From NCBI GenBank assembly GCA_965219345.1, contig OZ244732.1, forward strand, positions 1,312,001 to 1,376,000: a stretch of DNA of 64,000 bases. The letters are read 5' to 3'. A program made the translations under genes and the position numbers. The notes below the pieces were generated by a model that ran no database searches, had not been told where the DNA came from, and saw nothing but the letters and a program-made list of their open reading frames with translations. This stretch comes from Nitrosopumilus sp. Its GTDB lineage: Archaea > Thermoproteota > Nitrososphaeria > Nitrososphaerales > Nitrosopumilaceae. Below are positions 1-64,000 of this stretch, piece by piece; the first letter of the stretch is position 1, and every line of letters begins with the position of its first letter.

Positions 1-1265
1 GAACTAGTGCATTTGATGTTGATAGAGCAGAAAACCGTTCAAAGTTCAGTGCGGAGCTTGATAAACTACACATTCAACAACCACGTTGGCAAGCATTCTC
101 AAATCTCAATGAAGCCAAAAACTTTGCACAAGAAGTTGAGTTTCCAGTACTTGTAAGGCCCTCTTACGTTCTTTCCGGCGCTGCCATGAAAGTTGTTTGG
201 TCTCCAACAGAACTAAAGACATATGTCAAGGCTGCAGCTGATGTTTCCCCTGATCATCCAGTTGTAATTTCAAAATTCATGTTAAATTCACTTGAGGTAG
301 ATGTAGATGGAATATGTAATGGAAAACAAGTAGTCATTGGTGCAATTGTTGAACACATTGATAGTGCTGGTGTCCATTCTGGAGATGCTATGATGTGTAT
401 ACCACCATGGCGACTAAGTAACAAAATCATTGAGACCATAATTGAGTCTACAAAAAAGATTGCATTGACCTTTAATGTCAAAGGTCCGTTTAACCTACAA
501 TACTTGGTTCATGATGACCATGTCTATGTAATTGAGCTGAATATTCGAGCATCGCGTTCTATGCCATTTGTCTCAAAACTTGTTAAAATGAACCTGATTT
601 CTCTTGCATCCAAGGCTATTTTGGATAAGCCCTTGCCCAAAATATCTGAAAACAAGTGGCAAAAGATCCACAACTATGGAATCAAAGTTCCACAGTTCTC
701 CTTTATGCAACTACAAGGTGCAGATATTGCATTGGGAGTTGAGATGCAGTCCACTGGCGAAGCTGCTTGTTTTGGAAATAGTTTCCATGATGCATTATCA
801 AAGGGGTTGATATCTGTTGGTTACAATCTACCTGTTAAAGGAACTGCACTTGTAACTGTTGGTGGTGAGATAAACAAACAAAAACTAGTTTCAAGTATTG
901 CAAAACTCAAACACCTTGGGTTCAAAATTTTAGCAACTGAACATACTGCAGAATTCTTTGAAGAAAAAATTGGTCAAGTGGAAACAGTTCACAAAATTTC
1001 AGAACCTGAAAGAAAACCAAACATATCTGATCTTCTATATGGACGAAAGATTGATTTCATCATAAACATTCCAAGTACTTCTACATTGGAAAAATATGTT
1101 GGAATGTTAGATGATGAATATCAAATTAGGCGAAAATCATTGGAATTAGGAATCCCTGTTTTGACAACTATTGAATTAGCAGATTCCTTTGTAAAGACTT
1201 TGGAGTGGCTCAAAGACAATGAAACTACAAAGGAACCAATTGAACCCTATGATGAATTTGATTGA
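1..1265 (+). CDS. carB: Carbamoyl-phosphate synthase large subunit, C-terminal part (5' end outside the window)
   Basis: Open frame from base 3 (TSAFDVDRAENRSKF...); ATP-grasp motifs EHIDSAGVHSGDA, IELNIRASRSMPF, GVEMQSTGE; C-terminal MGS domain. Confidence 0.96.
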   Translation, partial: TSAFDVDRAENRSKFSAELDKLHIQQPRWQAFSNLNEAKNFAQEVEFPVLVRPSYVLSGAAMKVVWSPTELKTYVKAAADVSPDHPVVISKFMLNSLEVDVDGICNGKQVVIGAIVEHIDSAGVHSGDAMMCIPPWRLSNKIIETIIESTKKIALTFNVKGPFNLQYLVHDDHVYVIELNIRASRSMPFVSKLVKMNLISLASKAILDKPLPKISENKWQKIHNYGIKVPQFSFMQLQGADIALGVEMQSTGEAACFGNSFHDALSKGLISVGYNLPVKGTALVTVGGEINKQKLVSSIAKLKHLGFKILATEHTAEFFEEKIGQVETVHKISEPERKPNISDLLYGRKIDFIINIPSTSTLEKYVGMLDDEYQIRRKSLELGIPVLTTIELADSFVKTLEWLKDNETTKEPIEPYDEFD

Positions 1266-2018
1266 TTAAATTACCTGTTCAATTATTGACTCATTTCCAA
1301 TAATTGCTCCATCCAACGTGACTATTCTTGCCGTAGATACTGTTTTAATTTTATCAATAATGGGTGAAATTGATTTTTTGTATTTTTTTTTGTGTGTTGC
1401 ATACAAGTATTTGTTAAATGAAGGAATTATAGTTATTTCCAACTCTCCTGATTTGTTTGGGAAAATTTTTTCTTTTTCTGTCTTGATTGATACCCAAACC
1501 CTTTGCCCATTTATCACAGAGTCTTCTTGAAAAAATACTGGATGTACGTGCCCCATGATAATTTTATCAACATGAGAAAAATTTTCTGATGGCATTGTAT
1601 GACCATGTGTCAACAAAATATTTTCTTCAACCATGCCTGTTGAGCTGATCATCGAAATATTGTCTGGAACCAATTTCTGAATATTTGCATCATGATTTCC
1701 AGGAACTAGAATTACATCACATTTCTCTCTGATTTTCTCAAAAAACATTGGAACATCGTTCCACTCATTTCTTGAAATACTTTTAATGCTAGATTTGATA
1801 TCTCCTAACAAAATCACTGCATCAGGACTTTCTGTATCTATAATTTCTGATAGTTCTTGAATTGTTTCATTTATAGTAGAATTTTTACCTATGAAGATTT
1901 CATTAAACGCCAGACTATTTTCAAATCCTATGTGAATATCGGTTAGTATCAGATACTTTTTTTTACCTTCTAGAATTAATGCAGGTTTTGATGGGATTAT
2001 TCTAGTTTGTAACATCAA
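1266..2018 (-). CDS. Calcineurin-like metallophosphoesterase
   Basis: DIHIG, LLGD, GNHD, THGH, GHVHP motifs. Confidence 0.88.
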   Translation of the reverse strand: MMLQTRIIPSKPALILEGKKKYLILTDIHIGFENSLAFNEIFIGKNSTINETIQELSEIIDTESPDAVILLGDIKSSIKSISRNEWNDVPMFFEKIREKCDVILVPGNHDANIQKLVPDNISMISSTGMVEENILLTHGHTMPSENFSHVDKIIMGHVHPVFFQEDSVINGQRVWVSIKTEKEKIFPNKSGELEITIIPSFNKYLYATHKKKYKKSISPIIDKIKTVSTARIVTLDGAIIGNESIIEQVI

Positions 2019-2049
2019 AGTTATACTACAGATATGTGATTAAATCCTT

Positions 2050-2352
2050 GTGAACAAAGGCTTCGATAGAGTTGAATCAATAGTTTCTGAAAAACGTATT
2101 AAACTACACATTTTTGAGCCTAGTCAAAGAAAGATTTGGACAGTTGTAGGGAAAGGAGAAGAATACTGGATTGATCCTGAAAGTGGTTATTGCTCTTGTC
2201 CTGGATTCTACTTTGGAAAACTAAATGGAAAAACTACTTGCTATCACTTGGAATCTGTAGAGCTTGCTCAAAAAGAAAACAAAATTGAGAAAATTATTTT
2301 TTCCGATGATGAATTTTCTGATTTTCTTTCTGGACTACTTTCTGATTTGTGA
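2050..2352 (+). CDS. SWIM zinc-finger protein
   Basis: CSCxxF...CYH motif. Confidence 0.75.
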   Translation: MNKGFDRVESIVSEKRIKLHIFEPSQRKIWTVVGKGEEYWIDPESGYCSCPGFYFGKLNGKTTCYHLESVELAQKENKIEKIIFSDDEFSDFLSGLLSDL

Positions 2353-2391
2353 TTATCTTTTATTCGAACGTGTTAATAACTAGAAATTCTA

Positions 2392-2652
2392 TTGAAATTT
2401 ATGGATGACGATCAACAGAATTCTGAAATCGAGAAAATTGCAAACCTAATGATTCATGATGGCATTTCACCAGATGAACAAGATGTTACTAAATTAGAAA
2501 AATACAAAAATCAAATCAAAGAAGATTGCAATCTCGATGATGAAAAATCAATGAAGCTTGTTTATGAGACACTTCTTTACAGAAAATTAAAAAATTCCAA
2601 TTCTGGTGATATACTAGACAAAGGTAATGAGTTTGGTGCTGGTTTCAGCTAA
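2392..2652 (+). CDS. Hypothetical protein
   Basis: 86-aa ORF, host-like composition. Confidence 0.6.
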   Translation: MKFMDDDQQNSEIEKIANLMIHDGISPDEQDVTKLEKYKNQIKEDCNLDDEKSMKLVYETLLYRKLKNSNSGDILDKGNEFGAGFS

Positions 2653-2653
2653 A

Positions 2654-2950
2654 CTATAATGGTATGGTGTCTATATCGTCTTTTGAAACCCCTTTCCAAA
2701 GACCAATCATACCCTCAGGTTCTACTTTTTCAACTTTTGTAATTTGTTGAATTTTAATGTGGTCTGGATTTGGTGGCATCCATAACATTGCCATATAATC
2801 TCCGACGCTTCCAACTTCATTTGGTAAAGCCATGGTTACTTTGTCGTCTGCAAATCCTTTCGCAGTAAGTGCATTCATTGCTTTTTCTCTCAGATCCATT
2901 TTTCCATGAAGGAACAAATAGATATTTTTTTGAGTATCAATTTCTGCCAT
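2654..2950 (-). CDS. Hypothetical protein
   Basis: 98-aa ORF, host-like composition. Confidence 0.65.
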   Translation of the reverse strand: MAEIDTQKNIYLFLHGKMDLREKAMNALTAKGFADDKVTMALPNEVGSVGDYMAMLWMPPNPDHIKIQQITKVEKVEPEGMIGLWKGVSKDDIDTIPL

Positions 2951-3039
2951 GAATTCACTGATTTTTTAAACTAAATCAATCTTTCTTGATCTAATGTCTG
3001 CCAAAAAGGGTTAAATTAGAATGGACAAAATTTTTAACC

Positions 3040-3333
3040 ATGAAAATCTTCACTGTCGGCGATAAATCATTTGTAACTAGTTTTCAATTAGCTGGAGTTC
3101 CAGGCATCATTTCTGAAACACCTCAAAATGCTTTGGAGGAAATTAAGAAATTAACCGATGATTCTGATGTTGGACTGATCTTAGTCAGTGATGATATCAC
3201 AAAATCTATCGATGATGAACTAACTACACTTCGAGCTGAAAAATCCACTCTTGTTTTTGCATTACCTTCGATTGGAAGTGAAAAAACTGAAGCCGATTAC
3301 AGAGTAATGCTAAAAAAGATTCTTGGTGTATAA
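3040..3333 (+). CDS. atpF: A/V-type ATP synthase subunit F
   Basis: MKIFTVGDKSFVTSFQLAGV N-terminus and C-terminal KKILGV, typical of subunit F. Confidence 0.88.
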   Translation: MKIFTVGDKSFVTSFQLAGVPGIISETPQNALEEIKKLTDDSDVGLILVSDDITKSIDDELTTLRAEKSTLVFALPSIGSEKTEADYRVMLKKILGV

Positions 3334-3374
3334 TTCCTTTAATCTACTTATAATCAATATTCCAATATTTTACC

Positions 3375-4403
3375 ATGAAAGCAGCATCTGTTAAAGAGTC
3401 ATCCGTAATTTCTGTTGATGAAATTGAAAAACCAACGTTAGAGTCTGGCGATATTTTAGTACAGATGCATGCTTGTGGAATTTGTGGCTCTGACTTGGAA
3501 AAAGTTTATGGTCAATATGGGCAACCATCTATGCGTTTAGGTCATGAGCCAGCAGGTATAGTTTTAGATATTGGTTCTGATGTAATGGACTTCAAAAAAG
3601 GTGATAGAGTATTCACTCACCATCATGTTCCTTGTTATAATTGTCATTTGTGTAATCACGGCAATGAAACAATGTGTAAAAAATACTATGAAACTAATCT
3701 TTTACCTTGTGGTTTATCTGAGGAATATGTTGTACCTTCGTGGAATGTTTCTCACGGCGGTGTTCTGAAAATTTCTGATTCTATAAGTTTTGAAGAAGCT
3801 GCAATGATTGAACCACTAGCATGTTGTGTGAGGGCATGGACAAAATATCTCTATCAGGAAGGTGATTCTGCTGCAATTTTTGGTGTTGGCCCTACTGGAA
3901 TAATGCATGTGATGTTAGCTCAGACAAAGAAATTCTCAAAAATTTTCTGTTTTGATATTAATGACTTTAGATTAGATTTTGCAAAAAAATTCAATATAAC
4001 TAAATCAATTAATTCTATGGATGAAGGTAGAAAACAAAAGATTTTGGAACATACTGACGGAAGAGGAGTAGATGTAGCAATTGTTGCAACTAGTAGTATG
4101 AAAGCGCTTGAGGATGCCATTGATATGGTGAGAAAAGGTGGCACTGTTATGATGTTTGGCGTTCCTTCAAAAGATGCACGATTGGATTTGGATATGAGTA
4201 AAATCTATTCCAAAGAGATTACTACTATTACTAGTTATGCTGCCTCTGACAAAGACACCAAAGATGCACTTAATCTCATTGAATCTTCTCAAATCGATGT
4301 TAAACAACTAATCACGCATACATATCCAATCATTGATTCCCAAAAAGCATTTGATCATGCACGCAGTGGTGACAATGCTATGAAAATAATCATTACAAAA
4401 TAA
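3375..4403 (+). CDS. Zinc-dependent medium-chain alcohol/sugar-alcohol dehydrogenase
   Basis: CGICGSD, GHEPAG, CxxCxxC...C structural Zn site, GVGPTG. Confidence 0.9.
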   Translation: MKAASVKESSVISVDEIEKPTLESGDILVQMHACGICGSDLEKVYGQYGQPSMRLGHEPAGIVLDIGSDVMDFKKGDRVFTHHHVPCYNCHLCNHGNETMCKKYYETNLLPCGLSEEYVVPSWNVSHGGVLKISDSISFEEAAMIEPLACCVRAWTKYLYQEGDSAAIFGVGPTGIMHVMLAQTKKFSKIFCFDINDFRLDFAKKFNITKSINSMDEGRKQKILEHTDGRGVDVAIVATSSMKALEDAIDMVRKGGTVMMFGVPSKDARLDLDMSKIYSKEITTITSYAASDKDTKDALNLIESSQIDVKQLITHTYPIIDSQKAFDHARSGDNAMKIIITK

Positions 4404-4448
4404 GAAAGGCTTAAGAAGGTATTTTCATTCTTTCAAAATCGAAGAGAA

Positions 4449-5306
4449 ATGGATTGGGGATTAAAAAATAGAATATCACAAATCATTAAACCACATGATA
4501 ATCGTGCATTAATGTTAGCAGTTGATCATGGATACTTTCTTGGCCCAACTGAAAAATTAGAGAACCCAAAAAAGGTGATTGCGCCTCTTTTAAAATATTG
4601 TGACTCTTTGATGCTTACAAGGGGTGTTCAGAGAACATCCGTTCCTGCAACCACTGACACTCCAATGGTTTTGAGAGTTTCTGGCGGTTCAAGTATTATT
4701 GGTGAGGACTTATCTAAAGAAGAAATTACGGTTTCTATTCAAGATGCAATTAGACTTAATGCTAGCGCACTTGCAATGTCTATTTTTGTTGGCTCAAAAT
4801 ATGAACACCAAACCATTGTAAATCTAGGAAAATTAGTAAGTAAAACAGAGCAATATGGAATTCCTGTTTTGGCTGTTACTGCGGTTGGAAAAGAATTAGG
4901 TAAAGATGAAAGATATCTCTCATTGGCATGCAGAATTGCAGCAGAACAAGGAGCACATATTGTCAAAACATACTATTGTGAAAATTTTGAAAAAGTCGTC
5001 CAATCATGCCCTGTTCCAATTATTGTTGCAGGAGGAAAAAAAATTTCAGAACGCGATGCATTACAATTAACATATGATTCAATCAAAGGTGGTGCAGTTG
5101 GTGTTGACATGGGTAGAAATATCTGGCAATCAGAATGCCCTGTTGCTATGATTAGAGCAGTCAGATCAATAGTTCATGGAAATTCAACTGTTGATCAAGC
5201 ATATACACTCTACAAAAAACTAGTCAGCGACGACCCAAAAACGAAACAAAAATCAAAGAAACCTACTCAAAGCAAATCAAAGAAACCTACTCAAACTAAG
5301 AAATAG
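4449..5306 (+). CDS. lsrF: LsrF/DhnA-type class I aldolase/thiolase
   Basis: MDWGLKNR N-terminus, AVDHG, VKTYY, AGG, GRNIWQ. Confidence 0.8.
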   Translation: MDWGLKNRISQIIKPHDNRALMLAVDHGYFLGPTEKLENPKKVIAPLLKYCDSLMLTRGVQRTSVPATTDTPMVLRVSGGSSIIGEDLSKEEITVSIQDAIRLNASALAMSIFVGSKYEHQTIVNLGKLVSKTEQYGIPVLAVTAVGKELGKDERYLSLACRIAAEQGAHIVKTYYCENFEKVVQSCPVPIIVAGGKKISERDALQLTYDSIKGGAVGVDMGRNIWQSECPVAMIRAVRSIVHGNSTVDQAYTLYKKLVSDDPKTKQKSKKPTQSKSKKPTQTKK

Positions 5307-5310
5307 ACAA

Positions 5311-5721
5311 TTACTCTATCTTTGAGAGATGAATATGTGCAATTTTCCATGTTGGTTGTTTTACCAAAACAAATGTTGCCCTTCCGTTAATTTTCATGTG
5401 TTCACCAGTGAATGCTTTGTTATCTACTAGCATTCCTTTTTGAATTAACTCCATTGCTACAATTGCAGTATTCTCAAAAATACTAATTTTTGGATTTTTA
5501 ATTTCATAACTATAGTCTGAAATACTGATGAATCTTAATTCTTCTAATTCTATTGTAGTTTGATAATCTTTAAGATCATATGGTGGCAAATCACTAAAGC
5601 TTGAAAATTTAGGATCATTAAGATGAATGTCTTTCAGTTGTGTTAGATCTTTTGTTATCCCTGCTTGAAATAATGTTTCAATTACTTTGATGATTTCTTT
5701 ACTGTCTGGCAAAACAATCAT
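5311..5721 (-). CDS. NTF2/SnoaL-like fold protein
   Basis: C-terminal RATFVLVK..WKIAHIHLS pattern. Confidence 0.7.
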   Translation of the reverse strand: MIVLPDSKEIIKVIETLFQAGITKDLTQLKDIHLNDPKFSSFSDLPPYDLKDYQTTIELEELRFISISDYSYEIKNPKISIFENTAIVAMELIQKGMLVDNKAFTGEHMKINGRATFVLVKQPTWKIAHIHLSKIE

Positions 5722-5794
5722 TTCGAATATGAAAATAATCAGTTTAAGTCTTCTGGCACGAAAATGATTAAATCACGATTATTCTTCTGGGGTC

Positions 5795-5874
5795 TGTTAA
5801 ATCCTGGTGACCTGCCACGGGGTGTTAAATTGGTGACCTGCCGACGGGGATCAGTGTTAAGAGTCGGTGACCTG
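5795..5874 (+). repeat. Three iterated TGTTAA(N3-5)GGTGACCTG motifs at the element's left end
   Basis: Copies start at 5795, 5823 and 5855 in a GC-rich non-coding patch. Confidence 0.8.
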
Positions 5875-6120
5875 ACAGAATCGGCGGGCAATCACGGCTC
5901 CCGTGTAGGGGGCAGCCAGTATGGGCTGCGCGCCATCCGGCGATCCCGTCCAGAACAGGCCCGAATATTTAAAAAACCGGCCGGCTAACCTGCAACCGGA
6001 CTGAACCAGACGCATTGCCAACACACGACATCTGCGGGCGCAGACGCCCGTAACACATGGGAGTTACCTAATTCTTACTACGCCATACCCAGATATAGCT
6101 CTGTTTCAATTGATCTGATC

Positions 6121-6663
6121 ATGGTTAAGGAGGATAATAAAATCAAAGTATTTGCATCTGATGATAACCTAAAAAATTTAGGCGAATTGCTCAGTAATGA
6201 GACTAGCAGAAAAATTATCAAACATCTGATGGAAAATCAAATGTACACAAATGAGATTGCAACAAAACTAGACATTAAAGTTAGTAATGTAATTCATCAT
6301 CTCAAGAAGTTAGAAGATCTTGGATTACTAGAAATTGAAAACAAGAAAATCAAAAGAAAAGGAGAAAATCATAGATTTTTCAAAATGAGTTCTGATATTT
6401 TTATTACAATTAATAAAACAAAAGAAGAGGTTGACAAGAAAGGTATTCTCAAAAAAATTTTTAAAGAAGGAATAAAATTTACAGTGATTGGATTTAGTGC
6501 AATTACTTCTTGGCTAAGTGCGATTCCAAATAATGTTGAAGAAATTGAGCCATTCGGAGAGTGGGGTAATGCTACTGAAACTAGTGATAACTTGTTCTTA
6601 ATTCCAATAATAATTATTGGGTGCAGTTTGTTTTTGATTTGGTTTTCTAAAAAATATAAATAA
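6121..6663 (+). CDS. ArsR-like winged-helix regulator with C-terminal transmembrane segments
   Basis: LSNETSRKII...EIATKLDIKVSNVIHHLKKLEDLGLL HTH; two hydrophobic segments at the C-terminus. Confidence 0.8.
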   Translation: MVKEDNKIKVFASDDNLKNLGELLSNETSRKIIKHLMENQMYTNEIATKLDIKVSNVIHHLKKLEDLGLLEIENKKIKRKGENHRFFKMSSDIFITINKTKEEVDKKGILKKIFKEGIKFTVIGFSAITSWLSAIPNNVEEIEPFGEWGNATETSDNLFLIPIIIIGCSLFLIWFSKKYK

Positions 6664-6676
6664 AAAAAGAAAGGGG

Positions 6677-7816
6677 CTAGTATAAGGTTACCCCAACACC
6701 ATTTGTTGAATCAGCTATTAGTGACCAAGGAATTACTTTGATGTAATCAGTACTACCGATAGTATATGATCCTTCGATAATACCTACAATTTCACCATCA
6801 CTCAAGTCTATGACTGGTGCTCCACTATCACCTGGACCGCCACTACTAGTATCTTCTATCAGTATTCTGGTACCAATGCTGGAATGATAATAATCATTAT
6901 CATAAACATCTTCCCAGTACCAACCGCCGGTATTACCCGATATGTCTAGTTCTTCATTATCAGATGGTACTTGTGTATCATCTATAGTTCTAGAATAGCC
7001 GGATGTAAACCATACCTTTGATTCATTTGTTCTAGAATTGGAATCTTCGATAAATGCACAATCACAGTCATTATCATTGTGACTGTCACCTGATTCTACT
7101 GTTCCGATTTGCCAATTCCATAACCAGTGATCATAAGGTTGGTGTACATCATCATTGACACTATAGCAGTGGCCTGCTGTTAGATAGCCTGATGTACTTC
7201 CTTGTTCAACTGGAAGACCTAAAGTACAGTAATTAGTACCACTTCCACCTTCTCTAATGGCAAGTCCACCATGTAATGGATCACATTTACTTTCTTGTGA
7301 ATTACAACTCCATTCTTCTGAGCTAACTTCACCATATTCAATTACCACATTTAGATTCCCGTTAGGAATATACTGGTTAATGATCTCTTCATATCCTTTA
7401 TTCTCATTACCTGGTGCTAATAGAACGGTGAGTTTGTTCTTACCAACTACTGTAGTGACTAAAGGTATATCTTCAAGATTTCTAATATCTTGTTGAATTG
7501 ATCTGAGTTGCGGGTGATCGTCGTATTGATTTCTGTTCTCATCTTCGGTTTCACCTAGTTTGACATGTTCTTCCTCAATTAATTCATCTAAATCTCGTTT
7601 TTCAGATTCACTTTCTGTTAGTTTTTTCTGTTTTTCAAGTTTTAAGATTTTTTCCATATGAGGTTGTCGTTCTGGTGACATTTTGCTGATCTTCTGTTTC
7701 AATTCATCGGATAGCTCTATTGGCTCTACGGCATTTACCATACTATATGCTGGAATTAGTAACATTCCTGCAACAGCCATTACAGCTATCAATGAAATTT
7801 TCGTTTTTCTAATCAT
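6677..7816 (-). CDS. Secreted S1 (chymotrypsin/alpha-lytic-like) serine protease with pro-region
   Basis: Signal peptide (MIRKTKISLIAVMAVAGMLLIPAYS); catalytic-triad motifs CTLG...LTAGHC, DCAFI, GDSGAP. Confidence 0.85.
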   Translation of the reverse strand: MIRKTKISLIAVMAVAGMLLIPAYSMVNAVEPIELSDELKQKISKMSPERQPHMEKILKLEKQKKLTESESEKRDLDELIEEEHVKLGETEDENRNQYDDHPQLRSIQQDIRNLEDIPLVTTVVGKNKLTVLLAPGNENKGYEEIINQYIPNGNLNVVIEYGEVSSEEWSCNSQESKCDPLHGGLAIREGGSGTNYCTLGLPVEQGSTSGYLTAGHCYSVNDDVHQPYDHWLWNWQIGTVESGDSHNDNDCDCAFIEDSNSRTNESKVWFTSGYSRTIDDTQVPSDNEELDISGNTGGWYWEDVYDNDYYHSSIGTRILIEDTSSGGPGDSGAPVIDLSDGEIVGIIEGSYTIGSTDYIKVIPWSLIADSTNGVGVTLY

Positions 7817-7883
7817 TGAAACTACATAAATCGTGGATATAATAAACAAATCTTCAATTCAAATGATGATCAATTCAAATGAT

Positions 7884-9075
7884 TGTGGGATCCTGAAAGT
7901 AGTATACCCCCTATCTGACATCGTATTCCTCTCCCGTTTGTTCGTCAATAACTGTTTGTCCTGGGGATGGCATCTTTCTGGTGAATGCCCGCGCCGGTGT
8001 CTCTAGGTTGTCCAGATCAAGTGACATGTGTGGCCGGTCGTGGTTGAACCATTCCACAAACCGCTCCACGGGATCCGTCTTTGGTTTCGTGTTGAACGGT
8101 CCGCCCACACGGTCCGTCTCGGATCCTGCTGAACGCACCGTTCTGTAGGCCGACTCCTCCTCGAAGAGGTGCAGTTTGCGCTGGAGTTCACCGTGAACCC
8201 TCTCGAGCTTGCCGTTTGTCTGCGGGTGTCTTACACGCGCCAGGATCTGCCTGATGCCCAGCGACACCAGCTCCCGCTCAAATTCGGAGGCGCCTTTCTT
8301 CTTGTACTGCCCCTCGTTGGCGTAGAACTGGCTGCCGCGGTCAGTCAGAATGGACGCGGGTTTGCCGTGCGCCTCCATTGCTGCCCTGAGAACCTCGATT
8401 GCGTGCCTGGAGGTGGCCTGATCAAAGACGCCGTATCCGACAATAAACCTGGAGGCGTCATCCAGATAGGCGATAAACCACCTTCCGTCATCCAGCTGCT
8501 TGTAGTCTGTGTGCCACATCGAGTTGGAGTAGGTGCGCTCAAAGCGGATCCACTTGCGCCTCTTGCTCTTCTTGGGCTGCCTTGCCGACAGGTTGTTGTC
8601 CCTCATTATGCCGTGTATGGCATTGTGAGGGATATGTATTCCCTCTTCCTCCTCGATCAGTCGCTCCGTGCGGACGGCCCCCTGGCGGTGCCTGCAGTGT
8701 GCAGAGAGGACCGCAGAGTGTTCCCTGCGACCCGGAAGACCATTCTCGGGCCTGCCCATGCTAGCCGGGTAGACTATCCTGTCAGGTTCCACACCCTTGT
8801 ACCTGGCCCACAGTTTCTTTACCCAGATCTCGGAGATGCCCATGGTATCTGCAATCTGTCTGTTGGTCGTTTTGCCGGCCTTCTTCTGCAGGATTATCCA
8901 CTTTACCTTTGACTCGTCAAGTTTTCTCATGACCCTGATGCGGCGCCTTCCGATATGTCTCCACCTCTGTGTGCGCTTTAGGAACCCACGCACCATCATC
9001 TCAATTCTGCGTCTTGCTTCAGTCAGTATGCGTCCCTCCTATTTTGAGGGGGTATACTACTTTCTGGACTATACA
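7884..9075 (-). mobile_element. IS481-family insertion sequence, copy 1
   Basis: TGT...ACA ends with ~27-bp imperfect TIR (...GAAAGTAGTATACCCC); GC-rich; rve-type transposase. Confidence 0.93.
7911..8999 (-). CDS. IS481-family DDE transposase
   Basis: WHTDYK, LDDASR, LTDRGSQF, PQTNGKLER, RPHMSL motifs. Confidence 0.93.
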   Translation of the reverse strand: MMVRGFLKRTQRWRHIGRRRIRVMRKLDESKVKWIILQKKAGKTTNRQIADTMGISEIWVKKLWARYKGVEPDRIVYPASMGRPENGLPGRREHSAVLSAHCRHRQGAVRTERLIEEEEGIHIPHNAIHGIMRDNNLSARQPKKSKRRKWIRFERTYSNSMWHTDYKQLDDGRWFIAYLDDASRFIVGYGVFDQATSRHAIEVLRAAMEAHGKPASILTDRGSQFYANEGQYKKKGASEFERELVSLGIRQILARVRHPQTNGKLERVHGELQRKLHLFEEESAYRTVRSAGSETDRVGGPFNTKPKTDPVERFVEWFNHDRPHMSLDLDNLETPARAFTRKMPSPGQTVIDEQTGEEYDVR

Positions 9076-9224
9076 ACAGAGCCTTCTTCTGGTAATCTTT
9101 ATTAATTATCAATTAGATTTCTTTTTGATTTCAATGAGCAGAAAATTAACTGGATCACTTGGCAAAGATTTGCAAGTTGTTATTCTACTGTAAAGACTGC
9201 TCAAAATTTTAACACATTAAAATT

Positions 9225-10937
9225 ATGGAGATTGAATTGATGAATAAAATGGAAACTATGACAGGTGCAAAGGCTTTGATGACGGCTATGGAAAAAGAAG
9301 GCGTCAAACAAGTGTTTGGCATACCCGGAGGTGCAAATCTTCCGATGTATGACGAATTTGCTAGATGTGATATTAGACACATTTTGGCAAGACATGAACA
9401 ATCAGCAGCTCATATGGCTGATGGTTTTGGTAGAGTTAGCAGAAAACCAGGTGTTTGCTTTGCAACATCAGGACCCGGCGCTACTAACATATTGACTGGG
9501 CTTGCAACAGCACAAGCTGATTCTGCACCAATGATTGCAGTAACTGGCCAAGTACCAGTAGCTATGATTGGACGTGATGCATTTCAAGAAAGTGATATAA
9601 TTGGGATGTCGAATCCTGTTGTAAAATATGCATTTCAACCAAGAACAGCTGGTGAAGTTCCAGAAGCTGTAAGAAAAGGATTCTACATTGCAGAAACTGG
9701 ACGACCTGGACCTGTACTTATTGATATTCCAAAAGATGTTCAACAAAATGAAGCAGAGATGACATTTCCAGATGAATTTAAAATACAAGGTTATCATCCT
9801 TGGACTGATCCTGATGTTGTTGCATGTGAAAAAGCAATTGATATGTTACTTAATTCAGAAAAACCAATCATTTTAGCTGGTGGAGGAACTATTATCTCAT
9901 CAGCTTTTGCTGAATTACAATCTATTGCTGAAACTCTTATGCTTCCAGTAGTAACTACTTTCAAAGGAAAAGGTGCATTTCCTGAAAATCATCCTTTGTC
10001 ATTAGGTCCAATTGGAATGCATGGACATGCAGAGGCAAATAAAATGATGACAGAAGCTGATTGTGTATTAGCAATAGGCACTAGATTCTCTGATAGATCA
10101 GTTGGAACCTTTGAGGCATTTGAAAAGAGGCTCAAAATCATTCACATGGATGTGGACCCTGCAGAGATTGGCAAAAACCAAAATGCACAGATTGCAGTAG
10201 TTGGAGATGTCAAAGTATCTCTTAGAATAATGATAAAATTACTTTTGCAAAGAGCGATTAAAAAAACTGAAGAGACTACTTGGATAAAGCATGTAAAAGA
10301 AACTAAATCTTACTGGCAAGAAAACTTGAAAATTCATCCAGGTGAAATGGGTGCTGCAAAAATTTTACGTAAACTTCGAGAGTTGTTACCAAAAGAATCT
10401 ATTGTAACTACTGAAGTAGGACAACACCAAATGTGGGCATCATTATTCTATGATGTAATTCAACCTGGTACTTTCTTTAGTTCTACTGGACTTGGTACTA
10501 TGGGTTGGGGATTTCCAGCATCAATTGGTGCCAAAGTTGCAAAACCTGATGTTCCTGTAGTGGATATTGCAGGTGATGGAAGCTTTGCAATGACTGAAAA
10601 TTCCCTTGCAACTTGTATTCAAGAAGACATTCCAGTAATCGTATTTATCTTAAATAATTTTACTTTGGGAATGGTAGCTCAATGGCAAAGAACTTTCTAT
10701 GACAGAAGAATGATTGGAGTGGACCAAGCACGTATTCCTGATTATGTTAAATTAGCAGAATCATACGGAGCTCAAGGAATTAGAGCACAGTCAATGGATG
10801 AGCTTGACAAAGCAATCAAAGCTGCATTAAGTAGTGATGTTGCAACTGTAATTGACATTCCAATTGATCCTGAAGAAGACGTATTACCATTTGTAGCTCC
10901 TGGAACTTCGCTTGAGGATATGATCTTACCATCATAG
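9225..10937 (+). CDS. ilvB: Acetolactate synthase large subunit
   Basis: RHEQSAAHMADG, TSGPGATN, GDGSF...NN ThDP motif. Confidence 0.96.
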   Translation: MEIELMNKMETMTGAKALMTAMEKEGVKQVFGIPGGANLPMYDEFARCDIRHILARHEQSAAHMADGFGRVSRKPGVCFATSGPGATNILTGLATAQADSAPMIAVTGQVPVAMIGRDAFQESDIIGMSNPVVKYAFQPRTAGEVPEAVRKGFYIAETGRPGPVLIDIPKDVQQNEAEMTFPDEFKIQGYHPWTDPDVVACEKAIDMLLNSEKPIILAGGGTIISSAFAELQSIAETLMLPVVTTFKGKGAFPENHPLSLGPIGMHGHAEANKMMTEADCVLAIGTRFSDRSVGTFEAFEKRLKIIHMDVDPAEIGKNQNAQIAVVGDVKVSLRIMIKLLLQRAIKKTEETTWIKHVKETKSYWQENLKIHPGEMGAAKILRKLRELLPKESIVTTEVGQHQMWASLFYDVIQPGTFFSSTGLGTMGWGFPASIGAKVAKPDVPVVDIAGDGSFAMTENSLATCIQEDIPVIVFILNNFTLGMVAQWQRTFYDRRMIGVDQARIPDYVKLAESYGAQGIRAQSMDELDKAIKAALSSDVATVIDIPIDPEEDVLPFVAPGTSLEDMILPS

Positions 10938-10946
10938 TGATAAATC

Positions 10947-11429
10947 ATGTGGGCAATAATTTCTCTTTTAGTTGAAAACAAAACTGGAATCTTGTTTAAG
11001 ATAACTCATCTTTTCAGATCTAGGAACTTTAACATTGATAGTATCTCCGTAGGGGTAACTGAAAATCCCGATTATTCTAGAATGACTATTACTACTAATA
11101 GTGATGAAAAGCGAGTGGCACAGATTGTAAAACAACTCGAAAAAATGATTGATACTGTGGAGGTAAAGCACTTAGATGAGCACAAAACGGTATACCGTGA
11201 ACTCAGTCTTTTTATGATAAAGCTCAGCAATGCTACTGATAGTATGGAAATTAACAAGATAGCTAATGCATATGGTGGAAAGGTACATGATGTGAAAAAG
11301 GATTCACTTATGGTAGAATTGACTGCAACTCCTCATCAAATCCAAGCATTTGAGGAATTGATAAAGCCATTTGGAATTCTTGATGTGGCACGAACTGGTG
11401 TTGCTGCTTTGCAAAGGAGCGGATCATGA
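10947..11429 (+). CDS. ilvN: Acetolactate synthase small subunit
   Basis: ACT domain (RNFNIDSISVG), ARTG C-terminus, follows ilvB. Confidence 0.93.
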   Translation: MWAIISLLVENKTGILFKITHLFRSRNFNIDSISVGVTENPDYSRMTITTNSDEKRVAQIVKQLEKMIDTVEVKHLDEHKTVYRELSLFMIKLSNATDSMEINKIANAYGGKVHDVKKDSLMVELTATPHQIQAFEELIKPFGILDVARTGVAALQRSGS

Positions 11430-12940
11430 AAGTTAGAATATTTGATACAACATTAAGAGATGGAGAACAAACTCTTGGAGTTTCTTTATCGCCAGATCAA
11501 AAACTCTCAATTGCAAAAAAACTTGATGCACTAGGTGTTGATGCTATAGAAGCAGGCTTTCCAGTAATTTCAGAAGGTGAGTTAAAAGGAGTAAAAATGA
11601 TTACTGCTGAAGGATTATCTTGTGAGATTGCAGGATTGACTAGAACTATCAAAACAGACATTGATGCTGCAGTTAATGCTGGATTAAATTACATTCACAC
11701 ATTCATTGCAACATCTGATATTCACTTGGAACATAAACTCAAAATGACTAGAGACCAAGCACTTGAAAAAGCAATTGAAGCAGTAGAATACGGAAAGTCT
11801 CGTGGCCTTCAGGTTGAATTCTCAGCTGAAGATGCTACAAGAACTGATAAAGAATTTTTGAAAAAAGTATTTGGTGAAGTTGCCAAGGCAGGAGCTGATA
11901 GAGTTAACATTCCAGACACAGTTGGGTATTGTACTCCTGAATACATGGCAGAATTAACTCGTGATACAGTTGAAGCAACAAAACTTCCAGTGAGTGTTCA
12001 TTGTCATAACGACTTTGGATTAGCTGTTGCAAATGCATTATCTGGAATTCATGCAGGAGCATCATGTGCACATGTTACAATTAATGGAATTGGTGAACGT
12101 GCAGGAAATGCATCATTAGAAGAACTCTCTATGGCGTTACAATGTCTCCCTTATGATCAAAAATATGAAACTAACATCAAATCTGTATTAATTTATGAGA
12201 CTTCTCGATATGTTTCAAAAATTGCAGGCATCAAAGTTCAGCCAAACAAGGCTATAGTTGGAGATAACGCATTTGGACACGAATCAGGAATTCATACTCA
12301 TGGTGTATTGAATAATCCTCTTACTTACGAGCCAATCAGTCCTGAATTAGTTGGACGAAAGAGACGACTTCGTGTTGGAAAACATGCAGGAATTCATGGA
12401 ATGAATGCAATGCTTGCAGAATTTGGAGTCAAACCAAATGAAGAACAATCACAACAAATTCTTGAGAAAGTCAAAGTGTTAGGTGATCAAGGAAAGCAAA
12501 TTTCAGATGTGGAGTTACTATCCATTGCAAGTGATGTCTTGGGAGATAAAGGAATCAAAAGAATTGTTCAATTAACTGGTTTTTCCGTATCTACTGGAAT
12601 TGGAACAATGCCTTATGCATTTGTAAAATTAAACATTGATGGAAAAGAGTATAGCGGAACTGATCACGGTGTTGGCCCTGTTGATGCGTCACTCAATGCA
12701 ATTCAAAAGATTACCGGAAAAATTTCAGAAATACGAATAAAAGATTATGCTTTAGCATCTATCTCTGGTGGTGCTAATGCATTATGTGAGGTTACAATTA
12801 GTGTAGAGGATGGACATGGAAATAGAGTTTCAGCAAAATCAGTCGGTGAAGATATTGTAACTACAAGTGTTCAAGCAGTTATTGATGGTATTAATCGAAT
12901 TATGCTCAAAAAGATGCTAAAAGAAAAGCAGGTAAGCTAA
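11426..12940 (+). CDS. leuA: 2-isopropylmalate synthase (citramalate synthase family)
   Basis: DTTLRDGEQ, HCHND, GERAGN, HESGIH; C-terminal regulatory domain. Confidence 0.85.
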   Translation: MKVRIFDTTLRDGEQTLGVSLSPDQKLSIAKKLDALGVDAIEAGFPVISEGELKGVKMITAEGLSCEIAGLTRTIKTDIDAAVNAGLNYIHTFIATSDIHLEHKLKMTRDQALEKAIEAVEYGKSRGLQVEFSAEDATRTDKEFLKKVFGEVAKAGADRVNIPDTVGYCTPEYMAELTRDTVEATKLPVSVHCHNDFGLAVANALSGIHAGASCAHVTINGIGERAGNASLEELSMALQCLPYDQKYETNIKSVLIYETSRYVSKIAGIKVQPNKAIVGDNAFGHESGIHTHGVLNNPLTYEPISPELVGRKRRLRVGKHAGIHGMNAMLAEFGVKPNEEQSQQILEKVKVLGDQGKQISDVELLSIASDVLGDKGIKRIVQLTGFSVSTGIGTMPYAFVKLNIDGKEYSGTDHGVGPVDASLNAIQKITGKISEIRIKDYALASISGGANALCEVTISVEDGHGNRVSAKSVGEDIVTTSVQAVIDGINRIMLKKMLKEKQVS

Positions 12941-12973
12941 ATCCTAAAATTTCACTTGATGTGTTGAAGTATA

Positions 12974-13987
12974 ATGTATAAAATATCATTAATTACTGGT
13001 GATGGAATTGGTCCTGAAATATCCGAATCTGCAATTTCTGTATTGGATGCCATTAATGACAATCTTAATTTGAAATTTGATATCACTAAATTATCTGCTG
13101 GTGATAAGGCACTCAAAGACACAGGAAACGCACTTCCTGATGAGGCTATTAGTGTGATTAAACAATCTGATGCATGCTTGAAGGCTCCTGTTGGTGAAAG
13201 TGCAGCTGACGTTATTGTTGTGTTGAGAAGAATGCTTGATCTTTATGCCAATATTAGACCTGCAAAATCATATCCACACATGCCTGCATTACGTGATGAT
13301 ATTGATATGGTAATAGTTCGAGAAAATACAGAGGATCTCTACAAAGGCCAAGAGTTTAGAGTGGGTGATTCTGCAGTAGCATTACGAATAATTTCTGAAA
13401 CTGCATCAAAAAGAATTGCAAAGTATGCATTTGAAACTGCAAAGCAGAGAAATTCTAAGAGAAAAGTGACATGTGTTCATAAATCAAATGTAATGAGAGT
13501 GACAGATGGGTTATTTGCAAAAGCTTGTACTGAAGTTTCTAAGGAGTATCCTGACATTGCATTTGAGGAGATGTATGTAGATGCTTGTGCAATGAATTTA
13601 ATTCGCCAACCACAAGAATTTGATGTTGTAGTTACTACAAACTTGTTTGGTGATATTCTCTCTGATGAATCCTCTCAGGTTGTAGGGGGATTAGGAATGG
13701 CACCAGCTGCAAATATTGGTGATAATTTTGCATTGTTTGAACCAGTCCATGGAGCTGCATTTGATATTGCTGGTAGGAATATAGCAAATCCATCATCGTT
13801 CTTGTTATCTATCAAAATGATGTGCGACTGGCTTGGAGCTAAGAATAATGATTCAAAATGTATCGAGGTTGGTCAGAAATTAGAATCTACAATCTTTGAT
13901 TTAGTAAAAACAGGCGTTAAAACTAAAGATATTGGCGGTACCATGTCTACTTCAGAGTTTACTAAAGCAATTACAGATAATCTCTAA
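12974..13987 (+). CDS. leuB: 3-isopropylmalate dehydrogenase (isocitrate/isopropylmalate dehydrogenase family)
   Basis: GDGIGPEI, RENTE, NLFGDILSD, EPVHGAAFDIAG. Confidence 0.88.
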   Translation: MYKISLITGDGIGPEISESAISVLDAINDNLNLKFDITKLSAGDKALKDTGNALPDEAISVIKQSDACLKAPVGESAADVIVVLRRMLDLYANIRPAKSYPHMPALRDDIDMVIVRENTEDLYKGQEFRVGDSAVALRIISETASKRIAKYAFETAKQRNSKRKVTCVHKSNVMRVTDGLFAKACTEVSKEYPDIAFEEMYVDACAMNLIRQPQEFDVVVTTNLFGDILSDESSQVVGGLGMAPAANIGDNFALFEPVHGAAFDIAGRNIANPSSFLLSIKMMCDWLGAKNNDSKCIEVGQKLESTIFDLVKTGVKTKDIGGTMSTSEFTKAITDNL

Positions 13988-14024
13988 AACTGTTAACTAA
14001 AAGTATCCTGTCTATAATCTATCA

Positions 14025-14375
14025 ATGGAATCATTTCAGAATAATGAATTTGCAGATTTGCTACAAGCACTAGTTGAGGAAATGCTATTGAGTTCTAATC
14101 AGTTTGCAGAACAAACTACAGAGTTTCTTACTAAAATTAATACTGACAAAGAAAAATTTCATGACATTCTTGAACAAAAGAAAATGGTTATGCATGAATC
14201 TACAATTTTGAAAGGTAACCAGGATCCAACTACAGCAGGAACTGATGGTTCCTATTGTGTAGACAGACTTCTAGCATCCAATTATGTCGCTATGGGTGCA
14301 GTGGCAGTAGAGGGATTAACTCCGCCAAAACTTGAAGAACCGATTTGGCCTAGACCAAGGTTAAATCCAAAGTAA
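14025..14375 (+). pseudogene. N-terminal fragment of a NurA-like nuclease
   Basis: AGTDGS...AVAVEG resembles the first NurA acidic motif; ORF ends after 116 aa. Confidence 0.45.
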
Positions 14376-14389
14376 AGCCAATTCCTGAC

Positions 14390-14590
14390 AAAATTGACTA
14401 TTACATAGACATAGATAGAATCGATGTCTGGAAAAAGCAACCAAGCATTAGAAATATTCTATCAAAACTAAGTTTCATTAAAAACAAGGAACATTGGGGG
14501 TTGCACCTTCAGGGCGGCATCTTGAAGATGAATAAAAAAGATCATTCCACTATTATTAAAGAAGCAAAAAAAACTAAAATATCATAATTA
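14390..14590 (+). pseudogene. C-terminal remnant resembling an EVE/PUA-like domain
   Basis: Translates ...ILSKLSFIKNKEHWGLHLQGGILKMNKKDHSTII; no start. Confidence 0.4.
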
Positions 14591-14785
14591 ACCTCATAGT
14601 TTTAGATAAGTCCGATCTTGTTTTCTCAATCTAATCTTCTTTCAGGTATAATTCCAATAACTCTCTCATGGAATTCATAGATAAATTCGTCTACCTCTTC
14701 TTTATCCATAATTTTCATAATAATTTTTAGTATATAGCAAATATTATGTTCAGAATATTACACATGCTATTAACTATTTTAGAAT

Positions 14786-15403
14786 CTAACATCCATGTTT
14801 GATGGCCCAAGGATCATTCCCAAACTCACTGGAATCACAAAATTGATCAGCCAAATATCCCAAATTTGCATCAAGTAACTCTGAATTTAGATTAACTCCG
14901 TTACAATAAACCACTCCGATAACTCTACCAAAACTTCCTTTAGTCTGACTGTCGTCTTCATCAACTATAACATCGGAGCCAACAGGACAAATCGTCACAA
15001 TAAAATCCCTTGAATCTACTCCTCCAAATCCTTCTAGTTCAGGAGCTGATGCCATTGCAAATCTAACTGATGTTCCATCGACATGAATTGTATCGCCATC
15101 AACAATTTTAGTTACCGTTCCAGTGATACATCTGGCATTACCAGAACATTCTTCAGACGTTATGTTAGTTGATTCTTCTATTTCCATATCTGAACAATTA
15201 TCCATAAAATATTGATGAAATTCTAAATGCATAGCATCATCCATCAAATTATGTTCCGCAGACCCACTAAAGTCAAGCATTTCATTACAGTCCATTCCAG
15301 ACCATGGTTCTACACCAACTGACATTGAATCTGAAGAAATCGCCAATCCTGCTGCAATAACCACAATCATACCAACAATTCCAATAATTATTGTAGGTTT
15401 CAC
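14786..15403 (-). CDS. Membrane-anchored/secreted thermonuclease (SNase-like)
   Basis: N-terminal TM; VTKIVDGDTI, VRF..APE, FGRVIGVVY..G.NLNSELL. Confidence 0.85.
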   Translation of the reverse strand: MKPTIIIGIVGMIVVIAAGLAISSDSMSVGVEPWSGMDCNEMLDFSGSAEHNLMDDAMHLEFHQYFMDNCSDMEIEESTNITSEECSGNARCITGTVTKIVDGDTIHVDGTSVRFAMASAPELEGFGGVDSRDFIVTICPVGSDVIVDEDDSQTKGSFGRVIGVVYCNGVNLNSELLDANLGYLADQFCDSSEFGNDPWAIKHGC

Positions 15404-15420
15404 ATATTTTCTGAATTAAA

Positions 15421-16782
15421 CTAAGAATTAAGAATTCCTTGGTTCATTAACCAATCAATTGCACTTTTCATCTCTTCCTCAGAAATTTTACCTTCTTCAA
15501 ACCAGACAAAGATGCTTTCTATCCATTCAGGAATCACAGTATCAAAAAGCGACGTGACACGAAGAATTCTATCGTCATTGTATGATGGTGAACCACGTCC
15601 ATCTTGGTTGCTAGTTAAAACATACAATCCATCTGGCCCATTTGCTACATCTCGTAATCTACCAAATTCGCCCAAGAATAGCTTCTCAACAGAAATTACA
15701 TTATACTCTGAATCAAAGTCAATTGCAAGTAGAGTCTGTTCTCTAAGTGATGCTGCAAAGTATTTTCCATCCCATTGCGAAATTTCTCCATAATAAAATG
15801 AACTACCTGATGGTGCCCATGTATCATCACCCGAATGCAATACAGGATTAGTCATTCCATCTTTGGTCTCATCTCCAATTACATTAGGCCAGCCATAGTT
15901 TTTTCCTGCTCGAATTAGATTAATTTCATCATGAGCTGATTGACCGTGTTCTGTACCAATTAACACACCTGATTTGTCCCAGTCAATTCCTTGCGGATTA
16001 CGATGTCCATATGAATAGACTGGAGAATTAGGAAATGGGTTATCATCTGGAATTGTTCCATCAGAATTAATTCGAAGAATCTTTCCTGCAACAGAATCCA
16101 GTCTTTGCGATAGATTAGGATCACCTGTATCCCCTGTTGTAATGTATAATTTGCCATCTGGTCCGAACTTTATTCTACCTCCATCATGGTATGATGCTCC
16201 TGGAATATCATCAAGTAGAATCTTGTCTTCTGTTAGAGAATTATTTGATTCTACATATCGTACAAGTTTGTTTTTAGTTGAGAATAGTTCATTGTAAGTA
16301 TAGTAGATGTAGATGTAGTGATTGGATTCAAAGTCAGGATCCAGTGCAATTCCAAGCATTCCACCTTCTCCGTTTCCAACATTAAGGCCCAAGATTTGTT
16401 TTTGTACACCTTTATTAATTACTTGCAAGGTCCCTGTTCTTTCAGAAAAGAATATTCTGCCATCATATGCAAAATCAATACTCCATGGAATTGTAAGATT
16501 CTCAGCTATTGTTTCTACTTTTACTCCCAAGTCAGGGTAAGATTCTGCAAAAGCAAAATCTACTCCAACGTTTTTTATTGTTAATGGTACTGTATCTTTA
16601 TTTTCCCATGCATCTCTGCCTCCCGGGATTTCAGAACATAGTTTATCTCCACAAACGCGAGGATCAAGCACATTCCAACCTCCTCCTCCTCCGCCACCTC
16701 CATAACCAAAGGATTGAGGAGTCAAGACAACAGAAATGATCAAAATAGAAAATATCATAGGGAAAACAATTTTTAGTTTCAC
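15421..16782 (-). CDS. Secreted PQQ-dependent glucose/sorbosone dehydrogenase
   Basis: HDGGRIKFGPDGKLY, GHRNPQG, DEINLI..G.NYGWP, GRLRDV. Confidence 0.9.
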   Translation of the reverse strand: MKLKIVFPMIFSILIISVVLTPQSFGYGGGGGGGGWNVLDPRVCGDKLCSEIPGGRDAWENKDTVPLTIKNVGVDFAFAESYPDLGVKVETIAENLTIPWSIDFAYDGRIFFSERTGTLQVINKGVQKQILGLNVGNGEGGMLGIALDPDFESNHYIYIYYTYNELFSTKNKLVRYVESNNSLTEDKILLDDIPGASYHDGGRIKFGPDGKLYITTGDTGDPNLSQRLDSVAGKILRINSDGTIPDDNPFPNSPVYSYGHRNPQGIDWDKSGVLIGTEHGQSAHDEINLIRAGKNYGWPNVIGDETKDGMTNPVLHSGDDTWAPSGSSFYYGEISQWDGKYFAASLREQTLLAIDFDSEYNVISVEKLFLGEFGRLRDVANGPDGLYVLTSNQDGRGSPSYNDDRILRVTSLFDTVIPEWIESIFVWFEEGKISEEEMKSAIDWLMNQGILNS

Positions 16783-17060
16783 AAATTTTCTACGTTACAC
16801 TAAGAATTAAGAAGTATTACGATGCACAAAGCACTTGTTTAGAAAAAATTAGCTAATGTTATAACGAATCATTATATGCAATTTTGACGTATACAATATA
16901 ACGAGAAGCCGTTGTTCTGCGTCGTAGAATAATAGGTTTGGAAAGCACGTCATGTAAAGTCCTAGAATTCGTGTGTTTTCCGTGTTTTCTCGTTTTTTAT
17001 TGTAACAGCCAACCCCTCTCACTTAATTTTTCAACGCTTGATGGTTTGACACATGCAGGA

Positions 17061-17327
17061 TTATCTGATTTTTTGAAAACCAAATGCAACCTGTGCAATC
17101 ACATATTCACCTTTACCAATCTTTGAGGCAAATTCATTTCGTACCGACCAAGCTCGTGTAGCTGATTCAATTGGTTTTAGACTTTCTCTTTGTGTAAGAA
17201 GATTTTTTGCATTTGTTCTATGTTCGCTATACTTTACTTCACCCAACATATTACAAACAGTGGCAAATCTAATGTTAGGACTAATTTTTAGGGCCTTTTC
17301 TACCAAATTAAGATAAGGAAATCCCAT
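17061..17327 (-). pseudogene. Truncated thaumarchaeal roadblock/profilin-like (DUF6659-type) protein
   Basis: SPNIRFATVCNMLGEV resembles paralog 21834-22208; C-terminus replaced by unrelated sequence after ~17095. Confidence 0.5.
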
Positions 17328-17359
17328 AAGATGATTACATGATGCTCAAACTTAAATAA

Positions 17360-17575
17360 TTATTCACGTTCTTCCTTTAACATCACATAGGTCTTAATTT
17401 TGCCTTTGGTTTCAAGCAATTTGAAAAACTTTCTGAATTTAAGATTACATATCGAGCAATGACTATAACACAGATATTTTGTACATCTGCCTTTTTCGTC
17501 AGTTTCGTGGGAAACAAAATCATCCAGTTCTATTTTTTCATGCTTACACGCATTCATTATATCAATATAGATCAA
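17360..17575 (-). CDS. Small Cys/His-rich hypothetical protein
   Basis: CKH...CSIC, 71 aa. Confidence 0.45.
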   Translation of the reverse strand: MIYIDIMNACKHEKIELDDFVSHETDEKGRCTKYLCYSHCSICNLKFRKFFKLLETKGKIKTYVMLKEERE

Positions 17576-17599
17576 AGTGCAATATATTGTGAGCCCAAA

Positions 17600-17923
17600 A
17601 TGTTGATTAATCTAGAAAAAATTTTCCTTCAACTATTGTATGTTTGTAAAAGTAAAGATAGTGAAAATCTTGAGACATTACAAAAGCAAATTCAAGAACG
17701 AATCTATTTTCTCAACGAAGAGAATATGAACAGTTACAATGATCCCAAACTTTTAGAATATTACGAACTGTACAATCAGATTCAACAATGTCTTTTTCAG
17801 GATCACTCCAGCCAATACTTGCTTTATGCTGGAATTATTGTAAGCGTTTCTCTTTTCGTTTGCTTTCGTTGGTGGATGATAAAAAAAGGCGAGTCTAAAA
17901 AGAAGTTAAATTCCAAGGAATAG
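17600..17923 (+). CDS. Hypothetical membrane protein
   Basis: C-terminal TM helix; start uncertain. Confidence 0.45.
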   Translation: MLINLEKIFLQLLYVCKSKDSENLETLQKQIQERIYFLNEENMNSYNDPKLLEYYELYNQIQQCLFQDHSSQYLLYAGIIVSVSLFVCFRWWMIKKGESKKKLNSKE

Positions 17924-18069
17924 TCTATGGAAAAAATGATTAAACTATCATGACAGAAGGTGAAATTGTTGTCCCAATTTTGATATCTCTTGGAGTGGGA
18001 ATTTTAGTAGGAACTAGAATCTGGATGATGTTTAGAAAATAAAGAGTTGATTAAATTAGTAAATGATGT

Positions 18070-18375
18070 GTGAAATGCATGGCAGAAAAAATATCTGGAC
18101 AAGATCTAAAGGCTAGAAAAGATGAATTTGTAATAATTGATGTTCGAGAAGCTGATGAGCTAGAAAGTGGAAAGATTGAATGTTCGATTAGCATGCCACT
18201 AGGTTTGACAATTAGAAATACAAAGAAAAAGCAGATAGAAGACATGCGGGGAAAGAAAATTTGTACTTATTGTGGGACTGGTTACAGAGGAAATATTGCA
18301 GCAGACGAATTAAATAAAGAAGGATTTGATGCTGTAACTTTAGATGGTGGCTTTCCTTCTTGGAATCAATCTTAA
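18070..18375 (+). CDS. Rhodanese-like domain protein
   Basis: IIDVRE..E...G.I, YCGTGYRG, LDGGF..W. Confidence 0.88.
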   Translation: MKCMAEKISGQDLKARKDEFVIIDVREADELESGKIECSISMPLGLTIRNTKKKQIEDMRGKKICTYCGTGYRGNIAADELNKEGFDAVTLDGGFPSWNQS

Positions 18376-18417
18376 TTTTTCATTAGTCTCTTTTCTTTTT
18401 TTGATATCAGCTATTTA

Positions 18418-18603
18418 CTAAACGCCAAATGTCTGGGATTTTTTTTCGCAATTTGGACACTTTAGTCCTCTTGTTTCAAACCCACACTTTTTACAATGCA
18501 TATCAATTCCTGCTACCTCACGTGGATGAGTTTTAGATAGCTTGATAACAAGAGCTGTTACTGCTGAAATTCCTATAATAATTCCTATCAGTGCAAGAAC
18601 CAT
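18418..18603 (-). CDS. Small TM + zinc-ribbon protein
   Basis: N-terminal TM, CKKCG...CPNC; paralog at 62541-62726. Confidence 0.7.
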   Translation of the reverse strand: MVLALIGIIIGISAVTALVIKLSKTHPREVAGIDMHCKKCGFETRGLKCPNCEKKSQTFGV

Positions 18604-18653
18604 ACATAGTGTAGAGTATCATATCATAAAAATCACTACACCACAATTCAAAG

Positions 18654-19037
18654 TTAAGCTCTGCAGATTTGATTGCTAGTCTCTTCTTTTTTCACATCTG
18701 ACGCTGGTGGATTCAGTAACCAGAAGAACATGGCCAACCCTATTGGAATCATGATTAGTATAGCTGCAACTATAGAAATTGCATAAAATCCTGGATCCAA
18801 TACTGGAATTAAAGGACCAGAAAATACTGCATATATCCACAAAAATCCAACAAAAATCAAAATAATCTTATTCTTTTTTACTAATCTCTTCCATCCCAAT
18901 CTTCTTTTATGAGTATGGCATTGCTTGCAACGTGTTCTGTCATCTGTCATACAAGATGTGTAGCAATATTTTTTACAGAAGTAGCATATTCTATCGCCAA
19001 ATGTTGATCCACAAAAATCACACTTGTACACGACCAT
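18654..19037 (-). CDS. Cys-rich membrane protein
   Basis: Several CxxC motifs followed by two TM helices. Confidence 0.65.
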   Translation of the reverse strand: MVVYKCDFCGSTFGDRICYFCKKYCYTSCMTDDRTRCKQCHTHKRRLGWKRLVKKNKIILIFVGFLWIYAVFSGPLIPVLDPGFYAISIVAAILIMIPIGLAMFFWLLNPPASDVKKEETSNQICRA

Positions 19038-19245
19038 AGATCGTTATCTTAGAATTTATCTTTTTTTCAAAAATTGCCAATTTTTATTAATTGGAAATTA
19101 TGCCTTTACACCATGGCAGTATGCTGTATTTGTAAAAATGTCGAAGGTAAACTCAAAATTACCGATGGCAATCCAAAATACAAAGGAAAGCCTATTTGCA
19201 AAGAGTGTCAGGGCTATCGTAAATTACTGAAAGAAACCAAATAAC

Positions 19246-19485
19246 TTATTCTGATTTATTCTTCTCTACCCAATCTTCGTACATCTTGATCAACCCATCA
19301 ACATCTTTTCCATCTTCTGAATAAGTTACAATTACACCAAATTTTCCTTTTGTGTCATGCCCTCTTGCAAAATATCCCCAAAAAGAGTCTGGTAGTTTAA
19401 CAAAATTGTTTGAATCATGTGATACACCTATCAGATTATTCCCAATCACTTCAACCACTTTTTTTGCATCATCAGCTTCAATCAT
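19246..19485 (-). CDS. Hypothetical protein
   Basis: 79-aa ORF overlapping the aspS stop. Confidence 0.6.
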   Translation of the reverse strand: MIEADDAKKVVEVIGNNLIGVSHDSNNFVKLPDSFWGYFARGHDTKGKFGVIVTYSEDGKDVDGLIKMYEDWVEKNKSE

Positions 19486-20768
19486 GGACTTAACCTATCA
19501 GGATCTCTTGGATAAAACACTACTTCACGTACATTATCAACTCCAATAAGGGTAGTCATCAATCTATCTAATCCCATTCCCCACCCTGCATGAGGCGGCA
19601 TTCCCCAGTCAAATGCTTTAAGATGGTCAGTAAATTGTGCAGGATCCAATCCTTGCTCTTTTAATCTATTCTTTAACATCTCTGGATTGTGAAGTCTAGT
19701 TCCACCAGAAGATAATTCCAGAAATCCATATTGCAAATCAAATGATCGTGATAGTGTGATGTCTTCATCTTTTTCTCTAATGTAAAATGGTTTTAGTTTC
19801 ATTGGCCAGTCAATCAAAAAGTAAAATCCCGGATGATTCTTTCCGATAATTCTGAGATGTGAATCCAGCAAATCATCTCCAAATTCTACTTTTTCTCCTT
19901 CTTTCTTTAACTCCTCAATACAATCATTGTAAGTAATTCTCTCAAATGATGAGGCTGGAACTTCTATGGTGTGGCCAATAACCTCTTGTTCTTTCTTGCA
20001 ATTCACAGACGTGAATTTGTAAACCTCCATAACTAGGGACTCCAAAACATCCATGACATCATTATAGTCCATAAATGCTGCTTCAATGTCAATACTGGTA
20101 AATTCAGTTAAGTGTCTTCCTGTGTGGGAATTTTCTGCTCTATAAAAGTTTGAAATCTCAAAGACTCTTTCTAGTCCTATGGTCATCTGTTCTTTGTATA
20201 ACTGCGGACTTTGTGCAAGATATGCTGTTTTTCCAAAATAATCTAATGAAAAGAGATTTGCTCCACCTTCACTCGCACTGCCAATAATTTTTGGTGTAGT
20301 AATCTCCAAAAATTTTCTTTCTGCTAATGTTTTACGTAATGATTGCAGTACGTGGTGTCTTAATTTAAAAATGGAAGCTGTTCTTTGATTTCTCATATCT
20401 AATGCACGATGGTTCAATCTTGTGTCAATGTTACTCTCTAGTCTTCCAATTGGATCAACTGGTAATGGATGAACTGCTTTTGCTAAAACTTCCATATCTT
20501 CAGCTTTAACCTCAAAAGCAAAATCCCTTGCTTTAGTTTCTTGTACAATCCCCTTAACCCTTACAACACTCTGACGATTAATCTCTCCTAGTGTGTCATT
20601 TAACTCTCCTTTTACAATAATTTGAGAGATTCCTGATACATCACGTAATGTGATAAATGTCATCTTTCCTAACTTTCGAAGGTCTTCAATCCATCCTCCT
20701 AAGACCACTTGTTTTCCGATTAATTCTGTAGTTAGTTCTGAAATGTCATGTGTTTTAACAAAGACCAT
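19482..20768 (-). CDS. aspS: Aspartate--tRNA(Asp/Asn) ligase, archaeal type
   Basis: OB-fold N-terminus; LAQSPQLYK, YRAENSHTGRHLTEF, GMPPHAGWGMGLDR, YPRD. Confidence 0.96.
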   Translation of the reverse strand: MVFVKTHDISELTTELIGKQVVLGGWIEDLRKLGKMTFITLRDVSGISQIIVKGELNDTLGEINRQSVVRVKGIVQETKARDFAFEVKAEDMEVLAKAVHPLPVDPIGRLESNIDTRLNHRALDMRNQRTASIFKLRHHVLQSLRKTLAERKFLEITTPKIIGSASEGGANLFSLDYFGKTAYLAQSPQLYKEQMTIGLERVFEISNFYRAENSHTGRHLTEFTSIDIEAAFMDYNDVMDVLESLVMEVYKFTSVNCKKEQEVIGHTIEVPASSFERITYNDCIEELKKEGEKVEFGDDLLDSHLRIIGKNHPGFYFLIDWPMKLKPFYIREKDEDITLSRSFDLQYGFLELSSGGTRLHNPEMLKNRLKEQGLDPAQFTDHLKAFDWGMPPHAGWGMGLDRLMTTLIGVDNVREVVFYPRDPDRLSP

Positions 20769-20854
20769 ATTCTTACCTATCTTTTATCATTCTGATAATG
20801 TTGTTTATATCCCTTAATGTAAAACAAAAATTCTAGTTTGGATCTAAGAATGAT

Positions 20855-21793
20855 ATGACTTTTCTGTCAGTTAATGGACTATTCGCAAAATACAATTCAT
20901 CAAAAGGCCCAGTTTATGCAGTTGATGATGTAGATTTTGAATTAGAAGATGGAAAATCTATAGGAATTGCTGGTGAAAGCGCATGTGGAAAAAGTACATT
21001 GGGACTTTCCCTTATCAGAATGCTTTCTGGTGGCAAGACTGAAGGCAAAATTCTATTTGATGGGCGTTCCATTTTAGAAATGAAAGAATCTGATTTTGAT
21101 GAAAAATTTCGATGGAAAGAAATCTCTATGGTTTTTCAAGGTGCAATGAATTCATTAGATCCTGTTTTTACTATTAAAGAACAATTTATTGAAATTCTAA
21201 AACAACATAATTTTGATTGTGATTCTAAACAAGTGATTTTGGATGCTATCCGCTCAGTTAGCCTAGATGAACCTGTTTTGAAAAAATATCCTCATGAGTT
21301 GAGTGGCGGAATGAAACAGAGAGTAACTATTGCAATGGCGTTACTTCTCAAGCCAAAATTTGTGATTGCTGATGAACCAACCACTGCACTTGATGTGTTA
21401 ATTCAAGCACAAATTGTAACTTTACTAAAAAACCTTAAAAAAAATGGCATGTCTTTTATGCTAATCACACATGATTTAGCAGTGTTATCTGAAATTGCCG
21501 ACAAGATTGGTATTATGTATGGTGGACATATGGTAGAATTTGGTTCTTCTGAAGAAATTTACAAAAATCCAAAACATCCTTACACTCAAGGACTCTTAGA
21601 ATCAATTCCAACATTAAAAGGAAATATTCCTAAATACATTAAAGGAATTCCTCCTAGCTTACTTGACGCGCCAACAGAATGTAGATTTATAGAGCGATGT
21701 CCTTTGGCAATTGAAAAATGCAAACAAGTTCCTCCAAAATTTAAAACTAAAACCGGATATGTTAGATGTTGGCTTTATGAAGAAGAAAAATAA
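20855..21793 (+). CDS. Oligopeptide/dipeptide ABC transporter ATP-binding protein
   Basis: GESACGKST, YPHELSGGMKQR, ADEPTTALD, HPYTQGLL, C-terminal Cys cluster. Confidence 0.92.
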   Translation: MTFLSVNGLFAKYNSSKGPVYAVDDVDFELEDGKSIGIAGESACGKSTLGLSLIRMLSGGKTEGKILFDGRSILEMKESDFDEKFRWKEISMVFQGAMNSLDPVFTIKEQFIEILKQHNFDCDSKQVILDAIRSVSLDEPVLKKYPHELSGGMKQRVTIAMALLLKPKFVIADEPTTALDVLIQAQIVTLLKNLKKNGMSFMLITHDLAVLSEIADKIGIMYGGHMVEFGSSEEIYKNPKHPYTQGLLESIPTLKGNIPKYIKGIPPSLLDAPTECRFIERCPLAIEKCKQVPPKFKTKTGYVRCWLYEEEK

Positions 21794-21833
21794 TTCTGAA
21801 TTAAATTAACAACCACATCAAATTGTTAAATGT

Positions 21834-22208
21834 TTAAGAATGTTTTTTTACAATTGGCAGACATGAATCTATAATTCTTAACATTTCAGTTCTTAATACT
21901 TTTTTATCAATTGCTACCCATACTCTTAATTTTTTGATGGCAAAAGAAATGGTCTGTACTTTCTTTCTTTCTTCCCAAACAAATTCAATCTCTCCTAGAT
22001 TCTTATCAAAAAATCCCTCCAGATCCGTCTTTATGGCAATATGTGAAAATTGATACTGTGTATCTTTGGCATCCAAAAGAGGTTTTAGTCCTGATCTTCT
22101 TTTATTGGCTAGTAACTCACCACTCTCATCAACTACACCTACAAATCTGACAAATGGGCTTATGTTGGATATAGAATCGCAAATTTTTTCAAAGTCATTT
22201 TTAGCCAT
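21834..22208 (-). CDS. Thaumarchaeal roadblock/profilin-like (DUF6659-type) protein
   Basis: ISPFVRFVGVVDESGELL...DKNLGEIEF pattern. Confidence 0.65.
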   Translation of the reverse strand: MAKNDFEKICDSISNISPFVRFVGVVDESGELLANKRRSGLKPLLDAKDTQYQFSHIAIKTDLEGFFDKNLGEIEFVWEERKKVQTISFAIKKLRVWVAIDKKVLRTEMLRIIDSCLPIVKKHS

Positions 22209-22323
22209 TTAATTTACTTGCAAAAATATGATATTTTAATGATATTGCGGTAATGTATATTCTAGTTTTAATTAAAAGCCTATGGAAAACGGGGTTTTAA
22301 TAATTCAAGATCTATAATTTACT

Positions 22324-23177
22324 GTGGATCGAAGCCTTCTACTCTTTCAAAACTCTTTGAAAAGTGATGTATCTGTTTCAAACTATACACGACATTTAGA
22401 TCTATTCATGAATTTTGTAAGCAATGAAATGGACCTAAAATTAGACTATGATAGGTTATCTACAATCCCAGTTCCTCAACTTCAGATTCTTGTAGAAGAC
22501 TATGTTATGACACTAAAAGAAATTAAATCCTAATTCAATTCCAGCATACTATTATCCAATTCAATCTTTTTTTGAATCAAACGATGTTGATCTAAGGTGG
22601 AGAAAAATTAGAAAATTATTTCCTCAAAAAGTCAGTGTCTGGTGATAAACCATACACTAATGATGATATCAAAAAGATGCTAGATGTTACTCCACAACTA
22701 CGAAATAAGGCAATCATTCATTTTCTTGCATCATCTGGATGTAGATTAGGTGCATTGCCTGATCTACAACTAAGACATTTGTCTGAAATGTCTGATGGTT
22801 GTAAATCTGTTTTAGTTTATGAAGACAGCATTGAAGAATATTATACTTTCTTTACTCCTGAATCCTCAAAGTCTTTAGATGAATATTTTGAACAGAGAAA
22901 AATTGATGGTGAAGTTTTATCTGCAACAAGTCCCGTGTTTAGAAACAAGTATCTTATTGGTAATTCACCAGTAAAAGAAATGAGTGAAAAAAGTATTCAA
23001 AACGTTGTTGCTCGTGCAGTTTTAAAATCTGGAATTAGAGGTGAAGTTAAACGAAATGGAAGATATGAAAAACAAACTGATCATGCATTTAGAAAATGAT
23101 TCAATACAATATTGAAACTCAACAATGATGTAAATTCTAATGTAGTTGAAAAAATGCTTGGGCATAAAAAAGGATTA
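22324..23177 (+). pseudogene. Tyrosine recombinase/integrase, frameshifted, with internal stop, truncated by IS630
   Basis: LASSGCRLG (catalytic R), HAFRK*, EKMLGH; split into fragments at ~22533 and ~22635. Confidence 0.85.
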
Positions 23178-23254
23178 TACTGACGAGCAAAAGTTCATGA
23201 GATCAAACATGTTAGACGGCAACACATTTTGATCACGTCCCACTACGCATTACA

Positions 23255-24333
23255 ATGCCCGCAGTAAAATCCGAAGACCTGAAGAAGGCGTACAAGAAGG
23301 AAAGAGATCCCAGTTGATGCTGTTGGGTTTGTTGTTGTTGTTGTTGATGACCTGAAGAAGGCGTACAAGAAGGAAAGAGATCCCAGAGTCAAGATCAGGA
23401 TGGCCGCAGTAAACATGGTGTGCATGAACAATAAGAGCATCCAGCATGCGGCAGACTCACTCATGCAGTGTCCCAACTGGGTCTCCTTCTGGGTGGAACG
23501 CTTCCGGGAGGGCGGCATCGACGCCCCCGGGATCTTCCCAAGAGCGGCAGGCCACCGAAGGTCAGGCTCGAAGACATTGAAGAGACAATATCCGGGGCAG
23601 GCAGCATCATTACTCCCCCGCAGCTGAGGGAACGTGTCCGCAAGATGCACGGCATAACATACCACATTACAAGCGCCAGGAGGATAATGCACAGGCTGGG
23701 CATGTCTGCCAAGACGGCAAGACGGGTCCACATAAACAGGCAGGGACAGACGAGATCAGAAGGTGGCAGCGCAACGCAAAGAGGCGCATATCGCGCCTGG
23801 AATCGAGGGGTTTTGCCGTCGTAGTCTTTGACGAGTCCATATTCATAGACGACCCGGCATCGGGGACAAAGTACTGGTCGCCAAAAGGCCAGCCCATAGT
23901 CACCACATACAAGGGCAGACACGGCAGGGTCGTGGCGTACGGTTCCATCGCGACTGACGGCAGGCAGTTCATCAGGGCGTACAAAAAATTTGACAAGGAG
24001 ACGGTACTGCGGTACCTAAAGGAGCTTGCGGGACATTTCGGAAAGGTTGCCATAATAATGGACAACGCGCCGCAGCACAAGGCAAAGACGGCAGGCGAGT
24101 TCCCAAAGGGCAACAAAAAAGTCAAGGCAGTATGGCTTCCAACCGCAACACCGGAGCTCAGCGTCATGGAGGAGTACTGGCACCAGTCAAAGCGCGACGT
24201 GCTGGTGTCAGAATATTATGGAACAATAGGGCAGATGCGCCGCGCAATGTCAGAGCATTTCAGGACGGCGCGGCCGTGGCTTGACGCAATGAAGTTCATC
24301 TGCAGAAAGTCATTTGATCTCAAGAACTTTTGA
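23255..24333 (+). pseudogene. IS630 transposase, frameshifted and interrupted by a repeat-spacer-repeat insertion
   Basis: HTH (PKSGRPPK), FDES, IMDNAPQH, LPTATPELSVMEEYW in different frames. Confidence 0.88.
23276..23386 (+). repeat. Repeat-spacer-repeat scar 1: 38-bp target duplication around a 35-bp insert
   Basis: GACCTGAAGAAGGCGTACAAGAAGGAAAGAGATCCCAG at 23276-23313 and 23349-23386. Confidence 0.95.
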
Positions 24334-24962
24334 TCGACAGTGTAATGCCCTTTGCCCTGATGCAAAATGTGCCATCAATTGATTTTCTTGAGAGTCATTA
24401 TACATTAAATTATATAATTTATGAAATGTTAAATCTAAATTATTTAGTTTTGTTAAGTATGCCCCAATGTTTCCTTCTTTAGGAATTTGAATTTCTCCAT
24501 TAATCACTTCTCTAGGATGTTTATGATAAACAAAAAGTCCTGTTTTAAGTGATAGATAATTTGACAGTCTAGATGCAGTCTTTAATGCTTCAATAATTTT
24601 TTATCACTTCCATCTGTTTTAATTGTAAATCCAGTGATTATTTTGGTGTTTTCAAGATCAAATTGTAATTCAATATCTGTTGAATTTGTAGATATCCCAG
24701 GCAACCAGACAGGTTCAATAAATTCAAAATATAATCCAACAACAACTATTACTTCTTCTTTAAAATTTACATGTTCACTTACCACAACTATTTTTACATC
24801 ATGATCACATGAAAACTATTTTACCTTTTTTCCATATTCATCAAAAAAAGTTTTTTGTAGAGTACCTTCTTTACATTCAGCACATTTTTCTTCGTTTGAT
24901 ATTGTTTTATTTTGCTGTTATTTTATTAAAAACATGATCATGCACTTTAAGAAAATTTTATT

Positions 24963-25256
24963 TTATACTTTAAGAATTGCTTTTCTTAAAACTCCGCCAG
25001 TGAATATTTGATCTAATACTCCAACAATGATTACTCCTAGTACAACTTTACCAGTATTGCTTTCTGCCACATGTTTAATCAAAGAAGATGTTGATTCATG
25101 TGGATCATGCTTATCATAATGTACATTACATCTGCCTGTTTTAGGATCACATTCTGCATGATAGTGTCCTTTTCTAAAGTGAATTTTACCTAATTTTTCC
25201 CCTAAAGAACGAGTCCAGGCATGGTCATTTTCAAAATTTTCTATTCTGTATATCAT
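24963..25256 (-). CDS. Small His-rich membrane protein
   Basis: HYHAE...VHYDKHDPH...H motif and C-terminal TM. Confidence 0.6.
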   Translation of the reverse strand: MIYRIENFENDHAWTRSLGEKLGKIHFRKGHYHAECDPKTGRCNVHYDKHDPHESTSSLIKHVAESNTGKVVLGVIIVGVLDQIFTGGVLRKAILKV

Positions 25257-25748
25257 TTATTTACTTCTCACTTGTGAAACTTCTTCAGTTATCCATTGCC
25301 CAGATTCTTTTGTTGCAACTAGTTCAATAATTCCTCGTGTGATAGTACTTCCAATTATCCCTCCAAGTAATGCCCCAAGAAGAGTAGTTGCCAAGGCACC
25401 GCTTCCACTTCTTGAACCCGCCAGTAATCCAGCACCTCCACCTGCCATGGCAGCTTCAACAGATCTAGATGCTATCTTTGTTACTACTGCCTTTATGGCA
25501 ATTATTCCAATATCCATTAAAATTTGATCTAATTCTTGAATAAGTAATTTATCATTTCCATTTTTATATCGGACAATCAATGTAGGTTGGATCAAATTAT
25601 CTTGAATTTGAGTCTCTTTTGCAATAACGTTATCGAGTGTGCATTTTGATTTTATTCCTTTAGTTACATATTCTTCTACCGTACGACAACGTTCATCTGA
25701 AGGAATTCCAGTATAATTATTGCATTCCATTATAATCTCTTTCTTCAT
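25257..25748 (-). CDS. Glycine-zipper membrane protein
   Basis: AMAGGGAGLLAG...LLGALLGGIIG GxxxG repeats. Confidence 0.65.
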   Translation of the reverse strand: MKKEIIMECNNYTGIPSDERCRTVEEYVTKGIKSKCTLDNVIAKETQIQDNLIQPTLIVRYKNGNDKLLIQELDQILMDIGIIAIKAVVTKIASRSVEAAMAGGGAGLLAGSRSGSGALATTLLGALLGGIIGSTITRGIIELVATKESGQWITEEVSQVRSK

Positions 25749-26365
25749 AACGTTTTCCTCCTTTCTAATATTTTTCTAATCATAACTGCATTTGGAGCTG
25801 TTGGAATGGCCATCTGGATCAAGTGTGGATGAACACTCACTGTCTGTTTTGGTATTTCAAGAGAAATTTTTTCTAATTCAGAATATAATTTCAATGCACC
25901 TTTTGCTATGTATCTTCCATCTTCTGTAAGGTAGTATTTGTCGTTAATTTTTCCAACATGCTCAGATTCAACTAGTTCTTTTAGAATATGATCTTCTCGA
26001 AGATCTATTGCAGAATCTGGATTTGTAGCATTTTTCAAAAGTATGTGGGTAAGTATCTCCTCTTCTCTGGAAACGGCAGGATAGTGACTTGTTTTAATTA
26101 TTAAATTCTGAATATGTTCTGGAAACAATGTCATACCTGTCTTTTCTTTCATTTTAATTACAGTTAGGTTATCCAGATTGGATACGTCCAAGTGTTTTCC
26201 AGAAAAGGATGATTGACTAGATTCCAGAACATGTAGAATCTTCTTTACAGTTCTAAAATTCAAATTTGCTTCTTGAGCTAGCTTGCTCAGTGAGTATGGT
26301 TTTCCAGATTCTAAAATATCCAAAATCATTTCAAGTGCTGTGGCAAAATCTGTTCGTGTTTTCAT
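25745..26365 (-). CDS. Winged-helix DNA-binding protein (probably two wHTH domains)
   Basis: SLSKLAQEANLNFRTVKKILHVL HTH; second wing YYLTEDGRYIA. Confidence 0.7.
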   Translation of the reverse strand: MKTRTDFATALEMILDILESGKPYSLSKLAQEANLNFRTVKKILHVLESSQSSFSGKHLDVSNLDNLTVIKMKEKTGMTLFPEHIQNLIIKTSHYPAVSREEEILTHILLKNATNPDSAIDLREDHILKELVESEHVGKINDKYYLTEDGRYIAKGALKLYSELEKISLEIPKQTVSVHPHLIQMAIPTAPNAVMIRKILERRKTL

Positions 26366-26366
26366 C

Positions 26367-26418
26367 TATAATTATACTAGTGTTGTATACTAATATATGA
26401 GTTGTGTATAATTATACA
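26367..26418. promoter_or_regulatory. Putative twin palindromic operator in a divergent promoter
   Basis: TATAATTATAC at 26367-26377 and perfect palindrome TGTATAATTATACA at 26405-26418. Confidence 0.5.
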
Positions 26419-26427
26419 ATATAGTGA

Positions 26428-26745
26428 ATGCCTCTCAAACCATATGAAATAGCTGTTTTGCTTCAAATGTATGATGAACGAATAATCGGACCAGGTGGGT
26501 ATACTAGTCTTCAAACCGTTCGAAGTAAGATCAACTGGAAAAAAATATCTTCTCATTATAGGGTAAAAGAAAGCTTTGACACCATAGCAAGAAGGCTAGT
26601 AAAAAAACGGTTATTATCAGATGATGGAAAAAGCCTGCAAGTTCTTTTTTTGGATAAACTTGGAGTGGATTTTGTAGTGGGCTATTTGGATGAGAATCCA
26701 AACTCTTTCAAGGATCTGGAGGATATACTTAAAGGAAAAACTTGA
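26428..26745 (+). CDS. Hypothetical protein, possible wHTH
   Basis: 105-aa ORF divergent from the wHTH gene; ..ARRLVKKRLL...LDKLGVDF. Confidence 0.55.
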   Translation: MPLKPYEIAVLLQMYDERIIGPGGYTSLQTVRSKINWKKISSHYRVKESFDTIARRLVKKRLLSDDGKSLQVLFLDKLGVDFVVGYLDENPNSFKDLEDILKGKT

Positions 26746-27065
26746 GATTTTGGTAATATGGAAAATGATGATTTGATAAACAAAGCATTTGAACACATTA
26801 AAGGAGAATTAATGATTCCTCAAATTATTAATTCATTAAAAACTAATTTTGACCTGGCGAAGTTCACATGATTCCATTCATGAATTTATTTTATTCATGG
26901 GCATGATGATCTCAAATAATTCTAATTATTCATTTAAACAAAACATGGTTTTTTTCCTTTACTGTGAAGAAATATTCTTTCTAGCTCATAGATCCTCTTT
27001 AGATGCTTTATCTGTTCATTATAATGCAGTATTTATTAATTTACGAGCAATACTTGAGCTTTTAA

Positions 27066-27824
27066 TTCAGGGAACTTTGATAATAATTGGACTCTCGAGT
27101 TTGATTGGAGTGCCGATAGGCGTGATGTCGGGAATATATCTATCTGAATATGGTGATAACAAACTTGCTAGAACAATTCGATTCTTCAATGATGTATTCA
27201 TGGAATTCCCATCAATTGTTCTTGGAATTTTTGCATTTTTGGTGATTGTATTGCTTCTTGGACACTTTTCAGTATGGGCAGGTGCTTTTGCATTATCTTT
27301 AATCATGTTTCCAATTGTTGCTAGAACTACCGAAGAACCCCTCAAGATGGTGCCAGCCGGCCTGTACCGGACGCCGCTCGTTGTCTATGACAGCTAGAAC
27401 TACCGAAGAATCCCTCAAGATGGTGCCAGTAACTCATCGTGAAGCTGGAACTGCTTTAGGTCTTAAAAAATGGGTAATTACTTTTAGAATTGTAATTTCT
27501 GCTGCAAAAAATGGAATGATCACTGGAATTTTATTATCTGTATCTAGAATCGGTGGTGAAACTGCCCCATTAATTATGACTATCTTGGGCAGTAGTCAAT
27601 TCTTTAGCAGTATGGATGTACCAATGGATGCTTTTCCATTGAGAATTTGGAGATTATCTTTATTGCCATATGATAGTGCACAGCTTCCGGGTTGGGGTTC
27701 AGCACTAGTTCTAATCTTCATCATTCTAGGAATTAATCTTGCTGTTAGATACTTTTTTGCAAACAAGAAAAGGAAAAATGGAATTTTTGGGCAATTAATC
27801 AAAGGAGTTAGAGCTAAAAATTGA
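27066..27824 (+). pseudogene. pstA: Phosphate ABC transporter permease PstA, 5'-truncated and interrupted
   Basis: GIYLSEY, FPSIVLGIF, ARTTEESL..VP...REAG.ALG, RIGGETAPL; N-terminus fused to unrelated DNA; 73-bp insertion. Confidence 0.92.
27320..27429 (+). repeat. Repeat-spacer-repeat scar 2: 37-bp target duplication (1 mismatch) around a 36-bp insert
   Basis: GCTAGAACTACCGAAGAA(C/T)CCCTCAAGATGGTGCCAG at 27320-27356 and 27393-27429. Confidence 0.95.
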
Positions 27825-28719
27825 CGGCGCTAAGTACATCTGCTAACATGGAAACACAGGCAAAATCGGTTCCACCTAAAATTGATTCTGAAAAATACAA
27901 AATGATTGCAGAAAATGTCACTATAAGTTATGATGGAATTGAAGCTGTCAAAAATGTCACAATGAAATTCAAAGAAAGATCAGTCACTGCTTTGATAGCC
28001 GATTCTGTGGGCATCTGCGAGGTTGGATTTTAATGAAATTCAAAGAAAGATCAGTCACTGCTTTGATAGGGCCATCTGGTTGTGGGAAAACAACATTTCT
28101 TCGATGTCTTAATCGAATGCACGATATGACAAAAAATGCAAGAGTTGATGGAAAAGTTATGATTGATGATATTGATCTTTATGATAAATCAGTTGATCCT
28201 ATCTATCATCGCAGAAAAGTAGGCATGGTTTTCCAAAAACCAAACCCGTTTCCAACCATGTCAATTTATGATAATGTTATTGCAGGTTTGAAACTTAATG
28301 GAGTCCGAGATAAAAAAATTCTAGATGAGATTGTCGAAGACTCATTGAAGATGGCATATCTTTGGGATGAAGTAAAACATGATTTGAAAAAATCCGCAAT
28401 TGAATTATCTGGTGGTCAGCAACAACGTTTATGCATTGCAAGAGCCCTTGCTATCCAACCTGAAGTTTTGCTAATGGATGAACCTGCATCTGCACTTGAT
28501 CCAATCGCAACTCAAAAAATTGAAGAAACAATTGCCGAATTAAAAAAAGAGTATACCATAATTATTGTAACTCATAATATGCAACAGGCAGTACGTGTTT
28601 CAGATTATACTGGATTCATGTATCTGGGTGACTTGTTGAATTTAGAGAAACAAAGAAGCTATTCACTGATCCAAAAAATGAATTAACTGCAAAATATGTT
28701 CAGGGGGCAATTTGGATAA
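27821..28719 (+). pseudogene. pstB: Phosphate ABC transporter ATPase PstB, interrupted
   Basis: [45 protein letters not shown]; 71-bp insertion plus a frameshift near 28632. Confidence 0.93.
27961..28069 (+). repeat. Repeat-spacer-repeat scar 3: 38-bp target duplication around a 33-bp insert
   Basis: AATGAAATTCAAAGAAAGATCAGTCACTGCTTTGATAG at 27961-27998 and 28032-28069. Confidence 0.95.
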
Positions 28720-29375
28720 TGACAAGACTGATTGCTCCTTCCCTTGAAAAATTATCTCAAATAATGTCTGAGATGGGAGATGCTGCAATAGAATGTATTT
28801 CATTAGCTGTTGATTCCTACCTTGAAGGGAAAAATACTACTAATCAAGTTCATGAACTATCTGATTCAATTCGCAACAAGTACTTTGAAGTCGAAGACTT
28901 GATTTTTGATATGCTTTTGAAATATCAACCAGTAGCTGATGATTTTAGAATGATTCGCTCTTCTACTGAAATATCATATGCATTTTCAAGATTTGGAAGA
29001 TATGCCTATGACATTACACAAGTACGAGACTTGTTTGGTGATATTTCTGAATGTACAAATGCATCACTGTTTGAAATAACAAAAAAAGTGAAACACATGA
29101 TCAAAGAAGCTATTCTCTCTTTTGCAGAACTAGATGTTAGAAAAGCTGTAAAAATTCAAGAAGATGAAGCATTCATTGATAAAATATACAAAGAAAGACT
29201 GACAAAACTAATAGAGTCTAATAATACTAAATATGCATTAGCTGAAGCATTGCTCTTGAGGTATCTTGAAAGAATTGGAGACCATGCAGTTTTCATGAGT
29301 GATGCCATTAACTATATCGTTACAGGAAAACACAAACCAAGCGAAAAAAGAATAACATCTCATACAAAACCCTGA
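28719..29375 (+). CDS. phoU: Phosphate uptake regulator PhoU
   Basis: YQPVADDFR, RYLERIGDHA; follows pstB. Confidence 0.9.
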   Translation: MTRLIAPSLEKLSQIMSEMGDAAIECISLAVDSYLEGKNTTNQVHELSDSIRNKYFEVEDLIFDMLLKYQPVADDFRMIRSSTEISYAFSRFGRYAYDITQVRDLFGDISECTNASLFEITKKVKHMIKEAILSFAELDVRKAVKIQEDEAFIDKIYKERLTKLIESNNTKYALAEALLLRYLERIGDHAVFMSDAINYIVTGKHKPSEKRITSHTKP

Positions 29376-29499
29376 TTATGTGGGAGCATATGTTTTACAA
29401 CTAGTCTCCATGTAGATCTATGTAAAATATCAAAAATACCATCATGAATCTTATCATTCTCATATTCTAATTACATGGTGTCTTGATGCCCTCACCAAG

Positions 29500-29895
29500 T
29501 CTGGAGCGAAATTTGAAAATCTCAAACCTGTGTCAAGATATCCTATCAATTCATCCCAAGACTCATTGTTTATCTTTTATCAATAGAAATGGTAGAATTA
29601 TTGAATCCACATTTCGTGATGATGGCAACAATACAGGTCTTGTCAAGAATTAGAAATGTTGTATACGCAATGTAAATTACAGTCATCTATGAATATGGAA
29701 TTTGAGGACAAACTAGGATATCTATCTTATACTCTAATTTGCAGGGAATCTACACTGGAATTTATTTTTCCATTTTATGATGGGATTATTTTTGTAAGTT
29801 TAGACAGAGACATTTCAATTCAGAATATTAGCAAAAAAATTTCAGAACTAATACTCAAGTTTGAATTTGATTCGGGAGCAGAGAATCTTCGATAA
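29500..29895 (+). pseudogene. Frameshifted DUF6659-like protein
   Basis: Upstream frame reads ...FINRNGRIIES; downstream ORF EFEDKLGYLSY..; boundaries approximate. Confidence 0.4.
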
Positions 29896-30144
29896 AAATG
29901 CCTGATGAATCATGCAGAAAATGTGGAGCTCCACTTCACTTTCATACTAAATGTAGAAGCTGCAAAGTAACAATAACAGATATCTGCTTAAAATGTGGTG
30001 CAAAGACCTTGCCACGATATCACGTTTGTTCACCAAATATGACAACTGTATCCTTGTGTTGATGTAATTTTACTTCAAAATTGACCAATAAAACCCCGAA
30101 AAGCATTCCTTTTGATTAAATAACGCCTGAAAATAGTTTGATTT

Positions 30145-30786
30145 GTGGATTTTGTTGAATTATTCCCATTTGCTCCCGAAGTGGGGTATCTTAGTTTAGC
30201 TTTAGTCAATTTCTTTGGTTCTCTTGTACCCTTTGTTCCTTTGCCAGGATTTCTGTTGCTTGCTACAATGTCAGTTGGTGACAAGTTTGATTTGCATGTT
30301 TTAGCAATACTGTCAGCACTTACTGCTACTGCAGCAAAACAAATCATCTTTTTTGCTAGTTACGGTGGAAGAAAAATAATTAGTGAAAAAACCCGAAAGA
30401 GAATGCGCCCATTTGAGAGATTAGTCAAGAAATATGGTGCGGCTGCTGCATTTTTTGCTGCAGCAACTCCGATCCCTGATGATTTAGTATATGTTCCGTT
30501 AGGACTGGCAAAATATAACCCAAAAAGATTCTTTATTGCAACTCTCACTGGCAAATTTGTACTTAGTTACACGATAGTTTTTGTTTCTCATTATCTTGGA
30601 TTATCTCTAGTTGAACCTTTCTTGGATGGTATTGACAATGCAACCCCAATTTACATTGGAATTATTATTTTTGGAGCAATGATGACAGCAGTAATAATTT
30701 TGCTTTTGAGATTGGATTGGGCAAGAATTCTTGGGAAATTTGCTCCATGGACTTTGGATGAGAACAATGAAGATGAAACTAATTAA
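30145..30786 (+). CDS. DedA/VTT (SNARE-associated) membrane protein
   Basis: AATPIPDDLVYVPLGL..Y...RFF..TLTGKF. Confidence 0.85.
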   Translation: MDFVELFPFAPEVGYLSLALVNFFGSLVPFVPLPGFLLLATMSVGDKFDLHVLAILSALTATAAKQIIFFASYGGRKIISEKTRKRMRPFERLVKKYGAAAAFFAAATPIPDDLVYVPLGLAKYNPKRFFIATLTGKFVLSYTIVFVSHYLGLSLVEPFLDGIDNATPIYIGIIIFGAMMTAVIILLLRLDWARILGKFAPWTLDENNEDETN

Positions 30787-31340
30787 ATTTCTATTTTAAA
30801 ATTCCATAACTTTTCAGTTGCTTCTTTAATTCCTATTCTAGACGATGCAGAAATTTTTTTTGGTTTTATCCCCTCTGTAATGAATAACTCTGAATGTTTT
30901 GTCAAATCTATACCATAATGTTCCTTAGTAATTTCTAAGGCTTGAGTTAATTTTGCTGGTCCGTTTGTAAGACTTTTCAAATTTTGAATCTTTCTGTTTT
31001 TTTGCATTATTTTGATTCCCTTTTCAGGTTCAATTGCACGAATAAGAACTGCGCCTGCTTCAATTTTTGGATGCTTTGCTACAACGTTAAAGCAATAATG
31101 CATTCCATAGGTAAAATAAACGTATGATATTCCAACATTTCCGAACATCACTCTGTTTCTATCAGTAATTTTTCTAAATGCGTGACTTGCGGGATCATCT
31201 TTGTGCCTGTATGCCTCCGCTTCTTTAATTATCCCTGATACTTCATGCCTCCCTATTTTTCTGACAATTCTTTTTCCTAGAAGATTTTTTGCGACAATAA
31301 CTGTGTCTTTTAGATAAAATTTTCTAGGAAGTATATTCAA
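30783..31340 (-). CDS. mpg: 3-methyladenine DNA glycosylase (MPG/AAG)
   Basis: EAEAY...DPASH, YVYFTYGMHYCFN, AVLIRA, GPAKLTQAL, RIGI. Confidence 0.93.
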   Translation of the reverse strand: MNILPRKFYLKDTVIVAKNLLGKRIVRKIGRHEVSGIIKEAEAYRHKDDPASHAFRKITDRNRVMFGNVGISYVYFTYGMHYCFNVVAKHPKIEAGAVLIRAIEPEKGIKIMQKNRKIQNLKSLTNGPAKLTQALEITKEHYGIDLTKHSELFITEGIKPKKISASSRIGIKEATEKLWNFKIEI

Positions 31341-31917
31341 TATCTATGGTTACTTTTTTACCATTTTTTAATTCTCTGATCAAATCAAACAGTTTCACAA
31401 TATCTGCATTTAGTATCTCAATTAATCCTTGATTGTATATTGTAGCAGCTGGATGAACTGTTAGGAAATACAACTGATTGTCTTTTCGTACTATTTTGCC
31501 TCTAAATTTTGTAATCTCTGATCCGCCCAGAATTGAATTAAATGCGGTATTTCCTAAAATACAGATTATTTTTGGTTTGATTATGGAAATTTCTTGTTTT
31601 AGATATTCCTGACACGTATTTCGCTCAATTGTATTTGGAACTCTGTTGTTTGGTGGTCTACATTTTACAATGTTTGTTATGTATACTGAATCTCTTGAGA
31701 TTCCTACTTCATCTAGTGCAATAGAGAGTTTTTTTCCTGCCACTCCGACAAATGGCTCCCCCCTACTGTCCTCATTTCTTCCAGGTGCTTCCCCAACAAA
31801 GATTACGTCGGATTGAAAATTTCCTTTACCTGGCACTGCGTTAGTTCTTGTTTTACACAGATCACACTTGGTACATTTTATGACGTTTTGTTTAATTGTC
31901 TCTAATTCTTGGCTCAT
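31324..31917 (-). CDS. udg: Family 4 uracil-DNA glycosylase
   Basis: CTKC.LC, GEAPG, PFVG, NIVKCRPPNNR, HPA. Confidence 0.93.
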   Translation of the reverse strand: MSQELETIKQNVIKCTKCDLCKTRTNAVPGKGNFQSDVIFVGEAPGRNEDSRGEPFVGVAGKKLSIALDEVGISRDSVYITNIVKCRPPNNRVPNTIERNTCQEYLKQEISIIKPKIICILGNTAFNSILGGSEITKFRGKIVRKDNQLYFLTVHPAATIYNQGLIEILNADIVKLFDLIRELKNGKKVTIDIEYTS

Positions 31918-31920
31918 TTT

Positions 31921-33342
31921 TTAGTTTACACTCTTTACTGTTGCAGTTCCTCGTATAGATGGACCGCCATTTCCCATTATCATAGATTGCATAGGATCTC
32001 CTTTTCCACAATTAGTTATTGGTCTTACGGTAAAATCATTTCCACAAGCATCGATTGATTCGAAAAATTCTGGAGCTATGCCAGTTACAATCACATCTCT
32101 TAACAAATCAGTAATTTCTCCATTCTCAATTCTTTGTGCGTACTGACACGAAATACTCCAATTGTATCGTTTCATGTCAATTGATGGAATTTTCATATTT
32201 GATATTAGATATCCATTTTTGACTCCCTTTACCATCTCCTCTACATTCCAATCCCCATTATCAATACAGGTACATGCCATACGAATCAAAGGCATGAATC
32301 TGTAGTTTGTTGCTCTCATGTTTCCAGTAGATGGAGTGTTAAAAATTTCTGCAGTCTCTCTATTTTGCATATGATTTTTTAAAACACCACTTTCAATAAG
32401 CGTAGTTTTTTTAGTTTTAACGCCCTCATCATCAAAATAATACCATCCTAAACTATCTTTGATGGTGGGATCATCAAAGACATTTAATTTGTCTGAGCCA
32501 ATTTTTTCTCCAATCTTTCCCTTCCACCATGCGCCGCCAGCCCATGCCATCTCTTTTCCTAAAACTCTATCCGCTTCAGATGGATGACCCAATATCTCAT
32601 GTGTAAGTAATGACACAAAATCTGGGTTCATTACTACTGTTGCTTTTTCTTCTTTTGCTGGTTTCGCGTCAATCAGTTGAGATGCCTTTGAAGCAATCTC
32701 TTGTGCACTATGTTGAATCTTATTATTTTCTGTGATTTGTTCCATTCCGCCTCTACCTCCTTCTGCTATGTTTACTGATTGTGTAAGTCCTGATTCATGA
32801 GATGTAGCTACCATATCCACTATCGTATCTGTATAATTTTGTATAATTTCTGAACCTTCACTATTTACAAAATATTTTGAGTTAACTACATATCCTGAAC
32901 TGATAATTGACTTGATGATTCTTGGTGTGTCTGAAATAATTTTGTTACATTCAAACCCTATTGACATTAATTCTTCTAATTCTGGTTTTTTTAAAACTGG
33001 AAAATCTATCTTAGCTTTATTAGTAGAATTCGGGTATAGTTTAATTTCATTTTTTTCATTTTTAGAATAATGTAACGAATTTCTTAAAACTTCATTAACC
33101 CCTTCTTTGATTTGTTGGAAAGAATTTGGATTTGTGATTGAACAAAAACTCCATGCACCTTTTTTTATTAATCTGATACCGATACCAACATCCTTCCTAT
33201 CTCTGACATATTCTATTTCTCCATCCTCTATGAGTATTGATTTTATTTCTTGTTGCTCAGCTCTGGCATCACAATATTGAGCACCAGAATCCATTGCGTA
33301 TCTAATCGCTTTATCCGCCAGGTCTTGTAGGCCTAAATCCAT
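31921..33342 (-). CDS. tldD: TldD/PmbA-family metalloprotease
   Basis: HEILGHPSEADR, DDEG, RM, CGKGDPMQ. Confidence 0.9.
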   Translation of the reverse strand: MDLGLQDLADKAIRYAMDSGAQYCDARAEQQEIKSILIEDGEIEYVRDRKDVGIGIRLIKKGAWSFCSITNPNSFQQIKEGVNEVLRNSLHYSKNEKNEIKLYPNSTNKAKIDFPVLKKPELEELMSIGFECNKIISDTPRIIKSIISSGYVVNSKYFVNSEGSEIIQNYTDTIVDMVATSHESGLTQSVNIAEGGRGGMEQITENNKIQHSAQEIASKASQLIDAKPAKEEKATVVMNPDFVSLLTHEILGHPSEADRVLGKEMAWAGGAWWKGKIGEKIGSDKLNVFDDPTIKDSLGWYYFDDEGVKTKKTTLIESGVLKNHMQNRETAEIFNTPSTGNMRATNYRFMPLIRMACTCIDNGDWNVEEMVKGVKNGYLISNMKIPSIDMKRYNWSISCQYAQRIENGEITDLLRDVIVTGIAPEFFESIDACGNDFTVRPITNCGKGDPMQSMIMGNGGPSIRGTATVKSVN

Positions 33343-33719
33343 GATTTATGAAATTTAAAGGGACTCGTAAACCTTCTGTATTCTAATTATTTGAAATTGC
33401 AGGCATAGTGAAATAATATTCATCTTCAAAGTCATAATCTATTGTACCTTTTTTACGTAAAAATTCAAAATACACAATACAATTTTTATAAAATTCATTA
33501 TTTTTTTTGTGTTCCCTTTCCATGTCCTCTATATTGAAATCTACATTTTTTTAAGAGAGTGAGTGATTTTAGATCTAAAAGATTGCTTTCTTTACGCAGA
33601 ACCTACAGGAACTTTTGTTACCTCAGATGGTTTTTTTGGGATTGTAAACGAAAATGTGGAATCCTTGATTTGGAATACTGTTCATGGAAATCTGCCCATC
33701 ATGACTCCCAACTATTCCC

Positions 33720-34712
33720 TTACAAATGACCAATCTCATGACCAATTACATTTCCAATTAGATCTTCTTGTTCACACATTACATTTACAGCTACAAATGC
33801 ATTGACTTCATCACCTAGAATATCAGCAGCTAATCCACAATTACCTGTAATTCCTGTACCTATTTTATTTAACAAAACTCCAAGGTCTGCATCTTCATTA
33901 TCTCTAACAGCATTACCGCGTTCCATGTAACCATCATTTACTGTAATTAATCTATCAAGATCAGTATTCATACTGACTTCAACATAATTACCACCTCCCG
34001 AATTAGTACCAACTGAGTCAATTTCAACATTAACTAGTTGTATAGGAATATTACTTTCTGCAAAGGCAATGTTAGTTTTATCAATTCCTTGATTTGCCAT
34101 TAGACGAAGATTTGTATTTCCTTTTTCAGTGAATGCATTTGGGGTATAGAGGAAAATTATATCTACAATAATGTCATCGACTTGATCATCACTGTATTCA
34201 AAAGGAGGAAATGATGCAATAATGCTCTCCCAGTTTGGATTTTCATTATTTGGACTAGTGGCATGTAGACCAACGTCATCACTAAGATCTAAATTATTTT
34301 CATAATAACCAATTTGGTGATTTAATGCAGTAGGAGTTAAGATATAGTTTTGACCAAGAAGACTAATTTCTGCCCGTGCTTGATCTCCAAAAACAGTTAC
34401 AAAGACATTATTTTTAGAATCAGTTGTACTTCCAACATATGTGTAATCTGTGCTGTTTCTAAAGATTGTTTGTTCATGTGTAATTTCCAAAGTATCTCCA
34501 AAAATACTTAGATTCATTCTCTCAGAAGTTAGTGCAGAAGGATTAATGTTAACATTAATTACATTTGAAGGAATGCGATCGATTTTGTGATTTAATGCAG
34601 TTGCTACAGTAATTTCAGATATGAATTCAGGATTTGCAGCAAATGAATCGTGTATCCCAATACTAGTGATTAAAACAAAAATTGTTGCAATAAATAGAAA
34701 AGATGTTTTCAT
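33720..34712 (-). pseudogene. Secreted reprolysin-like (M12B/zincin) metalloprotease, truncated at the HExxH motif
   Basis: Signal peptide; DIIFLYTP, ADLGVLL, CGLA, HEIGHL then stop before the third His ligand. Confidence 0.7.
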
Positions 34713-34713
34713 T

Positions 34714-35898
34714 TTACATTATACCTCCATTTGCAAGATACAATGGTTCACCAGTTAGAGCATTAATATTAGCATACCAATCTGATGGTTTGTGCATAGG
34801 TTGATTTACTTCACAGTGACCTGCATAAATTGAATAAATTGGTGTACCGTGAATAATTTTTAAAGATGTTTGCCAATCATAGGTACCAAATTCTTCATTA
34901 TAAATTAAATTACAACTAGGATCAGTTAATTCATCAAACAATATAGCATAATCTTTTCCAATTTGTTTTGCTTCTTCATAATCATAAAGTTCTACCTCAT
35001 CGAGATTCGCATACCAATCTCTTATATGAATACTTGTATGCATGCCATCAGTATAGGTCCCAATTCCACTATATTCAACAAAAATATTATCCTTGACTTG
35101 AACAAACCAATATTTATCACTATCAGGTGCAAGTCTTTCCTTTAACACCTCATACGTAATAGGATAGCCGAGTTCTTGTTGGAACATTAAAGTAAAATCT
35201 TTAACAACTTTATTTTGTATTTTGTGTTCCCCCATAAGCTTGTAACTAACAAGATCTCCTCCGGTAGGTGATCCTCTGATTTGAATGGTTCCTTTAATTG
35301 TTTCATAATTAGTGCCATTGTCGGGTGTTTGATATTGACTAGTAATTTCATCATCTGTAATAGATGTTATTTTCTGTGCTAATTCATTGCGATCCCAAGC
35401 AGATATCTCAAAGGCGTGTTTTATGATGCTAGTTTTAGGAATATAATCCATAACATTTTCAGGATCAATAATTAGTTGAATTTCATTATTTTCTTTAGAA
35501 ATAGGTTTTTCGTTTATCTGAGGATCAGGTATATGTGTGACAAATTCTTCTACTGTTTCTTCAGTGGATTCTAAATCAGTTTCTTCAGAAATAGAATGTA
35601 TTGATAATGGAATTTGTATTTCCCACCCGAGTCTTTCAGATGTCTTTTCAGATACACACGCAACATTTCCATTGGTGCGAAGCACAAGTACTCTGTTCTC
35701 TCTACACTGTATCTCTTCAGGCAACACGCCTTGTTCTATCTGTTTTCTTGGGCTTTGTATTGTATTTTGTGCCATCATCTCACTTTCAGAAAATGAAAAT
35801 GGTATAGAGCCTGAAAATACAGTAATTCCAAGAAATACTGCCAGAATTTGTCTATTACTAGTCATTATTATGTAAAAATATACAAATCGTTTAACCAT
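34714..35898 (-). CDS. Secreted hypothetical protein
   Basis: Signal peptide; SPRKQ..G..PEEIQC...ACVS motif; PepSY-like C-terminus INALTGEP. Confidence 0.7.
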   Translation of the reverse strand: MVKRFVYFYIIMTSNRQILAVFLGITVFSGSIPFSFSESEMMAQNTIQSPRKQIEQGVLPEEIQCRENRVLVLRTNGNVACVSEKTSERLGWEIQIPLSIHSISEETDLESTEETVEEFVTHIPDPQINEKPISKENNEIQLIIDPENVMDYIPKTSIIKHAFEISAWDRNELAQKITSITDDEITSQYQTPDNGTNYETIKGTIQIRGSPTGGDLVSYKLMGEHKIQNKVVKDFTLMFQQELGYPITYEVLKERLAPDSDKYWFVQVKDNIFVEYSGIGTYTDGMHTSIHIRDWYANLDEVELYDYEEAKQIGKDYAILFDELTDPSCNLIYNEEFGTYDWQTSLKIIHGTPIYSIYAGHCEVNQPMHKPSDWYANINALTGEPLYLANGGIM

Positions 35899-35918
35899 TA
35901 CTAGAAATTTGGATGTGT

Positions 35919-36962
35919 TGTAGTATATGAAAACTCGGTCCGCTAGTCATCTGCATCCTTCTCCATCCATTGCGGGTCGCCTTCCCTGATCGCGTCCGTG
36001 GCCTTTTTGTCCGAGAACGCCCTCAGCGGGGTCTGGTAGTTGTCAATGTCAAGGGAGAAGTGCAGCCTCTCCTCGTTGTAGTATTCCATGTACGCAGACA
36101 GGCTCTCATAGTGGAATATCTCGTCCTCTATGCTGCGGTGGAACCTCTCAAGCTTCCCGTTGGTCTGGGGATGGTACGGCCTGGAGTTTATCAGCTCGAT
36201 GCCGCAGTCGAGCAGCTCGGCCTCAAAGGCAGTAGCCTTCCACGCTTTTGCGGGCGGCGCCTTCCTGCGGCCGCCGCGGCCGACAAAGCATGAACCGTTG
36301 TCTGAGAGGATCGTGGCAGGCGTGCCGAACCTGCCTATTGCGTCCCTGAGCACCAGTACTGCGTTCTCGGATGTGGCCTGCGTGAAGACCTGCGAGGCCA
36401 CGACGCACCTTGAGGCGTCATCAAGATACGTGACCAGCTGGAGGCCCCGAAACCGCGGGTCCTTCATCTCGTGCCAGTCGACATGCCACATGGCATTGGA
36501 ATACCTGCGCTCATAGCGCACCCACTTACGCTTCCTTGATTTTGCAGCAGACGGCACGACTGAGCCGCTCTTCTTCAATATACGGTATACTGCATGGTAG
36601 CTTATATCATGATTCTTCCTGAGATCCCTTGCGGTACGCACCACCCCCACCGGACGCCTCCGGTGCGCCCATGTCACGAGCCGCATCCGGGATGCGGTGA
36701 TGCAGAGGCGCGGCCTACCCATCCTTGCGCGGGTGGTGCCGGTCCTCTGAAACCTCGCCCACAGCCTCCGCACGTGCCTGGCAGTGATGCCGAGGTCCCT
36801 TGCCACTTGGGATGAGGACGAACCCTTCCTGCGCTGCCTTACCAGATACTGCCTGGACTCTTCTGTCAGTCTCTTTGTCATGGACTTTCGTGATCGGTAC
36901 AGGCTAAAATAATCGGCTACTGTCCTCTTGATCCTGTGCGGACCGACTTTGCGTACAATAGA
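35919..36962 (-). mobile_element. IS481-family insertion sequence, second type
   Basis: TGTAGTATATGAAAACTCGGTCCGC left end; imperfect inverted copy GCGGACCGACTTTGCGTACAATAGA at the right. Confidence 0.85.
35943..36881 (-). CDS. IS481-family transposase
   Basis: WHVDW, LDDASR, LSDNGSCF, PQTNGKLERF; probable start MTKRLTEESR. Confidence 0.88.
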   Translation of the reverse strand: MTKRLTEESRQYLVRQRRKGSSSSQVARDLGITARHVRRLWARFQRTGTTRARMGRPRLCITASRMRLVTWAHRRRPVGVVRTARDLRKNHDISYHAVYRILKKSGSVVPSAAKSRKRKWVRYERRYSNAMWHVDWHEMKDPRFRGLQLVTYLDDASRCVVASQVFTQATSENAVLVLRDAIGRFGTPATILSDNGSCFVGRGGRRKAPPAKAWKATAFEAELLDCGIELINSRPYHPQTNGKLERFHRSIEDEIFHYESLSAYMEYYNEERLHFSLDIDNYQTPLRAFSDKKATDAIREGDPQWMEKDADD

Positions 36963-37110
36963 ACGGGGTACGGCATCTTTGATGATGCCACGACCCAAAA
37001 CGCCCTCAAAGCGCTAGACGAGGCAGTTGAGAGCCACGGCAGGCCTACATCAGTCATGACCGACCACGGAAGCCAGTTCTATGCAAACAAGAAGGAGGAG
37101 AAGGGGAGTT
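36963..37110 (+). pseudogene. Fragment of a third IS481-type transposase
   Basis: TGYGIFDDATTQNALKAL..HGRPTSVMTDHGSQFYAN, homologous to the 7911-8999 core. Confidence 0.8.
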
Positions 37111-37165
37111 TTTACCTGATTCCCAATAATGAATATTTTTTATATGGAAAAATAAGTGAAATTTG

Positions 37166-37509
37166 ATGGTAAAAATACTCATTGCAGGTGATTCTGATGC
37201 AATTCGTTTAGTTTTAAAAGATATTTTAACAATTGAGAATCCTGAAGTAGGTGCTGAAGCAGTTGATCTTTATCAACAATATAATCCTCAAATTCCTCTT
37301 CTTGATTTGGCAATGCCAAAAAAGATGGTTTCGCAGTTGTAAAAGAAGTAATGAAATATGATTCCAATGCAAAAATAATTTTAATCACTGCAAATGATGA
37401 TCAAAAAGTCATCGCTCAATGTTTAAAATATGGTGCAAAATCTCACATTGCCAAACCCCTTGATTTTAATTCTGTCTTAAAATCCATTTCTGCACTTTTG
37501 GAAAATTAA
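37166..37509 (+). pseudogene. CheY-like response regulator, frameshifted in an A-run at ~37320
   Basis: MVKILIAGDS..., LLDLAMP|KKDG, LITA, GA..HIAKP. Confidence 0.7.
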
Positions 37510-37546
37510 TTTAGGGCATTAATTTATATCAAAATGGAAGGATAAT

Positions 37547-39367
37547 TTGTCAAAAATTGTTGCTGATACTAGTATCATAATTAATGGTCAACTTATTGCT
37601 CAGATAGAAGCAGGTTCAATTAGAAATTCTGAAATTATAATACCTCAAGCAGTTTTTGATGAATTACAATCTCAAGCGTCTAACAAAAAGGAACAGGGTT
37701 TTACTGGATTAGAAAAAATTCAAAAACTTAAAGAATTATCTGGCAGTTATGGGCTGAATATAGTTTTGAAGGGATCGCATCCCTCTACCGATGATATTAA
37801 ACTTGCAGATCGTGGTAGAATTGATGCCCTTATCACTGATTTGGCTAAACAAAACGATGCTGTTCTTTATACATCAGATAATGTTCAACATCTAGTTGCA
37901 CAAGCTGAAGATGTTGAAACAGTTTTTCTTAAACATGTAATTAAAGATGAAACATTAGAATTTCTGAAATTTTTTGATGCTGAGACAATGAGTGTTCATC
38001 TTAAAGAAAACCAATATCCTTTAGCAAAAAAAGGAAAACCTGGCACTTTTTCATTAACTACACTTAGTGATGATATTCTTTCAAGAGATTATTTGGAGTC
38101 AATTTCGTCACAAATCTTAGATGTGGCACATGCATCTGATTCAAGTAACATTGAGATCTCAAAGACTGGCGCATCTGTAATTCAACATGATGATTATCGT
38201 ATAGCAATCACCTGTCCTCCTTTTTCTGAATCTTTTGAAATAACAATTGTTCATCCAATCGTAAAATTATCTCTTGAAGATTATCAAATTTCTGATGAGT
38301 TAATGAAACGTTTCTCTGATAGAGCTGAAGGAATTGTGATTTCTGGTGCTCCGGGTTCTGGGAAAAGCACTCTTGCATCCGGACTTGCAAATTTTTATCA
38401 TAATAAGGGAAAAATTGTTAAAACATTTGAATCGCCCCGCGATTTGCAAGTTGATCCTGGAATTACTCAATATAGTAAATTAGATGGAAGTTTTGATAAC
38501 AGCGCTGACATTTTGTTACTTGTTCGTCCTGATTATACTATTTTTGACGAAATAAGAAGACGAGAAGATTTTAGAACATTCGCTGATTTGCGATTAACTG
38601 GTGTAGGAATGGTCGGTGTGGTTCATGCGAATTCCCCAATTGATGCAATTCAGCGTTTTATTGGAAAGATTGAACTTGGTATAATTCCAAGTGTATTGGA
38701 TACTGTAGTCTTTGTAAAAGATGGGAGAATTGAAAAAGTCTATGACTTGAAATTAAAAGTAAAGGTACCTTCTGGAATGACCGAATCTGATCTAGCAAGG
38801 CCTGTCATTGAAATTAGAAATTTTGCAGATAATGTTCTAGAACATGAAATCTACACATTCGGAGAAGAAAATGTTATTGTTCCCATTGCAAAAAGGGTTC
38901 AAAAAGTTGGAATTGAAAAACTTGCCGAAGATAAAATAAGAGAAACTTTCAAAAGATATGATCCTCACGCAGAAGTTGAAATTTTATCTGATAATAGAGT
39001 AAAAGTATTTGTAGATGAACAATGTATCCCGTCAATAATAGGAAGAGGAGGCTCAAACATCAATGAAATTGAAAAATTCCTCAAAGTCCATGTTGATGTT
39101 GTTCAAAAAGACTCTGATTATTCATCTAGAATGACGAATGATCTACCATTTACTTATTCAGAATCAAAAACTGCTCTGCTTCTAACCGTTAACAAAGAAT
39201 ATACTTCAATGCATGTAAATATCTCTGTTAATGACGAATATGTCACATCAGTAAGAATTGGTAAGAAAGGGCAGATAAAAATTCCAAAACGTTCTGATAT
39301 TGCAAGAAATCTTATGAGTCTTGCATCCTCGCAAAACGATATTCAAATATTCCTCAAAGATTTTTAA
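37547..39367 (+). CDS. PIN-domain ATPase with KH domains (PINA-type)
   Basis: VADTS PIN domain, GAPGSGKST, RPDYTIFDEIR, IIGRGGSNI KH. Confidence 0.9.
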   Translation: MSKIVADTSIIINGQLIAQIEAGSIRNSEIIIPQAVFDELQSQASNKKEQGFTGLEKIQKLKELSGSYGLNIVLKGSHPSTDDIKLADRGRIDALITDLAKQNDAVLYTSDNVQHLVAQAEDVETVFLKHVIKDETLEFLKFFDAETMSVHLKENQYPLAKKGKPGTFSLTTLSDDILSRDYLESISSQILDVAHASDSSNIEISKTGASVIQHDDYRIAITCPPFSESFEITIVHPIVKLSLEDYQISDELMKRFSDRAEGIVISGAPGSGKSTLASGLANFYHNKGKIVKTFESPRDLQVDPGITQYSKLDGSFDNSADILLLVRPDYTIFDEIRRREDFRTFADLRLTGVGMVGVVHANSPIDAIQRFIGKIELGIIPSVLDTVVFVKDGRIEKVYDLKLKVKVPSGMTESDLARPVIEIRNFADNVLEHEIYTFGEENVIVPIAKRVQKVGIEKLAEDKIRETFKRYDPHAEVEILSDNRVKVFVDEQCIPSIIGRGGSNINEIEKFLKVHVDVVQKDSDYSSRMTNDLPFTYSESKTALLLTVNKEYTSMHVNISVNDEYVTSVRIGKKGQIKIPKRSDIARNLMSLASSQNDIQIFLKDF

Positions 39368-39818
39368 AATTTTCAATTATCTTGGGATTTGCTTTAAGAA
39401 AAGTAATGAATTTTCTTAACTGCTTAATTGTTTTTGGGTTTAGGTGATGCTCAATTCCTTCTGTATCTTGATTTGCAGTCTCATATCCAACTCCTAAAAT
39501 TTCAAAAAATTCCAATAAAATTCCATGTTTTTGTCGGATTCCATCAGCTACCCGTACTCCTTTGTCTGTAAGATTAATTCCATGATATTTTTCATATTCT
39601 AAAAATCCATTCTCATCTAGTCTTTGAAGCATCTTAGTAACACTAGGTGCACTAACATCCATGTATCTTGAAATGTCCAAAGTAGTTGCGTAACCTTTCA
39701 GTTCAACTAATTCTGATATTATTTCCAAATAATCCTCCATCCTTGTACTTGATTGGGTTCTTTCTGAATGATGAGCTGCTTTAATTGAATCCAATCTTTT
39801 GGAATTTTTAGATTTCAT
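39354..39818 (-). CDS. DtxR/MntR-family metal-dependent regulator
   Basis: MEDYLE, VSAPSVTKML..L, RQKH..L..FF, EGIEHH. Confidence 0.9.
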   Translation of the reverse strand: MKSKNSKRLDSIKAAHHSERTQSSTRMEDYLEIISELVELKGYATTLDISRYMDVSAPSVTKMLQRLDENGFLEYEKYHGINLTDKGVRVADGIRQKHGILLEFFEILGVGYETANQDTEGIEHHLNPKTIKQLRKFITFLKANPKIIENFKNL

Positions 39819-39953
39819 GTAATCTTTGTATCTAAATCAAATCCAGTATAATTGAGTGTCTTTTTCGTTGATTTTAGTTGTTCTTTCTTGACTTGGATGT
39901 AACCAGAATTGATCTTCGAATCTTAACTAACTTTTTCCAAATGATAGGCTGAA

Positions 39954-40304
39954 ATGACAGATCCCTTAAAGGTACGACTGGAAAAACTAAGAAAATCATC
40001 CGAATCAGCTAAACGCAGAGCAAATTTGTATACTGAAGTTGCTAAAATGAATCAAGGTCCTAATACGAGTTCATTAGATGCTCTACAAAAAGCTCCTGCA
40101 CCAGGTAAAAAACTTCAAAAAATTGGATTTTTGATGTTGTGGGTTCCTGAACCCACTGGTGTTACTTGTGCAATTGGAGGGCCTATGATTGTTGCTGGAC
40201 GATATCTTGACAAAAAATACAATGGCGCAACTATTCACGATATTGGCCATGAGACAAAAAATACCTTTTCATCAATTAACGACTTTAAGAATTCTATAAT
40301 ATGA
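39954..40304 (+). CDS. Hypothetical protein
   Basis: 116-aa ORF with a hydrophobic PEPTG hairpin. Confidence 0.6.
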   Translation: MTDPLKVRLEKLRKSSESAKRRANLYTEVAKMNQGPNTSSLDALQKAPAPGKKLQKIGFLMLWVPEPTGVTCAIGGPMIVAGRYLDKKYNGATIHDIGHETKNTFSSINDFKNSII

Positions 40305-40342
40305 CACACTTAGTTTTTAAAAGGATTCAGATAAATTAATTT

Positions 40343-40834
40343 ATGACAACTCGGGGCCAAGTACTTATTCCTATTTCGATTGCCGCAGTAATCATTGGCA
40401 TTGCAGGTTTGATGTCACTTCCAAGTGAAAGTAAATTACAATCTGTTGAATTTCCTATGGGGACAATCATGGTTGATGACATTCCTCTTCAAGTAATGAT
40501 TGCTGATACTGAACCTAGACGTATTCGTGGATTAATGTTTGAAGATCAATTGCCTTATGATCAGGGAATGATCTTTGTATTTGAAGAATCTGGACTATAT
40601 TCACTGTGGATGCTTAACATGCAATTTTCTCTTGATATGATTTGGTTTGATCAGGACGGAAAAGTTGTACATATTGAAACCGATATTCCTCCATGTAAAA
40701 CTGCATTAGAAATCGCAACCTGCCAAAGTATTGTTCCCAATGAGGAAGCAGTTTATGTTCTTGAAGTTACATCCGGGTTTGTTACTAAAAATAATATTAC
40801 AAAAGACTCTTTATTGAGCATTATCTCAATTTAG
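40343..40834 (+). CDS. DUF192 family protein
   Basis: IADT...R.RGLMF, GMIFVF, LWM.NM.FSLDMIW, YVLEV. Confidence 0.85.
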   Translation: MTTRGQVLIPISIAAVIIGIAGLMSLPSESKLQSVEFPMGTIMVDDIPLQVMIADTEPRRIRGLMFEDQLPYDQGMIFVFEESGLYSLWMLNMQFSLDMIWFDQDGKVVHIETDIPPCKTALEIATCQSIVPNEEAVYVLEVTSGFVTKNNITKDSLLSIISI

Positions 40835-40875
40835 AATTGCAAAGCCTTATCTTTGAATGTTAAAGGTTGTAATTT

Positions 40876-41508
40876 ATGAACAAGTTAATTTTGATCCCTA
40901 TTTTGCTTGGCATTGCAGCAGTTGTTTCCATTTCTATCTTTTCAACTTCTGAAAACGCATCACAACCGCAGTCAAAATCAATCTATGAAGTAGGTTTTAC
41001 TTTTAATGATGTTGACAAAATTAAAAAATCTCTATCAACACAAAAAATTTTCATGTCTTCCCCGTCTGAAATCACTGATCACACTATAGAACAATACTGC
41101 CCATACTTTACTGATATTCAAAACCCAATTGAACATTGTGCTACTACTGCCATCACAGACATTCATGGAAAGTCCCTTGGAAATATCAACATGGGGGGAA
41201 CTATCGACGGACCAATCATGGCATTTGCCATTATTGACTCAACTCCACTTTTAGATTCAAAACAAGATGTAGTTAACCATGTTTTTCAAACAATGATTGA
41301 GACTTTGGTGTGTGACTGCTGGGAGGAAAAACAGCCAGGTGGTTTTGAATCTGTACGTGCATGGCTAGATACTGCTTCAGAAAAATATACTGAATCTACC
41401 CAAAGTACACTCACATCAAAAATTAATGGTCTGGAAAATATGAATCTGATTTTGGAGATAACCTCTACAAATGAAAAGTATCTATGGACATTAATTATTC
41501 TCAAGTAG
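40876..41508 (+). CDS. Secreted hypothetical protein
   Basis: N-terminal signal/TM, 210 aa. Confidence 0.65.
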   Translation: MNKLILIPILLGIAAVVSISIFSTSENASQPQSKSIYEVGFTFNDVDKIKKSLSTQKIFMSSPSEITDHTIEQYCPYFTDIQNPIEHCATTAITDIHGKSLGNINMGGTIDGPIMAFAIIDSTPLLDSKQDVVNHVFQTMIETLVCDCWEEKQPGGFESVRAWLDTASEKYTESTQSTLTSKINGLENMNLILEITSTNEKYLWTLIILK

Positions 41509-41536
41509 TCTAATTATATACAACAAAATTCTTTGA

Positions 41537-42322
41537 TTGGCGATTACAATGATTGATCAGTTATGGCTAATTGCTCTAGGATTTGCTGCAGGAATATTAG
41601 GTTCCATAATTGGACTTGGTGGGGGAATTATTGTCGTTCCTGTATTGACATTTCTAGGATTTCCTCCAACAACTGCTGCAAGTAATAGTCTATTTGCTGC
41701 ATTGAGTAATGCAATTGCATCTACTATCTCTTATTCTAGACAAAAAAGAATTGAATTTTCTTTAGGAATCACACTGGGGTTACTTTCCATTCCTGGAACT
41801 GTATTAGGTGCGTTAATCTCTACAGATGTAACTCCTGAAATTTTTAAAATATTATTTGGTTTAGTACTAATTGCATCTGCAGCTTACATTTTTTTGAGAA
41901 AAAAGATTGAGAGCAAAGAAAAGAAGCTTTCTACACAAATGATGGTCTTTGCAGTTGGTGCTAGTTTCTTTGCAGGAATAATATCTTCATTTTTTGGAAT
42001 CGGTGGCGGAATTGTGTTTGTTCCATTAATGGTAATTGGGATGGGAATGGCAATGAAAAGGGCAGCACCTACATCTCAGCTTATCTTGTTATTTGCATCA
42101 TTATCTGGTGTGCTATCTCACAGCTTATTAGGACATCCAGATTTTACACAAGCTGGACTTTTGGCAATTGGTTCCTTTATTGGTGGACTAGTTGGTGCAA
42201 GACTATCGCTAGAAATCAAAGAAAGATATTTGAAAATTCTTGTTTCTGCTGTAATTCTAATTGCTGCTGCAAAACTCTTTTTTGATTCAATATCTGATGG
42301 TTCTGTTCTTTTTGGATTCTAG
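41537..42322 (+). CDS. TauE/SafE sulfite-exporter family membrane protein
   Basis: Duplicated GLGGG / GIGGG..VP motifs. Confidence 0.88.
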   Translation: MAITMIDQLWLIALGFAAGILGSIIGLGGGIIVVPVLTFLGFPPTTAASNSLFAALSNAIASTISYSRQKRIEFSLGITLGLLSIPGTVLGALISTDVTPEIFKILFGLVLIASAAYIFLRKKIESKEKKLSTQMMVFAVGASFFAGIISSFFGIGGGIVFVPLMVIGMGMAMKRAAPTSQLILLFASLSGVLSHSLLGHPDFTQAGLLAIGSFIGGLVGARLSLEIKERYLKILVSAVILIAAAKLFFDSISDGSVLFGF

Positions 42323-42583
42323 CCTCGAATTTTTCCTTGTGCTTTTATGATAATTTTGTAATACAGACTGTTCGTTAGGTCATTTGACCTGATGGCTGGA
42401 GAGACTAGTCGGCTCTCTAGTTTCATTTTTAATCACAAATTGTTAGTATGATTTCTGCGACCCTATTAAATACAAATTCTACAAATCATGCTTATGACAA
42501 TAATATTCATTCCTGTAAGGCCATCAAGAAGAAGTGATGATGAATTTGACGATTAATCTACTTTAAGTTCAGATTTTTTAATC

Positions 42584-44350
42584 TTATCTTAATTCATCAA
42601 CACAGAAAACAATTTCTGCTGATGAAGCTGCACTATCCGACACAAGGAAATTAATTGCATCTGCAATTCTTTGGTTGTTTGGTTCTGCACCAGTTACTGT
42701 ACCTGGAAATACTGTAAGCATTCTAATTTTTGACTTTAGAACGTCACTTAGTTCTTGGTTAACTGTAGTTGTAAATGGTCTTAGTGCCCCTCTGAAAACT
42801 TCTACCTGGGCTCTTTGTGTTCCAGAAACTTTTCTTCCAACTGGTAAATCTGGACCAATTATCATGATTGCACCTTTTGCATCTTTGTAAAGGCGAGGAT
42901 CTTCACCTCCTCCTGGAACAAATTGCTCAAGTGCTCTTTGGGCTACTGTAGCTGGAGTTGAGATGAATTTTTCAGTTAGTTCTTCCCACTTTGCCCTGGA
43001 TAATTCCGTTAATTTTGATATTTCAGGCAACTTTCCTGTAACGTGAACCACTGCTAGGATTTCACCATGGTTAGTTTTAGCAGTGTTTAACCACTGTTCT
43101 ACCTCTTCAGGATTCTTGAGATCCATAATATGGGTATGGCATTTACTACTGATGTATTCCTGAAGTTCTTTTGGTGTTGATTGTGAAATGAAACATGCCG
43201 CTCTTCCTCCGTTTTTCTCAACATGCTGTGCCAAAAATTCCACTCTTTCGGCATCTGCTTTATCAGTTGCATCAATGGCAAACACAACTACTTTACCTCC
43301 AAAATCTGGCTGATGAACTCCTGGTGTTGCGGTTCCGATATGTGGTCTTACAGGATAAAATACTCTGTCTCCTGGAATTACTTTGCCGTTTAGAATTTTT
43401 GCAATTTCATCGTCACACAAGTTAAGAACTGATTCTGCCACTTGGTCTTGCTTTAGAAATTCTTGGTCTGCAATCATATGTGATGTATTGTTTTGAATTT
43501 TTCCTGCAAGACTTTGAATTTGTTCTAATAACTTTGTAAATGTCTCATTTACTTTGGTAACATCCTTTCCGTTTGCTAGTTTTGCAGCAACCTTGGCAAT
43601 TCCATCTGTGTCTACTCCATCTGCCAGTATGCATTCTAACAATTCTTTACTTGCTTCTTCAACTTCAACTGGACTTAGATCTTCAAATCCACTGACTCGC
43701 ATAAATTCTGATGCTGCTTTGGGATAAACAGTTTTATAAATTCGATCTGAATGCACTGGTCCTGGGTTTGTTGCAATGGATATGATTCCTTTATCTGTTA
43801 ATTCCCATGACATTGCCTCAGCTAATCTGTTCTTTGCACCTTGTGATGCAGTATATGGACTTCTAAATCTGTATGGTCTTTGCTCTAATGGTCGTTCTTC
43901 AGTAAAGAATGTTGAAATTGTAATTATCTTTCCTCCCTCTTTCATTACTTTGAGTGCCTGTACAGAACCCCAGAAAGTACCAGTAAGGTGAATTCCAATA
44001 GTACTTTTGAATTCATCTAGTGGCGCATTTGCAAAACATGTGACGGGACCTGAAACTCCTGCATTATTAATTATGTAATCTACAGTAACGTTCTCATTTT
44101 TTAGTGAATCAAACATGTTATTCATTGCTGTCTCATCAGCTACATCTACTCCTGAAAAAATTCTAACTGACGCGCCACTATTTTTTTCAGAAATAATTTC
44201 TTCTAACATTTTTGATGTTTCTTCTAATGGTTCCCTCCTTCTTCCAAGGATAATTACACTTGCTCCATTTTCAACAAATTTTTTAGCTATAGCTTTACCT
44301 ATACCCGTTCCGCTGCCTGTAATTAGGGCAACTTTGTGTTGAAATTTCAT
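42584..44350 (-). CDS. Two-domain SDR oxidoreductase (malonyl-CoA-reductase-like)
   Basis: TGSGTGIG, NNAGVSGP, PYRFRSPY, NPGPVHSDRI; second degenerate SDR domain. Confidence 0.8.
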   Translation of the reverse strand: MKFQHKVALITGSGTGIGKAIAKKFVENGASVIILGRRREPLEETSKMLEEIISEKNSGASVRIFSGVDVADETAMNNMFDSLKNENVTVDYIINNAGVSGPVTCFANAPLDEFKSTIGIHLTGTFWGSVQALKVMKEGGKIITISTFFTEERPLEQRPYRFRSPYTASQGAKNRLAEAMSWELTDKGIISIATNPGPVHSDRIYKTVYPKAASEFMRVSGFEDLSPVEVEEASKELLECILADGVDTDGIAKVAAKLANGKDVTKVNETFTKLLEQIQSLAGKIQNNTSHMIADQEFLKQDQVAESVLNLCDDEIAKILNGKVIPGDRVFYPVRPHIGTATPGVHQPDFGGKVVVFAIDATDKADAERVEFLAQHVEKNGGRAACFISQSTPKELQEYISSKCHTHIMDLKNPEEVEQWLNTAKTNHGEILAVVHVTGKLPEISKLTELSRAKWEELTEKFISTPATVAQRALEQFVPGGGEDPRLYKDAKGAIMIIGPDLPVGRKVSGTQRAQVEVFRGALRPFTTTVNQELSDVLKSKIRMLTVFPGTVTGAEPNNQRIADAINFLVSDSAASSAEIVFCVDELR

Positions 44351-44453
44351 TATAGATATGCTATCAAATTTTCTGTGATATTTAATTGGATTGATCCCTA
44401 AGAAAAAATAATTTCTTGATATCTTTATTTGTGGGTGTGACTCATGATTTTTT

Positions 44454-44690
44454 ATGCATGATACAGAGTTAGACACATTTGTTAATCAAACATGGCCTGA
44501 AAAATTTAGTGGTATGTTAAAGGAGATCGGAGTGGATTCTGTATCAAAAGAAATTGGAACTGATGATGTCGAAAAAGATGAATACTATGGTAGATATTTT
44601 ACTCAAACACCTAGAATGGTAACTAATAGGGGATGTCTTGATGTCAAGAACTCTAACATTGATGTAATACAAATTATTCAAAAGGGATAA
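44454..44690 (+). CDS. Hypothetical protein
   Basis: 78-aa ORF, start uncertain. Confidence 0.5.
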   Translation: MHDTELDTFVNQTWPEKFSGMLKEIGVDSVSKEIGTDDVEKDEYYGRYFTQTPRMVTNRGCLDVKNSNIDVIQIIQKG

Positions 44691-44692
44691 AA

Positions 44693-45070
44693 ATGCAAGA
44701 TCCAAATCCAATCCCCTGGGGTGCACAAGACAGATTTCAAGCACATTTTATTGTAAGAAAGGATGTTGGTACGGCAGATGGAGACTATCTTGCAAAAACT
44801 AAACTAACAACTAAAGGACATTTTGGCGCGAAGACTGTTGTTAAAGTTGAATGGAATGGTCCTGGTAGTTTAGCTTCAAAACTAAATGAAGATGACGAAC
44901 TTAATGAAATGATTGCAAAACAATCAATCAAATATACAACTATCTATGTTGAGCCCACTGATGTAGCCGTCAGAATTAGAGGTAAATGGGATAATCACCT
45001 CGCATTTGGAATTACCAAAGAACTTTTTGAAATTTATAATAAAATAGCTGGTCACATAAAAGCAATCTAA
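44693..45070 (+). CDS. Hypothetical protein
   Basis: 125-aa ORF. Confidence 0.6.
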   Translation: MQDPNPIPWGAQDRFQAHFIVRKDVGTADGDYLAKTKLTTKGHFGAKTVVKVEWNGPGSLASKLNEDDELNEMIAKQSIKYTTIYVEPTDVAVRIRGKWDNHLAFGITKELFEIYNKIAGHIKAI

Positions 45071-45603
45071 GCTTTCCACCAGTCTAACGCAAGGAAATCT
45101 ACTTTATCTTTACCTTTAGGAATTGCTAAAATGAATTGCTTTCTTACTGTGGTTGCAAGTCGTCCTGCAAGAACAATTCCTGTTGATGTAATTGCCTCAT
45201 TTCTATTATAGACCTGAATCAGATAAGGGGCATGATCAATTCCTGGTCCTTTTTCATACACAGCAAAGTCGCACCCAAATTTTATTCCAGGATTGATAAT
45301 GTATCCTTTATCTCTGAAATTTTTGTAAACTAAATATTTTTTATCAAAATCATGATATTCTTTTTTGCAAATCTCAATCATTTTATCAATCGTTACTTTT
45401 TGTTTTGACTTAGTAATGGTGATTTTCTTATTTTCTAAAAGGTATAGTCCTTCAATTAGATCTAAAATTAGTGGAACATCTATTTCTTCAAGTTTAGGTT
45501 TTGGAATGCCTATTGGTTTTCCATAATACCCTTGACTGAAAAGCTTACGTGAATCATCAATATTCCAAACAATGATTCGATTTTCAATTAATTCACTTTT
45601 CAT
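45067..45603 (-). CDS. endA: tRNA-intron endonuclease, catalytic subunit
   Basis: GIKFGCDFAVYEKGPGIDHAPY, RLATTVRK. Confidence 0.92.
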   Translation of the reverse strand: MKSELIENRIIVWNIDDSRKLFSQGYYGKPIGIPKPKLEEIDVPLILDLIEGLYLLENKKITITKSKQKVTIDKMIEICKKEYHDFDKKYLVYKNFRDKGYIINPGIKFGCDFAVYEKGPGIDHAPYLIQVYNRNEAITSTGIVLAGRLATTVRKQFILAIPKGKDKVDFLALDWWKA

Positions 45604-45703
45604 AATTTTTATGAAACATTAAGCGTATATGAATTCTCTAGTTGAGCATAACCGCTTTTGAAGAATTGAAAATAAAGTAAAAACGGAAAATGATTTGTTT
45701 TGC

Positions 45704-46357
45704 TTATAGACTCAATGCTAGTAGTATGAAAGAATCAGATACCCGTTGACATTTGTCTGCCATCTCTTCGATTCCTTCTATCACATCTTTCATCAACATC
45801 AATTCTTTAGTGTTTGATACTTCAGATAGAAGTTTAATTGTGGCATCTCTGTATTTGATATCAATTTCTCTCTCTATTGTCTGTGTTTCTTGAGCCAATT
45901 CAATTGCATTTGCAGTGTTTGTGTTGAGACTTCTGATGATCTCATTTAGCTTGTATACTTCATCTACAACTAGTTCAATCAGCTTTGTTATCTCTTTGTC
46001 AAGGTTTCCGCTTTTTAGTGTAGTTAGTTTCACGTTTGAAAGTTTGAATGAGATACCTGTGATGTAGCCCGCAATTTCATCCATCGTATATGCTGTATTG
46101 AGAAGATTTTCTCTATTCATGATTAATCCTCCAACATCTGCTACTTCTCGTGTAATCTTTCTTCTTAGATTTTCCACTTCTTCTTCAATGGTTGAAATTT
46201 GTTCCAATACATTTTTGACTCCTGTCTTATCTTTTTTCATCATAAGATCAGGTAAGGTTGCAAGTTCTCTGGCAGCGTTTAGAATTCTGTTGATTTCGTC
46301 TTGTAAAACTGCTATGGCTTTTCTTTTTGCTTGAACCTCAAGCTCTCCGCTATACAT
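45704..46357 (-). CDS. DUF47 / PhoU-like phosphate transport regulator
   Basis: IEEEVENLRR, IEREID, IEEMADKC helical repeats. Confidence 0.8.
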   Translation of the reverse strand: MYSGELEVQAKRKAIAVLQDEINRILNAARELATLPDLMMKKDKTGVKNVLEQISTIEEEVENLRRKITREVADVGGLIMNRENLLNTAYTMDEIAGYITGISFKLSNVKLTTLKSGNLDKEITKLIELVVDEVYKLNEIIRSLNTNTANAIELAQETQTIEREIDIKYRDATIKLLSEVSNTKELMLMKDVIEGIEEMADKCQRVSDSFILLALSL

Positions 46358-46446
46358 AACAGAAAACGAACAATTCTCAGGTAATTTAAATCCTCTATGA
46401 CTGTTGATATTTTTTGAGCACGATTAAATCAAATTTTTATCAGAAG

Positions 46447-48189
46447 TCACTTTTTTTGTCCTTTGTATAATGTAATAACTTCTTCATTTGTAGATGCATC
46501 TTCAACTGCTTTTTCAACCCTGATTTTCCCAGTAAATTTTGGGAATCTCAAAGCAAGACCTGCATCTTTTCTAATCTTATCTTTTGCTGCTTTATGTATT
46601 GGACTTAAAGTAATCTCCGAAGCTACTATCTCTATTACTAGTTCTGGTTCAAACCACACATCAGCTTCCATTTCACTATCTATGCGTGGATTTTTCTTAA
46701 TTGTAACTTTAGGATTTAAAATTTGATACAATTGATCTAAATCTTCATCTGAAAATCCTGTTCCTACTTTACAAATACTTGTGAATATATCTTCATCTTC
46801 ATCATATGTTGCAAGCAGTAGTGTTCCATAGTTTCCTGTTCTTCTACCCTTTCCAAAAAATCCCCCTATTACCACAAGATCTAAACTATCTCCTAATTCA
46901 TTCTGATATTCCCGCTTTAGCTTCAACCAATGACTTCCCCTTGAACCTGCTTTGTATGGCTTATCAAGCATCTTCAACATCAATCCCTCACTACCTGCGT
47001 TAATGCTATTTTCTAAAAAGTCCTTAATTTCGTTATCATTTTTGACTAATGTCATTGGGACATATTTTGCAAAATCATCTTCTTTTACAATTTTCTCTAG
47101 TTTCTCTCTTCTATCTTTGTAGTCTAATTCTAAACAGATCTTTCCATTGCAGTACAAAATATCAAAAAAATTCACTGTGATTGGATATTGTGTAACTGCT
47201 TTTTCTATCTTGTATTTTCTTCTTCTATGCATCAATTCCTGAAATGGTAGAAAATCTCCCGTATTTTCATTAATTGCCACTGCCTCTGCTTCTAAAATTA
47301 CATTGTCTGCTTGAATTGCTTTGGGAATTTTTTCTATAATGTCCGGATAATAACTTGAAATGTTTTCTAAACTTCTAGAAAACAATACTACTTTTTCACC
47401 TTCAATGTGGAGTTGTACTCTTTCTCCATCTAACTTGTATTCTGCCGCAAAATTGCTTCCCATTTTTTCAATTGCATCCTTTTCACTCCTTATTCTGTCT
47501 GCAAGCATTGGCCTGATTGGATTAAATAAAATAACATCAAATTTCTCAACTCCTTCTATGCCTTTAGTTGCTATAGTTTCAGCAACTTTTCCTAAATCAC
47601 TTGAGACATTGTATGCATGTTGCAAAATTTTTCTATTATCCTTATTTCCCGAAAATGCTACTGCTAATGCATCCATCACTGTGTTTTCTGCAATTCCTAA
47701 TCTTAATGATCCCAACAAAATCTTCAAAATGTAACTTGCCTCTAATGGATTTGCGTCATTTAGTAAACTCGAAATATATTTTATCTTCATATCTTGTGAA
47801 CCCGAGCCTTCTAACTTGGCAATTTTGAATAATGTATCGTAGACTCTTTCTACTGTAATGTCTTCTGCAAGAAACGTTGTCTGTGTTTTTTGTTCTAGTA
47901 TTATAGATGCGGCATGTCCTAGATCTCCTTGTTTCCTATATTCATCTTCAATTTTCTTAATTGGAATTCCTGATGACTTTGAAATTGCTCTTAACGCAAG
48001 TTTTTCAGCAACACCTAATTCAATTCCTTCAAAATCTGGTCTTAGTTTTCCCTGTAACAGATACACAATTTTAGAAATAATATTCTCCGAGGTTTTTTCA
48101 AATAATTCTACTAGATATTGTGTTAACCCTGATCTTTTCCTGGTTGATTCCATTTTGTTAAAAGAATCAGCTAAAATAGAGAACTCCAT
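46447..48189 (-). CDS. lig: ATP-dependent DNA ligase
   Basis: EYKLDGER, EGLMLK, WLKLKREY, LRFP. Confidence 0.96.
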   Translation of the reverse strand: MEFSILADSFNKMESTRKRSGLTQYLVELFEKTSENIISKIVYLLQGKLRPDFEGIELGVAEKLALRAISKSSGIPIKKIEDEYRKQGDLGHAASIILEQKTQTTFLAEDITVERVYDTLFKIAKLEGSGSQDMKIKYISSLLNDANPLEASYILKILLGSLRLGIAENTVMDALAVAFSGNKDNRKILQHAYNVSSDLGKVAETIATKGIEGVEKFDVILFNPIRPMLADRIRSEKDAIEKMGSNFAAEYKLDGERVQLHIEGEKVVLFSRSLENISSYYPDIIEKIPKAIQADNVILEAEAVAINENTGDFLPFQELMHRRRKYKIEKAVTQYPITVNFFDILYCNGKICLELDYKDRREKLEKIVKEDDFAKYVPMTLVKNDNEIKDFLENSINAGSEGLMLKMLDKPYKAGSRGSHWLKLKREYQNELGDSLDLVVIGGFFGKGRRTGNYGTLLLATYDEDEDIFTSICKVGTGFSDEDLDQLYQILNPKVTIKKNPRIDSEMEADVWFEPELVIEIVASEITLSPIHKAAKDKIRKDAGLALRFPKFTGKIRVEKAVEDASTNEEVITLYKGQKK

Positions 48190-48226
48190 CCCAATCCTTT
48201 ACTTAATCCTGAATAAAAGTTTGAAA

Positions 48227-48640
48227 CTAGATGTATTTGAAAATTATTGGTTTGTCTGAATCAGTATGTTCAGAAACTAGTGCAAAGTTGTATAATGGAT
48301 ATTCTTTTTTGTATTGTTTCATAAAACTCCAAGCAACATCATGTGTTTTGAATTCAGTTCTAATGCCGTCAATTTGGCTCTTTTTCCCAAATACATCGAA
48401 TGTTATCACTGAATACTGTTTTGGACGATTATGGGGCCTTGCCTTAACAAGCCAAAACAGTGCAAAAGCGAAGACCGATCCTAAAATTATGTACTCGCCA
48501 GCCATTTTGAAGAATGTCAAAAAGATTCCTGGTATGGTCTGTCCAAATAAAACAGCCATAAAATTTGAAAATGTAATTACTGCAAATACTGTAACAAGGT
48601 AAGTTTTGTAATCAAAAATTTTTTGAAAACAACTTTTCAT
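48227..48640 (-). CDS. Hypothetical membrane protein
   Basis: Two TM helices followed by a soluble domain. Confidence 0.65.
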   Translation of the reverse strand: MKSCFQKIFDYKTYLVTVFAVITFSNFMAVLFGQTIPGIFLTFFKMAGEYIILGSVFAFALFWLVKARPHNRPKQYSVITFDVFGKKSQIDGIRTEFKTHDVAWSFMKQYKKEYPLYNFALVSEHTDSDKPIIFKYI

Positions 48641-48769
48641 CTATTTTGATAGAGTCTTTTTTCATTTAACTATTTCCTAAAACTTGATGACATGTATAGT
48701 CCAGAAAGTAGTATACCCCCCTCAAAATAGGAGGGACGCATACTGACTGAAGCAAGACGCAGAATTGAG

Positions 48770-49811
48770 ATGATGGTACGTGGGTTCCTAAAGCGCACAC
48801 AGAGGTGGAGACATATCGGAAGGCACCGCATCAGGGTCATAAGAAAACTTGACGAGTCAAAGGTAAAGTGGATAATCCTGCAGAAGAAGGCCGGCAAAAC
48901 GACCAACAGACAGATTGCAGATACCATGGGCATCTCCGAGATCTGGGTAAAGAAACTGTGGGCCAGGTACAAGGGTGTGGAACCTGACAGGATAGTCTAC
49001 CCGGCTAGCATGGGCAGGCCCGAGAATGGTCTTCCGGGTCGCAGGGAACACTCTGCGGTCCTCTCTGCACACTGCAGGCACCGCCAGGGGGCCGTCCGCA
49101 CGGAGCGACTGATCGAGGAGGAAGAGGGAATACATATCCCTCACAATGCCGTACACGGCATAATGAGGGACAACAACCTGTCGGCAAGGCAGCCCAAGAA
49201 GAGCAAGAGGCGCAAGTGGATCCGCTTTGAGCGCACCTACTCCAACTCGATGTGGCACACAGACTACAAGCAGCTGGATGACGGAAGGTGGTTTATCGCC
49301 TATCTGGATGACGCCTCCAGGTTTATTGTCGGATACGGCGTCTTTGATCAGGCCACCTCCAGGCACGCAATCGAGGTTCTCAGGGCAGCAATGGAGGCGC
49401 ACGGCAAACCCGCGTCCATTCTGACTGACCGCGGCAGCCAGTTCTACGCCAACGAGGGGCAGTACAAGAAGAAAGGCGCCTCCGAATTTGAGCGGGAGCT
49501 GGTGTCGCTGGGCATCAGGCAGATCCTGGCGCGTGTAAGACACCCGCAGACAAACGGCAAGCTCGAGAGGGTTCACGGTGAACTCCAGCGCAAACTGCAC
49601 CTCTTCGAGGAGGAGTCGGCCTACAGAACGGTGCGTTCAGCAGGATCCGAGACGGACCGTGTGGGCGGACCGTTCAACACGAAACCAAAGACGGATCCCG
49701 TGGAGCGGTTTGTGGAATGGTTCAACCACGACCGGCCACACATGTCACTTGATCTGGACAACCTAGAGACACCGGCGCGGGCATTCACCAGAAAGATGCC
49801 ATCCCCAGGAC
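48770..49811 (+). pseudogene. IS481 transposase, C-terminus displaced to 55066-55119
   Basis: Near-identical to 7911-8999 up to KMPSPG; the tail QTVIDEQTGEEYDVR* is found at 55072-55119. Confidence 0.9.
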
Positions 49812-51052
49812 GGTGCTGTCCAAATCCTCCCGGAAAAATCCGCGAAAAGCTTATGGATCATGAATCATCCCGTAATGCTTTTTGATCACGGGACATGGCA
49901 CACATCTAATGTCTTTGAAAAGAAAGAAGCGTGAGAGGGCAGGCGCGCAGTACGACGCCCATGTCAGGCAGTATCGCAGGCATGCCAGGAACGCCAATGC
50001 CAGAAAGTATCGCAACTATAGGGCATACGAGGGCAGGCGAAGGGAGGAGGGCAGAACCATAAGGGCGAGGATCAAGAAACTCAAGAGATTGATCCCCCAC
50101 CGTATGGAAGGATGCCTCCGATGACGCGGCCGCCTTGCTGTGCGTGCTGGATATGGCGTTCCGGAACCACTCGTACAGGGTTCATGTCACGTACATGGAA
50201 CTGCACCCGGGTTCGGTAAACGCCTACGGCCTAAAAAGCATTCCATCAAAATCGACCCTGCACAACATGGCGGTGAAGCTGTCTGCCCAGATGACATGCA
50301 TCATGGAACTGTTGATGGCACAGGCAGGCAATGATGCCTGCGGCACGCTTGCAGGCGACTCGTCGGGGTTCTCCATATGAGGTACGAGGACGGAGGATGC
50401 CAAGAGGGGAGTCGTGTCCAGACGCAGGTTCGACAAGCTGCACGTGCTTGTGGCGCTCCGCATGGCATGATATCTGCCTGCGAGGTGACACATGGAAGGG
50501 CGCACGACTCGCCGGTATTCCGCACGATGTTTGCAAGGATCTCACATGGTTCGGGGCACGTGCTGCTGGACGCGGCCTACCTTGCAAGGAAGAACTGCCG
50601 GGCCATAGCAGACAGCGGGCGCCGGTCCGTGATATGCCCAAGGAGAATTCTGTTCCCCGGGGGTTTGGTCCGATGGGAAGGATGCTTAAGTGGCACCGCG
50701 ACGATCCTAACGGATTCAAAAAGGCGTATCACCGGCGCAGCCTGGTGGAGGGCGTCTTCTCTGTGATCAAGGAGAGGTTCGGTGCCGTGGCACGCGCAAG
50801 GACTGCCCCGATGAGGCGGGTGCATCTGAGCCTCATGTGCATATGCTACAACCTGGTCGCATGATGCCATCACTGCTGGAATGCTGTGTCTGGCCTAGCG
50901 CAAGCTGTATTCTGGCACTCCGTTTTGGTGCGGAATTGTGAAACCATGCATGTTAGCCCGTCTAATTCGGCCGTACGGGTTGATTTGTCCTCATATCCTT
51001 ACACCAAAAGTCATGCAATCAGTGTCCAGAATTGGCAAGTTTGGACAGCACC
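49812..51052 (+). mobile_element. IS5-like (DDE_Tnp_1) insertion sequence with a frameshifted transposase
   Basis: 13-bp TIR GGTGCTGTCCAAA / TTTGGACAGCACC; GDSSGF, KLHV, HDSP, LLDAAY, YHRRSLVEGVFSVIK spread over several frames. Confidence 0.85.
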
Positions 51053-51099
51053 ACCTTGATCGATATAGATATTTACCCCCTCCCCCCTGTAGATAGTCA

Positions 51100-52482
51100 G
51101 TGACACTAAAGAAGAGAGACAGCACTGTTGCGGCAGTCTTGATGGTTGTAGCGATAACAGCGGTAGTAACAGCAAGCGGCTACCACGCAGCGTATGGCCA
51201 GTCAGGCACCGATGCCGATGTGGTGGTTGTTCCAACGCTGAAATATAGTGTCGAGTACGGTACGATTGCCCATGACTTGGAACTGACAAGAGTACTGTTA
51301 AGCACACCATCCACGTTACCAGACCAATCTAGACTTGTTCATAATGCTATTGGTTATAATGTCACTGGAAGTCCCTGGATTGCCGTGTTTCCTGACTCTT
51401 TGAATACCATACAGGGCGGCAGTCTTGTGGCATCCGGAGAACCTATGAGACCGTACGATTTTAATAATGGCACTAGACTTGCCATAACCTGTGATACGAA
51501 CGACTTTGGCCACGACCCCACAATGCTTGCAGAGTTTGACTACATCCCCGGTGCCACGTATACCGGTACCGATACGTTTGACATTGTCATAAAAGAGTTC
51601 ACCTATACCGGTGATGCCAGATCTGCGGCCTGTCTTGTTACCGGAGAAACTAGAACCATACCCGTAGATATTACGGTAGGTGAAAAGCCATCCGTAACGT
51701 TCAGGGATGACTTTACAAAGTTCTCCAACAGTTCCGGCGTAGTCGTGCTTTATAAAATTGAAGACCTGTATGGTAAGCAACCTCCGAATTTCTCCTTTCC
51801 ATTTCCCTCCTTTGAGCCCTTTGTAAGTAATGCAAGAGTCGGACTTGACCTTCCTGAGACGACAGATAGCGGACTGCCCATAACATTAAACGCGGATCAG
51901 GATGGGAATCTGGATAATACATCATTTGTATTATATGGCACCGAGTACAACATCAGGGGCGTGTTTAGTAACGACTTCTTTTTATACAATATGACTGTCG
52001 GCCTGCCCTACGGTACCGTTGTAAATGGCGCCATCGTAGAGTCCCAAAACGAGATTGCAAGAAAGATGATTAACGTCACGCTGGATGCCGCTGACGCCGA
52101 TGTTCCAGTATGCTCGGCCAGCGTATCCGGTGATCTGGACTTTGGCAGCCTGGCATATGGCGATACTTCGGATGCAAAGTTATTAGCAGTTCAGAATACC
52201 GGCACCGGCCCTGTTCAAGTGTTCATATCTGCAACTGACTGGCTGAACAGTGAGGGTGAATCAATCATGAATGTGGAGCAGACAAGGTACTCTTTTAATG
52301 ATTCGAACGGTGCATACGGAAATAGAACCCCAATGTCTGAATCTGAAGTTTCACTTGTAGATTATATTCCACCTCCCAATTATTATTCCACCTATCTGCA
52401 AGTTCAAATTGGTGAGATCTCTGATACCTTTACAGGTCAGCTGACACAGACCATAACTACGACTGCAACCTGCAGTAGCTAG
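51100..52482 (+). CDS. Secreted/surface beta-rich protein (cargo)
   Basis: Signal peptide; Thr/Ser/Asp-rich; C-terminal LDFGSL...VQNTG...TQTITTTATC module; higher GC than the host. Confidence 0.75.
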   Translation: MTLKKRDSTVAAVLMVVAITAVVTASGYHAAYGQSGTDADVVVVPTLKYSVEYGTIAHDLELTRVLLSTPSTLPDQSRLVHNAIGYNVTGSPWIAVFPDSLNTIQGGSLVASGEPMRPYDFNNGTRLAITCDTNDFGHDPTMLAEFDYIPGATYTGTDTFDIVIKEFTYTGDARSAACLVTGETRTIPVDITVGEKPSVTFRDDFTKFSNSSGVVVLYKIEDLYGKQPPNFSFPFPSFEPFVSNARVGLDLPETTDSGLPITLNADQDGNLDNTSFVLYGTEYNIRGVFSNDFFLYNMTVGLPYGTVVNGAIVESQNEIARKMINVTLDAADADVPVCSASVSGDLDFGSLAYGDTSDAKLLAVQNTGTGPVQVFISATDWLNSEGESIMNVEQTRYSFNDSNGAYGNRTPMSESEVSLVDYIPPPNYYSTYLQVQIGEISDTFTGQLTQTITTTATCSS

Positions 52483-52662
52483 CCTTTCTTATTTTTATTC
52501 ATTCATTACTACATTCTGGCCTGAGTTATCTCTAATAGCAAGTTACGAACAATGGTTTCAGAGCACATTATAAGATATGATGAACCAAGAAGTGCATTGT
52601 TTTAGGTTCTGACAAGTTACAGTGACCTATTTTTTACTGGAAAGTTTGGTGACCCGATAATG

Positions 52663-53127
52663 TCAAGAATTGTTAGATGGAGGAGACAATCCATACTGAT
52701 TTGAGGGTTTTATTTCCATTTGATTTGATGTTTCAATATTATACACAGGATCTCCGTTTACATCATGTAATCTGCTTCTGTCAATACTAGTAACATTAGT
52801 GTAAATCTTAATCTTTGTACCGTCATCTAAAACATATTCATTAAACTCTTGTGATATTGTATCATATCTGATATCGCGTTTTTCTATTGTTCTCATTATC
52901 TCTTCTTGCGAATGTTGTTTATTGTTAGGAGATCATCTCAATGCTGGATCAGTATTGACGACAATTAATGGATGAGCACCTATTCTGAAACTAGGAACAT
53001 TTTCAGTCATTTTTCGTTCTACTTTTATTAAGATTGTACGTATTTTCAGAATAGAATTATCTGAGATTTGATACTTAATCCAAGGCTCTTTTATAACTTC
53101 AAATTCAATAGATCGAATATCAGACAT
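52663..53127 (-). pseudogene. Split archaeal protein with an internally duplicated domain
   Basis: Homologous halves FEVIKEPWIKYQISDNSILKI and YDTISQEFNEYVLDDGTKIKI in two frames. Confidence 0.55.
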
Positions 53128-53362
53128 CTACACTTTTCTCAAGCGAAATATTCTTCAAGTTTTCTGTTTGATTATTCATTCTACCCACTCCTAATTCTTT
53201 TGAGCTTTCTTCAAGATATTTGAAACAATTTTCTTTAAGATCTTTAACTTTTAGAATTCGGGCAATAGATCCTCTTCACTTAGCAATGATAATCACCATT
53301 TCTCTTTACAACTAACTCAAAAGGGAATAGACATATTATTTTTGATAAAATCTTGATATTTT

Positions 53363-53563
53363 TTGGGTGATTTTGTGACATTTAGGAAATTTTTAGAAGA
53401 GACGTTAAAATTAGATAATATCATAGAACCTATGAAGGCCAGATTTAACGGAAAATGTGTAGAATGTGGTGAGGCAATCAAAGTAGGCAAAGAAATTCTG
53501 AAAAACTCTAATGAAAGATGGATTCACAAGGCATGTTGTGATTTAGAAGAGGAATCACCATAA
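53363..53563 (+). CDS. Small Zn-binding protein
   Basis: KARFNGKCVECGE.I..G...WIHKAC. Confidence 0.55.
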   Translation: MGDFVTFRKFLEETLKLDNIIEPMKARFNGKCVECGEAIKVGKEILKNSNERWIHKACCDLEEESP

Positions 53564-53623
53564 TTACAAAGTTGGAACAAATTAGTAACAAATTTTTAAA
53601 GGACTTGGAAAAAAGAGGAAGAG

Positions 53624-54006
53624 ATGAATATAAAATCAAGTTTAGTTTTGATGGCATCAATTATGACAGTATTTGGCATAATGATGATCCCAGCAGATAT
53701 TTCTGCAGAATCTAATCAAAACAGCATTACTGTAACTCCAATTAATGAGGAGATAAGTTTGCAAGAGACGGTCACTGCAATGAGCATTCCTGAAGACAAC
53801 AAACTTCCTTGGGGAGCAGTAGTTGGTGCGGCATCAGATTATGTTGAAAGATATCCGGTAATTATCCAAATGTACAAGGGTGAAGATCCAGTTCACGTTT
53901 CACAAGTTGATGTAAAAGGAGATGGCTCCTATGAATACAAATTCAGAGTACGAAGTCTTGATTCAAACACTGGAGAATTTGTAAATGTCTTTGAAGGGGA
54001 TTATAC
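53624..54006 (+). pseudogene. Secreted protein truncated by an IS fragment
   Basis: Signal peptide; Ig-like VDVKGDGSYEYKF..EGDY, then abrupt switch to GC-rich DNA. Confidence 0.6.
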
Positions 54007-54492
54007 TAGACTTTATGCGTAATCGCCACTTGCAAATTTTTCGAAACATTTAGATCCGCCTTGATCGCCGCCACATGCAATAGTCCCCCGAACAGATCAT
54101 ACAAAGGCTGCAAAGGGAGCTCAAAGAGAAGAACAGAACGATCAGACAGAAGGACAGGGAAGTCAGCAAGCACATCAAGGCAGTCAGCTCTCTCCGCGAG
54201 CGGCTGGAACTTGAGGATGGTCTGTGGCAACGGGTGCAGACAGGCTTGGCATGGACGCCTCGCTGCTTCACATGAGGGAGGTCATATGCGACATACTGCA
54301 AGACGGGGGCAAGATTTCTGCCATGACCGGGCTTGACGCCGGCCAGTTCGACCATATCCACGGGAAGTTTGTAAAAGAGTCAAGGAAGCACGGCAACGCG
54401 CCGCTCTTCTCCGAAGACTGCACACCGGATCCCGGAAACCGGTGCCTGCTTGACCGCAGGTCCGTCCTGCTGCTTGCGCTCTTCCGCAAGAG
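54007..54492 (+). mobile_element. 5' fragment of an IS5-family (ISL2-like, HTH_Tnp_4) element
   Basis: GC-rich; AMTGLDAGQFD.I...RCLLDRRSVLLLALFR resembles the HTH_Tnp_4 region; truncated. Confidence 0.55.
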
Positions 54493-54650
54493 GTCAAAGG
54501 AGAACCGTTCTTTAGGTGTCCTCCGCGATAGTCAAGCCATATATCACATATCTGACATCGTGCCTGTCCTGCTTCGTACCGGCCACCGACTACGGGCTTG
54601 GTTACTCTGAACTTTTTGCATATTTCCTTGCAGGTGCTCTTTAGTTTCAC
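54493..54650 (-). pseudogene. Truncated thaumarchaeal Cys-rich Zn-finger protein
   Basis: TCKEICKKF...GRYEAGQARCQICDIW. Confidence 0.5.
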
Positions 54651-55171
54651 AACCTTGATAATCCTTCTGCCTATATGAAAATTATTTGCGCCTTACAAAT
54701 ACAGGAGTTTGAATACTTCGTCTATATCAGAAGTTGTAAATGTGCTTTGCCACATCGTTGAGCTTTACGCATCATTGGTAAAAATGCTGATTTTTGTGCA
54801 GGAAACTGAAAACAACCACGCATGTGGATCATGCGTCTACAGAGCACATTTTCAACTTTTGATATGACAATAGTTAGCTGTTCTGCCATGATCTGTCTAG
54901 TGCATTATTGCGCATGTGCCTGAAATTCTAGTCTGTTGCACAACTACGCCTAAAACCTGACTGATACCAACAATTTTTACCATTGGACAAACATTGGTGC
55001 GCCAAAAGACATTTGGATCAGGTAACCTGCTAACCATACACAGTGGCATCCACAGACAACGCACCCCAGGACAAACAGTTATTGACGAACAAACGGGAGA
55101 GGAATACGATGTCAGATAGGGGGTATACTACTTTCAGGATCCCACATAAAACTTGGTGACAAAAGAAATTG

Positions 55172-56308
55172 TTAATCTGGATCTTCATAATTTTCTTTCT
55201 TTTCACCTTTGGCAGAATATCCTTCCATTGGTTTCATCTTACTCTCAAGAATACCCATTCTTGCTTTGTATCCTTCAGCATATTCTAGTTCTGATGGAAC
55301 AAGAGTCGCTGGATGAATGAATCCTTGACTTCTCATTGCCATTGCCTTTTTTGTTGCAATTTCTCTGATATAGTCCCAATCAGGAGTTGAGAATCCATCA
55401 AATGGACCTGTAAACTTTCCATTATGCATACTGAATACCAGGGCCTCCACAATTGGAATACAGAAATTGATAGTTGCTGCAGAATTTAATTTCACAGGCA
55501 TTAGTGGCATGTTGTGACTACCTCTTGTATTTCCTGCAACATAATGTGGGTTGTTAAATACACTTCCAACTTCTTCTGTAGCTGGGAAATTCTTTTGTGT
55601 TCTAATCAGACAAATTGGATCATCTTTTCCAACATATGTTCCTGCAATGTTGTGTAGTCTATCTGTTGATGCGGCAAGAATTGGCTCTCCCTCTTTAGTA
55701 TTAACTGAATCAACAACGTATCTACTTGGATACATCAATGCAGCTTCAATTGTTGGTTTGTCTTGCCACAATTCAAGTTCAGCAATTTTTCCTTCTTCTA
55801 CATCCATTATGTTTATCTTAACGCCACTGGCAAGTGACTTGTTCACAATCAAACCTGTATTACTTAATGCATCTACGAACATTCTATAAATTGGATAATT
55901 GAACGCTCCAGGCTCTGTTTTATCTGCTGCAAACACTGTAAATGCCTCATTAGGTCTTTCTTCAAATTCCAATTCTGCAACACCTGGACCCATGCCTTTC
56001 ACATTTCCTGAAAAAGAGTCTTTTAGCAAGTCTTGTCCAGCACCATACAAACCCTCTTCTTTGGCAACCTTTGTTCCTGCCATGAATGAATCCCACGCGA
56101 GTTTGTGAATTTGCTGATTATCTACTCCATGTTTGTGAGACATTACAATGTGGACGTCATCACCACAGTATCCAATGTAATAATCAATTAACAGATCTGC
56201 TGAATTTTTGATGGTATTTCTTACTGCCTCAATTAATCCATCACTTGGTTTTGTATGACCGCCAACCCCGCCAACGTCAGCTTTGATAACTGATACTGTA
56301 ATCTTCAT
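55172..56308 (-). CDS. fbp: Bifunctional fructose-1,6-bisphosphate aldolase/phosphatase
   Basis: SVIKADVG..GGH, GDD, YGAGQDLL, DKTEPGAFN, YVGKDDP. Confidence 0.95.
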   Translation of the reverse strand: MKITVSVIKADVGGVGGHTKPSDGLIEAVRNTIKNSADLLIDYYIGYCGDDVHIVMSHKHGVDNQQIHKLAWDSFMAGTKVAKEEGLYGAGQDLLKDSFSGNVKGMGPGVAELEFEERPNEAFTVFAADKTEPGAFNYPIYRMFVDALSNTGLIVNKSLASGVKINIMDVEEGKIAELELWQDKPTIEAALMYPSRYVVDSVNTKEGEPILAASTDRLHNIAGTYVGKDDPICLIRTQKNFPATEEVGSVFNNPHYVAGNTRGSHNMPLMPVKLNSAATINFCIPIVEALVFSMHNGKFTGPFDGFSTPDWDYIREIATKKAMAMRSQGFIHPATLVPSELEYAEGYKARMGILESKMKPMEGYSAKGEKKENYEDPD

Positions 56309-56438
56309 AATTCCTCTTTCTACCTCTTTGATTTATGTACTTTTGGCAAAACTTTCTGATCTAAAATTAATTGAAAAAAGATGGAGTTTTTTTCAAAAAT
56401 TCATAACGCTAATAAATGCCCTCAGAGAGGCAGTCCAT

Positions 56439-57737
56439 ATGGCAAACAAACCACACTTGAACATGATCATAACAGGTCACATTGATAATGGTAAATCAAC
56501 AACCATGGGCCATTTCTTGATGGATCTAGGCGTTGTAGATGAAAGAACAATCGCAGCACATGCAGTAGAATCTGAAAAGACCGGAAAAGGTGATACTTTC
56601 AAGTATGCATGGGTTATGGATAATATTAAAGATGAAAGAGAAAGGGGAATTACCATTGATCTTGCTTTCCAAAAGTTTGAATCTGCAAAATACTTCTTTA
56701 CATTAATTGATGCTCCTGGTCACAGGGACTTTATTAAAAATATGATTACTGGTGCTTCTGAAGCAGATGCTGCTATCTTAGTTCTTTCAGCCAAAGAAGG
56801 TGAAACTGATACTGCAATCGCAGCAGGTGGACAAGCAAGAGAACACGCATTCTTACTAAAAACACTCGGTGTAAGCCAACTAATCGTTGCAATCAATAAA
56901 ATGGATGCTGTCGATTACACTGAAGCAGCATTTAACGCAGCCAAAGAAAAAGGTGAAAAATTAGTAAAATCTGTTGGTTACAAAATAGAAAACGTACCAT
57001 TCATTCCTGTTTCTGGATGGAAAGGCGATAATTTAGTAAAAAAATCTGAGAACATGTCATGGTACACTGGAAAGACACTCCTTGAAACATTTGATGACTT
57101 TACAGTACCTGAAAAACCAACTGGTAAACCATTACGTGTTCCAATTCAAGATGTTTACACCATTACTGGAGTAGGTACGGTACCTGTAGGTAGAGTTGAA
57201 ACCGGAACTATGAAGGCTGGCGATAAAATTGTTGTAATGCCTTCTGGCGCCCCAGGTGAAATCAAATCAATTGAAACTCACCACACAGAAATGCCATCTG
57301 CAGAAGCAGGTGATAACATTGGTTTCAACCTTAGAGGTGTTGAGAAGAAAGACATCAAGAGAGGCGATGTACTTGGAACACCTGATGCACCACCAAATGT
57401 TGCAAAAGAATTCAAAGCACAAATTATAGTTATTCACCATCCAACAGCAATTGCTCCTGGGTATACTCCAGTTATGCATGCACATACTACACAAGTTGCA
57501 GCAACTGTTACAGAGTTTCTACAAAAGATCAATCCAGCAACTGGTGCCATTGAGGAAGAAAATCCAAAGTTCCTTAAAGTTGGTGATTCAGCAATTGTTA
57601 AAATCAGACCAGTAAGACCAACTTGTATTGAAACTTTCCAAGATTTCCCAGAAATGGGTAGATTTGCCCTTAGAGACATGGGTGCAACTATTGCAGCAGG
57701 TATAGTTAAAGAAATTACTGAAGAGTACAAACCATAG
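56439..57737 (+). CDS. tuf: Translation elongation factor EF-1alpha
   Basis: GHIDNGKST, ERERGITID, DAPGHRDF, NKMD, GRFALRDMG. Confidence 0.98.
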   Translation: MANKPHLNMIITGHIDNGKSTTMGHFLMDLGVVDERTIAAHAVESEKTGKGDTFKYAWVMDNIKDERERGITIDLAFQKFESAKYFFTLIDAPGHRDFIKNMITGASEADAAILVLSAKEGETDTAIAAGGQAREHAFLLKTLGVSQLIVAINKMDAVDYTEAAFNAAKEKGEKLVKSVGYKIENVPFIPVSGWKGDNLVKKSENMSWYTGKTLLETFDDFTVPEKPTGKPLRVPIQDVYTITGVGTVPVGRVETGTMKAGDKIVVMPSGAPGEIKSIETHHTEMPSAEAGDNIGFNLRGVEKKDIKRGDVLGTPDAPPNVAKEFKAQIIVIHHPTAIAPGYTPVMHAHTTQVAATVTEFLQKINPATGAIEEENPKFLKVGDSAIVKIRPVRPTCIETFQDFPEMGRFALRDMGATIAAGIVKEITEEYKP

Positions 57738-57747
57738 GCAGATTTTC

Positions 57748-58056
57748 ATGACACAAACTGCCCGTGTTAAATTAACATCTACCAGTTTACACAAGTTAGA
57801 TGGTGTTTGTGGCGAAATCATGGGAATTGGTAAAAAAACTGGCATCAAAATAAAAGGTCCTACTCCACTTCCTGTTAAAAGACTACATGTTGCTACCAGA
57901 AAATCTCCATGTGGCAGTGGTACTGAAACATATGAGAAATGGGAAATGAAAATGCATAGGAGAATTATCAATATCAACGCTGATGACAAAGCAATTAGAC
58001 AACTAATGAGGCTTAAAATTCCTGATGATGTCTATATTGAGTTGTCTCTGACATAA
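57748..58056 (+). CDS. rpsJ: 30S ribosomal protein S10 (uS10)
   Basis: GPTPLPVKRL, RKSPCGSG, EMKMHRRII; follows EF-1alpha. Confidence 0.96.
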   Translation: MTQTARVKLTSTSLHKLDGVCGEIMGIGKKTGIKIKGPTPLPVKRLHVATRKSPCGSGTETYEKWEMKMHRRIININADDKAIRQLMRLKIPDDVYIELSLT

Positions 58057-58085
58057 TTTGGTATCCTTAAATTATCGAAATTTTA

Positions 58086-58289
58086 ATGATAAATATGGCT
58101 GAAGAAAACTCTGATTCTGTTGAAGAAGCTCCTGTTGAGACATTTGATGTAAACTATGCTTGTCTTAGATGTGCAACTGTTGTATCTAATACTGAATTGT
58201 CTCGCTTACCTGAAATCAAATGCATCTGTGGGTTCAGAGTATTTACTAAAGTAAGACCACCTGTAGTAAAAACAATAAAAGCAATTTAA
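58086..58289 (+). CDS. rpo12: RNA polymerase subunit Rpo12/P
   Basis: YACLRC...IKCICGFRVFTKVRPP. Confidence 0.85.
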   Translation: MINMAEENSDSVEEAPVETFDVNYACLRCATVVSNTELSRLPEIKCICGFRVFTKVRPPVVKTIKAI

Positions 58290-58487
58290 CTATCTATCTT
58301 TTTTGTAACTATGCTCTCTTTGTAAATGTGTTCTCATATCTTCCATGTTTGAAAAATACTTGTTGCATTCTTTACAATCATATTGTAAATCTTTACCATG
58401 AATAATTTGTTTGTGATTCATCATCTCTTCTTCTTTTGAAAATTTTTTGTCACAAGTATCACAACTAATTTTTTTAAAAAAACGCAC
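58290..58487 (-). CDS. C2H2 zinc-finger protein
   Basis: Two CxxC-x12-HxxxxH fingers. Confidence 0.8.
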   Translation of the reverse strand: MRFFKKISCDTCDKKFSKEEEMMNHKQIIHGKDLQYDCKECNKYFSNMEDMRTHLQREHSYKKDR

Positions 58488-58489
58488 TT

Positions 58490-58900
58490 TTATCCAAACT
58501 CTGCTTTCTTTTTATCCCAACAAATCCTGCAAAGCTGACCTTCAATCTTCCAATTTCCTTTTGCATTATATCTAATCAATCCCATTTTTCCTCCACATAA
58601 TGCACAAAAATTTTTCTTTTTAGCATGCTCTTCTTCTTTTTTGTCAAAACATTCTTTGCATAGCAATCCTTCCATATCCCATTGCCATCGAGGTTCCCAC
58701 AAATTTGTGATCTTTTTAGTTACTCCACACTCAACACATGGCTGTACAATTTTTCCTTCAAAATACTCCTTTGATTTCTCAAAATGACAATCGCCACAAA
58801 GCAGACCTTTCATGCCCCACTCTCTCTTTGGTTTGTGTTTGTGAGTTAGTTGTTTGTTACAAACAGCACAATATGCTGGCTTTCTACCAAATAGTCCCAT
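58490..58900 (-). CDS. Cys-rich repeat zinc-binding protein
   Basis: Three CxxC...W..G.LCxxC repeats. Confidence 0.75.
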   Translation of the reverse strand: MGLFGRKPAYCAVCNKQLTHKHKPKREWGMKGLLCGDCHFEKSKEYFEGKIVQPCVECGVTKKITNLWEPRWQWDMEGLLCKECFDKKEEEHAKKKNFCALCGGKMGLIRYNAKGNWKIEGQLCRICWDKKKAEFG

Positions 58901-59260
58901 TATCTCTATAATATTTCGAATAATTTGATCTATTAAATGTAATAAAAAAGAAATGCATTAGATGGAAGAACAATCCTCCTGATTATTATAAAATTTCATG
59001 ACTGAAGCACAACTAACATTATTCAATAAAGATAAAAACAACAAAAATTTCTTATTGTTTTAAGATTTTTTCAAGGGCTTGACTTGCATTGAGTAAACCA
59101 TTTTTCTTGGCAAACTCTTCGATCATTTTGTATTGTTTTTCAGTAAAACATACTGGAATTGAACGTCTTTCCATACATTTAGTTTGTATTTTTAACTAAT
59201 ATCCTTTTTGTTTACTCGAAATCAAATTGAGCATCACTTACTCATGAATTTTTGGAATTC

Positions 59261-59962
59261 TCAAATTAAATTATAATATTTCATAATAAAAAAAATCATG
59301 GTTCCTGCAATAACTCCAATTGTTATCAATTTCAAAATACGTTCTTTCTTTTTGATGACGTATGGATCTCCATCATCTCTCTTGAGTAGTTTGTATCGTC
59401 TAGATGTAGTAATCAAGGCATAGGTGACTAATCCAGTAATTGTAGCAATAGCTATGGTTTCAATAGCTATGGAGTTTGTTTGTATAACAGAACCTGCAAA
59501 AACGGGTAGAATTCCCCACGAAAATATTGTTGATAAATTATTGTGAAATTTACCTCCAAACAATTCTAGACTATATGCAAATAGAAAAAAGCCTTCAATA
59601 GTCCCTATTAGAAAAAGCCAAGGAGAATCCAAAAATGCAAAATAAATGCCTACAGAAAATGCAATACCTACTGCAAACAACGCCATAACCCAAATCTTTC
59701 TTTTTGGTAAATTTCCCCAAGGTTTTGTTTTACCTCCCACTGCATCAAGTAGGTGTGCACCAACACCCAGCGCCAAGATGTAAATCACACAAATTGCTGC
59801 CACTCTCTCCAATTGTAGTGGACCTGAAATTGCTCCTAATGCAGCAAAGCAAGTAACAATACTTGTGTATGGTAAAAACAAAATTCCTATACTAATTCGA
59901 AATTTCTTAGAGCCAAATTTTGGAACAAACCATTCTGAGGTTCTATCTACTTGCAATAACAT
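59261..59962 (-). CDS. Polytopic membrane protein (possibly UbiA-like)
   Basis: About 8 TM helices, AHLLD motif; start uncertain. Confidence 0.6.
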   Translation of the reverse strand: MLLQVDRTSEWFVPKFGSKKFRISIGILFLPYTSIVTCFAALGAISGPLQLERVAAICVIYILALGVGAHLLDAVGGKTKPWGNLPKRKIWVMALFAVGIAFSVGIYFAFLDSPWLFLIGTIEGFFLFAYSLELFGGKFHNNLSTIFSWGILPVFAGSVIQTNSIAIETIAIATITGLVTYALITTSRRYKLLKRDDGDPYVIKKKERILKLITIGVIAGTMIFFIMKYYNLI

Positions 59963-60034
59963 TATTTGGACTTTGTTGCTTATATGATCACGGGATGGAC
60001 AACTGATATAATTGATAGAATGATTAGTTGATTC

Positions 60035-60439
60035 GTGAACAAATATCAAAAATATATCAAAAAAGGAGTCATCGAATCACTTGATAAGGTTCCATTTCAT
60101 AGCAATGCTCCCATCAAACGATTATCAATGTTGAGCAAATCTTTGATTCCTCAATCAGATACACATATCGCAGTTCACTTTGTTGATGCCTCCAAAGATC
60201 TTCCAAAATATAGTAAATTACACAAACACAATCATGACGAAATTAATCTGATACTATCTGAAGATTCTAGCTTGACATATGAGATTCAATTGGAAGATGA
60301 GTCCTATGAAGTAACATCGCCTTCAACAATATTCATTCCAAAGGGAATGAAACACAGCGCACAGGCGATTTCAGGTAAGGGAATTTTTGTATGTATGATT
60401 TTATCCAATAATAATGACTTTCCTTCAGAAAAAAATTGA
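60035..60439 (+). CDS. Cupin-domain protein
   Basis: HKHNHDE and IFIPKGMKH cupin motifs. Confidence 0.8.
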   Translation: MNKYQKYIKKGVIESLDKVPFHSNAPIKRLSMLSKSLIPQSDTHIAVHFVDASKDLPKYSKLHKHNHDEINLILSEDSSLTYEIQLEDESYEVTSPSTIFIPKGMKHSAQAISGKGIFVCMILSNNNDFPSEKN

Positions 60440-60454
60440 AACCCTAAAAAGTAA

Positions 60455-60727
60455 ATGTCTAATAATTCTAATATGAAAATAACTGAAATAGAAATTGATG
60501 ACAGTCAAACAGGCTATTGCTGGATTCAAATACATGCTGGTAACAGAAAACAAGCAATTTCATTAAGACATCAAATCTTAGATGATCAGGCCATACGGGA
60601 AAGATTGGAAAATGAAATTACACAAAGCCAGAAAATAACAACAAGCTCGTTAACTCCGATGGAAATTACATTCCAAAGTTTCCTTACCAAAAAACTCCAA
60701 TTAATTCTTGAAGGAGAAAATAAATGA
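60455..60727 (+). CDS. Hypothetical protein
   Basis: 90-aa ORF overlapping the next gene. Confidence 0.55.
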   Translation: MSNNSNMKITEIEIDDSQTGYCWIQIHAGNRKQAISLRHQILDDQAIRERLENEITQSQKITTSSLTPMEITFQSFLTKKLQLILEGENK

Positions 60728-61332
60728 CAAAGAAACGTCAGATCTTGGTTATTGGAAATAACACAAATGGATGTACACTAAAACATGAAAAAATTGCATA
60801 CGAAGTTGGGGTAGAAATTGCAAAATCTGACTCTGTTTTGATAACCGGTGGGTTAGGAGGAGTAATGTCTGCTGCATCACATGGAGCTCATGATACAAAT
60901 GGTTTGACTGTAGGAATAATTCCTCAGAATGACGCTACAATGGCCAATGAATTCTGTGACATTGTAATTCCAACCGGTATTGGACTTGCTCGTGATTTTC
61001 TAAATGCATTAACTGCTGACGGAGTAATTATTGTTGGTGGTGGCTCTGGTACTTTATCCGAAGTATGTGCTGCATACATGTACAAAAAACCCATGGTCGC
61101 AATCAGAAACATAAAAAGTTCTATTGAACCATACATTGATGGTTTTATTGATCATAGAAAAAATATCAAAATTGTTGGGGCTGATACTCCTCAAGATGCT
61201 GTAAAGAAAATTTTGGAATTAATCACTACATCATACAGTGATACCGAATCATCTGATGCTGAAATTCTTGACGCTTTTAATAAAATAAAGAGCGGTGAAG
61301 CTTCAAGAATGGGCCAAAAGAGTTCAGGTTAA
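60724..61332 (+). CDS. TIGR00725 / LOG-like Rossmann-fold protein
   Basis: TGGLGGVM, TVGIIP, GGGSGTLSE. Confidence 0.85.
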   Translation: MTKKRQILVIGNNTNGCTLKHEKIAYEVGVEIAKSDSVLITGGLGGVMSAASHGAHDTNGLTVGIIPQNDATMANEFCDIVIPTGIGLARDFLNALTADGVIIVGGGSGTLSEVCAAYMYKKPMVAIRNIKSSIEPYIDGFIDHRKNIKIVGADTPQDAVKKILELITTSYSDTESSDAEILDAFNKIKSGEASRMGQKSSG

Positions 61333-61339
61333 CGTTAAA

Positions 61340-62479
61340 CTATTCCATAGACACAAGCAATGGATCTGGCTTGTAAAACTCACCATGTTCTTCTGCAAGT
61401 TTGTTTAGTTCATCAACAATTTTTTTGATACCAATCTCTTTTGCTGTCTCAAATAATGGCTTTTTTAGCCCTAATCCTAACTGTGCTGCTTTTTCAATCT
61501 CTTCTATATCGCTTGCAGCATTTGTGACAAGCCATGCTGCATTGTTTATGATATTTGCAACAATCTGAATTGGATCACATTTTGCTGCCAATTCTTCTGA
61601 AAGTGCAACTCGTTCGTATTTGTCATCTGAATACTTGTAATATCCCTCTCCTGATTTTTGTCCGAGTTTCTTTTCATCAAACATTTTTTCAACTAAAGGA
61701 TGAGGGCTGATTACTTTTTTGTCCCGCAAATGCATCTCTGTAGTAGCTTTGTGAATTACATCAATTCCTGTAAAATCTGCTAACTCAAATATGCCCATTG
61801 GAAATCCTAACTTGAATTTGACAGCAGAATCAATCTCTTCAAGCGTTGCTCCAGTTCTATCTCTTACATAACATGCTTCATGCACCATTGGAATAAATAA
61901 TCTGTTAATAATGAATCCTGGAACGTCTTTTCTGCATATCACTGCTATCTTGTTAACTGATTTTACGTATTCTTGAGTCAGTTCAATTACTTCTTGTGAT
62001 GTTTTTTCTCCTGGAATTATTTCAACTAGTTTCATTAGTTGTGGCGGATTGAAGAAATGAATTCCTATGAATTTTTCTGGTCGTGATGTTGTATTTGCAA
62101 TTTCAGTAATTGGTAATGTACTAGTATTTGATGCAAAGACTACTTCTGGCGCTGCTGACTTGTCTAGTTCTGCATATACTCTCTTCTTTAGATCCATGAT
62201 CTCTGGAACTACTTCGATAATTAATTCCGCATCTTTTACTGCCTCATTCAAATCTACAATGGGTGTAATTCTTGCAAAGATTGCATCGCCTTCTTCTTTA
62301 GAAATTTTTTCTTTGGAAACTAGTTTATCCAAACTCCATTTTACCTTCTCCATTGCTTTATCCAAAAATCCTTGTTCAATATCTCGTAAGACTACATTGT
62401 ATCCCGCAGTTGCTGAGACTTGAGCAATACCATGTCCCATTACTCCAGAACCTAAAACTGTGATATTTTTTACTGACAC
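61340..62479 (-). CDS. 3-hydroxyacyl-CoA (3-hydroxybutyryl-CoA) dehydrogenase
   Basis: GSGVMGHGIAQ, EVVPE, SNTSTL, HFFNPP, PGFIINR. Confidence 0.92.
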   Translation of the reverse strand: MSVKNITVLGSGVMGHGIAQVSATAGYNVVLRDIEQGFLDKAMEKVKWSLDKLVSKEKISKEEGDAIFARITPIVDLNEAVKDAELIIEVVPEIMDLKKRVYAELDKSAAPEVVFASNTSTLPITEIANTTSRPEKFIGIHFFNPPQLMKLVEIIPGEKTSQEVIELTQEYVKSVNKIAVICRKDVPGFIINRLFIPMVHEACYVRDRTGATLEEIDSAVKFKLGFPMGIFELADFTGIDVIHKATTEMHLRDKKVISPHPLVEKMFDEKKLGQKSGEGYYKYSDDKYERVALSEELAAKCDPIQIVANIINNAAWLVTNAASDIEEIEKAAQLGLGLKKPLFETAKEIGIKKIVDELNKLAEEHGEFYKPDPLLVSME

Positions 62480-62540
62480 TGTTTTTAAAAATTGAATATC
62501 CCTTATAATGTATTCTTGGGATTCTCAGAAATATCCAAAA

Positions 62541-62726
62541 TTAAACACCAAATGACTGGGGTTTTTTTTCACATCTAGGACACTTTAGTCCATTTGTCTT
62601 AGTTCCACACTTTCTACAAAAGATATCCATCCCTACCACTTCCTTGGAGTGTGTTTTAGCTGCCTTGACAATCAGAATTGTTACTATGATAATCCCTACT
62701 ATGATTCCTATCAATGCAAGTACCAT
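62541..62726 (-). CDS. Small TM + zinc-ribbon protein
   Basis: Paralog of 18418-18603 (MVLALIGII...CRKCG...CPRC...FGV). Confidence 0.7.
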   Translation of the reverse strand: MVLALIGIIVGIIIVTILIVKAAKTHSKEVVGMDIFCRKCGTKTNGLKCPRCEKKPQSFGV

Positions 62727-62788
62727 GGATTATGATACGTCACACGGCATATTATCTCTTTAAATATGGTTCAAATATCTTGATTTCT

Positions 62789-63349
62789 ATGCCAGTCACT
62801 AAACCTATAATTGAAATTGTAAATGTTGTGGCATCAGCTACAATAGACCAAAAACTAGATCTATATGATATTCAAAAAAAATTCCCTGGTGTGGAGTATA
62901 ATCCTGATCAATTCCCTGGTGCCGTCTTTCGTCTCAAAAACCCAAAAACTGCAACATTGCTTTTCAGTACGGGGAAAATGGTTTGTACTGGTTCAAAATC
63001 AGAAGATATGGCAAAAAAGGCAGTAAAAACAGTTGTACAGAAACTTCGAAAAGATGGAATTAAAATCAAAAAAGATGCAGTTGTAACTGTTCAAAACATT
63101 GTGTCCTCAATAAATCTTGGAGGCAGAGTTCATCTGGAGCTAGCTGCACGAACACTGCCTCGAAGTATGTATGAACCTGAACAATTCCCTGGCGTCATTC
63201 ATAGAATGCTTGATCCTAAAACAGTAATTCTGATTTTTTCCTCAGGAAAACTAGTTTGCACTGGAGCCAAAACTGAGAAAGATGTCTATCGCTCAGTAAA
63301 TAATCTTCATAGTATGCTTGAAGAAAAGGAACTGATGATTTATGATTAG
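62789..63349 (+). CDS. tbp: TATA-box binding protein
   Basis: Two repeats NVVAS...YNPDQFPG...LFSTGKMVCTG / NIVSS...YEPEQFPG...IFSSGKLVCTG. Confidence 0.96.
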   Translation: MPVTKPIIEIVNVVASATIDQKLDLYDIQKKFPGVEYNPDQFPGAVFRLKNPKTATLLFSTGKMVCTGSKSEDMAKKAVKTVVQKLRKDGIKIKKDAVVTVQNIVSSINLGGRVHLELAARTLPRSMYEPEQFPGVIHRMLDPKTVILIFSSGKLVCTGAKTEKDVYRSVNNLHSMLEEKELMIYD

Positions 63350-63428
63350 ACTTGTTTTCACTCCTGAGAATTAAATTTTAAAGCACACTTCGAATCATTT
63401 TTAATGTATTTCAGGAGTTTATCAAATA

Positions 63429-63596
63429 ATGGGTTTGTTTAAACGTAAAAAAGAAGACGAAAACCAAACAAAATGTGAAAAATGTGGTACTGAATTACAT
63501 GATCCTGAGCGTTTGAAAAGACATATGAAAAAAGCACATGGAAACATTCCTGAAAAGAAATTAGATCCAAACGCAGGTGATGGCGGTCTATGGTAA
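63429..63596 (+). CDS. Small C2H2 zinc-finger protein (not in the ORF track)
   Basis: MGLFKRKK...KCEKCGTELHDPERLKRHMKKAH. Confidence 0.7.
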   Translation: MGLFKRKKEDENQTKCEKCGTELHDPERLKRHMKKAHGNIPEKKLDPNAGDGGLW

Positions 63597-63652
63597 AATG
63601 GAACCAAACTCAAAATCGATGATTTAATATTTTGAAACCTTAATGAAATTTT

Positions 63653-64000
63653 ATGGATTGTATTTTTTGTAAAGTCATTGCGGGAGATATTCCGGCAAAA
63701 ATTCTTAAAGAAACTTCAAACAGTATATCGTTTTTAGATGCATTTCCGCTTGCAAAGGGACATGTGCTTGTAATCCCAAAAAATCATCATGAAAAAATTC
63801 AAGATTTGAGTCATGAAGAAAATACTGATTTATTCTCTCTTGTTCATCTGATGATTTCTAAAGTAGATGTTTTAACTGGTGCAACTTTGGTTGCAGTACA
63901 TAACGGCAAAGAAGCAGGGCAAGAAGTTCCTCATGTTCATGTACATCTAGTTCCACGACGCACAAATGATTCAGCAGGCACTATTCATAGTATGTTTAAC
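63653..64000 (+). CDS. HIT-family hydrolase (3' end outside the window)
   Basis: MDCIFCK, GHVLVIPK.H, QEVPHVHVHLVPR. Confidence 0.92.
   Translation, partial: MDCIFCKVIAGDIPAKILKETSNSISFLDAFPLAKGHVLVIPKNHHEKIQDLSHEENTDLFSLVHLMISKVDVLTGATLVAVHNGKEAGQEVPHVHVHLVPRRTNDSAGTIHSMFN

Follow-up and report, generated by a model that had tools for sequence, protein, structure and literature searches.

A Nitrosopumilus chromosome stretch of 64,000 nucleotides (the window) raises the question of what has duplicated short segments of three genes around unique inserts of 33-36 nt. We consider, with a probability of about 0.9, that these scars arose by ectopic spacer integration by the organism's own type I-G Cas4-Cas1 fusion together with Cas2, an attribution drawn from matching sizes, a target motif and co-occurrence.

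Three scars in the window

The affected genes and the parts of the three events are as follows.

23178..24347, plus strand: IS630-family insertion sequence; transposase in at least three frame pieces (from Pfam and an IS-free allele)
23276..23313, no strand: event 1, first copy, 38 nt; transposase codons 8-20
23314..23348, no strand: event 1, insert, unique, 35 nt, spacer-like; in-frame TGA directly after the first copy
23349..23386, no strand: event 1, second copy (repeat search)
26849..27824, plus strand: pstA-like ABC permease in two pieces, ORFs 26849-27397 and 27315-27824
27320..27356, no strand: event 2, first copy, 37 nt; C where the second copy has T
27357..27392, no strand: event 2, insert, unique, 36 nt, GC 64%
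27393..27429, no strand: event 2, second copy; the segment starts GC, as does the reverse strand of the canonical repeat
27821..28686, plus strand: pstB-like ABC ATPase in two pieces, 27821-28033 (70 aa) and 28033-28686 (217 aa); Pfam ABC_tran
27961..27998, no strand: event 3, first copy, 38 nt
27999..28031, no strand: event 3, insert, unique, 33 nt
28032..28069, no strand: event 3, second copy (repeat search)
28719..29375, plus strand: phoU-like gene that follows the broken pst genes; Pfam PhoU, two stretches

When the window was searched for direct repeats (families of at least 24 nt with copies within 150 nt), nine families were obtained, and the three events were the only ones of at least 37 nt at 97% identity or higher; the remaining six measured 24-28 nt at 71-92% identity. 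Exactly three families lie in 22000-30000, and the scars that a sequence-only reading had claimed in the IS630 transposase, pstA and pstB are all present as described. The copies of event 1 extend over 41 nt with one mismatch (23273-23313 and 23346-23386), of which 38 nt are exact, at a spacing of 73 nt. Those of event 2 differ by one mismatch and are also spaced by 73 nt, and those of event 3 are exact and spaced by 71 nt.

The gene names proposed earlier hold on Pfam. HTH_29/HTH_33 and DDE_3 were assigned to the IS630 ORFs 23400-23627, 23468-23824 and 23932-24333, BPD_transp_1 to both pstA-like pieces (profile positions 1-85 and 66-174), ABC_tran to the pstB-like gene and PhoU to the gene next to it. 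The IS-free allele is seen in a contig of run X3 that joins 23177 to 24348 and omits 1170 nt with the ends TA..TG, and further IS630 copies were found in the genome. When one repeat plus the insert was excised in silico, the pstA-like product grew from 182 to 300 aa and the pstB-like product from 70 to 264 aa. The perfect reading frame that had been expected after excision is thus restored in these two genes, while the IS630 transposase recovers only partly, from 20 to 99 aa when read from the ATG at 23255, with further frameshifts downstream; in contigs that stem from other copies or strains, one additional T follows 23526 and one additional G follows 23738. Since the net insertion is 70-76 nt and mostly not a multiple of three, the target gene is broken, and inactivation by the scars, as previously suspected, was observed for pstA, pstB and other genes.

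The sites without insertion were also found. In all seven relatives aligned across them, the pstA and pstB sites are single-copy and contain no insert, and the same is true of the event 1 segment in four other IS630 copies. A contig of run X2 (record 10, depth 462) also lacks the event 1 insert.

One could suspect that the duplications and inserts are assembly or sequencing artefacts that are absent from the DNA of the cells. Here, we need to consider that junction support comes from assembled contigs of public runs and not from raw reads, that the assembly may derive from the best-matching run and study P1 may be the source sample, and that the two studies may not be independent. However, the pstA insert is bridged by contigs of three runs from two studies, X1 (study P1) and X2 and X3 (study P2), in pieces of 3.6-4.6 kb that show 0-1 differences. 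Separate unitigs of 93-95 nt, whose depths in X3 (85.6 and 103.9 vs 141.7 for the flank) are about single-copy, span the inserts of IS630 and pstB. In addition, seven inserts of the genome are copies of distant loci with sharp borders, and the same unit type occurs in the independent genome G051. Based on these observations, an artefact is almost certainly the wrong explanation.

Units across the genome and the resident type I-G module

The genome-wide scan proposed in the sequence-only reading was performed for non-tandem direct repeats with at least 28/30 matches at periods of 40-130, and revealed 47 matches. Of these, 39 have periods of 64-76, an accumulation beyond chance, and the range 40-63 is empty. 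In total, 38 such units are present, 36 of which are independent, namely the three of the window and 35 further units of the same build. Their apparent duplication length ranges from 24 to 38 nt with a mode of 36 nt (12 units at 36, 9 at 37 and 4 at 38; n = 38), the period is 70-76 in 29/38 units, and the inserts measure 32-40 nt. The GC content is 0.427 in the inserts and 0.420 in the array spacers, compared with 0.36 in the genome. No shared ends or inverted repeats were found among the inserts, and the earlier statement that they have no sequence in common holds apart from copied elements.

A complete type I-G CRISPR-Cas locus is located about 300 kb from the window. Its canonical array (C1:1641728-1653821) contains 164 repeats of 36 nt, with periods of 71-76 in 150/163 intervals and spacers of mostly 35-40 nt, and is flanked by Cas4g/Cas1g, Cas2, Cas3g, Cas8g1/Csx17, Csb1/Cas7g and Csb2, all above curated cut-offs. 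The Cas4g/Cas1g fusion scores 754 bits against a cut-off of 560 and differs from five unanimous orthologues at only 8/561 positions. Resident Cas1, Cas2 and Cas4 had been predicted, together with an array of repeats near 37 nt and spacers of 34-37 nt; Cas4 was found as a Cas4-Cas1 fusion, and the sizes of the array match the main ectopic class (36-bp duplication, period 70-76).

In normal integration, the two 3' ends of a prespacer (35-40 nt) attack the first 36-nt repeat at either border, one on each strand, and repair of the gaps duplicates the repeat. We suggest that the same reaction struck ordinary DNA instead of the array, and the interpretation of the scars as products of an adaptation integrase acting on ordinary genes is supported. 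One attack would be anchored at a sequence similar to the end of the repeat that faces the spacer (...A/G-C, which reads G-C/T in the complementary strand), and the second would be set about 36 nt off by the complex's own ruler. Repair would then leave a copy of the 36-nt host segment on either side of the insert, and the resulting net gain would disrupt the recipient gene.

The target motif is weak. Exact 36-nt duplications start with G-C/T in one orientation in 9/12 cases (null 0.156, P = 7.6e-6), and those of 36-38 nt in 16/24 (null mean 6.07, maximum 13 in 3000 draws). The information of the oriented motif is 5.33 bits, compared with 3.23 +/- 0.25 in 60 random sets (maximum 4.04). This G-C/T end resembles that of the canonical repeat, and the overall end identity to the repeat is 6.9 vs 6.3 of 20 (P = 0.045). 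Only one of the three window events, that in pstA, carries it.

Among the 36 independent inserts, seven reproduce another chromosomal segment over their full length (six exactly, one with one mismatch), and the identity to the source ends at the insert borders. Contrary to what had been assumed, the inserts are therefore not all foreign. For the three window inserts, searches of the own genome, viral_contigs, genome_contigs and metagenome_contigs identified no source: the event 1 insert has no match elsewhere in the genome or in viral_contigs, that of event 2 gave 0 exact matches in viral_contigs and genome_contigs, and that of event 3 gave 0 in viral_contigs and metagenome_contigs. The suggested comparison with viruses yielded no exact match for any of them. 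Self-copies are absent among the array spacers (0/163 vs 7/36 inserts, Fisher P = 3.8e-6). The hairpin of the repeat is missing from the units, so that crRNA is probably not produced from them, and the persistence of self-derived inserts in the units and not in the array would follow from this. A shared PAM had also been sought, and none is clear beside the seven self protospacers (TTN in 2/5 orientable cases, not significant by our own reading); for the array spacers, no protospacer was found that could give a canonical PAM for comparison.

Templated filler DNA from microhomology-mediated or end-joining break repair would account for inserts that copy other chromosomal segments. Such repair, however, yields neither a fixed 36-nt duplication nor a fixed 35-40-nt insert, while 39/47 matches fall within a 13-nt band of periods, and the insert ends show no microhomology with the flanks beyond 0-2 nt. 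We consider this origin very improbable.

The relatives showed a corresponding distribution. In G051, which has a repeat identical to that of our genome and a Cas4-Cas1 that is 83% identical, 18/38 scan matches over 1.2 Mb are at periods 72-73, and one insert is self-derived (37/37 nt). Two sites in G051 contain three copies of the host segment around two different inserts, and these two-spacer neo-arrays support the earlier idea that such scars are seeds for new arrays. In the control genome G010, in which no Cas1 was found, 1/19 matches over 800 kb is at periods 64-76.

The sequence-only reading had also offered an unknown ruler-type integrase. Such an enzyme, or a transposition-like system that has nothing to do with CRISPR adaptation and happens to duplicate and insert about 36 nt each, is favoured by the weak target motif and the lack of a visible PAM, and Cas4/1-Cas2 is tied to the sites by sequence comparison. 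However, it would have to match by coincidence the resident repeat length, spacer range, spacer GC and terminal G-C/T, and to occur in G051 yet be nearly absent from the Cas1-free G010. The absence of common ends or inverted repeats among the inserts also speaks against it, and only two Cas1-family matches exist in our genome, neither of them casposase-like. We regard this alternative as highly improbable, and it is not needed.

A smaller class with duplications of about 30 nt

Some units show a duplication of about 30 nt and a period of 64-68, and most likely these were made by a second 30-nt-repeat adaptation module that has since decayed. First, a Cas1 fragment is preserved in the genome; it shares 57% identity with the Cas1 that neighbours a 30-nt-repeat array in a relative, and 30% with the genome's own Cas4-Cas1. 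Second, a solitary relic of the 30-nt repeat (4 mismatches of 30) adjoins this fragment. Third, the period of the relative's array is 65-67, in agreement with the smaller class. Finally, the duplication lengths form clusters (36-38 and 30-32) and no continuum. Copy divergence between the two classes was not significantly different (11/754 vs 6/208, P = 0.23).

It is possible, though less probable, that the I-G Cas4/1-Cas2 made all units by itself, with a ruler that on occasion spans about 30 nt rather than 36 nt. Two repeated elements were struck at one anchor, within 1-2 nt, with both 36-nt and ~30-nt duplications (404166 vs 1448839; 1824847 vs 1826944). Since both repeats end ATTGAA-G/A-C, two integrases would also be expected to use a common anchor. 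G051 contains a few units of period 63-70, and no second Cas1 was found there with the query used, while G017, which holds the 30-nt system with an active-looking array, showed no units of the ~30-nt class in 400 kb. Moreover, spacer-side integration by type I-G was merely 60-70% accurate in vitro in the available text of one report (PMC10274657).

Comparison with known integration systems

Overall, there are about forty chromosomal sites where the organism's own CRISPR integrase seems to have put spacer-sized DNA into ordinary genes. The mechanism of ectopic integration is already known, mainly from laboratory experiments, and it is the natural scale that looks new. Casposons measure kilobases, carry terminal repeats and produce short target duplications (about 14-15 bp). 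In the same genus, casposon integration by casposases, which are Cas1 homologues, resembles the present case in the Cas1-family integrase, staggered attacks and target duplication (PMC8464041, as far as its accessible text goes), whereas our inserts are 32-40 nt without shared ends. In the 'ectopic spacer acquisition' described for Streptococcus thermophilus and S. mutans (parts of PMC7999890 and others), the new spacer likewise misses the leader-proximal repeat but enters an internal canonical repeat and stays within the array, while here the target is unrelated host DNA.

In vitro, the Cas1-Cas2 of Pyrococcus furiosus inserts DNA outside CRISPR loci, at sites where G or C are separated by the length of one repeat (PMC6698737, excerpted text). 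Both cases share full-site integration in non-CRISPR DNA and repeat-like border bases, here G-C/T at one border with a 36-nt interval; however, that work used plasmids and a 30-nt repeat, whereas our products are fixed in chromosomes. The type I-G (formerly I-U) Cas4/1-Cas2 of Geobacter sulfurreducens and Methanosarcina barkeri has the same gene set and spacers of about 36 bp (PMC6547450, PMC10274657), and the repeats share the ends ...GTTATGGAAA-C/T (leader side, other strand) and ...ATTGAAGC (spacer side). This complex acquires mainly 36-bp spacers, and in naive assays the host genome supplied about 30% of them (PMC6547450), which parallels our self-derived inserts. TTN PAM selection is strong there and not evident in our seven self-derived inserts, and the available portions of these reports describe scoring of leader-repeat integration only.

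The closest precedent is the off-target integration by the type I-E Cas1-Cas2 of Escherichia coli, which forms 'neo-CRISPR' arrays (Nivala, Shipman and Church 2018, Nat Microbiol; via bioRxiv 10.1101/148544, PMC7054753). Spacer-sized DNA is likewise placed outside the array with a repeat-length host duplication, and reuse of a site can start an array. For earlier natural cases, the accessible part of the preprint speaks of 'circumstantial evidence' only, in two other species (bioRxiv 10.1101/148544). In the text available, the E. coli work relied on overproduced Cas1-Cas2 in the laboratory, whereas here a single natural archaeal genome carries 36 fixed events of independent origin, with a type I-G Cas4-Cas1 fusion and a 36-nt ruler, broken genes, self-derived inserts, probably the scars of a second system, and recurrence in a relative.

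Duplications in the window and their host genes

When window positions 22800-28600 were read directly and searched with a repeat finder, the three duplications described by the sequence-only reading were present as claimed, and each consists of a host segment directly repeated around a spacer-sized insert (hereafter a unit or scar).

Duplicated segments in the window (both copies, window coordinates)
23276-23313 / 23349-23386: event 1, IS630 transposase; 38 nt, exact, around a 35-nt insert (sequence reading and repeat finder)
27320-27356 / 27393-27429: event 2, pstA; 37 nt with one C/T difference, around a 36-nt insert
27961-27998 / 28032-28069: event 3, pstB; 38 nt, exact, around a 33-nt insert

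The net gains were 73, 73 and 71 nt, respectively, and these are the only close direct repeats of at least 37 nt and at least 97% identity in the 64-kb window. Pfam domains supported the gene names proposed earlier. The IS630-type transposase (HTH_29/HTH_33 and DDE_3) lies in three frame pieces, the BPD_transp_1 domain of the pstA-like permease is divided between ORFs 26849-27397 and 27315-27824, and the first 70 amino acids of the pstB-like ABC ATPase are severed from the remainder, with a PhoU gene next downstream. It had also been claimed that removal of one copy and the insert restores the frame at every site, and this held for two of the three. In-silico excision extended pstA from 182 to 300 aa and pstB from 70 to 264 aa, but the transposase, read from ATG 23255, lengthened from 20 to 99 aa and would remain broken, because at two more positions this copy differs by one base from other copies or strains in the run contigs.

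In the blastn comparison the pstA-like gene resembles relatives only from about window 27064 onwards (query position 15), and the sequence 5' of it (about 26750-27064) is unrelated to relatives. The pst operon thus seems to have had its upstream part lost or replaced, and decay of the operon may have been under way before the two hits. A tyrosine-recombinase-like ORF is located at window 22635-23099 (Phage_integrase, 22.5 bits, under the Pfam cut-off of 27.1) and stops at a TGA within an H-x-x-R-K-?-F stretch that looks conserved; about 80 nt past it begins the IS630 copy (23178-24347).

Window 27050-28900 was compared by blastn with 31 genomes (30 relatives and G000, the genome carrying the window). 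Full-locus pst matches were obtained in seven same-genus genomes (G003, G004, G009, G011, G014, G016 and G017), and in all seven the alignment was interrupted at both pst inserts with subject pieces overlapping by about 35-38 nt; the relatives therefore hold a single copy of each segment and no insert. The event 1 segment is also present as a single copy in four other IS630 copies of G000. A single-copy orthologous or paralogous site is established in this way for the three window events among the 38 units of the genome, and, as judged from these alignments, the pst and IS630 sites were formerly uninterrupted.

The window sequence was found in six public runs, and assembled contigs, which carry no allele frequencies, were compared from four of them. 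The pstA insert lies inside a 4634-nt contig of run X1 (study P1; no difference), a 3660-nt contig of X2 (study P2; no difference) and a 3643-nt contig of X3 (study P2; one difference), while the IS630 and pstB inserts are each contained, in X1 and X3, in 93-95-nt unitigs running from copy through insert to copy. The junctions were thus recovered from the runs of two studies, although X1 is possibly the source sample of the assembly. Depths of the X3 unitigs were 85.6 (IS630) and 103.9 (pstB) against 141.7 in the flank. The insert-free IS630 sequence of the other IS copies is carried by a contig of X2 (depth 462), and an X3 contig at depth 81.5 joins 23177 to 24348, representing an allele without this IS. 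Run X6 covers part of the stretch at a depth of about 2 and is uninformative on the pst inserts.

Genome-wide units and the resident type I-G system

G000 (1.91 Mb in two contigs, C1 and C2; GC 0.36) encodes AmoA. Both contigs were scanned for direct repeats at all periods between 40 and 130 (threshold, 28 of 30 positions identical), with tandem sequence and the CRISPR array removed. Thirty-nine of the 47 hits fell at periods 64-76 (10 at 64-68 and 29 at 70-76), none at 40-63 and eight above 76. Merging of overlaps left 38 units, and 36 of them are independent since two pairs are copies of one event in repeated elements; the architecture seen in the window is thus found genome-wide, as the sequence-only reading had anticipated. 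The duplications measure 36 nt in 12 units, 37 in nine, 38 in four and 35 in two, and a second group spans 24-34 nt. We refer to duplications of about 36 nt with periods 70-76 as the main class (class A) and to those of about 30 nt with periods 64-68 as the 30-nt class (class B). Each unit duplicates a different host segment, and a conserved common repeat and leader are not a feature of the units. They are clustered, as 21 of the 38 have a neighbour within 6 kb (random mean 8.0, maximum 19 in 5000 draws), and they lie in GC-richer DNA (0.40 vs 0.36). By hand count, excision adds at least 15 aa to an open frame at 11 of the 38 sites; an fn3/Big_9 protein grows from 439 to 666 aa and an IS1595-type transposase from 218 to 304 aa. 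A UDP-glucose/GDP-mannose dehydrogenase is cut in two by one unit, and the remaining units fall between genes, at gene ends or in-frame.

The type I-G locus of the genome is complete and is located about 300 kb from the window.

Type I-G locus of G000
C1:1639572-1641257: Cas4g/Cas1g fusion, 561 aa
C1:1641262-1641549: Cas2
178 nt between Cas2 and array: leader
C1:1641728-1653821: array, 164 copies of the 36-nt repeat ATTTCCATAACGAAAAAGTTATGGCCCCATTGAAGC
Opposite strand: Csb2, Csb1/Cas7g, Cas8g1/Csx17 and Cas3g

The full I-G gene set scored above all cut-offs (NCBIfam equivalog/exception models and Pfam), with Csb2 as Cas5/6. The repeat ends, ATTTCC on the leader side and ATTGAAGC on the spacer side, resemble those of the Methanosarcina barkeri I-G repeat as given in PMC10274657, and the repeat orientation was fixed on this basis. 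The canonical repeat core is confined to the array, with 164 matches on one strand of C1 and none on the other strand or on C2. Spacers are mostly 36 (n = 37), 37 (n = 35), 38 (n = 34), 39 (n = 23), 40 (n = 13) or 35 nt (n = 8) long, and 13 are longer. Of the 163 array intervals, 150 have a period of 71-76, the same band as that of the main ectopic class. Cas1, Cas2 and Cas4 together with a real array had been expected, with repeats of about 37 nt and spacers of 34-37 nt; what we found is a Cas4-Cas1 fusion, Cas2, a 36-nt repeat and spacers mostly of 35-40 nt. Upstream of cas4/1 there is an ectopic unit at a distance of about 1 kb (G000:C1:1638625) and, at about 3 kb, the insert source of another unit (G000:C1:1636412), so that both a target and a donor DNA are near the CRISPR locus.

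Repeat-length duplications, spacer-length inserts, adaptation genes, border bases in common with the repeat and single-copy empty sites were all found. Based on these observations, we consider the scars themselves confirmed and suggest, with a probability of about 0.9, that they arose by off-target spacer integration, a mechanism of a known kind. The attribution to an adaptation integrase (Cas1-Cas2) made from sequence alone gains support from the duplication length, which equals that of the 36-nt repeat, from insert lengths within the spacer range and from the border bases.

Three further readings were considered and rejected. First, the units do not behave as MITE or IS footprints, as the inserts are unrelated and without shared ends save for two pairs copied inside repeated elements. 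Second, a casposon would bring a casposase gene, an element of kilobase size bounded by terminal inverted repeats, and a short target duplication. G000 has only two Cas1-family matches, the Cas4-Cas1 fusion and an 83-aa fragment, and the inserts are 32-40 nt. Third, a defective Cas4 could be blamed for promiscuous integration; the conserved Cys residues, the D..E.K motif and the Cas1 acidic and His blocks are all present, and the relative G051, which has its own Cas4-Cas1 copy, shows scars of the same kind. Cas1 and Cas2 are both present, the Cas4-Cas1 fusion is conserved against five orthologues, and the integrase looks intact. Elsewhere, G097, G106, G044, G105 and other genomes each contain several frames of about 410-450 aa that align with the Cas1 part of the query only (26-30% identity), which we take to be probable casposases; such frames are absent from G000.

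Target choice and sources of the inserts

The duplicated segments share a border signal. In one orientation, nine of the 12 exact 36-nt duplications start with G-C/T (null 0.156, P = 7.6e-6), as do 16 of the 24 duplications of 36-38 nt (null mean 6.07), and the reverse strand of the repeat likewise begins with G-C/T (GCTTCAAT...). Among the window events, only pstA has the G-C border. An oriented motif search gave 5.33 bits against 3.23 +/- 0.25 in random sets, and of the 37 targets, 16 have G at position 1 and 24 have A at position 7. Whole-end likeness of the targets to the repeat is marginal (6.9 vs 6.3 of 20, P = 0.045), and the convincing target signal is confined to the border dinucleotide and the oriented motif. 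By chance, one or two additional bases are expected to match at the borders of a 36-nt duplication.

Two repeated elements were each struck twice in different copies, with the border the same within 1-2 nt and with different inserts, and in each element one duplication is 36 nt and the other about 30 nt. This pattern is predicted if the integrase, acting without a leader, anchors at a sequence resembling the spacer-side end of its repeat and then applies a ruler, which would be 36 nt here and 30 nt for a second system. Such border-plus-interval targeting parallels that seen in vitro with Pyrococcus furiosus Cas1-Cas2 (PMC6698737).

Periods of 70-76 are found for 29 ectopic units. Inserts and array spacers are alike in composition (GC 0.427 for ectopic inserts and 0.420 for array spacers), and, judged by where the match ends, the self-derived inserts are 32-39 nt long. 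The inserts had been described as foreign, and this description does not hold for all of them. Seven of the 36 independent inserts reproduce other segments of the same chromosome over their full length (six exactly and one with a single mismatch), the identity being confined to the insert and sharp at its borders, and the sources lie mostly within long open frames. The other 26 independent inserts had no match in the G000 genome, to which that search was limited. The three window inserts had no match elsewhere in the genome and no exact match in viral_contigs (all three), genome_contigs (pstA insert) or metagenome_contigs (pstB insert); exact matching is strict and leaves room for a diverged source.

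By contrast with the 7/36 self-derived inserts, none of the 163 array spacers is copied from the own chromosome (Fisher P = 3.8e-6). Self-derived spacers in the array would be lethal or purged, since the effector genes are intact. The repeat hairpin CCATAAC...GTTATGG is absent from the ectopic units by direct reading, and for this reason they would probably not be made into crRNA. We infer that the ectopic inserts are spacer-like sequences that escaped selection. PMC6547450 reports that about 30% of unique spacers were host-derived in a naive assay of a Geobacter I-G system in E. coli, with enrichment at the replication origin and terminus. Cumulative GC skew peaks at about 590 kb, and three of our seven self protospacers (G000:C1:523291, 561910 and 575144) are 15-67 kb away from this maximum; the probability that three of seven fall within 52 kb is 0.07, a hint only. 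TTN stands beside two of five orientable self protospacers, and the seven show no PAM consensus. Protospacers of the array spacers were not found: the whole array had no megablast match in 'phages', and blast against 150 genus genomes, with two candidates per genome scored, gave only other arrays and solitary repeats, the extra matches being copies of the repeat.

The 30-nt class, related genomes and implications

In eight units the period is 64-67 and the duplication measures about 30 nt. At C1:1123019-1123234, G000 carries an 83-aa Cas1 frame that is 57% identical to a Cas1 of G017 and 30% identical to its own Cas4-Cas1; the G017 protein adjoins a 30-nt-repeat array with a period of 65-67. 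A solitary 30-nt repeat relic with four mismatches to the G017 repeat lies beside the frame, the site spanning C1:1123019-1123277. We interpret frame and repeat together as the remnant of a lost CRISPR system of a second type. Because they match the 30-nt system of G017, a second, now decayed adaptation module probably made the 30-nt units, which is a less secure attribution than that of the main class. G017 itself shows no units of about 30 nt in 400 kb, and G051 has a few, yet a second Cas1 was not found there with the query used. Copy divergence did not differ significantly between classes B and A (P = 0.23), giving no support to an older class B.

We compared three related genomes for units, which is not a survey. 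G051, with an identical repeat and a Cas4-Cas1 83% identical to that of G000, gave 18 of 38 hits at periods 72-73 in the 1.2 Mb sampled, and about 14 sites remain once six hits of one multi-copy element are set aside. G010, where Cas1 was not found, gave one of 19 hits in the 64-76 band over 800 kb, and G017, with only I-G relics, gave three convincing units in 400 kb. Self-derived inserts of G051 match over 37 of 37 and 33 of 40 nt, and at two of its sites three copies of a 36-nt host segment surround two different inserts. The earlier suggestion that scars seed new arrays finds natural counterparts in these two-spacer sites. The source of one G051 insert (C1:351129) is a sequence of about 32 nt with over 50 occurrences in the sampled 1.2 Mb (loci L026-L085), a highly repeated short element of that genome.

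Off-target integration by Cas1-Cas2 is an accepted outcome of overexpression and in vitro experiments; it was described, together with growth of neo-CRISPRs, in E. coli with overproduced Cas1-Cas2, natural cases being termed 'circumstantial' (bioRxiv 10.1101/148544; PMC7054753). In the literature covered, which was incomplete, we found no account of a natural genome with dozens of such events, nor of any in ammonia-oxidising archaea. In our judgement, what looks new here is the scale reached in nature, together with the genes knocked out, the inserts taken from the own chromosome, the probable traces of two systems and two-spacer arrays that arose naturally. We lean, with considerably less assurance than for the origin of the scars, to the view that CRISPR adaptation modules are a chronic endogenous insertional mutagen, and that the units, idle in interference, keep an uncensored capture record of which about one fifth is self. 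If this is true, dozens of scars have become fixed, pstA, pstB, a sugar dehydrogenase, transposases and surface proteins have been knocked out and new multi-spacer arrays have begun, so that wild genomes would allow one to measure both what adaptation costs and how arrays are born. The 36 independent fixed events in G000, with more in a relative, would show this gene-destroying cost outside the laboratory, and the proportion of self inserts, against none in the array, would make the purging of self-targeting spacers directly measurable. The scars would also display the leader-free preferences of the integrase (anchor at the spacer-side repeat end and 36-nt ruler), and the two-spacer units of G051 would be natural examples of how arrays may start. 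As a distinct and readily scanned class of pseudogenising mutation, scars could date past CRISPR activity where the system has been lost.

Solitary 36-nt I-G repeats, evidently relics of lost arrays, occur at G017:C1:1535361-1535404, G115:C1:2066163-2066197 and G087:C1:1626224-1626320, and in these three genomes the Cas4-Cas1 fusion is absent or present as a fragment only. The closest holders of a G000-like Cas4-Cas1 are records titled Nitrosopumilus or Nitrosopumilaceae. Homologues of Cas4g/Cas1g at 50-57% identity were also seen in records titled Caldilineaceae and Dehalococcoidia MAGs (loci L210 and L213-L224), a hint that the module has been exchanged between bacteria and these archaea.

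Follow-up and report, generated by a model that had tools for sequence, protein, structure and literature searches.

The pstB gene of the Nitrosopumilus genome studied here (G000) is broken by a 71-bp addition, in which a spacer-sized insert sits between two identical copies of its target sequence. We attribute this structure, denoted scar 3, to off-target full-site spacer integration by the resident type I-G Cas4/1-Cas2 complex, with a probability of roughly 0.9. The initial annotation had suspected a CRISPR-type integration scar, and this core idea is borne out by a resident array whose repeat measures 36 nt, an intact Cas4/Cas1-Cas2 module and a genome-wide excess of similar units; two of the details offered in its support carry no weight. 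Positions are those of the window, i.e., the whole 64-kb stretch of DNA analysed, unless they are given on contigs C1 or C2.

Anatomy of the insertion in pstB

Two copies of the 38-nt sequence AATGAAATTCAAAGAAAGATCAGTCACTGCTTTGATAG are located on the forward strand at 27961-27998 and 28032-28069, 100% identical and 71 nt apart from start to start. Between them lies the 33-nt insert CCGATTCTGTGGGCATCTGCGAGGTTGGATTTT (27999-28031, forward strand), which contains 17 G+C (52%). A perfect 38-mer that recurs at a distance of 71 bp in a 64-kb window is not attributable to chance. The net addition to pstB is 71 bp, placed directly upstream of the Walker A motif. The perfect 38-bp duplication around a 33-bp insert with 17 G+C had been described in the initial annotation and was confirmed, with one refinement. 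Up to 2 nt at the left border can be assigned either way, because the A's at this position may belong to the insert, so that the duplication measures 36-38 nt and the insert 33-35 nt; the right border is clear-cut. If the duplication measures 36 nt, as the resident CRISPR repeat does, the one or two A's on the left would belong to the insert, which would then be 34-35 nt long; the upstream target copy, present once in relatives, has 36 nt when its first two A's are assigned to the insert.

The gene is left as two frames on the forward strand. The N-terminal fragment of 70 aa (27821-28033) matches positions 2-36 of the TIGR00972 (NCBIfam) profile and consists of pstB sequence followed by insert sequence; its TAA stop (28031-28033) overlaps the next ATG in the string TAATG. 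This ATG (28033) lies in the downstream target copy and starts the C-terminal fragment of 217 aa (28033-28686), which contains the Walker A motif and the rest of the ATPase and scores 336.6 bits against TIGR00972 over profile positions 22-226 of 248, slightly below the cut-off of 343.2 bits. The reading frame is interrupted 5 codons upstream of the Walker A glycine. In-silico excision of the 71 bp yields a single open frame running into GPSGCGKT (Walker A), as had been predicted from the window, and an alignment showed the empty site, with one target copy and no insert, in all seven congeneric pstB orthologues compared (L004-L010; 81-86% identical at the DNA level across the main aligned segment of pstB). 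Scar 3 is confirmed as a genuine insertion and not an ancestral feature.

The insertion was also followed in Logan contigs. Those of run X1 read across the insert (record 6, 27969-28061), and those of run X2, which belongs to a second study, break at 27990 and 28040 and have extra depth over the repeat of scar 3. Since the X2 breaks fall at the places expected for a duplicated 38-mer and X1 bridges the insert, scar 3 is not an artefact of one assembly. No joint lacking the 71 bp was found in the contigs of X1 or X2, which cannot reveal rare variants; the contigs of X6 and X7 do not reach this site. Furthermore, no inverted repeats were found around scar 3 (27500-28600).

The pst locus and the other scars of the window

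The relative G017 has an intact pstC-pstA-pstB-phoU order. In G000, the Pst locus spans 26840-29375; its PstB frame stops some 10 aa short of that of G017, and phoU looks intact. There is only one pstB in G000, the next-best ABC ATPase scoring 138 bits, and neither pstC nor pstS (TIGR02136) was found in the genome, which is 99.5% complete and consists of two contigs.

The window contains two further scars of the same build as scar 3, at 23276-23386 and 27320-27429, both annotated on the forward strand. The latter, scar 2, divides pstA into frames of 182 aa and 169 aa; its 36-nt insert (27357-27392, 64% G+C) is flanked by 37-nt target copies that differ by 1 mismatch. Its empty site was found in 7/7 relatives, and its downstream copy keeps the relatives' base at the mismatch position. 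Single contigs of X1 (record 3) and X2 (record 14) span scar 2 with zero differing letters. As the copies of scar 2 differ by a mismatch and those of scar 3 do not differ at all, scar 2 may have arisen first. With pstC and pstS missing and pstA split by scar 2, the Pst locus is a remnant, and the lesion made by scar 3 would be tolerated because the transporter is already defunct. On the simplest view, scar 3 would thus be neutral or nearly so, as a lesion of an operon that is already dead.

Scar 1 (23276-23386) has a 38-nt duplication and a 35-nt insert and lies in a degenerate IS630-family transposase element, within the part encoding the N-terminal region. Contigs of X2 (record 10) and X7 (record 24) skip the stretch 23283-23355, which indicates that there are other copies of the IS630-family element without scar 1. 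In X2, this element (23176-24344) has 5-14 times the depth of the flanking chromosome and shows variant letters. The initial annotation had noted that the inserts of scars 2 and 3 both start with CCG. This is true, but CCG is not a signature, opening 2 of the 33 scar inserts of the genome and 2 of the 163 spacers of the array.

The composition of the window is uneven, with 43-52% G+C at 8001-10000, 36001-38000, 48001-52000 and 54001-56000 in a background of 34% G+C.

Genome-wide census of scars

The genome surveyed comprises contigs C1 (1,871,224 bp) and C2 (41,585 bp) and has 36% G+C. Isolated direct repeats with exactly two copies of at least 20 nt and a spacing of at most 400 were collected, giving 65 pairs. 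When these were tabulated by length, 33 of the 65 combined a repeat of 30-39 nt with an insert of 30-40 nt, and the adjacent cells of the table held 0-3 pairs each; 25 pairs fell at repeats of 35-39 nt. A genome-wide excess of such scars, which had been proposed as a check on the initial annotation, was therefore found, about half of the isolated pairs (33/65) sharing the same dimensions.

Among the 33 scars, the duplication length has its mode at 36 nt (11 scars), followed by 37 nt (8) and 38 nt (4). Duplications shorter than 36 nt (30-35 nt) occur in 10/33, pointing to sloppy spacing or later mutation. The periods lie between 70 and 75 in 27 of the 33, with a mode of 73. The two copies are identical in 21 scars, differ by one mismatch in nine and differ by two in three. 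No third repeat copy is present within 400 bp of any of the 33. Two sets of scars are twins in duplicated elements (37490/243305 and 1483340/1826944), so some scars predate those duplications.

The scars show no bias toward periods that are multiples of three (remainders of 0, 1 and 2 in 9, 11 and 13 scars, respectively). Once excised, 15 of the 33 lie inside frames of at least 150 aa, and several of the scars fall 0-6 codons from a stop. They are also clustered, with eight pairs at most 5 kb apart where 2.8 would be expected (P = 0.01), which could come from the tolerance of dispensable regions or from integration bias.

One unit with a 35-nt repeat and a 102-nt insert, at C1:451555, was not counted as a scar because it is present twice in a duplicated region. 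Its two occurrences (C1:451555-451726 and C1:464948-465119) are 98% identical, and the insert is too long for a spacer. Elsewhere on C1, long and G+C-rich arrays of 153-bp (and 171-bp) tandem repeats occupy 74000-92000 and 187000-200000, and a ACACACGC microsatellite is located at 73117. Contig C2 contains no CRISPR repeat, no scar and no match to an array spacer or insert.

The resident type I-G system

The genome contains a single CRISPR array (C1:1641728-1653821), in which the 36-nt repeat ATTTCCATAACGAAAAAGTTATGGCCCCATTGAAGC occurs 164 times and separates 163 spacers of 35-53 nt, mostly 36-39 nt. Outside this array, no copy of the repeat with at most 4 mismatches was found in the genome. 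The array periods fall within 71-76 in 150/163 units and peak at 73, like those of the scars; the period of scar 3, 71, is the shortest common array period (8/163 units).

Directly upstream of the array is a gene for a Cas4g/Cas1g fusion of 561 aa without stops, which scores 754.4 bits (cut-off 560), together with a Cas2 gene (36.9 bits; cut-off 24.5), both beside the array. Genes for Csb2, Csb1/Cas7g, Cas8g/Csx17 and Cas3g lie downstream of the array on the other strand. As judged from its gene content, this is one complete, apparently intact type I-G locus. Apart from this fusion, the genome yielded no full Cas1 and just a broken Cas1-like piece (an 83-aa frame with a stop). The closest relatives of the Cas4g/Cas1g protein outside Nitrosopumilaceae-labelled records are in bacterial metagenome-assembled genomes labelled Dehalococcoidia and Caldilineaceae, at 50-57% identity, which suggests that the I-G adaptation module may be common to both domains.

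The resident repeat folds into a hairpin with a 7-bp stem (-8.3 kcal/mol, z = -3.41). In the arrays of G009, G078 and G053, the stem CCATAAC/GTTATGG is replaced by CCGTAAC/GTTACGG, and in G087 the loop is altered as well (L012-L016); these compensatory stem changes in the arrays of relatives support the hairpin. The ending C-A-A is more frequent among the array spacers than their composition would give, with C at position -3 in 55/163, A at -2 in 60/163 and A at -1 in 77/163, perhaps as a trace of processing at the non-PAM end.

Sources of the inserts

The 33 scar inserts (32-40 nt) are all different from one another and contain neither element ends nor genes. Seven of them are perfect or 34/35 copies of a single-copy chromosomal sequence that is present elsewhere in its native context. 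Full-length matches to the chromosome or to contig C2 were found for none of the 163 array spacers (0/163), as would be expected if self-spacers are harmful only where they are processed into crRNA. The mean G+C content of the inserts (0.423) is close to that of the array spacers (0.420), the genome having 0.36, and between inserts and array spacers there are chance matches of 9-14 nt only. These features of the sequences suggest that the scar inserts behave like captured prespacers. The seven self-protospacers revealed no consistent PAM on either side, TTG preceding the protospacer on the 5' side in 2/7.

For the insert of scar 3, no second copy was found in the genome, including contig C2 (blastn-short), and no match with at most 3 mismatches in 150 congeneric genomes. 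The viral_contigs and metagenome_contigs collections gave no exact match, a search that a diverged source would escape. The insert of scar 2 likewise has no self-match.

Target choice

The target of scar 3 ends in TTGATAG, and its likeness to the TTGAAAG end of archaeal CRISPR repeats had been put forward in the initial annotation. The resident repeat ends in ATTGAAGC, so this likeness carries no weight. Comparison of the whole target with the resident repeat, which had been recommended as a check, also brought out no similarity beyond chance, with 14/36 matches in the best register, within the range of random sites. Across all 33 scars, the targets have a mean best score of 12.97 against the resident repeat, compared with 12.11 (sd 0.35) for means of 33 sites under the null; this likeness of about 2.4 sd is a weak signal. 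Unlike the resident repeat, the target of scar 3 forms no significant hairpin (-4.5 kcal/mol, z = -0.35).

At the borders, G/C is significantly enriched. The 5' border base is G at 22/62 borders, where 18% would be expected (P = 8e-4), and G or C is found at 40/62. No leader-like flank motif emerged from a de novo motif search in which orientation and offset were hidden variables. Two pairs of paralogous targets inflate the likelihood reached in this search (218, compared with 129.6 ± 8.4 under the null), and at none of the positions did the motif exceed 0.7 bit; from this search we therefore retain only the preference at the borders, for which the counts above are a separate test.

Two target sequences in multi-copy elements were each struck twice by different inserts (C1:404166 and C1:1448839; C1:1824847 and C1:1483340/1826944). 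In one of these pairs the left border is identical and one of the duplications is 5 nt shorter. The doubly struck targets argue for a sequence preference and look like integration hot spots.

Scars in congeneric genomes

A Cas4g/Cas1g protein above the cut-off was found in 7 of the 81 congeneric genomes searched. Eight genomes, five of them carriers of the I-G module and three without Cas1, were scanned for scars over their first 400 kb. The carriers yielded 26 scars in 2.0 Mb (eight each in G000 and G009, five in G051, three in G087 and two in G078), and the Cas1-less congeners yielded two in 1.2 Mb (none in G059, one with a period of 81 in G012 and one in G002). Scar occurrence is tied to the I-G module in these data, which are supportive; the genomes are few and related and do not form an independent test. 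The unit of G002, at 106319, has a 30-nt repeat, a 42-nt insert and a period of 72, and lies in a congener that has no Cas1 match and 53% G+C. This unit may have survived from a system since lost, or may have arisen by chance.

Origin of the scars

Scar 3 has the features of an off-target integration product. The lengths of its duplication and insert fit, Cas1-Cas2 are encoded in the genome, relatives have the empty site, and the scars are associated with the module. In the mechanism that we propose, the integrase loaded with a 33-35-nt prespacer would attack opposite strands of pstB about 36 bp apart, in place of the ends of the first CRISPR repeat. Repair of the two resulting single-stranded gaps would duplicate the 36-38-bp target, as it does the CRISPR repeat in normal adaptation. 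The product would be a target-insert-target unit with a net gain of 71 bp, which would then have become fixed. The duplicated target lacks the hairpin of the CRISPR repeat and should therefore yield no crRNA, and this would explain why self-derived inserts survive in scars and not in the array.

Several other structures were considered. Scar 3 is not a bona fide CRISPR array, since it has no copy of the resident repeat and no significant hairpin and sits within a coding sequence. A transposable element or MITE does not fit inserts that are all different, a scar 3 insert that is unique in the genome and the absence of inverted repeats at 27500-28600. An archaeal intron of the BHB type seems unlikely as well, because direct repeats do not form the helices it needs and the folded repeat copies show no significant structure.

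It is improbable, in our estimate, that the scars are working elements, i.e., minimal neo-CRISPR arrays that grow and give crRNAs or reversible gene switches that restore pstB. Off-target integration has been proposed as a seed of new arrays (Nivala et al. 2018, as cited in 10.1101/148544 and PMC6698737), yet the lack of a third repeat copy at every one of the 33 scars means that none has grown, and the target of scar 3 is far from the stability of the repeat hairpin (z of -0.35 vs -3.4). Precise excision of the 71 bp would be mechanistically possible through recombination or slippage between the perfect 38-nt copies, and the TAATG overlap between the stop of the 70-aa frame and the start of the 217-aa frame means that both halves of pstB could be translated even as they stand. 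However, the contigs of X1 and X2, in which rare variants would be invisible, contain no empty-site form, and a restored pstB would not restore transport without pstS and pstC. In addition, the 12 of 33 scars with one or two mismatches between their copies are what neutral decay predicts.

Each of the remaining explanations is less probable still. Cas-independent mutation, by which replication slippage or error-prone break repair would leave a tandem duplication with filler, is very improbable: break repair can in general place direct repeats around filler, but such processes give no reason why duplication and filler should each keep to about 36 nt, with a single sharp peak in the length table, and they do not account for seven fillers that copy distant single-copy loci, or for units found often in I-G carriers and hardly ever in Cas1-less congeners. 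We give equally little credence to another integrase, be it a viral or plasmid enzyme or a casposase, a Cas1 homologue known from Nitrosopumilus casposons. Casposon target duplications are about 14-15 bp long, not 36. The genus does contain Cas1-like fragments and casposase-sized Cas1 homologues, and a family 1 casposase has been documented in Ca. N. koreensis (PMC8464041). Against this, the 32-40-nt inserts are all different and lack element ends and genes, and beyond Cas4g/Cas1g the only Cas1-like sequence of G000 is the broken 83-aa fragment with its stop. Moreover, G012, which encodes a casposase-sized Cas1 homologue (a 344-aa frame whose family match is C-terminal, covering positions 364-506 only) and has no I-G module, has zero units of period 70-76 in 400 kb. 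An assembly or sequencing artefact is the least probable of all; short repeats can confuse assemblers, but contigs from the runs of two studies agree with scar 3, scar 2 is spanned in both X1 and X2, and units of the same type occur in four other congeneric assemblies.

Implications

Extending off-target integration by the I-G complex from scar 3 to the genus is a larger claim, which we consider somewhat better supported than not. According to it, the I-G adaptation complex would be a frequent natural insertional mutagen in the Nitrosopumilus lineages that carry it, with about 5-20 fixed ectopic integrations per Mb. These would break genes (pstA, pstB and the IS630 transposase), recur at preferred targets and keep a record of uptake that interference has not selected, about one-fifth of it self-derived and never retained in the array.

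If this is true, scars would allow the fidelity of CRISPR adaptation and its discrimination between self and non-self to be measured in wild genomes. CRISPR adaptation would carry a measurable mutational cost, in the form of split genes. The inserts would sample the captures of the integrase free of selection (7/33 self-derived, compared with 0/163 in the array), and the targets would provide natural data on type I-G target choice, with a 36-bp ruler, G/C borders and repeatedly struck sites. For annotation, such units would account for puzzling frameshifts, and they could pass for tiny CRISPR arrays.

Comparison with known systems

Non-canonical integration was described by Nivala, Shipman and Church in 2018, who obtained neo-CRISPR units in Escherichia coli with a type I-E system and over-produced Cas1-Cas2 (as cited in 10.1101/148544, PMC7054753 and PMC6698737). 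The scars resemble those units in having a spacer-sized insert and a repeat-length duplication of a non-CRISPR target outside the array. They differ in being natural, archaeal and attributed to type I-G, with about 33 fixed in a 1.9-Mb genome, and in that they recur in congeners and interrupt genes. According to the citing texts, Nivala et al. had only 'circumstantial evidence' in two other species, and the natural frequency is called unclear (10.1101/148544). The literature that we searched, mostly outside subscription journals, contained no account of natural off-target scars across a genome, either for Nitrosopumilus or for type I-G systems.

A second parallel comes from Pyrococcus furiosus, whose Cas1-Cas2 was reported to use non-CRISPR sites in vitro with G/C borders one repeat length apart (PMC6698737). 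The borders of the scars are similar, with G at 22/62 and G or C at 40/62. The P. furiosus sites were on a plasmid in vitro, with a 30-bp repeat, and matched several internal positions of the repeat as described in that source, whereas the scars have a spacing of 36 bp, are genomic and fixed, and show at most a weak internal likeness to the repeat.

Closer in enzyme type is the type I-G Cas4/1-Cas2 complex characterized in vitro, for which the fidelity on the spacer side was 60-70% correct, below that on the leader side, and smears suggested non-specific integration (PMC10504553). As in that system, a Cas4/Cas1 fusion and Cas2 are encoded beside the array of G000. The proteins used there were from M. 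barkeri and G. sulfurreducens and acted on CRISPR plasmids; the passages of that paper on integration mention no chromosomal off-target scars, and 'off-target' occurs 0 times in its main text. Ectopic spacer acquisition is also known from Streptococcus thermophilus, where it takes place inside arrays (PMC7999890, PMC5338259). Those spacers share with the scars a non-canonical position, but they were placed at genuine repeats in the array, whereas the targets in G000 are unrelated chromosomal sequences. The mechanism is thus already known from the laboratory, and what would be of special interest here is the abundance of the scars, the breakage of genes and the recurrence across a lineage.
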